Source: Phoronis australis
Taxonomy: Eukaryota; Animalia; Phoronida
Assembly: GCA_002633005.1 (NCBI GenBank)
Contig: NMRA01000395.1
Span: forward strand, 65,804-129,803
DNA: 64,000 nucleotides
Direction of reading: 5' to 3'
Every line of letters starts with the position of its first letter. Positions within the stretch are counted from its first letter, which is position 1. The notes under the pieces were generated by a model. The model was not told the DNA's origin, did no database searches, and saw nothing but the letters and a program-made list of their open reading frames with translations. Of the stretch, positions 1 through 64,000 are shown one piece after another. The position numbers were made by a program, and so were the translations under genes.

Positions 1-3000
1 GATTTTTTTGCTGGAAAAGCCTGAATCGACTGATCATTATTGCTTATTTAAATCATGCATGAGACACAGAATGGCCAGCAAGGACAAGCCAAAATGTTGA
101 GCCCTGTCTCCAGCAGGACTAATAATCCTCCATTTCATTCCAAACTAGAAAACATTTGTATTTCCGGTAATGAACTTTGACTTTCGGATATTTTGGCGTT
201 CATTGATACTGGTTTTCTTAGTGCCATTCCTCCCCAGTCTGAGGGACGAATTACGAATCTGATTTTGGAAAGGAATCAATTACATCAAGCACAGAACTCA
301 CTCCAAAACACCAACCTCAGGAACTTGCACACACAAATCGCATCCCGCGTGGTTTTTCGTTCTTCAAATGAAAAGACACTGTGGTGCAATGCCCGTGGTT
401 GCGATATCTGCGGTATCAGAACGTTCATACTTTTAAGTCTACAATATGTCGCGGATGCGTAAGTTGAGGAAACCAAATTGCGCTAATTAAGTGAATTCAA
501 AATCGAGAACTTAAAACTGTAATAAATAAAGTTAGGCATGGCAAATTATCGTTGAAGCAATTATTGAACTCCATTCGGTCCATTCTGACGAATTGTTTAC
601 GTGTTATTATCGTAGTAATCCACCGTGTTCATAAACACAGAACGAAATTTCACGCCCAAAACACGACCCAAAACAAAGAAGCAATTTTTTCAATGACGTT
701 ACACGGGGCATTGATATAGCATTATTTATGTAAAAGCAATGCCGAGCAACAACATCGTGTACGATTCAGTTTTGCCTTAACAATACACACGATGCGCCGG
801 AAGTTGAAACAAATACGTTATCTGTAAAATAAATTGGTCTCCTAAAATGTGTGATTCGATTAAATTCAAAACGATCTATCAATCAGTTTCATTTTTGTAG
901 CAAAGACCACGCTTTACAGTATGTGATATTTCTGACGGTGTCGACTTCAAAACGTGACATGTTACTCTGTCCAGTAAAGGCGCTACATGCAAAACTAAGC
1001 GTTTCATATCTATAGCACAACGACACGTACATGTATGCACACATGAATTTCGTGTTTTTGTGGAACGTTCGGTCCTCGTCGCTTTACCGTGTGACAACTC
1101 ATTAGACGCCACCGTGAATGAGTTTTGACGGCTACATGCAACTCGCCTCCCAAAGTTTTGGGTTTTAGTGCAAGTTAACGTTAAATCAATGAGAAAATGG
1201 ACACGCAATGATTTTCTTGACACTAACTGGGACTTTAATTTGACCGGCACTTCCACACTCGAAAAACTAGCCCTGTTAAACTTAGGCTATTCGGCAGTTA
1301 GAGCGCCTTCCACATTTCCCCAGTAAGAGAACGTGTTCAACTGAGTCCTCACAAGGTGGAGCTAAGGGCGTGCCATGGGGTTTCTTAGGTCAAAGTTATC
1401 CTAGTTCTTCATCAAGCTTGGGTTTGATCAATGACACTACTTGCATCACACGATCCCAAAATAGAAAGTCATAAGTTCAAGGAGTTTCGTTCATTTGCAT
1501 GTAGATGTTGCACTGAAATCTCATGGTGCTGGCAACAACTGGTAGTTATCACCAAGGCGTGAGCCAAGTGGTGGCGCTTCTGAAATATGCGCAACGGCTC
1601 GATGAAGATTGTTGTCTTGTTTCTCCCAAACATTTTACTTCCCAGTAATAACACGGATTCCAGTTTACTAGCACCTATGATGCCATGGAAGCCCATTACT
1701 TTATTGCGGATGTCCCAGCAATCAGGTGGTGATTTTTTCAAGTTAAGAGATTTCTATTTGTTTGATTACAAACCGATATATTTTTTTATTTTCGTCTCTT
1801 CAGCGTTTTAAAGTTACTGGCAGTGTAATCGTAAAATCGGAATGCACACGGGTAGAGTAGTTTACCGCCAACTATTGCTGTCTCAATAGATTAATTCCAC
1901 TGCATGATCTTCAAAAGCGGGTAGGAATAGATGCTTCGATGGGAATGTTCGGTCTAAGTAATTTGCAATAGATTTTGCAGTCCAGGCTAACATCCTCTGA
2001 CCTCTTGGGCATCGTGGCTAATTAAGGATTAGTACTTGTTCAAGCAAAATACGATTGCATTTCTGCAAACAGACCTTGTTGACTTCAACAGACGTGCACA
2101 GCCTTAATGCATTAAGTCGAGAGCCGGAAACAGTTGAACGTTAATGGTAATCGCTATCATAGACAGAGGCATCGGGTTGCTAACAGCAGTGTCGGCACTT
2201 TTTACCACTCATAAGTGTATTAATACTGAATGGCCTATTTGTGCCATTAGTTCAAATTTCCGGTAGCGCCACAAACAAATCATCCACGAGATAAAAATCT
2301 CAAGAGTATGATTATTCAGTGCTCCATTTTGCTGGGTTAAGCTAGACGAGCATCGAATTGGCTTTTAATTACGTAACGTCGGTCTCGTAACATTGTTTAG
2401 TGCGATAGGATTCTATTTCCGTTACCAACTCAATTCAAATGCTATGCGCACGTTTGCCATTTTTGAATTGGCGTTGTTTTATTGAGTCGCACATACTTTC
2501 ATTGTTATTTATTGAAAAGAAAATCCCACCTCGACAGCGAGACTGATTTTATGACAGTAAAAAGTCTCATTTTTTAGCCAATCAGACAGGGTGATATGCA
2601 GCTTCACGTTAATAAATAGCGTGCACCTAGCAACACAAAGTCCTGTATATCGTCAGGTAAAAAAATAATTACCTTATTATTCAACAAATAGCGGCGCAGT
2701 CGTTGACAAAGTTTGATCAAGCAATCATGTCGTTGTACTGGTCATGATCATTTCACCAGACTCGTTGTTTAGGGCATTATATTACTCTGTGTCCGAATGA
2801 TCTAGTTACAGGCAAAATATGTCATATTCGGGAGGCAGTCGCCATACATGTTGCGCCTTAATAACATTGTTTTTACAGCCCCTTTATCTCACGAGAATTG
2901 ACGTTAATTTCTACGTCAGCCACAATGATGGTTGTAGGCCTATGTAAAGGGAACCAAGCCAATGCTATTCTTGTCGGTGTCTGTTTGTGCCTCATCACTT

Positions 3001-4552
3001 CTGGTGCTGGCGAATCTTGAGTTATATTTTGATTCAACTAATATGGAGCGCCACAAGCAATGCCATATTGGCTTAATATGATTTGCACAGAAGTCCAGTG
3101 CACAGAAGAGCACTGATGCGGGGTTTTGTGTTTTGCTTACAGTAGTGACGAATTCTACGTACTTGACCGAATTACCGGTAGTTGACTTGTCCGACACTGT
3201 ATGTGAGGCTTGTCTAAATACTTAACCCGCTCATCTGCGCATTGCAAGCACTTGTTATCCAGAATCTTCGTGGTCGATGGAAATGTTCCATCACTGCTAT
3301 TGTCGTTCAGGGGCCTCCTAACTTCACTTAAGGTACAACGAATCATTTCTGAAGTTATGGCATGCTGAACTTTTAGCCCATGAGCACGTGTATATAGAGA
3401 CAACAGAAGCCGTTCCCACATATCCTTTTTCAGGTTCTATAGCAATTTTTGCCAACATTACAGCTAAGTTTAGCGTATATCGCTTTTACAAACTAAAACA
3501 AACTGACCTTGCCTGTCCTTGATTTCACAGGTCTCAGACGCTCAAGTGAATAGACCTCTCAACCGACGAAAACCACACTCGAAAGTAAGACCGCAGTGGA
3601 TTCGATGAGTATTGGCAAACCAACATAACACCGCAAAGCAAACATACGCGCTCAATCACAGGTCTGAGAAGCTCAAAATAACGCAGCAAAGATCAACGAC
3701 CATTAACGTAATGTGCCAAGATATCACATGCCGTGTGCGTCGGAAGTAGAGTCGCTGTAAAGATTTTACTCGTCAGTATAAATAAACCACATGCTTGTTC
3801 TTTGCGGAGAGAATAGTTCGTCAGCGTATCCATGTCTATATAGTCGCGCCCGCTCACTATTCATCCATTTGTCATCATGATAACGACATGAGAGTTTACT
3901 CTAATTAACCTGTTTTACTAATTACCGTCTGCGATACAGCGATTAGCGCATAATACAGTTGCATAACCTTCAGAGGACTGACGGCGATGAGCCTAACGTC
4001 AATTGTCTTTTTATTTCGCGTGCATACACATGTAGGTAAAACATTTCCGATAATCAGTGATAAAGAATCTGTCACGGTTATCACACTAGTCTGACTCACA
4101 AATGGAAATTGAAATGCACAGCCACATTTTCAAAAAAAGGAAATCGCAGATCTTGGGATGCTTTAAATTCAGATAACCACGGGGTCAATTCAGCATTAGA
4201 CATGTTCACAAAATTAATATATGTGTTTGGATTAATCGGTGTACTCCGACAATGGTTGCATCCGTTTCAGGCTCGCGTGGAGTTGGGAAGGATTAAGATT
4301 GACCGGGTCCATAGCCAGGTAATCATTTTTGAAATGTTCAGTAATTTAAACAGTTTTTAATTTTGGAATCAGTTTTTCTTGTTTGGTTGAGTCCAAAACT
4401 TCAAAATGACGTTATACTAAACAAGCAAGTACTCAACATTACTGCGTAAATTGTTAAAATGTTTTTCATATACGCGTGATATTTTTTCTTTTAAGCATGC
4501 GTACTAAGCATTGGTGAAACATTGACGAGGAAAAGGTATATCAGAGCTACAT

Positions 4553-4710
4553 CATGGGAGGCGCAGCACTGAAATAAGTGAGGACTATAGCGCATCAGCC
4601 TCTTATCGGGTGCGCCAACCATGTCCGTGGCTGGCGCAGCACTGAAATAAGTGGGGGGCGGGGGGTGGAGTGACTGTAGCACCCCAGCCCACTATGGTGT
4701 GCCGCCTATG
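4553..4710. mobile_element. Small hAT-type MITE (CATGGG..CCTATG termini) with 5-bp TSD TACAT
   Basis: Imperfect TIRs catgggaggcgca / tgtgccgcctatg flanked by tacat on both sides; related copies at 27799-27943 and 46883-47018. Confidence 0.65.
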
Positions 4711-4909
4711 TACATGTAATAGAGTTTGAATATCGGATTAAACAAAATGCACACTGAATTAGAAATATTTTTAACTACAGTACAATATTTGTTTTGTCAA
4801 TGCAACGAACGTATACTCGGTATCTTTACGTGCGTGCGTGTTGCCGAGGAGACAAGAACGCGTCGATTTTAAATGAAGTTCGTTTCATCTTTGAACAGAA
4901 ATTGATGAC

Positions 4910-5322
4910 CAGGGGCCTGTTCCAATAAAACTGACTTAGCTAAGACAATTCATCATTATATTCAATTTTAAGATAAAGCTGAAATTTGCTTCAAGAACTT
5001 TCAGGAAAGAAATCTTAAGCTTGACTTAAGTTTTTGACTTAATATGAAGCCCAAAGGCATGTTGGTGTTATTTCGCGGTCCTGGTGTTAGTATTGTAGAT
5101 CTGGGGCCCATTCCAAGAAATTGACTTAAGTTCATTTTTCCAAACTTTGAAACTTCCACACTCGGTAATTTAGCCAAAATTAAGAGGAAGCCTAGGTCAA
5201 AAACTTAAGTCAGTTGAAGATCTTCCTTGAAACAGATTTAAGACAAATATAATTTTTATTTCAAAAGTTACTGAAATTTAACATTTGTCTTAGCTAAGTC
5301 AGTTCTCTTGGAACGGGTCCTG
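4910..5322. mobile_element. PIF/Harbinger-type MITE
   Basis: TIR ggggcctgttccaataaaactgacttagctaagacaa / ttgtcttagctaagtcagttctcttggaacgggtcc with CAG/CTG-type flanks. Confidence 0.6.
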
Positions 5323-6186
5323 GATTGCAAATCGCATACAGTACTCACGTGATTCGCCATACAAGTTTTTGTGTTGACATTCAGGTTCGTTGGTGCTGGC
5401 CCGTTGTGTACAGACGAACTCGAGTCAAACAGCCTGGCAGATAATACGCCCCGGTCAACTGCGTAGTGTAACGTGTGTTGCAACTAACTGTATTTACCGA
5501 CACGCTGGGCAGTAAAACAAACATTGCACTTGATGATTCCCCGCGTACGTAATTGCTTCCGACTGCAACTTTAAGTCTTGGCCACGAGCACACAACTGCA
5601 TGTTAGGGTACTGACAACCACAACGCCACTTGCACGGACTTTTACTGTTGGTATTTGGAACCTTGACTTTTTTATTTATAAACATTTTGACTAGATCTAT
5701 GAATTTTTCGTTGCTTACATGCAAGGTCACATTTTAGGGAGACTCCTACCGTAACTACACGTTTCACATTTTTCGAAGTTGTGAACTGGGTGCCTCGCCC
5801 ATGTTGAAACGCCACCTATTGCACGTTTCACAGAAGCGCCCCGGATTTGACAATGTGTATATAAGGAAGATATCTTGAAATGTCTTAACTTCAAAATGCT
5901 GCTCAAACTTGTATTTTAGTATTCATGAAAGCCACAGTAATCAACCTATTATGAACGAGTACGGTAAATTTGGCCCTTAAAGCAGTTTGCTGTTCTGCTC
6001 TATCAAGCCATCCCACCAATACTCATAAACTCCCAGATTTACTAGCCAGTGCTCTGTAGACTTAAGAAACTCGAGTAAAATGCAATTTCGCACCAGACTC
6101 CGCGAGATATCGCATGCATTGCAACCGAAACAAGTGTTCGCAATTGCTTTGCTCTCGAAATTCTTGCATCTACGGAAGGCAGTCCA

Positions 6187-6494
6187 GCCTCCCGTTCAGT
6201 AACGCTAGGACCTCGCTAAAAAGCAAGACTTCGCGGGCTTACGTGAGATATTGCCGTGTATTTTGAATGAGAACACGTGACTTTGACTAGGTTTTAGCTA
6301 GGTCCTAGCGTAGGTCCTAGCGTCTACTGAACGCACGCCTGCCTCCCGTTCAGCAACGCTAGGACCTAGCCTAAAAGCAAGACTTTGCGAGATTACGCGA
6401 AATATTGCCGTGTATTTCAAATAACAGCACGTGACCTTGACTAGCTTTTGGCTAGGTCCTAGCGTAGGTCCTAGCGTCTACTGAACGCACGCCT
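6187..6494. repeat. Head-to-tail tandem pair of a ~154-bp palindromic MITE-like unit
   Basis: Units 6187-6340 and 6341-6494, each cgttcag..acgctaggacct ... aggtcctagcgtctactgaacg. Confidence 0.75.
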
Positions 6495-6526
6495 GGTGTC
6501 ACATTCATCAATAAAACTTCCGGTGC

Positions 6527-7050
6527 TAGACAATAACATCGCCCTGAATGCCGTAGGTATACTGGGACGATAGTACATGTACATGTACATCCCCATTAAA
6601 ATTCTCATTTCAAAATACAAATAAAATGAAATGAAACATGCATATAGGCACATGAAGCTGTAATTGACATACACCATGACTCTGGATACAATTTTGTCAG
6701 CATATCGTGAACAAATCCATGAAAATCTGTTTGCTCGAGTTTCTATTACCTGGTGCCATTTTGAGGAAGTTACGTGAATTCACACATGTTGACGAATAAA
6801 AAGTCCAAGGGACACAAACCTTATAAATATCACGTGATAACTCATTCCACTCGCTGGTTCCCTACGTGCCGCTAGGTGGGGCGTTGGCCGCGCCAGCACG
6901 TGCAGGCTAGGCACGTAGGGGACCAGCGAGATATCTTCCAATGCTATTTTGCAAGTGTCACTCACGCGCCAGCGTCACGCGTCGCTCAGTCTCGCGCTAA
7001 CCTTTGGCAAACTCACGTGACTCAGTTGAAATACTTTGTGGTTACTGATA
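6527..7050 (+). mobile_element. Partial copy of the TAG-terminated element at 37342-38116, itself interrupted by a ~85-bp hairpin MITE (6849-6931)
   Basis: Colinear similarity with 37342-37790 (tagacaataacatcgc.., gactctggatacaattt.., catgttgacgaataaaaagtcc.., cgctcagtctcgcgctaaccttt). The hairpin ctcgctggttccctacgtgcc/ggcacgtaggggaccagcgag is absent from the other copy. Confidence 0.65.
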
Positions 7051-7120
7051 AGCTGCACGCTCGCAATTTTACGATCGTAGTCTTACTCTCGTAATTTTAG
7101 CAAGACATCGTTAGAATTAA

Positions 7121-8078
7121 AGTGTACACAACATGACTCTAGTACCTCAAAATAAATTTTATTATTATATCTTACTTGATTTCAATGCCTTTAGTGCACA
7201 GTTCATAAAGAAACACGCAAAAATTTAAAAAAATAATTATGTACAACGTCATGGGTTGAACCCAAGTCGTTCGCCATACTGTTCGGATCAGAGACAAAGT
7301 GTATAGAGTAAAGAGAAAGCAAAGTACATTTAGCGTCGAGAAAGTTCATAGAGGGACCAAAAGATGTGTTTCCGGAGGCTTCAGCAACAGCAGCCAGGCG
7401 GAGAACGTGTCGGTGTTCCGAAGGACACCAAAGTTGCGCAGAAGTGGCATCGCTTCGTGCGCCGAACGAGAGTGTGGGACGTCATCGTGGACCAAGCGAT
7501 TCGGTCCGGGGCCACTCTGTGTTCTGCCCACTTTGAGGACTCGTGTTTCGACTCCAGTCACAGGAGACGTTACGATGAAGGCCTGGTTCAATAAAGGACA
7601 ATATTTATCATTCAGAAACATCAGCTCTTAATTCAGGATCGTCTGTTGGATGGCTGGGTTGACTCGCCGAGCCCAAGGCCGCTTCTCTCGCGGGAGGATC
7701 CAGTTCGTAAGGCTCAAAGTAGAAAAGTACGCAGCCGGAAGCCCATTAAACTTGTTCTCGCTTTCGTGCAACCCCATTTCCTCATCCTGGCCACTATTCC
7801 CGTGCGTTTTTATAGTATTCGTTCAATTCTTGCTCATAATCGTCATCGCTTTCAAATTCCCTGCTCTCCGCCATTGTTCAATGCTAGTCACTGATCTCTT
7901 GTGTTCAACCCATGACGTCACATGGCGGGAAATGTGAAAATTGGCAAAATTGAAAGAAAAATCAAAATTTCAAGCTAATTACACAAAATAAACACGGGTT
8001 TAGCTAAATTTTACGTCATACATTTAGCCTGTGGCCACCGGTAATTCAAAATGTGCAAAAATCCATGGTGTGTACTGT
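7121..8078 (+). mobile_element. Non-autonomous Kolobok-like element (family D) with frameshifted THAP remnant
   Basis: TTAA on both sides; TIR agtgtacacaacatg / catggtgtgtactgt; internal KRCVSGG(F)SN..PKDTKVAQKW..LCSAHFEDSCF (7340-7594). Confidence 0.75.
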
Positions 8079-10902
8079 TTAAGTCGTACCAGCCAAGGAA
8101 ACCATCAGCCATTGAACTATGAATCAGTTGGTTTTGTTTTGTGGTGCAAATGATTTGTCATTCTAATGTTTGGAATAAAAATGAGCGATTTACCGCCAAC
8201 ATTTAGAAATACTATATCACCATCCCGAAAACCATTTTCAACGTATGTGTTTTGCAATGTCATATGTCCTCTACTCACACTACTAAGAGTAAGAGAATGA
8301 AATGGCGCCTAAATATTGAAACAACCTAAGTAATTTCAACATTAATTAAAACAAAAACATCGTAAGACAACCTGGTATATGTTGCTACGTCAATATGTAC
8401 GAAAACGGACCAATCTCAAATGTCTGGGATTGCTAAGGCAACAAGTGAAAAATATCAGCTAGTTTTCGATATACTTCAACATGTTGCAGTTACATAATAA
8501 ATACTTGAGATCTGAACACTTCATGGCATGCGCGTTAATTTACGAGCCTACAACTGTTTCAGAGCTGACTGGATATAACGATTGCGACCGTGGGTTCGGT
8601 CGTACGAGCATAATTATGATCGTGGTTTGTACACGTGCAAATGATTACTGTCGTAAAATATGGGAGAAGTTTCGGTCGTAAAACACAAGCAGCGAAGTCT
8701 CGGACGGTAATTACGCGGGTAATTACTGGCGGCGCTGTCTTCCGAACGGTCCAAGATACAATTGTTTTGTCTTCACGGTAGGCTCGGACGTTATAATTAA
8801 CATCATTCATTCAGTTCCTACTAACGAGTTCGTTTCTCATTGTCCGCATTTCGCTTTTTTTCTCTCGAACAGTTCCTGGGACGCTTACATGTAGCTAATA
8901 AAATTTAGAAAAACGTAAATCCCGAACTCCGATATTTTAGCGAATTGTTTCAAAAAACGTCAAATGAGTTGAAGGATGACAATGGGTTCCCCTCACGAGA
9001 TGGCGCCAGAATAAGGACGCCTATTACAAATATACTACAGGTGGAATTACTTACATCCGTTAATCGAACATTGAGTCGATTTCGTTTGTCCTATTCATTT
9101 GCGAATCGGCGCATTCAGAAAAATCAGTGTCGTCTCATTTTTTTCAATTTTCAATACCCATACAGTGTTAACCGACGGCCAGGCCAAAGCTGTAATTTCA
9201 CGGCTGCTTCTACACTGTAAGTCGTACCATACAGTACTTTATTGCATTCGAGGCAAGAGGCCTATTACGTTCAATAACTCAACATTGTAAACGATCAAAC
9301 TGTCGCCACCTGGTGGGCCGAGAAAGAACTACTGTGTGGAAATTGGAAGAGCATTAAATGATCTTATTGCACATCTTGTGTAGCAAGGAAAAACTTAGGA
9401 AGATTTCTCAACACCGTTGAGTCAGAGATCGTTGTGCAAGTCAAGGGGCATTAGGGATCAAACAACCACGTGATACGAGACGCATCAAAAGCAATAAAAA
9501 GTGCGCGAACCAGTAATCAAAAGCGACATTTTCATCTCATAGATCGGCTAAGAACTTTAACTTTCGTAGACATTCAAAAAGAGTAGAACGTGATGCTTCG
9601 TCGCCCCTACACAGCGGTCTGAAATGGGCGGAAAATTATAGTCTAGTATTCAGTTGTTTTTCTAATATACGAAGCTTGACACCTTGCAGTGATGTAGAAA
9701 AACGATAAATCAATAATTTTCAGCGAAATTGAAAAACGAAAAAATAAAACTTAGAAAATTTGCTCAACTTTCGAATTTTCCAATTTTGCTTAACCAAGAA
9801 AAAGTTTGGTCCTTTCACAATATGTGGGCCAATATTGGATCAAATTCTCATGAAGACTCAAAATCTGCAATGGATTGCTGAAAACAGAAATATTATAAGG
9901 TACTTTACTTCCATAAAACCAGTTTCATAACTTTATTTATCGCAATAGGATTCTAATCCCGTTACCAACGTAAAAGCCGGGGACACGGAAGGCGTACGCG
10001 CGCCATGAATTCTCAATTTTAGGGTTTGCCAACCTCATAAACAGCGTTTCCCTGTGTTGCTAATGGTTTAGACGATCTAGTTGTTGCCAACGGACACAGA
10101 ATCATCAGGTGGCAAACATGAAGATTTTTTGGAATATGCAATACTGGTCAAATTGAAAGAGACTCATTTTCTGTGGCCGGCACCTTGGTGATATGCGCAG
10201 AAATTTGCTGACGAATATGACGAGTACTGTAGTTTCATGTACATGTAGAATATTCCAAAGCCATAATCTTCGTGAACTAAAAAGCCTGACGTTATGCATG
10301 TATATTACAATAGCAATAGTGCTAAGTACTGAAATGATTTATTGATAAGTTGTAATGTAAACTGTATTATGAGAGCAAGGCTTACATACAATAAGCCTTT
10401 CTGATTTTGTTTCTGATTCTAAACAGATTGTGATTCCCATCTTAAGAGTGTGAAATACCTTATCGCTGCTTGTTTTTTATGCATGTAAACGGGCGAAATG
10501 CAGCCTCACAATGAATTTCAAGTAACGGGTAATCGTGGTCTTAGTCATTTTCAAAGGCTGGAACTCGGACGATTCCTGCTATCAATCTGCTTCTACTTGT
10601 GTATCAAGAACGCACATGTGTTTAAGTAGTATTTGCTAACCGATGATCAACATTGTCTATAATCTACATGTATGTTAAAAATAAATTGAATGTTAACCAT
10701 GATAATATTAAGAGGAAGTCAAGTGGTTTCACATTTTGTTGTCGATCTTCCCAACTGTTAACGTTAGCACAGTCATTAGCTCTGCCTATCGTACACGTAT
10801 TTATTCAACAAAATTAAATTTTGGCAAACATTCTGTTTCAATAACTACAAGAAAATGTAGCAGCAATGTACGTACATATATTTGCTATTAGCAACTGGTT
10901 AA

Positions 10903-12619
10903 AGGAGAATGCCAACCGATTTAATTAGTCTTTTTTACCGTCTTAATCGGTCTATATCCACATCGCCTCATATACGGTCGCCAACGTCACCTTGCCGAGA
11001 GGTGTCACGTTAATTTGTGAGGAAGGTGAGAAACGACGCAGCGACGTCAGTGGTTCGTCTGCAGAGTGAATGCCGCTATATTGCGGTGCATTGTTCCTGC
11101 TTGACCGAACTATGAAGCTGCGAAAAAAGCTGGTATATCGTGTTTTCGACTTCCTCGAGAGTCCGAAATGCTTAGGAAGTGGCTCGCGGTAGTGAAGAAT
11201 AAAAGGTACGCTGTTAATAGCGAGTAGGAGACCGTGAAACACATCCGTGTCTGTTGCCGGCATTTCGTCGACGAATTCCGGCTTACCAAAGAACTATCCA
11301 TACGTTCCGTTGCCTGAGCATGTTCACGGCGCCTCTAGTATTTCTTGATAAGCGTATTCCGGTTCGAACTGTCGTAACGATCTGACCCGAGAAGTCTTCG
11401 TCGGATGAGCTCTTGACTAAGTCGGGATTGGCGCCATGTAGACGTTTATTATTATGCGTTCTTTTTCAAAATGAATTATTCTCATCCTAACCAAGGCTTA
11501 TATGAAACTGAAACAAAGTCTGTCTCATTAGATACAACTTGTAATGCCTTGGAGTGCTCGTGAGTGCAAATGTATTGAGAAGCCAGCAACAAATAAACCA
11601 CTGCGTTACCGGCATTTGATGCCGGCAACAAAGGTATTTGACCGGGCACCGAGGCCGTGTGAACGCATGACAATTCAGTGTTTGCTGACAAAAAGCTGTT
11701 GTGAAACAATTACTCGATTTTATATGTTATGGTCACATGTTAGGGGAATCTTTATTTAGAAATACAAATACATTATTCAAACCATTATTAATGTACAACC
11801 TTTGCCCGGACGGTCTGCGGAAGGGGAACCCGACGTCGCGTTCCCCGACATGTAAGTAGATTTTTAGTTTCGTGGCTAATTCACATAAATATTTACGTGC
11901 ACATTATTTCTTTGGCTCACTATTATAGTCTTTTCGTGACTGGGGGCTTAGTTTCCAACTCATGCTGGTTTATGTTCGTGCCAGTCCCGGCGGCCGCGAC
12001 GGCCGGGACTGATAGGGTTCCGAGCCACTGGCCGGGATAACCAGTCAGTCCGGCCGCGACGGGCCTGATCGGGTTCCGAGCCACTGGCCGGGATAACAAG
12101 CGTTTTGTGTGTTAATAACTCAAAAAATCACAAGTATAAACAACACAGATCTAAGTTCTCCTGTCTGTATTTGACGGAAGAATAGCTCGAATATATCTCC
12201 GAACAGACCCCAAACTCCTGCTATGGACCTTGGTAAATTGGCCTGCAGACCTTTGGGGCTACTGTTTGTCCAAATACCAGTAAATCCGTAACAGCGAAAT
12301 AAAACAACAAGTTTTTATATGAACTTGGTGTATTTTTAAGGGTTTTACATCGAAGTTTCATGATTTATTGGTGTTAAACGATGAATTTTAACGATAAGCT
12401 GACACAACTAACCCGTGTTGTGAAGTGCTGAACAGACTGCGTGTGAAACCAATGAACTGCTGAACAGACTGCGTGTGAAACCAATTACGTCATTTGACGA
12501 TTTCAACACCTCCGTCTGCCGTCAGATGTCAGGTAACGCAAGCGAACCTGCCGTTATGGAATAGAGCTACTCGATCTAAATTGACACGGAATATGTTGCT
12601 TTTTGGGTGGCATTCTCCT
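10903..12619 (+). mobile_element. Non-autonomous Kolobok-like element (family A, copy 1) with THAP remnant
   Basis: TTAA|AGGAGAATGCCA...TGGCATTCTCCT|TTAA; THAP-like CIVPA..FRLP..KWL..RVCCRHF at ~11070-11270; colinear with 23370-24986 and 51599-53245. Confidence 0.85.
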
Positions 12620-13277
12620 TTAATGTCATTTATACCATCACCGTCATGTCCTGCCTAATAATCCCTTAATTTTGACAAAACGAACACGAATTCCTCGGAT
12701 GGTAACTGCTTATGTATTTATGGACACACTACGTTTTCAATAGTGATTCTCTAACGACCTCTGCACACATGACTTCATTTTCTACGCAATAACAAGACAG
12801 CGTTCTCAACCACTGAAATGATGTGAATTCTCTTCAGTTCAAGAGTGTCAATTGTGCGATTTTATGCAATTAAGGCAACTACACCACACTTTCTGCCAAA
12901 GTGATGCGGCTGCGAAAACGAAACACTAAGTCCGTTCCTAGCTCTTGTTCCACGCGTGGCATTTTTGATAAGGTTCTATTTACATGCTAGTCTTCGTATT
13001 GTATGCCTTAAGTTCGCCATCAAAGCGGATCCAGGAAGTCACGAGGGGATGTCATCACTGTGCAAGGGCAGCTGTTCTGACGTGTTATAAGTACGTAACT
13101 CTAAAAACAGTACGCCGTTGCTGTTTTTGTTATACACGAAGCTGGAAGGTTAAAGCCCTGACACACCCCACATCCTATTTTGTTCATCGTGCCTCATTAC
13201 CGCGTCACTGCCATGATCACTTTAACAAACATGACCTCAACCATTTATTGTCCCAATTTTCTGACCCCTAGACACGG

Positions 13278-13280
<3 letters not shown>

Positions 13281-13337
<57 letters not shown>

Positions 13338-13339
13338 GT
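13281..13339. repeat. (TG)n microsatellite
   Basis: About 26 perfect TG units plus an imperfect tail. Confidence 0.97.
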
Positions 13340-15561
13340 TTGCGTACATGCCTCGGAATTGTACATCGGGGCAAGGAAACGTTGAGCACGAGTTTATCAC
13401 TTTAAACGGAAAAACGTGTCTCAAATTAACAAGACGTTTGTTTTCATGTATTTGACAGCTTAGATGAGATATCAAACATTGCACAAAGTGACATCAAAGT
13501 CTTTACAGGGTGCGATAAAGACTTACCTATAATACTCCCTTGTTAAAATTTCAAGACCAATAAAATACCAATGCCTGTTTCATGACACGTTAGCAAACAT
13601 TTTTTTTAAGTTAAAAGAGTGTGTATAATACGAGAACCAGCATGATTTTGTTCTTGAGCTCTAAATGTATATTTATTTGCAACATTTGGATAAATCTAGA
13701 ATCTCATTTACATGAGAACACCGTGATATGCTTGGGCAATATCATTTCAAATAGGCAGGTAAGTACCAATGCATTGCCTCTAACAGTGCGTTGCCGGTTC
13801 TCGAGTCGAAAGCAGACGATCTTCAATTTGACATTATTCAGGAATACTACACTGCACAAAAGTAAGCGACAATTTGTTCCTCAACAAGTTACAGCGGTGG
13901 TAGTCGTTAATTTTGGTCATTTAGACCAAACGTACAGTCTTTGTAGCGGGCTAACTTTCGATCTTAGCTGAGACCGATTTCATGAAACAGAGTAAGATAT
14001 GTTGGTCTTAAGTTAGCCCGATTTTTGGGACCGGATGTAAACAAAAGCAACAACTTAATCCATTGTAAGGACGAGTTTACGTAGTATAGATATCCATCCC
14101 ACGCAGTTGACATTTTCTCTATATCAGTTACACACAACATCAAATAAATCATATAAAGTGGGTTCGATACAATTTTAAATCATCATTGATTTTCTTAATG
14201 CCTTTTTTGGTCATTGCCCAGTTCAAATCTATGAAAAACGCCGGTGCATCTGGAATATTTCTTCCGTTACAGCCGCTTTCACAGAGGAGACTCTGTCAAA
14301 TTTGTAAACATCACATAGATTAATCAGTGATCGTCTTATTCGAATTCAAATAATGAACCAAACATCTTTGAAAAGAGTTTAATTTCGATGCCAGTTTTAA
14401 GGGCTTTAGTCACGGTTGACCTATTTATCTTCTTTCCTGAGACCGTTATGTAGTGGTGATGCAGTAACATCATTTCTAAAATCTAGTGAGCCATTAACAC
14501 CAAACTCTCCCCTATGCAATTACATTCGGCACAACTTTTCGGTCGGGTCACTGGTCCAACCAACTTCAGGTGACATAGAGTTCTTAGAGAAACGAATACA
14601 GGTGTGCGGTACACTAAAAGCGCTCATCATCGACCAGCATACACCCGTGCTTGTTCTTCTACGAACGCTGAAACACTTGAAGATGGCCTGAGAACTTTCC
14701 AACAGAAACGTGGTGCCAACGTAAATAGGCTAGACATTGGTGTAAATATACATGTATGCACATGTAGACGAATGGATTTTAGTAATGATGTTTACCAATT
14801 TAGTTACTTCGGCGTAAGTAATCGTTTTATTTTCTAGATTTTGAGTATCTCACGTTTTAAAGTTTTGGTTTGCTTACATCGTGTTTTTCTTCTATGTTTT
14901 ATTTGGAGTCACATCGTGTTTTCCAAGTCATCATGAAAAACGTCTGCGCTATTTCAGTTCAAACACTGTCACATAAGGATGCCCACTATGACCATAGCTT
15001 CTCAGGACGCGACAATATCAAGTTCACGATTACTTCGCTGCGTTCACTAGTTGGCGATTATATTGTTGGGATTGTGAAATAAGTCCATATGTGAACAATC
15101 CCGGACGAAATTCTTTTCTGTAATAAGCTTACATTTGACCGCTTGATCAAAGTAATATCTAATGTCTATTCTTGGGTTTGCGTATCATTTAATGTCCCAT
15201 ATCTGTGAATCTTTATATTTCGAGCTATTATTTAATGCCTTAAGAAAACAAATGATATTTTTCTAAATAAAAAAATGAATTATTTGAAGTAATAATCAGA
15301 GTGTCCAGTGTTTCATACAATGATCAGTGTCGTAAAATAACGACTGCTTTATGGCATTATAGGAAACTGTGTCGAACCCCCTTAACAATTTGTTTTCTTT
15401 ATCATATAGTTGCATAGCAACCCAAAAACAGTCTTGCTCGACCTCGTATTACTCTGTGTTTGATAGATGTCGCCACCACCGCGTGTGCAGTTCTATCTCT
15501 GTCGCAGCGCCACCAAGTTGAGAAGTAGCACTGGGAAAGAGTTCACACTAAGTCCACAAAT

Positions 15562-15657
15562 TTATCGATACAGTCGTCTGCTCCAACCGCAGTATCCATA
15601 CCGTCCTGGTTTCACGCCGTAACAGAACGATTGGCAACACTGTCTGTGGTTTGTGCA
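15562..15657 (-). CDS. Double-knot peptide terminal coding exon 3 (CTNHRQCCQSFCYGVKPGRYGYCGWSRRLYR*)
   Basis: Acceptor tgtttttgtcttatag|TGC at 15657; TAA stop at 15564-15562; supplies exactly Cys II-VI of the second knot started in exon 2. Too short for the ORF track. Confidence 0.87.
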   Translation of the reverse strand, partial: CTNHRQCCQSFCYGVKPGRYGYCGWSRRLYR

Positions 15658-18600
15658 CTATAAGACAAAAACATGGCGAAATATACAACTAAACAACGTG
15701 TACAAATTAAAGTAGGGGAAACCAGGGTGATTTGAGCCCCACGGAGAATCAGTCGCCGCCAACCCGCTCTAAGGAGTGAATATTAACAGTAGGGCAATAG
15801 GTGGCACAGTTTGTACTCAGCATGAGAAGGTGCACTAGCAGATACTGCAGACTGGTGTATGGAGCGTTTTTTTTCGAAAGTATGTTTTGTACATATGCTG
15901 ATAAAGCATGTCCTTTCTTCTACGTTCGTCGAAACGTGTATTTTGATACCGATCCCGGTTTTGAATCACCCAATTCCAATCCACTTTATAACACACATAG
16001 ATTTTCTACATAATTGCGGAAGTTTTGAAAACACCTGATGAAAGTCAAACTGTCCAGGAAGGTTGAGCCAATTGTCACATGCGTGTGCCAAAGTGAGTAG
16101 CATTTCCAATTTTCTTCCAATTTGATAGTTAAGTAATTTAAATAGGCCCACAATTTAGACTCTTTGATAAAGATATTACATGCTTCTATTCATGATTCTT
16201 GTCTGAACTGATACAAATTAGGAACCCTTGCTTTCAAATACATGTAGCTATACCATATTATTGATTAACGACACCCAGCAAGTTTCAATTACACACAACG
16301 GTGAAAACCAGGGGCGGATACAGGATTTTGAGTTNCTTCTACGTTCGTCGAAACGTGTATTTTGATACCGATCCCGGTTTTGAATCACCCAATTCCAATC
16401 CACTTTATAACACACATAGATTTTCTACATAATTGCGGAAGTTTTGAAAACACCTGATGAAAGTCAAACTGTCACAGGAATAACCACAATTTCGCCACAC
16501 ACGCGCGCCGAGGCTAAAATGTAGGGACGCGGGGTCTCGAATTTTTGGGTTTGCGGACCTTATTACTAAAAAAAAGTTAAACGGGGTTTGTTCAAGACCT
16601 ATTCGTTGTGCGGGTGCTGGGCGCGCGCGTATTCTAGTCAGAAATTCATACCCCGAACTGCCAAGTGGTATCTGGGAGAATTTTAGGGGGGGGGGCATGG
16701 CTCTCTTGCCCTCCCAAATCCGCCACTGAAAACTACAGAACCTACATGTAAAGGCGCAGAACAGTTTTCTATATAACTGTTCATGACGTACAAAGCCGTA
16801 GCAAACTGTGAGATTATCTCTCCTTGATGTTGTGCTCAATTGTGCAGATGAGTTGAACCACTTGACAAATGCATTTACATTTTTTGTATCTGCAACAGGA
16901 GATGATATACAGCGAGTTTTGTCTCACTGTGCACGGAAATGACAAAGCTTCAATGTCGTTAAAACATCCGTATATTATTTTGTTCACTCCTGATGGAACT
17001 ATCAGCCATGGACAAAAAGTGGCTGAAATCACCACGCATGGTTTCCGCTAGTGGTAGAAAGACATCAACTCGCGATTTCCTTCGGGCAATTTCAATCTTT
17101 AAAATGATTAGCGTCTACAATATGAGAATTACTCATACCATATATTGATCACACTACAATATTTGAGCAACTTCAATGAGAATTTGATTAATATACCACG
17201 ATTAACAACCATTACTATGCCCATCACAACTGAACAGCGCTGCACGATGGAACACGTGGCATGTATTGAAAGCGACTACAAACCGGCGTTCGTAGACACT
17301 AATCGGATTTAGATCACTTGCAGCTACATGTATAACCTGGCCCCAACTTGTTCGGTACTCAGATGGGAAGTGGTGCCCAATGGTTTTAAAGACTAAAAGA
17401 CAGTGACTTCATTAATGCTTATGTACATTTTCTACTTGACCAACTTGCCATTAGTTACGACATGTACATATATTTCTATAGGTTGAAATATCAAAACGTA
17501 AAATCGATTAATTTCTGTAGTTAAGTTGGTAAGCAATCGGTGTTTTGACGCCGTGTTTATAAAACACGTGGTCGCAGAAATCACGTGGACTCTTAATTGT
17601 TGTGTATCAGAAATATGCCACAGGCAAGATACAATTGTACACGTTTTCACAGTGTTACGAAAGGTAGCACTGTGCAGTGGCGGATTTAGAGGGGGGCCAA
17701 GGGGGCCATGGCCCCCCTAAAATTCTACCAGATCCTATTTGTGAGTTCGGGTGCGAATTGTTGAGTAGCACATACTCGCAACCAGGGGCGCTTGGGGGTT
17801 GAATAAACAACGCATACGTCATGAATAAACCCGTTTACGGTTTTTTTAGTCAACAGGTCCGCAAACCCAAGAATTTGAGACCCCTGAACCCCCAGATTTT
17901 AGGCTGGGCGCTCGCATCTACCAAAATGCTGCTTACTCCTGTGCCCTGGCCCCCCTAACTCAATATCCTGGATCTGCCCCTGTTGTGGATCGTTGTTTAA
18001 CATGGCTTCTCATTGGTTAAAGTAATGAAACCGACGTCAGTCATTCCCACTGGTTGAAATCTGAGAAATCCATTTCAGTTCACTGTGACGTAGTATGGCG
18101 ACCACCTTTGACTTGAATAGGTGCAATTTAATCCAAGAAAACAAAATCAAGAGAACCCCGATCCAGTGGCTTAAAGGCGAAGGCAACCCTTTTTCATGTC
18201 TTTTTAGCAAAAATAAGATTCGTTGATTATCCCAGACATATTTTTCACCTATTTACTGCTTTTCGTAATTTAATTTATTACTCGTCGTCTACTCCGGAAG
18301 TGACGTTTTGGGAGGCAAGAATTTCGCGCCAATTTTTTTCATATAGTCTGAATGTGAGAGTAGTCGAGTCAGTCATTGTTCTACCTCGGTTGTGATAAGT
18401 TCGGTCGTCGTTTGCTTTTGCTTACGAGTCTGTCAACATGCCACGCTGTTGCTGCGTACTGGGGTGTACTCATTACCTTCTCACGTACAGAGGAAGAACT
18501 GTCCACTTGCCCGAGTGTCCCGCGACACACTCCCACTGAAGGGTGATCTGAGCACCCAAACTGCTTACATCCCGCGTTGTAACTTCCTCACCACACACCT

Positions 18601-21600
18601 GGCACCTTCCAAATAGCTTTAATACAAGTCCACAATAAACTTATCAAACTTAGGCTCACCGATCTGTTCATTGGATGACGAACTGTCCTTTTCACTGGGT
18701 GTCTGTATTCACTCCCACTACTCAACATCGCTGCAGGGCTGCTTACAGGCTCTGGGCTAGAGACAACAGCACAGGGCGAATCACTGCTAGTTACCGGAAT
18801 TGCACGCAATGGGGTACGTTCGGAGGCACGAGTGACAGTAGATGAAGTGCCTCGGTATGACACCCTTCTTCAGGCGTTCTTTCGAAGGGACCTTCATCAA
18901 TTCAGCGTACATTACATATATGTCATAATCCGACGGCAGAAAATGCTTGCCACACACTCGGTAACCCTCCACTGCTTTGTGCGTTGCGTGGACGGGTAGC
19001 GCTGCGTTCTTCACATGAAGGAGCTAGCCAAGTACGGCGAAGTGTGTCATCCTTCGGAAAGCGACGCAAGGTACCCAAAGCGCGTGTGAGAAGATAATGA
19101 GTACATCCCGCCACGCAGCAACAGAGTGGTATGTTGACTGACTTGTAAACAAAAGCAAACGACGACCGAACTTATCACAACCGAGATAGAACAATGACTG
19201 ACTCGACAGCTCTCGCAGTCAGACTATAATGAAAAGAAATTGGTGCGAAACTCTTGCCTCCCAAAACGTCACTTCCAGAGTAGAGGACGAGAAATTAATC
19301 AAATTACGAAAAGCTGTAATTAAGTGAAAAAAGTGTCTGGAATAATCAACGAACCTTATTTTTTGCTAAAAGTGACATGAAAAAAAGTTGCTTTCGCCTT
19401 TAAGCCCACACAAGTACAGTACATAAAGGCGTGCGCAAGTGGTGGCCATATATACTTCTGACCAAGCATACGCATTGATGCCCACACACAGAAGTCCGTG
19501 TGTCGTTCATCATGCTTCCACAGGGCCACTTTTCAGTACAGATGGCGCTGTGTCGCACGGTAGATACAACTATATTTACCGTAGTCGAATGTCTGACAAA
19601 GAACTACGTGATCTAGCATTACATCCGCGTCAAACTCGACGGACAGCGGTTACCCGGTGTGAACGTAAACAAAAGCATCCAATTTGCCACGCGTCTCAAG
19701 GGAAGCTCTCCGATAGGTTTGCAGATGTTTTTTGACAATCATACGGAAGATAGGGGATGGGGGGGGGGGGTTAACNGTTAACGGCTAAATATTAATCACT
19801 AAGAACTAAAATACACTGTTTATTATCATTAAACTGGTACATTATGGTCGATTTCAAAAGCCACGAGGCAGACTACAAGACTAGATTTATAAGTGGTTGT
19901 GCATTGTTACGGTGGCAGAAATATTTAGGCCCAACAAAAGAAATTTAATACGATGCATCAATGGCCAAAGCATTTGATTTTGTGTAAGATCCGTGTGTTG
20001 CAAAAATTCCGTTAGCAACAGTTTATGTCCAGGCCCGATGTGTTGCAACGTCCTAGATTGTCACAATGGCTCAACATGTCTCAAGCGTGACAACTTTCTG
20101 GACCAAAATGTCACAATATATTTCCTACAATGGTACTGACCCAAATCGCCACATCTAAAATTGCTGTGAGCAACTGGGGAACAGATCCTATGATTTTAGA
20201 CGTTTATGGTGACCACAACTTAAAAGTAGTGACATTTTGATCATTGCAACAATTTTTGTAGGTACATGTACATAGCTACAACTGGGTCGTGGCCAGTCCT
20301 AAAATTTTAAGTATGTAAATCCCTTGGTATCTTTTTGCGAATATGATATTGTAAACGAATGCTTTCGTTCCAATAGCACACATTCTATTTTGTTTAGAGT
20401 CTCAAGCAGCACCATCTTTTGTTTTGATCCATGTCTTGGGGCAGATAACGTTTGTTTCAATACTTTGAGTAAGCATTCACATTTACACTAGGGCAGAACG
20501 TAACGAATATGCTCATTATTTGTCTAAAATTATTTATTCTAGCTGGAAATGCGTTACTTATCTTGGGCCTTATTAGTGCTGCGCAAGTCTTTAACATTGA
20601 CACTTTGTTGAAGGGATCTGTCTAAATTTGATCAGGTTGGATTCAAAACGCGTTTAGAAAATGAAATGAGGAAAAGTAATGTCGATGAATACCAAATTGT
20701 TATTGTGCGTATTGGTGTCATTAACGTGATTTCGTTCAAAGCAACACCCACGTGTATAGGCAAAAACTTCCCCGGTTGCTTTGAAGTGCCATGTTTGGTA
20801 ATGCAAACGAGAGCACATGCGACGTAGAGACAAATTAGCGTTAATTATACAGTTGTTTTAAACTTTCTGAAATAGAAGTGGGACTAGAATATTACTTAAT
20901 AAAAAATAGAAGCTGTGTTGCGTTTTTTAGTTTTCTAAATTATAGCAAAGAATACAAAAATGAGACAATCCTGTAAACAAGTTCCGTCTAGAAACCTACC
21001 CGGAACCCGTTGGGTATGCACATTTTGGTCATGTCACGGCATTTCCCCATAATGCAGACTCCTTGGCAACACTCCGGTGTCGTTTCGCACTGAAATATAG
21101 ACGTACATGTCTGAAAAACTGTCCATACATAAGAGCTCGTCACGTGACAACTTCGGAGACTTACTTTAAAATGATAATCGAACATCAAGAGGGCTACCAA
21201 ATTTCACTCAAGTCTCTTCAAAATGTACTCATCCTCGAAAATTGACCTCAGGTCACCATGAAACTCCTTGTTGGGAAAAAAGATCAGTAAAATGTAAACG
21301 CATGTTTATACCTAGCCTGTTCACAGTTTAGTCAAGGACATAGAACGTGTTTAATGAAAGGAGGCGCGAAAATACTAGTGTCGTCAAAAACTGCTAGCCT
21401 CGCTTTCATATACTACATACACGATAATGCTCCTGGATACTAGCAATAACTCATTATGTACAAAATATCAAGCAAACGGTGTTTTGTGTATTATCTCTAT
21501 CATTTTTAAATGCGACAGTAACAACACCCAATTGGCTAGAAAATGCACGCGACTTCTCAACCAAAGTCAACACTGTCATAAGTATGAATGCAGTTTAGCT

Positions 21601-24600
21601 TATACGTCTCTGGTTTATGCTTACAGTGGGTGTTCGTGGCCAGAACAAGACTACAGTGATGCGTGCATACGACCACTAGCGTCGCCTATCGCATAACCAG
21701 GGCCCGGTCTCCAATCTTTTTACTCGAAATGGAACTCGAAATTAGGTTTGGCATTTTCTACTCTACTTTTGGGCGAACTCAAGATAAGTGTCTATTATTC
21801 TATGCTCGAGTACACAATAACTTACGTAGATAATTTATTGCCCTTAGTTCACAGTTTGTAAACCCAATATTAAAGCAATAAGTTCGAGTTTTTACTCGAG
21901 TTTGTAGCACGAATATAAGGGCCTTCAAGGGCAAACTTGAACTAGAAACTCCTATGCATAAACTATAATGTATTCGAGCACAGTCTGATAACCAATTATC
22001 TTAAGTTCGCACAAAAGGAGCAGAGAAATTGCCAAAAATAGTTTCGAGTTCGTTTCGAGTACAAAGATTAGAGACCGGGCCCTGATCCTGTCGGTACCCC
22101 TGACTGGGTTAAGTAAAGCAACGAGTTATGTGTTGAACATTTGACATACCTTAACCAATGTGCGTAAATTATTTCATGTTATTAGAACTCAAATAATGTG
22201 TCCTCTAAATAGCCGATGTTTTAGTTTGAAATGAAACATGGAAATTAGGATCTAGCTACTACGTAGCTCTATGATAAGGCGTTTTCATTACAGTCGAAAT
22301 GGGTTAACTACTTGGTACATTAAACAAACGCTGTTTAAAAACACATCAACACATTAGCTAAGGTGGGTGACAATGGTTTACCGCGGTAAATACATTTCTA
22401 TTTTATGAAATTACTTAACAAAATTAAGGTTAAGCGGAAACTGTCACCTCGTAATTAGCATTGCAGTCAGCATCTGAAAACTTGTAACAGGTTGACGATT
22501 AATTTGTAGTTTGCTGAAACATTTGTACCACCGAGTGACTTCCTAGAACAAATATTAACGATGAAATCAAAATTCTTTAGGTGCGAGTTCTTTCGCATTT
22601 TTTAGGAATACCATAATGAATATTTTGATTGTTTTTACATTGATGTAAAAACGTAAATCAATAAAACAACTTCAGTCCATTCGTCCATTAGTGTATATAC
22701 AGTATAGTGACAGTCAGTGAATAGCACCAAAAAAAATTTCACTTGCCGCAAGAGTTGGACACTCTTTCAAATGCTCGGAATGCATCTGGCTTACACTAAG
22801 AACGTACCAGACAAAACATCTCGAGTCGTATCTAATATATGATCTTGCGAAAAGTCTTTCAAATTAAGCCATGTTTCGATGTAACATTTTATTAGGAGCA
22901 TCACAGTACAGTGGAATATCCCTGTCTATAGCATTCGTATCTGTCTTCTGCCTTGAAAGGCAATCTCTTGAAATCTTTATTATCTTTTCACTTATTTATT
23001 ACTGCCTTTGTAGATTGATGAGCTTGATACTACTCTGCCACTAACACAGAAAACGGATACTCTTATTTACTAAAGAAAATGTGTTCATACATAGATAATA
23101 AATTAAAATAGTTACAATTCATAGGATTTACCAGTGAGTGAAAGTTTGCAACCGGACAAAGCAAAAGGCTCCTCCTCAAATCACGAACACGGACGAAGCT
23201 TTTCAAAGATAGCGATGCATAAATCGAAAGTGGCGTTTTCCGCGCTCTAAAAATAGTCAACATCGCCACATGTGAGCGCGATATTAGGTTTGGGAACGGG
23301 TGCAGCCCACACTGAGACATTTAACTAAAGGCCTTGCGATTATTGGTCGTCGGCTTCTTGCTTTTTTAAAGGAGAATGCCGCCCGATTTAATTAGTCTTT
23401 TTTGCCGTTTTCATCGGTCTATATCCACATTGCCTCTCATACGGTCGACCGTACCTTGCAGAGAGGTGTCGCGTTAACCTGTCAGGAAGGTGAGAAACGA
23501 TGCAGCGACGTCAGTGGTTCATTTGCAGAGTGAATGCCGCTATGTTGCGGTGCATCGTTCCCGCTTGTCCGAAGTATGCAGCTGCGAGGAAAGCAGATAT
23601 ATCGTTTTATCGACTTCCTCAAGAGTTCGAAATGCTTAGAAAGTGGCTCGCAGTAGTGAAGAATCAAAAATACGCTGTAAATAGCAAGTATAAGGCCGTG
23701 AAACATCTCCGTGTCTGCAGTCGTCGACAGTGCCTGGCGAATGCCGGCTTACCAAAAGCTGTCCATTCGTTCCGTTGTCTGAAATTCTTCATGGCGCCTC
23801 TCTAGTATTTCTTTATCACTGTATTCAGGTTCGAACTGATAGCCAGTGAAACTTAATGAACCACCTGCGAAGTTTTCGTCGGGATGAGCTCTCGTCTAAG
23901 TCGGGATTGCGATTTGCCACTTGGTATATTGACGTTTATTACTGAACGTTTTCTTTCAAAATGAATCATTCTCACCCTAACCAATATATAACTGAGACAA
24001 GGTCTGACACATTAGATGTAATTTGTAATGCCTTTGGAGTGCTCGTGAGTGCAAATGATTTGAGAAGCCAGCAACGAGTAAATAGGTGCAATAAACTAAT
24101 TGACGGCACACAGAGACCGTGTGAGCTCATGCTAATTCAGTGTTTGCTGACAGAAACTGTTGTGAAACAACTCGATTTCTATCCTACCGCCAGGTGTTAA
24201 GGGAATCTTTATTTACATTTATATTATTCAAATAATGATTTTCAATGTACAACTTCTACCCTGAGGGTTCTGTTTCTAAAGCGTAAACTGTATTCGCGGA
24301 CCCCGACGATCGAGTAAATAGATTTGCAGTTTCATGGCTAAGTCACCAACATAATCACGTGCACAATACTTCTTTGGCTCAATAGTATAGTATTTTTTGA
24401 CTGGAAGCTTAGTTTCCAATTTGACTGGTTTATGTTCGTGATGTCGTCAGTCCCGCCGGGCCGCGACGGGCCTGATCGGTTTCCGAGCCACTGGCCGGGA
24501 TAACAAGCGTTTTGTGTGTTTAGACCTCAAAAAATCACAGGTCCAAACAACACAAATCTAGGTTCTCCCGTCTGTGTCTCACGGAAAAATACTTCGAAAT

Positions 24601-27600
24601 TATCTCCGAACAGACTCCGAACTCCTGCTACGGACCTTGCCTGCCGAAATCTGTAGGCTACGGTGTTTCCGAATACCAATAAATCCGTAACAGCAAAAAA
24701 AAACAACACGTTTTTATAAGAACTCGGTGTATTTTTAAAGGTTTTGCATCGGATTTTGATGATTTATTGGTGTTAAACGATGAATTCAAGCGATAAGCTG
24801 ACACCAGTGACCCGTGTTTTGAACTGCTGAACAGACTGCGTGTGAAACCAATTTCGTCATTGGATAATTTCAACACCTCCGTCTGCCGTCAGATGTCAGG
24901 TAACGCAACCGTACGTGCCGTTATCGAGTAGAACTACTCGATCTAAATGGATACAAATTAGGTTGTTTTTTGAGTGGCATGCTCCTTTAAAGGCGTCTTG
25001 GTCTTGGCGAGAGACTGTGGTTGCACGCGGCGGCGCTTTTCCTTTTATCACGGAAGGCGACACTCGCCATAACTAATATTAACTGAAAGCGTTTTTAAAT
25101 GTTGATCTGGCGGTCATATTGGGTTTTGCCCCTAGCAGCTACATGTACATTAAGTGCAGGTAGTTCTGAAAAAAGCACCCGGTCTGACTGTCTATCATCA
25201 ATGGCTAAGGAACGCATTTTACTCTTTCCTTGTAGTCTTACTCTTATATGTACGGAGCACGGAAAGTGTATGTACAACACCCTTTCAACTCACGGTCCCT
25301 CAAAGCAAGCCTAATTGCGATGATTAACCCATTTCGACGCTGAGACATCAATGGATAATCACGATAATTAAAAAATGATAAGTACTGTAATGGCGTGTTT
25401 GTATGGTCCTTGATCACACTGATAATCCTTTTGAGATTTCATGTAAAACGTACTAATTGAAAACACTAAGTGAGAAATGTTCGACTCGAAATTCGTTGCG
25501 TCGATTCTAAATAGAAGCAGAATATTTATAGTTTGTCATTAAACAAGAATGCCTATTATTTTCATGTGGATTGTAACCTATACCATGGGTGATGATTTTT
25601 CACGTAAATCACGCAATGGAAACTGATGATTTCTTACATGCAAGTATTTCTGATCGTCTTAAACATAATACAGAGTAGCATTCTCAAAACTTTGCATCAT
25701 TAGAAACGAGACGCGTTTCACGGCTCCTTGTGATACTAGGTGTTAAGACCGTGACACGCAAAAAATTATCTCTGCGCATGTACCGTGTGTTTGCCTGACT
25801 CTTAACGTGAAAAAAGAAATTATCCTCGGAGGAGAATCTGTCTGGATTTTCCGTTTCTCGTCAAGAGTGATTTAACAGTTTGAGTACTTGAGACATAATC
25901 GCGACCGGTATCAGCAAGACATTACAGACTCCCGTAGGTATTAGCGTTATCTCGCGAGAATACAGATAACCGTTGACGGAGGTTTGATGAATTATAGAAT
26001 TTTTGCTTGCGTGTTGTAGAAAGTGTTGTTAATTGCTTGTTCCATCAAACCATTATACACATGTAAAGTAAAGTAAACACATCGACATTTAAGTGGTGGC
26101 TAGATCATTCAATTCCCACCACACCAGTAAACTATTTTGTGAGACTAGATATTAGCTGTGGAACGTGCGAAACGTGGACTCGAGCAAGGCATGTAAACAA
26201 GCAAGAAATTTATCTAATATTTAAAACGTTACGATTGTAGCCCATGTCGCATTTAGAATTTGGACTTTCTATGAAAGGACACCTGAAACAAAGGCAAACT
26301 AGGCCGTAAACGACGCGAGAAGAATCTTACGTTGTCATCGTAACCGTTAGAGGTTGGGCCACTCGACTGGTTTGCGCACCACAGAATTTGCCGGTTCAGA
26401 TCAAAGAGCCCATGTTGTGGTTAATCAAATCGCTCCATGGTGCTATGTTATCGTTCTCTAGGTTATGAGACCGTGATTAGGTATGACATTGGTATTTTTA
26501 AGTTTTCTTTTTGAATTTTGTAAGTTGCATATTTGATTAGTTCGTGAAAAGCACACTTGTTAAGGTTTTTGAATTTTGAAAACTGGACAAGGAATGTGAC
26601 TTTTACAACTTTAAACGTTTGTTTATTGTAGCAATAATACGTTACTCATTAATTCCGCTGTGTGTGCATCATAAATGAGCAAACTACCAAACCACCTGGG
26701 AGAATTGGATATTGAGTTAAGCCAAGTGTCATAGTATAATTCTTGGCATGGAGACAACGTTCAGAAAGGCGTCCTGTCTGTAATTTCAGCATCAAGAAAC
26801 AAAGGGTTATTATTGTGGTCAAACGCGTGGGAACACGATTGGCGGACTAAACGCGACTGCAATTGGCATAATTGGCATGCTGTCTTATAACGAAGGCAGA
26901 TCTTCTGTCTGATTTCGGCGTGTGATCTTAAGAAGAAATATTCGACATATATAATGAGCATTCATGTCAATTTTGTCAGAAGGCGGATTTGACATTACAC
27001 TCTTCCACAGTGCTAGGAAAGGTAGCACTGTGAAATGTTGTTTAATATTGCATCTCATTGGTTGAAGTAATGAAACCCACGTCTTACATTCAGTCATTCC
27101 CATTGGTTGAAATCTGGGAAACCCCCTTTCAGTTTACTGTTATACATGTACGTAGTATGGCGACCACCTTGGACTTGAATAGTTGCAATTTATTAAAGGT
27201 AGTGATGTAAGTAAACAAAATCAAACGAACCCCAATCCAGTGTCTTAAGCCCAAATCGGCACAGTGCATAGAGGCGTGTGCAAGTGGCGGCGATTTGATC
27301 GGTGTACTTCCGACCTGGGCATGCGAATTGATACCTACACACTTAATTCCATGCGTCTTTCATCATGTTTCCACAGGGCCACATTTCACTATACGTGGCG
27401 CTGTGTCAGAAGATAGTTTGACATTCGATATGTTGATCGGACGTCATGTTACCGCTGAAAAGGACCATTCTAAGTCATTTGTAGCTATACAATTTTCACA
27501 AGACGATTTCTTAACTTACAGTCTCGAAATATTTCCAAAAATCCAGATACGTTTACACCGCCCATTGACTGTGGCATCTACAGTGTAGGTGGATATGTCT

Positions 27601-30567
27601 AAATCAATGATTTGTAGCGAAAATATATTCGACAGTCAGGAAGTCCAATTCTTTCGGTTGCCATTTAAAGATGTGATGATCTCGTTTAATAGCTCACTGG
27701 TTTATAGAAATTCAACGAGCCAAATTCTTTTAAAATTTCCGGCTTAAAACACCATGGAGGTTAATTATAACAGTAAAATAAGGTTTAAGTGACACACTCA
27801 TGTACGGGGCACCACAGGAGGCTGGAAGGCCTATAGCGCCCCACTTATTTTAGTGCTGCGCCGCCCGTGTTATATGGTAGCGCACCATAGGGAGTTGGAG
27901 ACTGTAGCCTCTACTTACATGTATTTCTGCTGCGCCTCCCATGTTGCTACTTTTTAGTCCCCTACCTACACTGACGTAGAGCAACTTCCACTAGAGCAAC
28001 ACACACACACATGCGCACATCCGACAAAGTGTAGGGCAGAAGCTGTTGCTTGGCGCATGACAATGAAAAGCTGATTGGAGTACGGCGCGAAAAAGATGAC
28101 CTGGATTTATGCAACGGCAGCTGATAATTACAGTGTGACTTCCGCCTTCACCCGGGTTTTGGGCCATACAGTTGTCACAAGTTGAGAAGTTGCACTAGTG
28201 TATGACCAGAAAAGGCCAATTTTCATCCATCGTGGTTCACTTGAACAAAGACACCAACTCTGGGCACATGAAGGATTGGAGGCTAACAGCAATGGGGTTG
28301 TGGCATACCGCTTTCCCAGGGCTTTGGCATTAAAACGGAATGATCAGTGCAACATGCGTGTATTCAAAGGTATCATGTAGATGAAAGTTTTGACTACTGA
28401 TAAATTCCTATAAAACACTTCTAAGATATAATCAGGTGGCCAGAAGCGGTATTACAGAACGTGTGGTGACAAGCACACGTACCCCATGTAAGTTTACACG
28501 AAATTGGATCGAAGGTGTTATCATTGGATATTTTGTTACGCTCAGTCTACCACCCCCGTCCAGTTGCCGACAGTACACTGTATTCTACTGCACTGTTGTC
28601 AGCGCTTCACGTCACAGGTTCCTCCGACTTCATTAGAAACACAATTGGTCCCGCAGACCACATTAGTCTAATACCATTAATACGCATGCATGTACATGTG
28701 TGTGCTGGCTTTGCTTAAAAGTTATGCGAGCAAGGCTCTCATCGAAAATTTTAATATGCTTTCTTCACAGTTGTTACGATCGAAAGATACCAGGATTATG
28801 AAAGAATAACCCTCTGATCTATTCATGTGTCCTTTGCAATCAAAAGTACATGTACCTAAGTTTTTTTGTTGATTGGAGGCTTTCAGTTGCCCCAGACAAT
28901 AAAGACATTCAGCAAGTATCAATTCAGAAGGTCGCATGACTAGGTGGTGACATAACTTTTGATGAGGACATCAATTAAAAATGAGCAAAAACGGTAGGGA
29001 ATGGATGTCGACAATACAGTATTCTCATGTGAACTGTGAACCTAGTTTACCAGGTTGTACTTTTGTGCAAATATCTTAAATTCTGTTAGCTCTAACCCTA
29101 TAAAGTACATATTTTCTGAATAGGTTTCTAACAAAATTTTATTATTCTTATTTACTTGTCTTTATGTAGTCACGAGATATGCGTTTTTAGTATTGTTTTA
29201 CTTTGGACAGAGATTTTGCAAATATTGTTCCTTGGTCATCTGGCAACGTGTTGATAACGACATTTTGGACGGAACCGTGCCTCATATTTTTGAAATGAGT
29301 CTTAGGTTTATAATTATCGAATTTTAGAGCAATTTGAGCAAAAACGGCCGTACTCTTGAAAAATGAGACCCATTGCAAAAATTTGAGACACGGTGCCCCG
29401 TTTGGTGGGTGTCGTAATAGGGAAGTTTTTGACATTGGCGTAGGAAACATTTGATGGTGTGGAGGGAGGGTTCACGAAGAGAGTCTGTCGAATTTTCAAT
29501 TTTATTTCAAATTAGGGAGTGGAAATCTCTCTCCGCCCGCCAACATTTTGGATGAGGGGGCGATCGCCCCAATCCCCCGCTTCTTATGCCAATGGTGGAA
29601 AGAAATGTGGAGTTTGTACTTCAGAAAGCCTATCTTATATTTATTTCTTCCAAGACTCCCGTGGGCAAATCCTGCAGGATCTGTACCTGCCCACCATGCA
29701 ATTGCCACTTCCGCCCAGTCACCATCGATTAGTCACTCCCGGCTTATTTCCCGTAATTTACATTATCTGAATTATTCTTTCTTCATTTACACGATGTTTT
29801 TGCCTATGTGTGTGTTTTCCAATTCACTGCTTAAACTTAATATTCTCAATATTTTAAAAAAGACTCTTCAAAATTTTGAATTTAACAAAATATTATCGGA
29901 CATGTTAATCGACACGTCGCGTGCTTGTATACTTCTTCGGACCACACGACTGCTAGGTGTCGCTACGATCCATCACACAGTAATGACGGCCAATGTGGTT
30001 AGTCCTCCTACTAGTACATCTATGGTAGATGTAGAGTTTTGTATGAATGAGCAATTTGACCTCTGCACGTAGCGGCTTCTGACAACAGCTAAACAAATCA
30101 CGATCAAGAAAATTTGATCTCGAGTAAAACTATCCTATACCGCACGTTTAAAAAGTGACCCAGTCGTTTTAAATGCCGTTTCTAACAGGATCAAAACTGG
30201 GCATTTTGGTAAAAAAATAAGTAATGTGTAATTTTGCAACAGACAAGTTTTTAAAATTATAGTCACCAAGACTTCCTGAGAATACGCTTTGATTAAATTG
30301 GTAATAGCGAATTTTATTAAGTTCTGAAAGGGTGGCATTTTGTGTCCTCTACCTCCAAGAGCTATACTGGCAGACAAAACATGAGCAGTTTTATCAACTT
30401 TCCATGAACACTGCTTTCCCACCGTCTTTGCTGTCTACTAATCTCCATTAAACAGGCTTAGGTCTTACCCTTTCAAAATTAGATTTGCAGCTTTCAGCGT
30501 TGACGGCGGACACGAGCAGGCACGCAATAACGGCAACGGCAAGGATTGAGGATATATCTTGGCGCAT
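15562..30567 (-). CDS. Spliced gene, join(30567..30469,21089..21000,15657..15562): secreted double-knot (tandem ICK/knottin) cysteine-rich peptide precursor, 94 aa
   Basis: Three exons of 99+90+96 nt join in frame through canonical phase-0 GT-AG introns. The product is a hydrophobic signal peptide (ends AVNA) plus a 70-aa mature peptide with 12 Cys in two C-X6-C-X5-CC-X3-C-Xn-C units (n=4 and 10). Confidence 0.88.
16309..16728 (-). mobile_element. hAT-type MITE (CAGGGGCGGAT..ATCCGCCACTG) with 5-bp TSD AAAAC; interior disturbed by an assembly join at n16335
   Basis: TIRs and aaaac flanks; same family as 17675-17982 in the opposite orientation. Confidence 0.65.
17675..17982 (+). mobile_element. 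hAT-type MITE with near-perfect 5-bp TSD (ctgtg/ttgtg)
   Basis: cagtggcggatttag ... ctggatctgcccctg; the paralogous segment at ~27030 lacks the insertion. Confidence 0.75.
18175..19399 (-). mobile_element. Kolobok-like element (family B) with ~290-bp terminal inverted arms and THAP pseudogene
   Basis: TTAA|AGGCGAAGGCAAC...GTTGCTTTCGCCT|TTAA; empty site with a single TTAA at 27245; minus-strand THAP remnant CCVAGC..RFPKDDTLRRTWL..YRVCGKHFLPSDY..KGVIP (18840-19130). Confidence 0.85.
21000..21089 (-). CDS. Double-knot peptide coding exon 2 (CETTPECCQGVCIMGKCRDMTKMCIPNGFR)
   Basis: Acceptor ctatatttcag|TGC at 21089; donor CGG|GTAGGT at 21000; 90 nt, phase 0-0; lies within ORF-track entry 20988..21200. 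Confidence 0.88.
21701..22081. mobile_element. PIF/Harbinger-type foldback MITE
   Basis: GGCCCGGTCTC TIRs extending into long imperfect inverted arms; CAG/CTG flanks; termini shared with 54447-56045. Confidence 0.75.
23370..24986 (+). mobile_element. Non-autonomous Kolobok-like element (family A, copy 2), in intron 1 of the knottin gene
   Basis: TTAA|AGGAGAATGCC...GGCATGCTCCT|TTAA; THAP remnant ORF 23500-23805 (CIVPAC..FYRLPQ..KWL..LRVCS). Confidence 0.85.
27005..27410 (+). repeat. Dispersed segment paralogous to 17645-17674+17983-18174+19404-19555 (uninterrupted version)
   Basis: Shared blocks aaggtagcactgtg, cagtcattccca.tggttgaaatctg, cgtagtatggcgaccacctt, atccagtg.cttaagccca, ccacagggccac. 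Confidence 0.8.
27799..27943. mobile_element. Degenerate copy of the small CATGGG-MITE family
   Basis: Ends in tgctgcgcctcccatg; internal cacttatttt.agtgctgcgcc shared with 4553-4710. Confidence 0.5.
30469..30567 (-). CDS. Double-knot peptide coding exon 1: signal peptide + start of knot 1 (MRQDISSILAVAVIACLLVSAVNAESCKSNFER)
   Basis: ATG at 30567 in gaaATG context; hydrophobic core LAVAVIACLLVSAV; donor AGG|GTAAGA at 30469/30468; acceptor-like ttctcttttcag just upstream (30581) suggests a possible 5' UTR intron. Confidence 0.88.
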
Positions 30568-31435
30568 TTCGAAACAGCTCCTGAAAAGAGAATGCCGGCG
30601 ATAAAAGAACTGGTTTAATGCAGGATGTACCAAACTTAAGGAAGTCTGTAGCAAACGTCATGTTTATAACACAGGGACTGCTGCCAAAACCGTATGAAAT
30701 AGAAACCAAACATCCTACAGGAGGAAGCTGTCATTGATGTTTGTTCCAAAATGTATCACTTGCTGCCACTCTTCAGATGTTTAGACATCCTTCAGAGAGT
30801 GCCAGTTGATCAGCTCATATCTGGTATTGACAAAATGTAACAGAAAACCCGCAGAGATGCGTGCCACTGTAGCCAATTTCCGTCAGACGTCGTTGTTTGT
30901 GTAGGTATATATACAGACATGAAAAATACATACATACACATGTACATACATACACACACACGCACACGCACACATATACTTGAATGTCGCCACGGATGCA
31001 TGCAAAGCAAACCAAGGCATTAAAGAATACAACATCGATTGACTGTGACATTCGGAACAGTTGGGGTATTGTCGTAGCCTTAAATTATCTCTAGGACATG
31101 TATTCCGTCTGCGCATGTGCAAGGGGTTTGGTGAAGAGAGAGTTAAAGCCATGTCTTCAGCTCAACCAATCTTAAAAGCCTTGAAGGACGTCATATTCAG
31201 TCTTTAAACTGCCTGCTGTAGCACTTTCAATTAATGTAGGCCTCCTGTATTACAATGGTATGCCACTGCAATCAACGACATTCTCCATTTTAAGAGCCAC
31301 ATGACATGCTTTCCTGAATGAAGTTCACGCATGCGCAAAAATGAAACATCCCCTGGAGGACGCTTTTTCAGTAACTATACAAATGTGAGACCTCAGAACG
31401 TCAGTCTCCTGGAGGCTTACTACACTGCGAGGAGN

Positions 31436-31634
31436 AATGCTAGTCGCTGATCTCTTGTGTTCAACCCATGATGTCACATGGCGGGAAATGTGAAAATTGG
31501 CAAAATTGAAAGAGAAATCAAAATTTCGAGCTAATGACACAATATAATCATGGATTTGGCTAAATTTTACGTCATACATTTAGTCTCTGGCCACCGGTAA
31601 TTCGAAATGTGCAAAAATCCATGGTGTGTACTGT
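31436..31634 (+). mobile_element. Right end of a family-D Kolobok-like element (alternative haplotype after the n join)
   Basis: Near-identical to 7880-8078 and followed by TTAA; the flank 31635-31864 duplicates 31204-31434. Confidence 0.8.
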
Positions 31635-33404
31635 TTAAACTGCCTGCTGTAGCACTTTCAATTAATGTAGGCCTCCTGTATTACAATGGTATGCCACTGC
31701 AATCAACGACATTCTCCATTTTAAGAGCCACATGACATGCTTTCCTGAATGAAGTTCACGCATGCGCAAAAATGAAACATCCCCTGGAGTACGCTTTTTC
31801 AGTAACTATACAAATGTGAGACCTCAGAACGTCAGTCTCCTGGAGGCTTACTACACTGCGAGGAGCTTGTAAACCGCTGTTTTGTACCCGGAACCGAGTT
31901 GATACACGTACGGGTAACCAATTCACGCATTACCATGCTCATCAATCCCTTATACACCATTGCTGCTACGGGAAAGGAATTCCATTGATATGAATTATAT
32001 TCTGCACCAGTGAGCAGGAGCATATAGCCGTGTCACTTGCGGTGATCATTTATGTAGTTATAGCGCCTTACCATTTTAATAGTCAATTTAATGAATCCAT
32101 ATGCTCCCATAATTAAAGATTTATTGCGTATTATTGGATGATTTGCTACGAATAGAGCACGTGCTCATTAAGCTCTTGATCACAATGAATCTAACGAGGC
32201 CAGACAGAATCAGTAGCGTCATTATGTTGTTGTCAATGTTGAAGCTATTAGTAGTCTTTACAAAACAACATCTAATTTCAGTTATAAGCACAGATTGCAT
32301 AATTGTTTAAAACGAAAAATATAACGTACAATAATTGGAGTTAAGTTCAGAAGGCACTGGAAACCATACACTATATTTGGGTGTCAAAGATATTGTATGT
32401 ATACCAATATGTATACAGATGAGGACAGGTATTAACATATACATTGAATGCAACACGATTTCCATTGATATATATGTAGCTACAACTCAAAAATATCCTT
32501 AAAATGTTAAAATATGTAAATAAATCAATTTCTTTGTAAATGTTGTGTCGATAAAGATCAAGAATGACAACGAGTTATACATATACGAAGTGTAAATAAG
32601 ACATTTTAAGTGAAGAAATAAGCAACGGTTTAGGTAAATTTATGTAGTCAATGTCAGTTTGAGCAACTAATCATTCTCCTTTCAAGGAGAAATTCAGCAA
32701 AATTTTGGAATAAAGACATATTTTTACTGGCATCAACTTGTCTATATCAATTAAGCAAAATGTAATTTTACGAAAACCATTCGAGAATTCTGAGTAACAG
32801 GTGTGATTATCTGGGTGTTTTAGAAAAGCTACTAGGTTCTCTCATATTCGTAAACTGCGCAATGAAATATGACATAGACACTGTTACACCAACACTAGGC
32901 TAGGCGAGGTGCTCTAACCCTAGCGGTTTCTTAGGACATCAGACGAAATCTGGCAACAGCAATATACGTTGTATAACCAGCCAAGTAGCCAGTCAAGACT
33001 ATTCATCAAGGCTGAGCCGATTTAACTGAGGAATTCTAATCACCAGTGGTGTTTATCGTGATGAATCTCCTAAAGATCTGACTGAGGGGAGAAAAGAGAC
33101 AGAACCTTGTGTGATTCAAAATGTTACAACTGCAGTACTGGCGATAACGAAAATAAACCTCTTGATGATATGAGTATGGGTCTTGTGATCTCGCGACAGC
33201 CGCACGATACCAAAGAAGGTCATGACTTTTTGCAGTCGCATGATAATAAAAAGACCTTTACCTCAGACAATTGTAAGATAATGGAGAAGAACTACGTGTT
33301 CAGTCAACTGCACTTCAGCTTGGTACCGGTTACCCGCAAACAAATTAGAAAATTGTGATGGGTATCACAAACTCAGCAATCTCGCGAAAGGAGATTGTGT
33401 GATC

Positions 33405-33480
33405 GGAGGCCAGTGGAGGCCAGTGGAGGCCAGTGGAGAACAGTGGAAGCCAGTGAATTAGAGGAGGCAAGTGGAGGCCA
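33405..33480. repeat. Short tandem repeat of a 10-bp unit (GGAGGCCAGT)
   Basis: ggaggccagtggaggccagtggaggccagtggagaacagtggaagccagt... Confidence 0.85.
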
Positions 33481-36400
33481 AAAAATCACGTGCTTTGCTT
33501 GCAATACTTGCAGATGTCTCGCGAAGTCTTGTGTGTTCTTGCGTTTTCGCGAGGTTTTACGTTTACAGAACGGGTGCCAGGTCAGTGAATTGTGCCAGTT
33601 AATATCTTAGTCTTGATCTGAGCCAAGTGCTCAGATTACTGGCTCAGGAGTCTCTTACAGTACATGTAGGTTTCGGCGGCGGTTCTAAGATATCATCTGT
33701 GGCCGGGAACCAACATTTTGTCTCGCAGACAATCGCAGAGTGTACAAGTGCGGAGCGCCGAATGGGTGGAGGCCGGGAAGGGGTTCTCCAGTTCCGCCCA
33801 GGGGAAAATTTTGTTTTTGCCTCTGGAAACAATTATTTTTCTTGATTTTGAACTCTAATCAGCTCTCGACGGCTCTACTTTGGCCAGGTCACTCGCAGGT
33901 TCCCAGCGTGCCGGTAGGTGGTCGGTAGCCAGCACGCAGGTATTACTTAATTTTCCTGGGGATTTCTTTTACACCGGCGTTTCTGATTGACTAGTCAAAT
34001 TCTCCATAGGCAGCACTTTACGCAAACAACCTGGCATTACTGATGGACTTTTAAAAGTGTAAACGTGGTAAGTTGGTACCTCAGACAAATCAGTGCTTAA
34101 AATTTATGTTCAGGAACGGTGAATCCTAGAAATTGTAGTTGCGCCTTTCCGGAGTGCATCTTTCTACTGTCGATGACTTTTGCGTACGATACTGTACTGT
34201 ATTCACACAGCATGAAGAACACACCGGTTAAATCGGCCAGTTATGCGTTTATTATACATGTATGTGCTTCAAGCACGCGACTATTGAACATAACTGCAGA
34301 AACGAAATAGTTGCTGCGACGCCACTTGCATGACAAGGTTAAAATCGTTCACAGTCCGCCATTTTTTCACGGTGTTGTAAACCTAACCTAACCAATGACT
34401 GCTGAGGTTACATCAACCAATGCTAAAGCGCATGCCACTGCGTGATACCTGCGTGCTGGCTAGGCACGTAGGGGACCAGCAAGGCCAGGTCGCTGTTTGC
34501 AACAAGGCAGCAAAATCCCACGACCCAGATTGGATTCTGGAATCCGACGTTGCTGCACGGCGAAGAAAGAAGATTTTTAAATTAAACAAACTAAAAATTA
34601 TTGTTTTAAAACCTTTAAACAGTTTAATCGCGGTAGTTCCATTTGTCATTTAAAAATGGAAAATTCGTGAAATTGTAAGCACTCGAACTCACAACCTATT
34701 GGTCACAATACGTATCACACTTCCAACTATAACACCGTGCCAAGAAATCTACATGTTAATGGTCCGCAGCGTTCCCGCCCCAACATGCTTCTTTCCCTAA
34801 TGTTTATAACATGCTTTACATTTTGTTAAACCAGTTCGTAGCGAAATGTGTTGTGTTTAAAGCAGTCTTAAGTTTCCCAAAAGGCCAAATCCGTTTGTTG
34901 TGTTGGCATTCAACCACGCGCATGCTTTGCAAATCGTCTTAATTTAATGTTTGGCAAATAAGGAATTGTTCGTTTCTGATTGATTAACTCGGGCTTCGAT
35001 TAAAGGTTACGTCCAACCAGCAGTTTACGTTTCTTCATCGTCGCCCAGGTGACGTTTTAAAAAAATGAAGTGGTTTTCTTCATCGTGCATTGGAGCAGAC
35101 GACGGAAAAATAGTGATAATTCTCAGCACCACTGCCAGACGTCTGGGATATCACATACATGTACAAATCGCACGACAGCGGGATTACTTAGCCACAGTTT
35201 CCATAACAATAGTGCCGCATGTCTGAATCGGACACTTGAAATCGAGTCCGAGCACCCCCAGCACGCACGCTCACGCTAAAATTCCACACATAGTCAAATC
35301 TCGTTTCGACCGTATTATGTTACTTACCGTGGTCAATTAACAAACTCGAAATTTTCTCACGCTTTTGCTGTTTTTTTTTTCGCGACCGCCAAGGGGAAGG
35401 AGACCCTATGAGTGTGTACGTAGCTCCTCGTTTGCACAGAGAACAAATCAGAGAACAAATGCAGTTGATAGTGCGTTGCGTTTCTTCTCCAACTCAACAG
35501 AAGTTATGTGTGTGCGTGATTTGTAATGGGGTGTTTCATAAAAAGCGCGATTGTACTAGGATAATTAAAAAACTGCGGAAACACAGTTTACACAGTTTTT
35601 CGGATCAGACTCGATCATATCAAGTCGTGTTGATATCGCCCAATTTTGTTGCTTGTATTTCCCGGGGGAATATGATATAACTCTGACCGTTGCTATTACC
35701 GCGTTTGCTGGGCATGGTTTATCGAACTCCTGCAGCTAATGAGAAATTACGAAATGGTTGCTAATGTGTCATAAATGCACAGAACTGCCAGGTTATTGTT
35801 TATCTATAAACGTGTATCTGCACACTGTCGAGGGAATTAAAGGGTTGTTTAGTGAACAATCTATTCAATTTTCCCAAATAACTGTTGACATTCCACTAAT
35901 CATCTTGGTCATCAACCGTAGAGTGAATATATTTCTGCTCGTCTCAACGTTTTTGTTCTTCCACCCCAAAAAAGTGGTCCGGCAACGAGAACCAGCTTAG
36001 TTTAATTTGGATTTGAAATTCAGAATGCACAGCATCTGACTTTAACTTACATTTAATTCCCACGACCTTAGCTTCACAACTATATGGGCATATCACCTGT
36101 TATCGGGAATGTGATAGTCTAAATCTTCGCAAAACATCCCTCATTGTCAGTAATTAGAACACGTATCCAAGACATAAAAATAAATTGAAAGAAGTACTTG
36201 GAAACTTAAAAGTTACGTAAATAATAAGATCTTGGCTATATAAATCCTAGCTGCCATCATGTTAATTAAGTTTCTTACGTGCAAACCGATTTTTAGCTGT
36301 ATACAAACATTTGATAACTTCTAGTGTTGTACTCGATGCTAGTTTCACTCATCATTGATAGTAACACTGTAAAGTTGCAGATCTCAAATCCATCTGAACG

Positions 36401-36539
36401 TTACAGGAGGCATCGACATCATGGCAAACTTACCGTGTGATCCTCACTGAATGAATGCTTTGGAAAACTGATAATAGTTCGCTGACAGTTCATCCTTATA
36501 TAGACGTGCTACAATAACGCCAGACCCAGGTGACGTCAG

Positions 36540-38556
36540 AAATTTGCGGCTTGTTCCGGAAACTCCGTCATTTCAATAACTTTTAAGAACAGATTATTCA
36601 CATTGTTTATCAAATAGCCGCACATAGGATCCGTTAGGTACGGAAATCTAGTGAATGACATGTCCGCATGATGCTTCTCACGATGCTTCTTATTTTTTAA
36701 AACAAGTGATTGTCTGATATCAACCCCAGCACACAAGCGAATCTGGAAACTTCACGGTCACAATAAAATATTCTGATGTGTGAGCTAATCTTTACTAGGG
36801 AAGTGGCAAGGTATTTTAAAACTATTTAAACTTATGAAGCCTCGAGCTTTGATTTCAGCAAATGTCTGGCCGACAACGTTGAGAATAGCGGATTTTCAGA
36901 GCAAACGAACTGCGCATTGCGCATGTGCGAGTTACTTCCTGCACGAAGGCTCATGGAATAGCTTGTGGTCAGGCATGTCTTGAGGAGGCTGGATAGTGTG
37001 TGCATTTGGAGTGCAAACTATAAACCATGTTTCATTTTTTTGCTTTATAATACCAAGCAAGTCCTCTCTCTCGTTTGTAAACACAGCGTAGCTATGATCA
37101 GTGACCGTGTGGCCGAGGGCACGACTGTCGTCAGTCATGTTCAGTATTGGGGCTATCGCGTTGATTTCGAAATCTCCTCCGGTTTCAGACAAGTTTAGAG
37201 TTCTTGGGTTGCTTAACTTTTGAAGCTTTCGCCGTGGATATGCTACAGACGTTAATTTTAAGAGGAAACTCCGTCGGAATGTTGTTCTTATACGTCTTTT
37301 TTTTCCACCAGGAAAATGTTCGCTGCACACGCGATGGCCCCTAGGCAATTACATCGCACTGGATGCCACAGGCATTCAGGGGTGATAGTACATCATCACA
37401 AAAAGTTACTCATTTCAAAATACAGCAAATAAAATCAAATGAACCATACATATAGGAACACGGAGTTGTAATTAACACATTCCACGACTCTGGATACAAT
37501 TTAGTCAGCAAAACGAACAAATCGATGAAAATCTGTCGCGGTTTGCTCGAGTTTTTCTCACTTACCGGGTGCCATTTTGAGGAGGTTACGAGGAATTACT
37601 CATGTTGACGAATAAAAAGTCCCAACTGACACACATCTTACAAGTTTCACCCAATACCTTCTCATGCTATTTTACAAGTGTCGCACGCTAGCGTCACGCG
37701 CTAACGTCACGCGCTAACGTCACGCGCTTCGCTCAGTCTCGCGCTAACCTTTGCCTAACTCACGTGATTCAGTTGACATGCTTTGTGGTTATCGCGCACG
37801 CGGTGATAAAATTAAAGGCAACCAAAAAAGTGGAGTTGTAATTCTTCGCCAAAGTCAACTTAATTCTCACAACTTAGCTTCATCAAAGACATGTGTAAAA
37901 GTAGAAGTAGAAAGGACCAATGATGAAAGTAAGTGTTTTTTAAATGATAGTTTTAAGTGTAGAATGTATTTTTGACGAGGTGAAACTCGGAATTGGTAAC
38001 CCAAATCCGGTCACGGCCCGTTTAAAATACACTGAAGTAACGAAATAAGTACAGAAAGCGAATGGAAGTATTGTAGCCCCTATATGGCCAACCGAGGGGC
38101 TACGTGTTGCCTGCTAGATGGCCCCGCGTTGGTTTGAATGCGCTAAATCTCCCCTTACTCCCAGCTCTCCTAATGTTGTTTATCCATTTTTCACGAAGTT
38201 CTTGGTTTGCAGGGAACACATAAAAACTCAGATTTTTATATCTCTTGTTGTTTTTGAAGCAGCCGGGAACACAACAAGTGTATCCGCCATAAGTTTTCTT
38301 CGCGCTCATACCGTGTATTATGCTTGTTACTATGGCCGCTTTCGGAATCTTGACCACAGCACCCACAATGCACCATTTTAATCTAATTTCAATATGGCGT
38401 CGCTGCAAATCCGCTATTATCAATCTGTACTAAAATCACAAAGGCACACAGGATTTTAGTGTTTTACATGTATAGCTGTTGTCAAAACTATTACGTCCGA
38501 TTCCGTCCAATGTTCAAAACAATTCGTTTTTCTGCTAATAAAATGACAATGTCCCT
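36540..38556 (-). pseudogene. Degenerate THAP-domain transposase remnant (family C; TTAA|AGGGACATTG terminus at 38556), split by an insertion
   Basis: MSAKKTYGGYTCCVPGC..FYVFPANQELREKWINNIRR..PTRGH (38310-38117) continues as RVCSEHFPGGKK (37332 down). Downstream VIEMTEFPEQAANF resembles the IDCTEFxIE motif of HARBI/ISL2EU-like DDE domains. The other terminus was not found. Confidence 0.7.
37342..38116. mobile_element. Non-autonomous DNA element with TAG..CTA termini and 9-bp TSD GATGGCCCC
   Basis: gatggcccc at 37333-37341 and 38117-38125; removing the element restores the THAP reading frame; partial second copy at 6527. Confidence 0.8.
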
Positions 38557-40291
38557 TTAAAAGCTGCAATCATTTTCATAAGCTTTTTCAAAGTGGTACG
38601 TCGTTTACGGTCCATTGATACAATGTATAAAGGACAGTCACGTATAACTAAGTCATTTAGACTAGCTCAAGTTCAAACATTGAAGTCTAACATGAGCAAC
38701 ATATCCGTGTATTCGTGGATATAACACAAATAAATTGAGAAATAAGGTGCCTAGTACAAATAACTTACATTGAAAATTAGTTAAAAGAAAGGGCAACGCT
38801 TTCATGTCATTTTTAGTAAAAATGCGTTTCGTTGTTTATCTAAGACATATTTTTCATTTAATTACGGCTTCCCGTACTTTTATTAGTTAGCCGTGCCCTA
38901 TTCCGGAGTGACGTTTAGGGGGATAAGAATTTCCCGCCATTTTGTTTCTGTGTATGAATTTTACTGTGAGGATCCGTTCTATTGTTGTTTTCGTTATGAT
39001 TTCCTAAGAGCGTCGTCACCACTCCCCATCGTTTTCATATAGTCTGACTATGCAGGCCCGTAGGAAGGTAAAAATTATTGGGGGGGCACCGACCCTGGTC
39101 GATACGTAACTTCTAATTTCGAAACCACTGCATTGCACTGGGGTGTATATATCAACGCTGTAAAATGAACTACTGCAACCACTAGGTACGTTTTGAATTA
39201 TATGAAAAAATATGTCTACTAATAATAAGGTGTGTAACAGATGCCGTACTTTTAGAGTTAATTTTTTGTTAAGATTGACTGGAAATTTTTGGAGCAACAT
39301 ACATGCCGCTCATACGATTACTCTTGCTGAACAGTAAGAATGAAGGTGTGAAATAATTATAAATGTTTTTATTTCCTCTTCAACATAAATCAGTGGACGT
39401 TGCCCTGCTGCACACAGGAACTCGGGCTGCAGCTACATGTAAGTCTAACGTGGTAAAAACCCCGAGTTGTGCCTTTCGCATTTCACTTCCTCGTACAAAA
39501 TCGTTTGCCACATCCACCAAATTTAGCTTATCGCACATGTCTTTGTGAACATGGAGCAACATTAAATGGTTCAACCTCCCCTGTCCCATTGTGGAACGTA
39601 AATATGACTTAACACGCCTAAGAGCACTAAATGCTCGTTCGCTACTGGCATTTGTTGCAGGCATCACTAACGGCAAGTTTGCTAGTTTAATTACATTTTC
39701 GATCAAGTGTTTTTGACCGGCTGATAATTTCTGCAAATGATCCACGACACGAGACAATGTTACCTCTTGACTACCATCCTGTGCATAATTGGCCCCAAAC
39801 GTAGCCAGGTGACAGCGCAGTGTTGAATCAAAATCATCTTCATAAAAACTGATAACATCTTGGTATTCATTTTCAAAGTTTTCCCCTTTTGCCGCCTTGA
39901 GTATCAGCTCCTCACACTGCATATAAATTTTGTAATCTTCTTGATCAAACCTGTCCCGTATTGATGCAATGATATTGTCAAGAGCTTCAAAATAAGTTCT
40001 TCTATAATAATCTTCTGGACTCGAAGAAAACTCCGGAGGCGCATTTCCTGTTTCGTATCTAGCGGGTTTTCTATTGCGTCTAGGGAGACCAGGATGTTTG
40101 ACGTGATAATCCTTTGCACAAGCTAGGACTTCATCCCAGAAGTTTTTATATTCTCTGTCGTTTCTCATCCGTTCTAATGTAGTAAGGGTCATTTTGGCAA
40201 TCTTTTGAGCCTCAGCCGCGGACATCTGAACGCTTTGTAAAGTTGTACTCAGATTGTCAGCATGCACCAACAGGCGTTCTGAAAGTACTAA

Positions 40292-43200
40292 TAGCGGAGA
40301 GGGAATTCTTGAAAATCGCGCACTTTGTGACAAGTTTCTGCAAATTGGTACAATGTTAGGAATAGGTAAAACATCTCTAAAAAGCACCGCAAACAAACTG
40401 TGCTTACCCCCTAGTGGCCGCTACGCACAAAATCCAACATGGCCGCCGCCGAAAATGGAATTTGGCATATCTCGACTATCATCATCACCAGATCATGTTG
40501 TAAATCAATGTTTTCAATATTTTTGGGTTCGGGGAGTTTATTTCTGGTGTTAGTTTTATGATTTGAGGCCATTAAAATATTTTTACACTTTCTATGAACT
40601 GAAAATACCAAACGCTTGTTCCCGAGCAGCTCCACTCTTGCATCTATTGGTTATATTATTTTTGTTGGTTTGAATGAGGCTGCATATAATGCTCAGAAGA
40701 AAAAATGCAATGGCGGTACCCTGATGAAGTCGGTGAATCAAAAATGGTATATCTATGCTTCATGGGCATGCTCCACATCGAAATGGCATCTCAAGAGAGT
40801 GGAGGTGAACTATTGGACGGATCTGGATGGGACCGCATGTTCTCCATAGACAATGTCTTCACTCCTGGTGTTGCACCATCTCCTCTGGGTGGAAAGCATG
40901 TCAAGCGTACCAGATGTGCATACCAACTCACTCTGGCTTAATGAGTTAAAGAAACAGGCATATGATGATGAGTACTGTCATGAAAAGTCTGGACCTCACA
41001 AAAGCTTTGATATGTGGGAAAAACGAGTCTGCAATGCTCCAACAGTTTGTTACTGGAAAATTATAAGAGACTACCTGCTAATTAACTGTCGCTTCATTCG
41101 AGGTTAGAGACTGGGCAATTGGCCATTGACTTTAAAAGCCCATGTGAAGAATTGTGTCCATGGTTTTTTTTNNNNNNNNNNNNNNNNNNNNNNNNNNNNN
41201 NNNNNNNNNNNNNNNNNNNNNNNNNNNNNNNNNNNNNNNNNNNNNNNNNNNNNNNNNNNNNNNNNNNNNNNNNNNNNNNNNNNNNNNNNNNNNNNNNNNN
41301 NNNNNNNNNNNNNNNNNNNNNNCAGATGGCAGAGAGCACAAGAAGAGTGGATGCAGTCTGGGACACATACGGAGAGGATAGTCTGAAGTCATAAACTCAT
41401 GTGAAGCGTGGCGAGACTGAATGGCGACAAACACGGGTTTCGGCTAAGATACCAATGCCCTGGGGAACTCAGTGGCAGACATTCCTCAAAATTGTTAAAA
41501 CAAGGACGAGCTCTTCCAGTTCTACATCGACGACCTTCTGGGCATCACAGCTGATTCACAGTACCAACTTCTTACAACAAATGCCTACCTAATATTCAGC
41601 AGCAAACCAACAGACGTATCACCGTTGTTTCCATGGCTATAGACAGTAGCTGACACGAGGATGACGATGCATTTGCAACATGCAGCTGTTCAGGATGACA
41701 CCAAGGCTTACCTTAGGACAGTTGTCAGTGTCGCGGTGGTTCTAGCAGTCAGCTTCTTTCACAAGCAAGGCCTCTAAGAGTTGTGAATTGGATTTGTATC
41801 TGGAAAAACTATAAGGATATTTCCATCCACCAAATCTCTCCAAACCTTGAGCCGCAGAAATGTGAAGTCCTCCCACTCTTCCATGTACTGACAAGTTGTG
41901 ATGTCGTCTCAGCAATGTTCGGGATTGAAAAACCATGGAATGCTTGGGCTGCTTTCCCCGAGGTCACAAATACCTTTATTGCCATCACTTATGACCCAAC
42001 TACCCTCACACTTGACTCGATTCTTTTACAACACCTTGAACGCTGAATAGTACTAAAATACAGTAAAAACTGAGGGACACACCCTGTGAATGACGCATGA
42101 AAGCTTCNGGTTCTAGCAGTCAGCTTCTTTCACAAGCAAGGCCTCTAAGAGTTGTGGATTGGATTTGTATCTGGAAAAACTATAAGGATATTTCTATCCA
42201 CCAAATCTCTCAAAATCTTGAGCCGCAGAAATGTGAAGTCCTCCCACTCTTCCATGTACTGACAGGTTGTGATGTCGTCTCAGCAATGTTCGGGATTGAA
42301 AAACCATGGAATGCTTGGGCTGCTTTCCCCCGAGGTCACAAATACCTTTATTGCCATCACTTATGACCCAACTACCCTCACACTTGACTCGATTCTTTTA
42401 CGACACCTTGAACGCTGAATAGTACTAAAATACAGTAAAAACTGAGGGACACACCCTGTGAATGACGCAAGAAAGCTTCTGTTCACCCATGGACTCAAGA
42501 CTCCTGAATCACTACCACCAACACAGCATGCTTCATTCCAACATGGTAAGCGTTCCCTGCTCACTGCAGGTTTGTTTGGAAACAGTTTTTTGCCAATAAA
42601 ACCCCAGATACCAAACCATGTCTATGGGGTTGGAAATGGAATGCTAGAGCTACAAAATGAGTGCCATATTGGTCAGATCTGGAAGATGTAAGCCAGTTGT
42701 GTTCGCTACTTGTAGCTGTGTTGTTGCTTGCAAAGGCAATTGTAAGTGCCACCGAGCTGGACTTGGCCGGTGTACCACAGTGTGAAAATGTGAAGGTGCC
42801 TGCACNTTGCCTGCAAAGGCAATTGTAAGTGCCACCGAGCTGGACTTGGCCGGTGTACCACAGTGTGAAAATGTGAAGGTGCTTGCACCAGCAACGACTC
42901 TTCATCTTTCTCAATATCTAGTTGTTTTATAAGTTAGTATGCATACATGATACAAACTAGCAGCCACCAGTATTTGGTAGACAATTCTGTTCATTCAGTT
43001 GCTAATAAAATATCTATATTTCTATAGTCTCAATCTAGAAGTATTGTCAGTCAGCTGGACAAGTCCTATTTTGTTCAAACCTGGTTTTGTAAAACGGTAA
43101 TTTTAGAATTTTGTGCGGTGAATCACATCGATACACCCATTAATTAAACAAAGTAACTGTTACGAGGACAAAAATAAATTTGAGTTATTTGTGAATGACA

Positions 43201-43522
43201 TTTGCTTTGAAAGTATCGTTTTGCGTTGGAATTGACCCCAAAACATAAAACTAGCACCAAAAATGAACTTTTCACCTCCCAAAATATTGAAACGATGATA
43301 TCACAATTTGTTCTATTGATAATAATAGCCAACCTATGCCAATTTCCATTTTCGGCGGCGGCCATATTGGATTTTGCGCGTAACAACCACCAGGGGGTAA
43401 GCACACTTTGTTTGCGGTGTTTTTTGAATTTCTTTTGGTTATACCTAACAGCGTACCAAATTGCAAAAACTTGTCACAAAGTGCCCAATTTTTGCAAATC
43501 TGCACATATTCCCTCCCCGCTA
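40292..43522 (+). mobile_element. Academ-type DNA transposon (internally deleted), 3-bp TSD TAA
   Basis: TAG...CTA termini; ~280-bp TIRs (tagcggagagggaat.. / ..attccctccccgcta); taa on both sides. Confidence 0.85.
40690..42890 (+). pseudogene. Academ transposase/XPG-like nuclease/Cys-cluster remnants
   Basis: MGMLHIEMA..LLDGSGW..GKHVKRT, RRVDAVWDTY, LPLFHVLTGCDVVSAMFG, LPPT..FQH, and a terminal Cys cluster (CKGNCKC..CTT..CEGAC); many stops and frameshifts. Confidence 0.75.
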
Positions 43523-44532
43523 TAAACCGTAAAAGAAACTAAACTGTGTCATGTGAGACTGAATTCCACGTATCCGCGATTTCATTTCTGAATCATTGCA
43601 ATTTTGGACTCCCCAGGACCAGAGTTCCTGTAAACAATCATAGTTACCTATCACACGATTCAGAGCGTCAGCCTTCACGGTCCATCTCGTTGGACACAGT
43701 TGCCGAATATTACCCACTTCTCTGTCGTAAAGCAACGCATCTCGTATTTTATTCAACTGTGCGTCACGTTTATGAGATTTTTTTTATCAATTTGGTAATT
43801 TCGTACGTGGTGTCTAAAGCATCTGCCATCAGCTTGCATCATTCAACGCGTGGCCATAACAATGTGTGTACAGGGCGCGATGTTCTTCCTGTTTAATGTT
43901 GACAACGACTCCATTTTTGGACCCACTCATTGCGCTGCAACCATCATAGCATTGACCACGACATCTGCTTAAAGACAAGTTCATCCGCAACAGTGTGTCT
44001 TTTAGAAGTGACGTAATTGTTTGGGCATCCATCATTTCCAAGCGGCGAAATCCGATGAAATCTTCATGTGGTTGTAATGATTCGTCTACCCATCGGATAC
44101 AAACGACGAGTTGTTCGCTATTAGACACGTCAGTAGTTTCGTCTGCCAGTATACTAAAATAAGGACTGCCGCGAATGCACGACGNNNNNNNNNNNNNNNN
44201 NNNNNNNNNNNNNNNNNNNNNNNNNNNNNNNNNNNNNNNNNNNNNNNNNNNNNNNNNNNNNNNNNNNNNNNNNNNNNNNNNNNNNNNNNNNNNNNNNNNN
44301 NNNNNNNNNNNNNNNNNNNNNNNNNNNNNNNNNNNNNNNNNNNNNNNNNNNNNNNNNNNNNNNNNNNNNNNNNNNNNNNNNNNNNNNNNNNNNNNNNNNN
44401 NNNNNNNNNNNNNNNNNNNNNNNNNNNNNNNNNNNNNNNNNNNNNNNNNNNNNNNNNNNNNNNNNNNNNNNNNNNNNNNNNNNNNNNNNNNNNNNNNNNN
44501 NNNNNNNNNNNNNNNNNNNNNNNNNNNNNNNN

Positions 44533-47444
44533 GGTCGGTTGTCAAGATTTCCATCTCTAGACCACAAGAAAATCGCATATTTGTTGCATGAAGCATTTCC
44601 TAATACACGTGGTAAGATCTCCCCATGAAGGGAATGAACACTTTTTCCTACGTCGGGATATACACTTGTTACTGGCATTTTCAATACAGACGACAGACCC
44701 ATGACAGCCATGAGACCACTCCAATTCCCATCGTGGCACAGATGCTTTGCCTCTCTTACAATGGCTGCTTCATTATCATCGTTTACAGTGTCTCCAAGAC
44801 CGTCCTCCTGAGACATTACCACAGTGAATAATGTTTGAAAATCCGAAGATATAGAGTTTTCTTTCTGAGTAGCAGCAATAACGTGTGGGTGCCTTGCATA
44901 AAAGTCAGAGTGAATGAAGAGCTCGGCTGCAGTCAGCAGCCTTAATGTCACGTGGAGGGATTCGTCACCTATAAACAGAAATTAAGCAACTGCAAGGTTG
45001 TATCAAGAGATTACTTGCCTTTATAAAATAAGGCCATGCGATACTTTAGATAGGTTTTGAAATTCTGTGTAATGACAAGAAATTCGTAAATGGGCCTTAT
45101 TCCAGGAATGAGTTTATAGACATAATTTCGACTTTCCGAAATGGCACTTTTAGTGAATGCCAATGTATTTTTTCCCATTTCACGTCCCCAACTTCATGGC
45201 AAATGCCCAAAATGCGCTCATACACAGAACAAAGTACGGGATGATAGTTGTTTCAAAGGGACAAGCCACATACGTGTAACCGTCGTCGCGAACCTAACAT
45301 TACTATTTGCACAATTTCAAGTTAGTTTTCTGCTATGAAACCGGAAACTTGTCGCAATTTTTTAAAATCTAAGTTTTGCATTTTGTGCTTTTAAAGTTAT
45401 GTAGAACCTAATAAGAGTTCCAATTTTTTCCAAATTCAAAAATGTATTGAATTTGCATCGAACTTTCAAATTCCGATACACTGTTCTCGACCACGCTGTT
45501 AGGAATTTTTCTTAAAATGTTCGACTTTTGCATGAGGGCTAATCAAAATAGTGCTTCAGATTTTTATGAAAACGTTTTAAAGTTGCATAAAACGAAAACG
45601 AAACAATATTTTAGAAAATTGCAACAGCGTTTTTGAGATTTTATCTTAAACAATTATACTACACGAAATTTGCGCATGCTATTGACGCCGTTGTTTTGTT
45701 TGATTAACAGAATGTACCTTATTAATTTGCTAAATTTTCTTATAAGTTAATGTCAAGCAACCTATTTAGTTGCGGACTGGTATGAAATCAAAAATCAAAT
45801 TCTACGGAATTACTACTTTCCAAAAATATACTTTTGCTGGGCTAAGTTGTATACAATTTAGTATATATGTATTTGGCTAAATATACAGGCATGACGAGAA
45901 GGTGCTACATAACCTTAGTAAGGCGCGATGTGTTAATGTAAAAACTAATTTTGTATTTTTAGGCTGTTGTGATAATTTGCATAGGCTATTTACTTCGTAG
46001 TTTCTGTTAAACACGCACTCCGCTAATGGGCGTCATTTTGCTTCTCCAAATTAAACTTTGGTTCATTTGACATTTAGTAGTACAGTAAATCATATAGCAT
46101 ATTTTTTAACGTACATGTATTTCTTTTACTTTTTGGGTATGAAAGAAGGAATTCTGTGTTTCATATTCTTATGTTTCACTGAGCTACTACTCGCGTTTCA
46201 TAAGAAAGTGAAATACGTTTCTGATTTCCCCGTTAAAATGCGAATCTATGGGACTTACTAAAGTAGTTCGCAAATTCTATTTTGTCATTGTACTACAGCC
46301 ACTGTTGAATGCTATCCGGAAATATGGTGAACAAACAAAATTTGAGAACAAAATGCAAAAGGTGCACGTGTATTATCACCGTAGTCAAATCAATATCTGC
46401 TTCCTGTGCAAACGATCAAATCTACGGTCTTCCAGCATAGGAGTTGAGTGAACGTAGTTAATGTTAAATGCATGCACTGTATGCATGAATACCACAGTTG
46501 GAGAAAGTAGTCTGCACTATAGATAAACTGTGGGTCGTTGACCTCTTTTTTCAATTTTTCTCTCCCAGTTCTTTGGAAATTTCATTGAAAATATTTAAAC
46601 TCTTTAATTTTAGAGAATGAGCGTTAATACTATAAGTTTTTCGTCATTATACAAGTTATTGTCACATAAGTTAAGATATAGCTCTATTCATCACCATTTA
46701 AAACAGGGTACATGTTTGAATTAGTCGATACCTCAAAACCCAGGCATTTTCTACCATAATAGCCAATGACTTCTATTTTAGCAACGGGTAATTCATTACA
46801 TTTCTAGACAGACCGTGTGATTTGTCGTTTATATTCAGCAAAAACACGATCAGCCACTATGAGCCAAAATCGATTCTTAATACATGGGCGGCGCACTATA
46901 GGGGGCTGAAAGGCTATCACCCCCTTAATCCAGTGGTGCACCGTCCGCGGGCGTAGGCGGCGCACCTGATAGGGGGCTGAGGGAATATAGCTCCCCACTA
47001 GTTGCTGCGCCGCCCATGTAATATCGAGTAAAGTAAAAGTCAAAAATCTATTATGAAAAATATCAAGTTATACCAGATATGCAAAGAGAAGCGGCTCGAC
47101 ATAAAAAGTTGCCGTCCCCAGATGTGCGAATGGGTTCGTGTGTTGACTGGTGAGATTCGGGAATTATGCATTTTGCGAACTCGTCGATCAGAGCATTTTC
47201 CAACAAACTAGATGTAGAAAGAGGGGATTCAACAGCTTGTGTTACAAGGTTACTGTATGTGTCGTATAGAGTTCCAGCTTTCGACGCCACGAGTTCTCCA
47301 AGGCCCTGTAAAATACAGAATTTCTGACCACTGATCGAAATTTACTGCAGTTTCCTGCTATAACGTGCATGCAACAATCACAGTGAACAGTAAAAACAAC
47401 TCCACAACGTTAGAAAACTCAATTACCTCCATTGTGGTCGACAT
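44533..47444 (-). pseudogene. Spliced OTU-like/vertnin-like gene inside the hAT element, upstream of the transposase
   Basis: Exon 47305-47074 (..PIRTSGDGNFLCRAASLCISG) splices (G|GT..AG|GT) to the exon starting at 44968 (DESLHVTLRLLTAAELF..GNWSGLMAVMGLSSVL..SVYPD..IFLWS). Probable first coding exon MSTTME|gtaatt near 47444-47427. The 3' end is lost in the N gap. Confidence 0.7.
46883..47018. mobile_element. Small hAT-type MITE with perfect 5-bp TSD TAATA
   Basis: taata|CATGGGCGGCGCA...TGCGCCGCCCATG|taata. Confidence 0.8.
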
Positions 47445-47879
47445 CTCGAATAATGCACTGAACACCAAAGTTCAAGCTTAGAACTGCACGCGCTACTGCT
47501 AGATATAATGTAACACTTACCGGACACACGTGAGGTCTTCACTTTGCCGACGACGCCAAACATCAACTCGAAGTCTCGTTCTGCAGTCTTGGGAAACGAT
47601 TCTTTGGCGAAATAAAAGCTGCCTGATCCACACGTTTTTATGGTGTTTTTCTGATAACTAAGTCAGATTCTTCAATTTCGTTATAAGTCTGAGAAAACTG
47701 TACTTCAAATCAAAATACAATGTTGCAGAAGCTTCTACGCTGAAATTTTTTTGGGGGGCACGCCCCCCGGCCCCCCGCTTCCTACATTTACGGCCCTGCA
47801 TGTGAGCTGTTGAGTAAGTCAAGGTTTTATCTCGGTTGTGATAAGTTCGGTCGTCGTTTGCGTTTATTTACCATTCAAT

Positions 47880-48180
47880 CAACATGCTGTGCGGTTCCTG
47901 CGTTCTTGGGTGTACTCGTTATCGTCTCACGCGCACTTTGGGTATGCCATTTTCCGAAAGATGACACACTCTGCCGTACTTGGCTTGTTGGTGTGAAGAA
48001 AGCAGTGTTTCCCGTCCACATAACGTACATGTACAAGTACAAGACAGTGAAGAATTACCGAGTTTGTGGCAGGAATTTTCTGCCGTCGGATTACGAAAGA
48101 GATATGTAAGCGGAATTGAGGAAGGTTTATGCAAAACGACACCTGGATGAGGGTGCCATACCGTCGCTGTTCATTCACGG
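47880..48180 (+). pseudogene. THAP domain remnant of the Kolobok-like element
   Basis: CCAVP..HFPKDDTLCRTWL..YRVCGRNFLPSDY..LDEGAIPSLF; homologous to 18840-19130. Confidence 0.8.
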
Positions 48181-48591
48181 CAGTACCCCTTCGCCACCCC
48201 TGAGAAGTTCCTATTTTATGCGAGAAGCCTCGCGAGCTATGGCCTCTACAATGACTGGCGGCCCTTCATCTAGTAATTGTCACCCGTGCCTCCGAACGTA
48301 CCCCCAGAGCGCCCAATTCCGAATGCTAGCAGTGATTCGCCCTGTGCTGGTGTTTTATATAGCCCAAAGCCTGTAAGCAGGCCTGCAGCTATGCTGAGTA
48401 GTGCGACTGAATACAGGCCCAGTTCGATACCCAGTGAGGAGGACAGTTCGTTGTCTAATGAACAGGCGGGTGAGCCAAACTTTTTTAAGTTTTATCGTGG
48501 ACTTGACTAAAGTATTGGAGCTATTTGGAAGGTGCCAAGTGTGTGGCGTGGGAGTCGCACGGTGAGATGTACATGTAAGCTGTTTGGGTGC

Positions 48592-48845
48592 TCAAGTCAA
48601 CATGCAATGGGAACAGCATAGGCATTCCATTTTTGAGGTCGGCATAATAGTGCACACCATGCATTTGCACCAAGACGCCCCACCAAGTCTGTCTTCAGTC
48701 TCTGCCTCATTCCTCTCAACAACTGTTTGTGCGTATTCTGCCTCTCTATATTCGGGCTCTAACATATAGCCACTCAATGGGGAAATATTCCTCGTCACCA
48801 CTGCTACAAACAATGTCTCCGTCACTGTTACTGTGTCTGTGATAT
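48592..48845 (-). pseudogene. KolX-like (P2X7-ballast/Nanor-type Cys-rich) accessory protein fragment
   Basis: GYMLEPEY..RLGGASWCKCMVCTIMPTSKMECLCC; convergent with the THAP ORF, as expected for the two Kolobok genes. Confidence 0.7.
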
Positions 48846-50021
48846 GGGTTGCCGACTCCAGTCATTTTCAGGCTTTTACAAACCAAACGATCCATAAATA
48901 CAAGGTAATTGAATTCTCAAACAACCTAGCTTGTCGTAGAATACTCGTCAATGGGAAGTGGTGACGACAATTTTAGGAAATCAGAACGAAACCAACAGTA
49001 GAACAGATACTCACAATAAACTCAAACACAGAAACAAAATGGCGGGATCTCTTAACCCCCTAAACGTCACTCCCGGAGTAGGAGACGACTAAGCAATAAA
49101 AGTTATGGGAAGCTATGTGTAACTGGAAAATATATCTGAGATAATTAAAGAAGCGTATATTTAATAAAATTACGCGAAAAGTTTGCTTTTCGTGTTTGGG
49201 ATTTTATCTAGAAAAAATATTTACATGTATACTCAACTCTTAATAGTATAGTTTAAAATGAAAACCGTGTATACATATTTTACAATTTCGGAACATTGCG
49301 GAAGTCACATTTCAATTTATTGGCATAGTTAGATCTGCATGCAATCACTCCCAAATGAGTGGGTATTGTTTGGTGGGAAAATCGTGTGTGCTTTGTGTCT
49401 GATATACATTTTTATATGTGTGACAGAAAAGTGTTTTAAAGGGACATCCTAGGTCTGAAAAGCTACTTCACATGCGCGTACCCAGCTTTCAATATGGGAG
49501 GCTCGAGTTCCTGGCGTTGTAGAACTTTTGGTAACCGGAAAACGGGCGGACTGAAAAAAAAAGAAAAAAAAAACATGGTCACCATTGTGAATTGATCGTT
49601 TGTGCTTTGTTAGTTTGTCACATTTTCTCGGACTTTTTTTCTCGGAGGCGGACCTTTTTACCCACTTCGCCAAATGGGGGGGAGGTCGAGCTCCCCCTGG
49701 GTGCGCGCAGGCTTCACAGAAATTAGAAGTAGCATGAATTGAAGTGAAGTAACTGCAGATGTGCATGTAGGTCCGTATCAGCAGCCGAAGAATCTGCCAA
49801 TAAGCCAAATTCCGCGCGTTAAATAGCTAAACATAATTGATGAAGTCATGGGTCTTTTGTTCAGTGAGCGTATGGCAGATAACGGCAAGAATGAGGCTTT
49901 AATTTCGACGCGGTGTCTCTGCTGTACTAGTGGTGATTGAATTTCGCATGCGTTGCTGTCAGCATGTAAGCAGCTAGTAAAAAGACGGAACTGTTATCAA
50001 ATTACGTCATCGCGCTATGCC

Positions 50022-51246
50022 TTATTACTTGGCGAAATTTATTTCGCCAAGTACAGTCCATGTATGTTGGTCTTCCATCAAGTTTGTTTTTTTGTTTGTT
50101 CGCACGATACAGGTCGCAATTTTCGTCCGATTATCACGAAATTTACACATAACACGTAGTTCCAAAAGTACTGGAAGCCTATTATTTTTCTTTATAATCG
50201 GATTCAAAATGGCGGATGTGGCGGCCATCTTGTTTTCATTTTAAGATTCAAAGGCTTCTGGAGGCTACAATTTTTTACGTGAAGGTTTGAAACTCAGTAC
50301 AATTAATGGACTACATGTGCACTACATGTGTACTGGAATTTGTTTACTTCCGTTTAAATATGACGGAAAAATTGGAATTCGCGCATGCGCACTTCGATTT
50401 TTGGAAAAAACGTTTTCTCCTGCAGAGGGCGCAATATAGAGCCATTTTTTTAATTCTTGCAGTTATTAGTTTTTTATGACTTGCTATTATACAAAGCCAA
50501 AAAACCGGAAGTTGCTTTCATGATGGCGGATCTGGCTCATGTTGACGTGCTAAGGTGCTACTAAAACGGGAGGAGAAAATGACGTGAATTTTTGCATGTA
50601 AATTCTCTAAGGTATTCTCCTTCAAATGAACTACATGTATACCAATTTTTTCTCAGACTTACCGTTTTCGAGATATTTGACTTTAAATTTCTTAAAAAAC
50701 GCAAAAATTCAATTTTTTTGAAAAAATTACGGAATTGTGTGATACTATCAATTTAAATAGAGTTTTGAACGAGCTTTCAGAAGACGTTTTCCATTTTCTG
50801 CTAAGACGTCTACTTTTTGAGTTATTTGAGATTTTCTGATAACGCTGTTCCTTTTTTGAGCGCTCTTGCTGCATTGATGTTGGTTTACCTTCTATTAAAC
50901 TAGACTGTAGCCTATTTCTTATTGATTTATGACATCTAAGTTCGTCATATGAATGTTACGATGTTGCTCATCATCTCCACTTCCATCATCATATTTTTCA
51001 TCTTCGTCTTCATCTCCGACGTCGTCTTTTCTTCAGTTAATTTCGCCAAGTGTCTCTTAGTGATTTCTGACATCTACGTTCGTCATATGAATGATATCAT
51101 AACTTGCATTGTCCATCATCGCCTCCATCGTCGTCATAGCTGTCATCTTCGTCATCATCTCTGTCGTCGTCTTTTGTGGTCATTTTTAACGTGATTTTTT
51201 TTGGTTCATTTCGCCAAGTGTCGCTCCTCGGAGCGCTTTCAATATT
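50022..51246 (+). mobile_element. Helentron-associated (HINE/DINE-1-like) non-autonomous element
   Basis: 5' subTIR with adjacent inverted copy (acttggcgaaat..atttcgccaagt), GTTT microsatellite, then 3' subTIR ttcgccaagt followed by stem-loop cgctcc-tc-ggagcg; internal CAT/CGT-rich low-complexity tract. Confidence 0.65.
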
Positions 51247-51598
51247 GCTATTTTCCCGTGTGCAAATCTTCTAAAGGTGGTCACAAATTCCCAAATAACC
51301 TAACGTTACTACAGGCGTGAAGAATTGCGGTCAAAAGGGTCAACCAAATGTTAAAAAGTGCGTGAATGACGAAGTATCCCGCCCCGTGTCTGTGCTCTCT
51401 GCATCTCCATTGAGAGACCATATAATCACTTTACTTGGTAAGTTTTTAGCAATTAGTTTCTATCGCCATCGCCCAATGATGTAATCTCCACCAGTTACCC
51501 CACTGGATAGCAAGTTTATTCAGTGGAACTAAGTGTTTCACTTCAGAAACTCACCCGGGACCCGCATGGTAGGCTAGCAGCACATATTCACATATTAA

Positions 51599-53245
51599 AG
51601 GAGCATGCCACCCAAAAAACAACCTAATTTGTATCAATTTAGATCGAGTAGTTCTACTCCATAACGACACGTACGGTTGCGTTACCTGACACCTGAAGGC
51701 AGACGGAGGTGTTGAAATTATCCAATGACGTCATCGGTTTCACACGCAGTCTGTTCAGCAGTTCACAACACGGGATACTGATGTCAGCTTATCGCTTGAA
51801 GTCGACGTTTAACACCAATAAATCATCACACTTCGATGTAAAACCCTTGAAAATACACCGAGTTCTTATAGAAACGTGTTGTTTTATTTCGCTCTTACGG
51901 ATTTATTGGTATTTGGACACACCGTAGCCTACAAAGTTCGGCAGGCCAATAAGGTCCGTAGCAGGAGTTTGGGGTCTGTTCGGAGATAATTTTCAAAGTA
52001 TTTTACGTGAGATACAGACAGGAGAACTTAGATCTGTGTTGTTTAGACTTGTGATTTTTGAGATCTAAACACAAAACGCTTGTTATCCTGGCCATTGGCT
52101 CGGAGCCCGATCAGGCCCGTCGCGGCCGGCCGGATTGACTATGCCGTTATCCCAGCCAGTGGCTCGGAAACTGATCAGACACCACGAACAAAAAACCAAC
52201 CAAAGTTCCGTGGAAACTAAACTTCTAGTCAAAAAATACTATACTAGTGAGCGAAAGTAATGTGCACGGTGATTATGTTGGTGAATTAGCCACGAAATTG
52301 CAAATCTACTTACTCGTCCGGGCCGCGAATTCAGCCGTTCCGCTTTGGCCACAGCACTGTCAGGGCCGAAGTTGTACATTGACAATCATTATTTGAGTAA
52401 TGTAAATGTAAATAAAGATTCCCCTAGCACGTGGCCGTGGGATGGAAATCGAGTTGTTTCACAACAGTTTCTGAGCTCCCACGGTCTTGGTGTCCCGTCA
52501 AATAATTTTATTGCACCTAAAGCCAGTAACGCATAGATTTATTCATTGCTGGCTTCTCAAATCATTTGCACTCACGAATGCTCCAAAGTCATTACAAATT
52601 GCATCTAATGAGACAGACTTTGTTTGAGTTTTATAAGTATTTGTTAGGGTGAGAATAACTCAGTTGAACGCTCAGTTATTAACATGGCAACTAGCAATCC
52701 AGACTTAGGATGAGCTAGAGCTCGATCAGTCCCGACTTCGCAGGTGGATCGTTAAGTTTTGCAGACTATCAATTCGAACAGGAATACAGTGATGAAGAAA
52801 TACTAGAGAGGCGCCGTGAACAAGCTCAGACAACGGAATGTGTGGAGTTATTTGGTAAGCCGGAATTCGTCAGGCACTGTCGACGTCTGGAGGCCACAGA
52901 CACGGAAATGTTTCACGGCCTCATACTTGCTATTTACAGCGTACATTTCATTCTTCACTACCATGAGCCACTTCCTAAGAATTTCGGACTCTCGAGGAAG
53001 TAAAATTAAACGATATACCCGCTTTCCTAGCAGCTGCTTAGTTCGGACCAGCGGGAACGATGCACCGCAACATAGCGGCATTCCTCTGCATATGAACCAC
53101 TGACGTCGCTAGCGTCGTTTCTCACCTTCTTCACAGGTTAACGCGACACCTCTTGGCAAGGTAAGGTCGACCGTATGCGAGGCGATGTGGATATAGACCG
53201 ATTAAGACCGCAAAAAAGACTAATAAAACCGGGTGGCATTCCCCT
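51599..53245 (-). mobile_element. Non-autonomous Kolobok-like element (family A, copy 3, inverted)
   Basis: TTAA|AGGAGCATGCCA...TGGCATTCCCCT|TTAA; reverse complement of copies 1 and 2; THAP remnant 52848-53081. Confidence 0.85.
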
Positions 53246-54446
53246 TTAACCTGACTGGGAGTGCTACTAATATACATGTAGGAGGTGTATGGGACGTGCC
53301 GTTCAGAAATCAAGGGTGACTTTTTCACAGCAGTTACTCTTCAAAACTATGCTATGTGCAATAGAATTCTCTAGATGAGTGAGTTTCCTTACTTTATAGC
53401 AGATCCCACCCCCAGGACTATCAGATTAGTTACCGAATTAACATGAATGAGCTACTCAGTAAATTCGTATCATTGCATTGAAGTAAATAATGACACCTAG
53501 AAAGAGTTTTATTGGTTGAAATCAGAAACACATTTAGGTTTCATAAAAATGTACATTCTGAAATCGCTTTTAGCCTGTTCATATATTTTGATTATGGACG
53601 CTGTTGCACAGGGAAAATTACAATTGTTTTAACAAATAATGCTGTTCGTTTGTATGTGAGTGGTTGTTCAGTTTGCCATTTCGTTTTTAAATACACTAAT
53701 TAGTGTTTATTCTCGAATTTTGTGCATACCAGAATGTTATCCAACTAGCTACGATTGAAAACATGCTTTGCTAGCATATGGAACTTTTGTTACAGACAAG
53801 TTAACACAAAACCTAAAACTGTTCAAAGGTTTTCTTAAGAAATCTCTGAAAATAGTTTCACTTTTAACAAATCAGATGCAAAGGGAAAACTTCGTTTTGA
53901 TCGCCTGACATTTCTATAGGTCGACAGGAAAATGACAATTCGCAAGCGTAATCGGTAATCACCTCAGCTTTATAAAGAAGCAGCACAACTGCCCTGTATG
54001 GGGCTTTAAAATTGAAGAAATATTGAGGTTTGAATAATTAGTGAAAACCTTGCTTATTGATGAAAAATTGTTTCGATCATCAAAGGGTAAGATTAACGGA
54101 CTTTTTACTGACAATAAGGCAATCGATGCAATCACTGAATGTCATTTTCGCATGATGCGTACCAAATTGAAAAGTTTTTACCATTAGTAGAAAAACTTTC
54201 TTCTGAAAGGAAATGTCACTCAGGGAGAAAAGACAGGTATTTATACCAGATGTTTTTGTTTTTCATTTTCGCTGGAATCGAGTTTCAATGGCTAGTAAAA
54301 AAGGTACAGTTTCGGCACGTGGCGGCTTTCCTTCATGTACACTCATTCAGCCTCAGTAACGTCCAAAATTAGATCCTTGAAGGTAAACATAACATCATAT
54401 CACTTGACTCGCTTTGTGCCCAAAATCTGACTCTGAACTAGACCAG

Positions 54447-56045
54447 GGCCCGGTCTCCAATCTCCGTACTCAGACTCGAATCATGCTCAAACTCACACTT
54501 CATACTCAACTCGAGTACAGACTCAGCTTTGGTGTATTCAATGTCATACTCGAAAAATCTGTACTCGAAATTTCGAGCACGTACTCAGTTTTCGAGTGTA
54601 CTCGAACTGAAGTGTATCTCATCTATATTTCGAGTACGATTTTGAGTAAAAATTCGGAGTCTATGCTCAAATTTCAAGTTTGGTATGGCAGTGTGCTTGA
54701 AATCGTACTCGAAAATAAATACGANNNNNNNNNNNNNNNNNNNNNNNNNNNNNNNNNNNNNNNNNNNNNNNNNNNNNNNNNNNNNNNNNNNNNNNNNNNN
54801 NNNNNNNNNNNNNNNNNNNNNNNNNNNNNNNNNNNNNNNNNNNNNNNNNNNNNNNNNNNNNNNNNNNNNNNNNNNNNNNNNNNNNNNNNNNNNNNNNNNN
54901 NNNNNNNNNNNNNNNNNNNNNNNNNNNNNNNNNNNNNNNNNNNNNNNNNNNNNNNNNNNNNNNNNNNNNNNNNNNNNNNNNNNNNNNNNNNNNNNNNNNN
55001 NNNNNNNNNNNNNNNNNNNNNNNNNNNNNNNNNNNNNNNNNNNNNNNNNNNNNNNNNNNNNNNNNNNNNNNNNNNNNNNNNNNNNNNNNNNNNNNNNNNN
55101 NNNNNNNNNNNNNNNNNNNNNNNNNNNNNNNNNNNNNNNNNNNNNNNNNNNNNNNNNNNNNNNNNNNNNNNNNNNNNNNNNNNNNNNNNNNNNNNNNNNN
55201 NNNNNNNNNNNNNNNNNNNNNNNNNNNNNNNNNNNNNNNNNNNNNNNNNNNNNNNNNNNNNNNNNNNNNNNNNNNNNNNNNNNNNNNNNNNNNNNNNNNN
55301 NNNNNNNNNNNNNNNNNNNNNNNNNNNNNNNNNNNNNNNNNNNNNNNNNNNNNNNNNNNNNNNNNNNNNNNNNNNNNNNNNNNNNNNNNNNNNNNNNNNN
55401 NNNNNNNNNNNNNNNNNNNNNNNNNNNNNNNNNNNNNNNNNNNNNNNNNNNNNNNNNNNNNNNNNNNNNNNNNNNNNNNNNNNNNNNNNNNNNNNNNNNN
55501 NNNNNNNNNNNNNNNNNNNNNNNNNNNNNNNNNNNNNNNNNNNNNNNNNNNNNNNNNNNNNNNNNNNNNNNNNNNNNNNNNNNNNNNNNNNNNNNNNNNN
55601 NNNNNNNNNNNNNNNNNNNNNNNNNNTAATAAGGTGAAGAATAAGAAGATTTAAGATGAAAACTATTATCTCTGAACTGAAATTGAAGTGCTGAGATACG
55701 GTAAGAGGACTTATTTTTTTAGATTTGCTGTGTTTCTTGGTTCCTTTTCGATATTTTGTTCTCTGGCTCGTATTTATTTTCGAGTACGATTTCAAGCACA
55801 CTGCCATACCAAACTTGAAATTTGAGCATAGAGTCCAAATTTTTACTCAAAATCGTACTCGAAATATAGATGAGATACACTTCAGTTCGAGTACACTCGA
55901 AAACTGAGTACGTGCTCGAAATTTCGAGTACAGATTTTTCGAGTATGACATTGAATACACCAAAGCTGAGTCTGTACTCGAGTTGAGTATGAAGTGTGAG
56001 TTTGAGCATGATTCGAGTCTGAGTACGGAGATTGGAGACCGGGCC
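54447..56045. mobile_element. PIF/Harbinger-type element with near-perfect ~280-bp TIRs spanning an N gap, TSD CAG
   Basis: cag|GGCCCGGTCTCCAATC ... GATTGGAGACCGGGCC|cag; arms 54447-54724 and ~55767-56045. Confidence 0.8.
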
Positions 56046-57086
56046 CAGACTGTTGGTCTTCTTTAGTTTCAGTCCCTCATGTTTCTTCCAGGAAAAGAAA
56101 TACAGTGTAGGCCATTGTTGTCCACACATGACTCAATGGGCATCCTAAACAACAAGGCTGGCTAGTGTACAGTAGCAGTCAGATATACATGTATAATAGT
56201 CCCTCTTCACACACAAACAATCCATTGGCATACTTCCTTATGGTTATTTAGTACTTCGAATGACATTTCTCCTGGCCCACTGGCTTGTACATGTACATGT
56301 ACGTTGTGCCATGCAGCACTGCTGGTGAGTGAACGACATGCTGTGCGAAGAGAAAGGAGTGACAAAGCTTGTCTATGTTGCGGCTTGAAGTGGCCTTTAA
56401 AATGTCACTGATCCTGGAACAAATATTGAAACATGAATAATTCAGTACGTCAATTTGGGTAAAAAATATGACAACTGCTTTACAATTTCGCACAAAATAA
56501 GGTAATTACTATTTCCAGAAGGCCATGGTGTATGATAATATAATAACTATTGATTCCTATAAAACTGCGTTATGTTTTTCATTCCTAGCAATAACAATTC
56601 TTTAAACGCACCGCTTGTCCGGTCTGCAAAATATGCAAGTTAGTTGAGACAACTTCAAACCTTGTTACCCAGTTTCAAGCCTTTTGATTTTTGATACTTT
56701 CAGCAAATTTAAACACCGATTACAGATTCATGGGTCTGTCATGCACACTTCTGGTCTAAGACTGAGGGAACCGTCTCTCAGATTTTTTATTTTTCTTACA
56801 ATACAAGATATGAAGACTTGGGTCATTTAAAAAATGATGGATAACCTTTCCGTTGTTTAAGAGTAATTAAAAATCCTTAGGCACCATTATTTGCGTATTG
56901 ATAATGAGAATAATATGTTCAAATAAGACCTCACTCGTATGTTCACAGCAAAAATGCAACGTTTCAAGGCATAATACTGTTCAGTCATTGAGAATTCAGA
57001 AAATCCAATACGTTTTTATGAGTTTACAATGGATAGAAAAACAGTTTCTTGAAACTTGAAACAACTTCATGAAGGTTAAGAATTAC

Positions 57087-57955
57087 CTCACCATGCTCTT
57101 TCCCTCGGACACTATTACCTGTTATTTTCACAAATTCAGTTACTACAAATTTTACAACCTCAACCCCCTATGCCAACCTCCCGCTAAGGACCTGAATAAG
57201 AAAATCGACAAAACAAATTAATACCTTTCTTCAAAAATAGCTTTCCCTTTCCAAAGGCTTTGTCCTTTGTCTACGATATGCAAAGTAGGCTTTGACGAAA
57301 GATCTGCACTGGATAGGAAGATTTTGCTGGTTAGCTGCAGTCCACCTCTTAACACCAATTTTTGTCCATTCAGGGACGGTTGCAGAAAGGATGCATATCT
57401 CCTCTGCACGGCACTATAGCCTACAAACCTGAAAGCCAGTGGTCAGGTGCAAACAGACATGATATATTTCCATGTCAACGTGTAATAGATTTCCGGATGA
57501 CATAGGATAGCGAGTAAACAAATGGTCTAATAGATATTTGTCACGTACCCTTTGGGCTTAGATTGCAGTCATACACGTACATGTACCTTATTAACCAACA
57601 TCGAGTTGGCAACATAGACATTCAACATGGATTGGTATAACTGTCACTGATAAACTTGTTAGAAATCATTCCAACATTAATAATACTGCGTTGATGTACG
57701 AAAAAATCCCGAGTGCTACGTCAAGTTTCGTAACGCATATCACAACAAACAATGATTAACCCGGCTGGCGACTGCCGCGAAGTCGATATCGGCCAGTACC
57801 AATTAGTTAACAGGCATTAGTATTGTAAGCATGAAATAATCGTTAAAATAATAACAAACCTTACCTTCTATAAGATCATGCTTACTTCCTCTCGTAGAAG
57901 CACCCTTTTTACGCAATCTCAGATTCACTTGGCCCCGCAGAAATCCATTTCACCA
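57087..57955 (-). pseudogene. Degenerate spliced remnant with SAP-like start (transposon accessory gene-like)
   Basis: Exon ending LRLRKKGASTRGSKHDLIE|gtaagg (~57865); next acceptor tggctttcag (~57429); further exon-like blocks 57428-57224 and 57190-57087 with frameshifts. Confidence 0.4.
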
Positions 57956-59010
57956 TGTATTGAAGGGCTCGCGAAATCGATGCTGCTTAATCCATCACTA
58001 CTAGTACACGCACGCCCTCTAGTAATGTAACGATTGTCGAATAGCCCCATTGGTGATCTGTAATAATATCACAAAAACACAACAGATTTCATTGTTTTAT
58101 AATTTAATCAAAGATATTATCTTCAAAAGATGTATTCGTCCAAAAGTTGACAAAGATGCGTTTTTTTTCAGCCGTAAAAAGGTAGACAACTTCAGTTAAG
58201 GTTTAACTCAAACACGAACGTGTGAGGTCCGGTCAGCATTTATTTCTTTGCTTACTTAGTAAGAGTTTTGACCTACATTTTCTTGCTCATTTCTTGTCAC
58301 ACGGACGACAACAACGCGAAAAAATCTCGCGTAAGTGTACATATACTGTGTGAGGTTAAGTGCCGATTTATCGCAAAAGATCGTTAAATTTGTGCAACTT
58401 TTTGATGTTGTAGAAAGTTTTATCAGAAAGGAGACTTTGTTGTGTCACGTGGTTGCATGTTTGACTTATGACCTTGTTCTGCGGCCATTGTCGAGTTGCT
58501 GATTTTTTTCAGAAAAGCCACCGTTATACCGGGATACCGGGTAAATTAATTGCTTTTACCTGACGTCGCTTATTTCTCGCACCCGTACCCCTGTTTTTGG
58601 CATTGTGACTTCTGGTGGCTTGCACGTTCGCGTACGCGTTTAACGTGTAGTCAAAGATCTCTGACAATGTGCTTTTAATTATCTCTGCCACACCATTACC
58701 ATTGAGTAACACGGGCACAAAATAAAGGCATCGAAACTGACGGGAAAGAGAGAAAATACCCGGCGGAATACAACCTGGCAGCGTACATTCACAAACCACA
58801 CACCAACAGACACACATGTACACTATAGTCCCGTCCACGCACTGTCTACCCTAAAACAACTTGCATTTGTGCAACTTGCACCCCTTTTAAGTGCATTGTC
58901 CACATACACACGAATAACTGAATGTAAGACGGAAGTTATCGCAGTGTGCGTGACAATGAACCGTTAATGAGATTATCGCACGCAAGCACGAAACGCCAAA
59001 GGGTTCTTAA

Positions 59011-62000
59011 AGCCCACCCCGGCCAACCCGCGTTCGAGAACGCCCGGAAGGCGATCGAGAAGAAATTTGGCGCGAAAATAGAAGCCAGGCAAGGTGAGTA
59101 AATTTGATAAATTTCCGTTGTCCTTACTTCCAATGTGAAAAGAGAGACATGAGTGCAAGTCGTAACTCATTGAGGCATTTTGGCAAATTACAGTTATTTT
59201 TGACACTAAATCAATAAATGGACCATGAAGTTATGAAGAAATGACTTGTGAAAATATAACGCAACGCTTGTTGTTTATAGTTTCATCAAGATCTCTCTTT
59301 TGTGTTGAAAGATGCGATCGAGGACGCAAATTTGTGTTTGCTTATGCGATCGGGAACGCATCGTGTTGTTTCGAACAATAATGAACTTTTTACCTGTGAA
59401 ACGTGGAAAAATTTAAAATATAACTGTGGTATAATGAATTAATCACATTTTGCTTCATTACCGTGTTACTTTCGTATGAAAACTAAACAATATCATAGCA
59501 TATTACCAGGAAATCGTCATGAGCACTACATGTACATCAAGCATATTATTTTAGTAATAGATGTTTTCACAAATGAATGTACTTTCATTCCAGGAAACAA
59601 TTAAGTTCGCTGTTATTGTGAGGCGAGCTTCAACAAACGTGTTAAAAAGAGGTGCAGGTGGCCTGATGCCTTTTGAGGTACATCAGGCGTGTTTTATCCA
59701 CAAGGCCGGGTCCATTACACTAATCACCTACATGTACTTATGACTCATGGGAACATGACACCACCGGATTCCTCATGGGTGAAATCTTCTAATCTGCCTG
59801 TTTGTTTCAGAAATACAGAAAGACTATTAAACCTTTTTGAACTATCAATGTTAACCAGGCAGGTTACGTGTCCATCAAGTAGTAGATTACGGTGTCCATT
59901 GTAGGCAGGGCAAAACTCAACCAGATGATGAGGAGTCTCGGCCTCCAAGCCACAGTTGGGACACAATGAACATACCATGTGGCCTGTGATGTTACGGTGC
60001 CGAGCTAAGTTGCAGTGTCCAATAATAACCTGGATCCGCTGCCTTATAGCAAGACTATCTAAACATAACAGTTTCTTTGAACCTTTTGGTTCAATAGGAC
60101 TTGGAAAAAGTTGTTTGATTTGTCTGCCGGCAGAGAGCTTTCTCCATGCATCCACAGACTGTTTGCGCAGCCAGTGCCTTACCTTTGCTCCACAGCACCC
60201 ATAGGCAACTGGTATGCAAGGTTCTTGTACAAAATAGGGTGTACTTGTTCCTTTTTTGCAAGTTTGTCAGCTGCTTCGTTACTGTCAATTCCAACATGGG
60301 CTTCATCCGAGTTCACATGAACAGTTCTGCTGGCTGATAGGTGGTTAATTTCGTTTATACGGGCCAGGACCCAATGGGAGTTGATCTTGAACTTAGAGCT
60401 TTAATAGCTGCTTGATTGTCTGAGAGTATGAAGAGTTCCTTGTTACCAAGGACTGTTTCATGCTTCCTTGCCAGTTGGGCAGCCTGGTGAATGGCGACAA
60501 TTTCACCCCAAAAGACTGTAACGGTGTTATACCCAGTGATATCCATCTTTCTTTGTCGACACCTGCAAGGTCTGGAAAGTAAATTCCTGATCCTGACTAT
60601 CCGTTGTCAAGTTTAGAGCCATCAGTGTATCAAACGGACTGTTGGTCATTGTAATCAATGATTTCAAGACCACCTCCGATTTCTGTATAGAAATTGTGTC
60701 TGTGATTTAGGGTCGTCTCGAAAACTTCACTTGGCATTGCCAAAAGTGTTCCAGTTTCTGACATTAACCTGTTGCATACATTAACATGTCTCTTATGGGC
60801 AACAGTATCCCTGATTCGCGCATTTCTCCAATGCCCATTACACCTCATACGGTAAGCTGAAAGCACACCTTCACGGCTGAGGTAAATATGCAGGGGTGAC
60901 AAGCCAATAAACATATCCATGGCAGCTTACCAGGGTTTTGAAATACAAACATCTACTTTTAGACGGAACCGCTGAGAACAAGGTGTTCTAAACTGAAGAC
61001 TCACAAAGTTGTTCCATATGTGGCGTGTCGGCCAGGGATGATAATGAGCTTGCCCATGGGGATAGAGAGGAGTGCGGCAACACTATTCACGAGATGATTC
61101 AAAGATTCCCATCCAGGAACGTCTGGGATCTAAAAATTGACCAGAAGATGGGTAAACTGATGTGCTGATAAAACGGGTGAGATTTCACTTAATGTTTTAC
61201 TGATACCATCAATACTGAGATGAAGAGATTGACTTTTGGCACCCGTGTGGCTTCAATGTACGTTGTGTTTGACTCTTCTGTTTTCTAGTCTTGGTCTAAG
61301 TTCATCGTGCATTTTAAGTTCACGATCTATAGTTTAATGTGGATTGAAAAAGAATGAGACAGCTATAATATAGGCAATACATGTATCTTGTGATTTTCTC
61401 AAAACAGTCAACATGTTGTTTTTAACGTCACTTCAACTACACACTGTAGTGATTTACACCGGAAGCCAACAGCAATACTATAGCATTTCCATTATAATAC
61501 TAATCTTTTATCAAACAAACCTTAAACTTGGTCATACAAAGTATATAAAATATTGTTTTAGGGAAATCAATATTACAAATCCATTGAAAAATTCCTACCA
61601 GTTACTTTTGGAATATATTAGACTAAATCATCACTGAATCATAGACGATGTATTTCAGGCTGACTGATAGTATAATAGTCACTCACCGGAAATCAACAAC
61701 AATATGAAAACAATTTCTACAATAATCACAGGCATATAATTTCTTTCTTTAAAGTACTAATTGGTCAGAACAATTGTATGTAAGTATTACCTAATTACAA
61801 TTACCATGGCTTTTTTAAATCTACCTAAACACTACAAAACTGCACTGGTTCTGTTAAAGATCCTGCTGAAATAACACAAATATAGAATGGAACTTGAAGA
61901 AAAAAGGTTCAAAACAAAACGTCAAAATACTATCACATCAGACAACTACCAACATAAACTGTAAATCCGAAAAAAACTATAGTGACTTAATAACGTTCGC

Positions 62001-63113
62001 CACTGGACTTAATGATTTCATTCATTCAGACGTTTCGGCTTCTTATGCCTGTAGATTAAGAAGGCATACTGTTTGCACGACATGTTACATTCATCGTGAC
62101 CAGAAAAAGTAGTGGCCTTGTGTTGTGACGCAATGTGTCACGTCAAGCTCACTTTTTGTGAAACGTTGATCACAGATAGGACACTCAAAGAATCGACTTG
62201 GTTCCTGTAAAAAACTCTTGGTGCATACAACGCGTCAATCACAGGGCTGGTAAAGGTCGTGCTTGCTGTAGTCTCACTTTGTTTTATTGCCATATGGTCA
62301 TACTAACTATAAGTCGATTTCTTAGTTACTGAACGAAGCTCCACAACATACGCACACACTCTACTATGACATGTAACAGTTGTACTATTCTTGAATTCGT
62401 GAACGCACCCTAAAAGACTCGTCGTGTAACTACAATTAAAACGAATTCAGTTATGTTTTTAGGCTAAATCTCACAGACAAATAAATCATGGAAAAGGCGA
62501 TGAAATATAATTAATAATCAACCCATCAACTAATTTAGGGTCCGTATTATTCTAAAATTATTGACATAATACCGTAACTTGAACGACTATCCAGGCCAAT
62601 GCAGAGAAAAAATGTGCGTTCACCATCGCCTTTTTGTGTTCAGAATCGCCATAGAGAATTAACGACTTCGTTCCCGATTGCTGTCTCACACAAGGACCTG
62701 CTTGTATTGGTAAATATATCAAATTGTTTCCCAAATCATAACTAACAAATGTGTCACCAGGGACAATTAAACTATAAACGCCACACGTCTCAAGTTAAAA
62801 ACCCTGAAATTGCTAATAACAAATAGACATTGTCGATTTTACGAGGCGCAAGGCAGTTAACCGAAAACCATTGTTTTCTGAGCTCTTTATTTTAAAAAAA
62901 TAAGCAAAAGCCAAGTATTAATTCAGACCCACAACAAAGGCTACACGCTGGCGCTTCTGTGTGTGTCGCATTCGTACCAAAGTAGCCTTTATTAAGAAGA
63001 AAACAACACTTAAACTCACCGTTACGTCACTGTCGTCTGCCATTTTTGGTGCATGGTCTCGCTCTCGATCGCCTTGCGGGCGTTCGCGATCGCGGGTTGG
63101 CCGGGGTGAAGCC
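59011..63113. mobile_element. Probable Harbinger-type element, ~50-bp TIRs, TSD TAA
   Basis: taa|agcccaccccggccaacccgcgttcgagaacgcccggaaggcgatcgaga ... tctcgatcgccttgcgggcgttcgcgatcgcgggttggccggggtgaagcc|taa. Confidence 0.65.
59745..60925 (-). mobile_element. 5'-truncated non-LTR retrotransposon fragment (RNase H + CCHC knuckle; I/Loa-group-like)
   Basis: YTDGSK, TVFWGEIVAI, ILSDNQAAIKAL, HVGIDSNEAADKLAK, and C-terminal IIGHC..CPNCGLEAETPHHLVEFCPAY; stops and frameshifts. Confidence 0.88.
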
Positions 63114-63884
63114 TAACTTCAACGGAACTTTGTTATTTTAAATGTATTAGGCTAACTAGGTTCTCCTAGCAAGCCTCGGGATTTTGAAGAAATTTCAAAG
63201 AGGTTTTGCCCATGTCATAAACCTGATACCCGTGTAGGATTCTCTATGTACATGTATGAAAGAATAATCAATAAATAGATGGTTAGGCAATGCAGGCTTA
63301 CGGTTTAAGATTCATGGGATTCGTTTGATCTGTTGAAAAGACTGGTTTGGAATCTGTTCACATTACTAAATGGATTAGTTGGGCGTGACATTTAGTACAT
63401 GAAGATTTCAGTACTAGTGTGACCCACTGAACGTGGTCAAAATCGTTTAAAGGCACATACCGGTTTGATCACTTTCGAATGTATGGTGTTCCTGGCTGGT
63501 CAAATCAATCGATTACAATTCACGGAAGATGTGGATTGTCATCCTTAACAACTCATAAAGTTCACGAAGTAAATGTAAGTTCAGCGTCAACAAGTCATTA
63601 CTTTTCACCCGTCAAAGTAGGACAGTTCCAAATCAAAGACTGGTGGCTCTTTACTAACCCTTTTGGTGGTAGAAACCAATTAACTAATCGCTAAAGTGGT
63701 TATCGCTCCGCTCACGCGATCACTTGGCGTCGTCTTAGACAAGAACAACGGCAATTGAATATTGGTCAGAGAAATGACTTTACGATTCTGGGCGTTTTTT
63801 GCTCTATAGCTTCCATTGGGATCCAAAAACTGGCCAGTGGATCTTAACTCAATACTGATAAACAATACATTTTGTTACCGCTAA

Positions 63885-64000
63885 TTTCTTAGTAAAGATG
63901 TGGTGTTTCGAAGCCAGAAAGTGAAGATTTTCTTTTTAGAAAAGATGTGGTGTTTCGAAGCCAGGAAGTGTAGATTTGCTTTTTAGTAAAGATTTGGTGT
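63885..64000. repeat. Minisatellite, ~46-bp unit, running off the window end
   Basis: ttagtaaagatgtggtgtttcgaagccagaaagtgaagatttt repeated about 2.5 times. Confidence 0.85.

Follow-up and report, generated by a model that had tools for sequence, protein, structure and literature searches.

The window, the whole 64-kb stretch of DNA that was analysed, contains a minus-strand gene that spans at least positions 14200-36457 and comprises four exons, three of them coding and one 5′ non-coding. Its features, in the direction of transcription, are as follows:

36531..36538, minus strand: perfect palindrome, which we take to be a CRE-type motif; candidate regulatory site, with the TATA box 36 nt further downstream
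36495..36502, minus strand: TATA box; an initiator-like motif at 36471 lies 31 nt downstream
36434..36471, minus strand: exon 0, 5′ non-coding, ~24-38 nt; start site between ~36457 and 36471
30581..36433, minus strand: intron 0, 5853 nt, GT-AG; placed from loose read ends, not from joint reads
30469..30580, minus strand: exon 1; start codon at 30567 after 13 nt of 5′ UTR, and a 99-nt coding part (30567-30469) for a predicted 24-residue signal peptide and the first part of knot 1 (Cys-I and loop 1)
21090..30468, minus strand: intron 1, 9379 nt, phase 0, with Cys-II of knot 1 directly after it; 18, 30 and 32 joint reads
21000..21089, minus strand: exon 2, 90 nt, symmetric (phase 0-0); Cys-II to Cys-VI of knot 1, the 6-residue linker, and the first part of knot 2 (Cys-I and loop 1)
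15658..20999, minus strand: intron 2, 5342 nt, phase 0, with Cys-II of knot 2 directly after it; 14, 17 and 14 joint reads
15562..15657, minus strand: coding part of exon 3, 96 nt with the stop codon; Cys-II to Cys-VI of knot 2 and a basic tail of eight residues, which includes one dibasic site
14200..15561, minus strand: 3′ UTR, at least 1.36 kb, from a strand-specific depth of 12-28 in bins 14200-15513

The initial annotation had described a three-exon gene, and its coding coordinates, reading frames and phase-0 sites with GT donors and AG acceptors stand as given, but the exon count rises to four with the 5′ non-coding exon ending at 36434. Stranded RNA reads crossed the 21089/30469 and 15657/21000 joints 80 and 45 times in total, exactly at the proposed bases and in all three raw-read RNA runs, and both joints also were present in one contig of run X1. 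All joint reads had the orientation of a minus-strand RNA. As the joints exist in RNA, the coding exons are not a chance chain. Skipping of exon 2, which would yield a single-knot form, was sought among the RNA joints of the runs and was absent at the depth read. Exon 0 was located by loose ends behind 30581 (21 reads in X3 and 24 in X4) that match only from 36435 onward, with a GT donor at 36433. Trans-splicing was considered as the source of this 22-nt loose 5′ end and was rejected because the end maps to 36435 next to that donor. At the other extremity the 3′ UTR continues beyond 14204, as the X1 contig runs on for 774 letters more. TATA and initiator patterns are frequent on the same strand across the whole window (31 and 110 matches, respectively), and the case for the promoter elements therefore rests on their spacing and position; CRE-type palindromes number three in the window.

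The product is a precursor of 94 residues in which a signal peptide is followed by two C-x6-C-x5-CC-x3-C-xn-C units joined by a 6-residue linker. The signal peptide was called by hydropathy and its cleavage site by the -3/-1 rule. The precursor layout supports the earlier proposal of a signal peptide without a propeptide, the latter absence being deduced: the signal peptide would be cut after Ala24 and the mature chain would begin directly. In the mature part, the gaps between cysteines are 6,5,0,3,4 in knot 1 and 6,5,0,3,10 in knot 2 on either side of the linker. The shared C-x6-C-x5-CC-x3-C core and the linker length that had been noted initially are correct by these gaps, whereas the last loops are unlike (4 versus 10 residues). 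By spacing, both units have the C-C-CC-C-C knottin framework with knottin loop lengths, and a short linker joins the two tandem ICK-spaced units into a single chain. Net charge is divided unevenly, with -1 in knot 1, +1 in the linker, +4 in knot 2 and +3 in the C-terminal tail, which has no proline. Eight columns are invariant when the exon 2 and exon 3 pieces are aligned, and the starts of these exons are identical at 20 of 36 nt, a level reached at 32 of 127,928 window positions.

Each unit is predicted to fold as a cystine knot, in which the bonds would be I-IV, II-V and III-VI. AlphaFold models of single exon pieces, 30-31 residues long with five of the six cysteines of a knot each, contain in both cases a two-strand hairpin between Cys-V and Cys-VI (pLDDT 58 and 79). 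Foldseek with the two models gave no match which, as the pieces are incomplete, is no evidence against the fold; similarly, no match reached a Z of 2 or more among 48,161 chains using these two incomplete models. The nearest Atlas clusters for both pieces were ICK toxins and cyclotides at 0.78-0.84, with spider toxins at the top of both lists, values that are leads only as shuffled proteins reach 0.8 a third of the time. The sole Pfam hint for exon 2 was Conotoxin_I2, below the cut-off (E 0.0074; 16.8 versus 27 bits). An alternative, which we consider improbable, is that the cysteines do not build two joined ICKs, whether through another connectivity, a single larger domain or cutting apart of the knots after secretion. 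A synthetic MgCRP-I with the same C-C-CC-C-C pattern folded with 1-2, 3-4 and 5-6 bonds, and cleavage is proposed for mussel multi-module forms (in part, PMC4558851); the null structural result, albeit from incomplete pieces, also fits this alternative. However, the exact repetition of the spacing with an intron at the same place fits two autonomous modules, the position of the modelled hairpin fits an ICK, and the linker contains no dibasic site. As that site is lacking, the knots would remain joined on one chain.

No homologue of known function emerged from any protein or DNA search. Exon 2 with its flanks drew a blank among proteins of 77-2000 aa, and an alignment gave six candidates among proteins of 16-105 aa, none at E 10. 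A profile compared with 1.84 billion representatives produced four matches, all of which were repeat artefacts without the cysteine pattern. Neither exon piece nor their profile matched a PDB sequence at E 10, with power limited by the short queries, and within that same limit no sequence relationship to DkTx, Hi1a/Hc1a or Xt3a was detected. Pattern matches in metagenome and viral contigs (126 and 23, respectively) yielded no confirmed case, and Rfam and tRNA scans gave no matches. In the 64-kb window, a pattern scan and tblastn for paralogous exons returned only the three coding exons, consistent with one copy. Knot 2, in which loop 3 is short and the last loop has ten residues with much Gly and Tyr, may resemble the plant and beetle antifungal knottins Mj-AMP, PAFP-S and Alo-3; this likeness was absent from the Pfam and PDB results and no paper on it was found.

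The exons had been said to lie in transposon debris, a description that holds for parts of the introns, in which there are dispersed repeats and a THAP-domain remnant (23494-23802). The best relatives of a hAT transposase remnant are 51-53% identical, and oyster 42%, among the 120 matches listed. Two stretches of intron 2 match intron 1 (17984-18174 with 27029-27248, and 19400-19554 with 27245-27407; 76% alike). These were considered as traces of a duplication but are better, if not conclusively, read as a dispersed repeat because reads cover both strands and the matches are more alike than are the coding halves.

An intron directly precedes Cys-II in both knots, a position that the initial annotation overlooked. 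Exon 2 is, consequently, a fused exon composed of the end of knot 1 and the start of knot 2, and would stem from a duplication that included the intron. The ancestor would be a gene for one knot, interrupted by an intron before Cys-II; a tandem duplication within it, with breakpoints in exons and either by unequal crossing-over within one gene or by fusion of two tandem copies, could have produced the fused middle exon. In progranulin, the CN exons likewise close one cysteine module and open another, although the 12-cysteine granulin fold is unrelated and the analogy is in gene layout only (in part, PMC4527844).

The location of these introns also points to a particular group of knottins. A phase-0 intron before the second cysteine, as occurs in both knots here, is described as conserved in the naickins and amickin-1, wasp and bee non-venom knottins of tachystatin type, with the antimicrobial activity of naickins assigned by similarity (in part, PMC2853521). 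These also are secreted ICK-pattern peptides with a basic C-terminal extension, but they have a single ICK and a proline-rich tail, whereas the peptide here has two knots with an intron in each and a tail without proline. The likeness lies in intron position and description rather than in sequence alignment, concerns four insect peptides in one paper (available text of PMC2853521), and could be convergence.

DkTx, Hi1a/Hc1a, CpTx1 and Xt3a, like the peptide here, consist of two tandem ICK-spaced units with linkers of 4-12 residues, and double-ICK venom toxin genes are described as members of large venom-gland families (in part, PMC13172734, PMC9950431). In Hc1a, a single exon contains the entire two-knot peptide and follows exons for the signal and the propeptide, with phase 1 and 2 introns, and the two-knot peptide is attributed to intra-exon duplication (in part, PMC13172734). 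The gene here, in contrast, has no propeptide and an intron within each knot, and the spider-type division of signal, propeptide and whole mature peptide over three exons with phase 1 and 2 introns is not seen. Spider venom ICK genes and mussel CRP-I genes are both described as having a propeptide and introns of phase 1 and phase 2 that lie outside the mature peptide (in part, PMC13172734, PMC4558851). The multi-MgCRP-I peptides of mussels are secreted C-C-CC-C-C peptides of a non-venomous marine invertebrate with two to four tandem modules but, as far as the source details, they have all modules in a single exon, an acidic propeptide with a dibasic site, linkers of 2-4 residues and a large hypervariable family (PMC4558851). 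Neither the acidic propeptide with a dibasic site nor the placement of all modules in the last exon of mussel CRP-I genes was found here. The comparison suggests that the doubling route differs from that of the studied spider double-knot toxin gene; according to a 2026 study, intron-linked repeat formation is unreported for bivalent toxins (PMC13172734).

Among non-venomous animals, the UPF0506 double knottins of parasitic flatworms also are secreted and contain twelve cysteines in two knottin units, and the 6,5,0,3,4 spacing of knot 1 recurs in the second unit of the Schistocephalus protein. Their linker has 2 residues compared with 6 here, and the other unit is 6,7,0,4,9 versus 6,5,0,3,10 (in part, bioRxiv 10.1101/2020.02.03.932509). 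None of the three exon pieces, scanned singly, matched Pfam UPF0506; the gene layout of this family may equal that described here. The view that characterised bivalent toxins are rare holds, but two-knot precursors as such are reported from non-venomous flatworms (UPF0506) and mussels (multi-MgCRP-I).

The most satisfactory explanation, which we hold tentatively and at somewhat below an even chance, is that the spliced RNA specifies a 94-residue precursor of a likely secreted, 70-residue two-knot chain that likely is a non-venom defence peptide gripping microbial surfaces. An anionic membrane or a chitin-type wall would serve as the binding surface of knot 2 and the tail (net +7, with several aromatic residues), with knot 1 (net -1) as a further point of contact. 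Expression level, single copy in 64 kb, long 3′ UTR, charge split and intron position were counted in favor of a defence role; against it were counted the failure of the searches to yield a homologue of known function, Conotoxin_I2 as the sole Pfam hint for exon 2 and the spider toxins at the top of the Atlas clusters. Defence peptides often belong to variable multi-copy families, whereas this gene shows little variation and apparently has one copy in the window, which also counts against the role.

A bivalent ion-channel toxin like DkTx, Hi1a or Xt3a, present in mucus or a gland and occupying two channel sites at once, would leave the gene and fold unchanged, and we consider it rather unlikely. 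The two-knot layout, with a 6-residue linker of the length given for Hi1a (in part, PMC9950431), the weak Conotoxin_I2 match, the Atlas lists and the occurrence of ICK toxins in nemertean mucus (in part, PMC10674772) are compatible with a toxin. The Atlas scores are nevertheless below 0.9, in the range in which shuffled proteins are frequent, the absence of a propeptide and the intron layout are unlike spider venom ICK genes, the 64-kb window has no tandem paralogue, and the two coding differences shown are both synonymous. Expression was similar and modest in the three RNA runs (8-14 RPKM), with which a gland product may be compatible, as the source tissue of the runs is not given. Defence is considered likelier than venom because two-knot precursors occur in non-venomous flatworms and mussels and because expression is modest (~10 RPKM).

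An internal signalling or regulatory peptide, such as an agouti-like or agatoxin-like neuropeptide or a protease or receptor modulator, is unlikely. The TATA promoter with its perfect CRE-type site, the long 3′ UTR, the similar levels in three runs and the low variation of coding and near-UTR sequence favor such a peptide: these parts differed at 1/254 and 1/279 compared with 39/999 in the far UTR of X1 (P 0.002 and 0.0008). A conserved orthologue would be expected for an old hormone and none was found, although databases may lack the lineage. Agouti knots have more cysteines than the units here, which also counts against signalling. Agouti A2 knots start with the same C-x6-C-x5-C spacing, but their Arg-Phe-Phe type motif is absent from the peptide (PMC3397983). 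Spiders are described as having conserved non-venom ICK genes (in part, PMC13172734), which fits a signalling role.

The gene provides an RNA-verified two-knot precursor without a database relative, in which intron positions record the doubling and link the gene to a poorly studied non-venom knottin group. Annotation easily overlooks short genes of this kind, which here is dispersed over 22 kb of repeats. Characterised bivalent knottins number only about four, each with unusually long-lasting action on ion channels, and the peptide is small enough for synthesis and assay. We regard it as doubtful, but worth stating, that this is a true bivalent knottin ligand, whether toxin or defence peptide, in a lineage without a known case, and the first bivalency to arise by an intron-spanning duplication leaving a symmetric fused exon. 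If so, one, two or more knots could be generated by loss or repetition of a single 90-nt exon. From the symmetry of the middle exon, relatives with one or three knots are to be expected in this genome or in those of related species. Should the product be an ordinary antimicrobial peptide, it would still represent a new family and a clear example of domain duplication.

The three coding exons proposed by the initial annotation for a secreted two-knot peptide were all recovered on the minus strand with whole-codon lengths, GT donors and AG acceptors preceded by pyrimidine-rich tracts. Their coordinates follow, with three candidate motifs upstream:

30567-30469, minus strand: coding part of exon 1, whole codons, GT donor
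21089-21000, minus strand: exon 2, whole codons, AG acceptor and GT donor
15657-15562, minus strand: coding part of exon 3, whole codons, AG acceptor
36471, minus strand: candidate initiator-like motif upstream of the first exon
36502, minus strand: candidate TATA box, 31 nt before the initiator-like motif
36538, minus strand: CRE-type palindrome, candidate regulatory site

Splicing was monitored in four RNA runs bearing the same species label, namely X1 (contigs) from one study and X2-X4 (raw reads) from another, with reads placed at 98% likeness. Both predicted junctions were confirmed: joint 21089/30469 was crossed by 18, 30 and 32 reads in X2, X3 and X4 (80 in total), joint 15657/21000 by 14, 17 and 14 (45 in total), and a 533-letter X1 contig spans both. 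The first mate was always on the plus strand, as a stranded library would give for an RNA of the minus strand. The exon-2-skipping joint 15657/30469 was not found among the nine joint rows of X1-X4; if a single-knot form without exon 2 exists, it falls below 3 reads per run, versus 45 and 80 inclusion reads. Loose read ends behind 30581 (21 and 24 reads) match only 36435 onward, beside a GT donor at 36433, and thus a short non-coding first exon starts the chain upstream of 30581. Single-stranded coverage runs through the 3′ UTR from 15561 to at least 14200, and read depth corresponds to ~8, 14 and 13 RPKM in the three raw-read runs. The gene is transcribed and spliced with the reading frame and cysteine pattern described here. 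A six-frame scan of the window for knottin-like cysteine patterns returned 10 rows, of which five fall on exons 2 and 3 while the remainder lack frame and splice context. The suggested search for paralogues, by permissive tblastn within the 64 kb, yielded no second copy of any exon.

The introns and flanks contain mobile elements, including hAT and THAP-type elements, within a window of 40.7% GC and a CpG ratio of 0.97, that is, no depletion; the source is an animal, by our guess a marine invertebrate. The THAP remnant at 38103-38429 and the P2RX7-type match are both of a kind typical for transposon cargo.

10897-12624, 23366-24990, 51595-53251: 1.7-kb element, three copies 76-81% alike
39380-40417, 43500-44980: hAT transposase remnants, Pfam dimerisation domain E 9e-9
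38103-38429: second THAP-domain remnant, E 4e-9
48595-48861: weak P2RX7 C-terminal cysteine-rich match, E 0.002

The copy of the 1.7-kb element in intron 1 (23366-24990) carries a THAP-domain remnant (E 8e-8) and RNA reads on both strands. The same intron holds a 387-nt imperfect, MITE-like palindrome (21698-22084) with the peak RNA depth among examined positions, on both strands, and a plus-strand GT-AG joint (26478-26788; 4, 1 and 0 reads in X2, X3 and X4) that reflects either a rare spliced antisense RNA or transcription from a copy of a repeat located elsewhere. At 18168-19406, an element whose long terminal inverted repeats are 88% alike is inserted in an older repeat that has another copy at 27029-27407. 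Near-identical duplications beside single N letters (31203-31865, 41738-42479, 42724-42888 and 15914-16480) probably are assembly artefacts, and intron lengths may be slightly overstated.

The 94-residue precursor is hydrophobic over residues 7-22, and a cleavage motif of small residues ends at Ala24, so that a signal peptide is predicted from hydropathy and motif. The mature part (70 residues) contains 12 cysteines with gaps of 6, 5, 0, 3 and 4, then 6, then 6, 5, 0, 3 and 10, plus an 8-residue tail. The six-residue linker and the lack of an acidic propeptide are as first reported, and no other propeptide is present; the identical C-X6-C-X5-CC-X3-C spacing claimed for the knots holds for the core (6, 5, 0, 3), but the final loop is 4 versus 10 residues. 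The linker lacks a dibasic site. The tail has a single one, at which trimming is possible, and amidation is not indicated because no glycine precedes it. Net charges are -1 (knot 1), +1 (linker), +4 (knot 2) and +3 (tail). The bivalent knottin reading of the initial annotation is upheld in part, for an expressed gene with a tandem knottin pattern, the product of which would be secreted as a single chain with two predicted knots; another fold, or cleavage into halves, is improbable.

Among the variants listed (40 of 70), two are coding, both synonymous and both in cysteine codons. X1 differs from the window at 1/254 coding letters, 1/279 in the near UTR and 39/999 in the far UTR (P 0.002 against coding, 0.0008 against near UTR). 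The low X1 divergence fits with constraint, in a single run and extending beyond the coding sequence. In the far segment, ~1 kb of 3′ UTR (14204-15202), X1 shows 39 letter differences and 8 gaps relative to the window, with which X2-X4 mostly agree; this reflects either high polymorphism in the species or a separate population. The low variation, long UTR and CRE-type site would suit a putative internal signal peptide, a rather unlikely function.

No homologues were found in protein, PDB, metagenome and viral contig searches. This is weak evidence of novelty because the queries spanned 30-60 residues and database coverage of this species seems poor, the hAT transposase remnants having closest relatives of 51-53% identity and none above 53%. 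In Pfam, exon 2 gave a weak Conotoxin_I2 match below the family cut-off and exon 3 gave none. In the Atlas of protein clusters, the closest neighbours of both translated exon pieces are clusters of spider ICK toxins, omega-atracotoxins and cyclotides (scores 0.78-0.84), which is a lead only. AlphaFold models of these pieces place a hairpin at the knottin-hairpin position (pLDDT 58 and 79), and no solved structure matched these single-piece models.

The bivalent double-ICK toxins DkTx, Hi1a and Xt3a have linkers of 12, 6 and 4 residues, that of Hi1a equalling the present one, and Xt3a was termed the fourth natural tandem ICK peptide (PMC9950431). ICK toxins also occur in nemerteans (PMC10674772). 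The linker length and the weak conotoxin and spider-toxin resemblances speak for a putative bivalent ion-channel toxin, which we consider unlikely, if less so than an internal signal. The asserted rarity of two-knot toxins stands for characterised bivalent toxins, but two-knot precursors occur outside venoms: a secreted UPF0506 protein of a tapeworm carries two units, of which the second is spaced as knot 1 here (bioRxiv 10.1101/2020.02.03.932509), and mussel multi-MgCRP-I has 2-4 modules in a single exon, synthetic single modules folding as non-ICK (PMC4558851). Cysteine-rich proteins built in tandem are common, and those with ICK units form a minority (PMC6262176, PMC9885460); agouti-like knots (PMC3397983) and tachystatins (PMC8583803, PMC10608444) are treated elsewhere.

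Each of the two coding introns is phase 0 and lies immediately before Cys-II of a knot; this placement is absent from the initial annotation. In spider Hc1a, by contrast, introns of phases 1 and 2 lie outside the two-knot peptide, which is held entirely by exon 3 and arose within it, and according to its authors no bivalent toxin has been reported to have an intron-driven origin (PMC13172734). Outside the UPF0506 family, searches of openly accessible papers turned up no two-knot gene in which each knot is split by an intron. The gene behaves like a tandem knottin and, judged by gene structure, belongs to neither the spider double-knot toxin nor the mussel CRP-I family.

Exon 2 encodes Cys-II to Cys-VI of knot 1, the linker, and Cys-I and loop 1 of knot 2. 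Because it joins the end of one knot to the start of the next, whole-exon copying through intronic recombination cannot yield it from a single-knot gene. The simplest route would be a tandem duplication of the stretch that begins shortly ahead of Cys-I and ends shortly past Cys-VI, with the intron carried along; unequal crossing-over could have produced it, or two adjacent copies could have fused. The duplication looks old: exons 2 and 3 have 20/36 nt in common at their starts (a level reached at 32 of 127,928 window positions), identity between the aligned pieces is 32%, and visual inspection shows no resemblance between the splice flanks. Progranulin CN exons, reported to span the end and start of modules, are a precedent for this layout in a different fold (PMC4527844).

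The intron position in both knots here equals that reported for naickins and amickin-1, peptides of wasps and bees that are classed with the antimicrobial, chitin-binding tachystatins, the comparison being one of position (PMC2853521). This position, the missing propeptide, modest expression, the lack of a local gene array, and the strongly basic, aromatic character of the second knot and the tail tentatively favor a putative non-venom defence peptide, at somewhat short of even odds. Existing non-venom double knottins limit the significance of the gene, which is real and previously unrecorded; its layout is informative and its product can be tested. As the fused exon 2 is symmetric (phase 0-0), its loss would leave one knot in frame and its repetition would give three.
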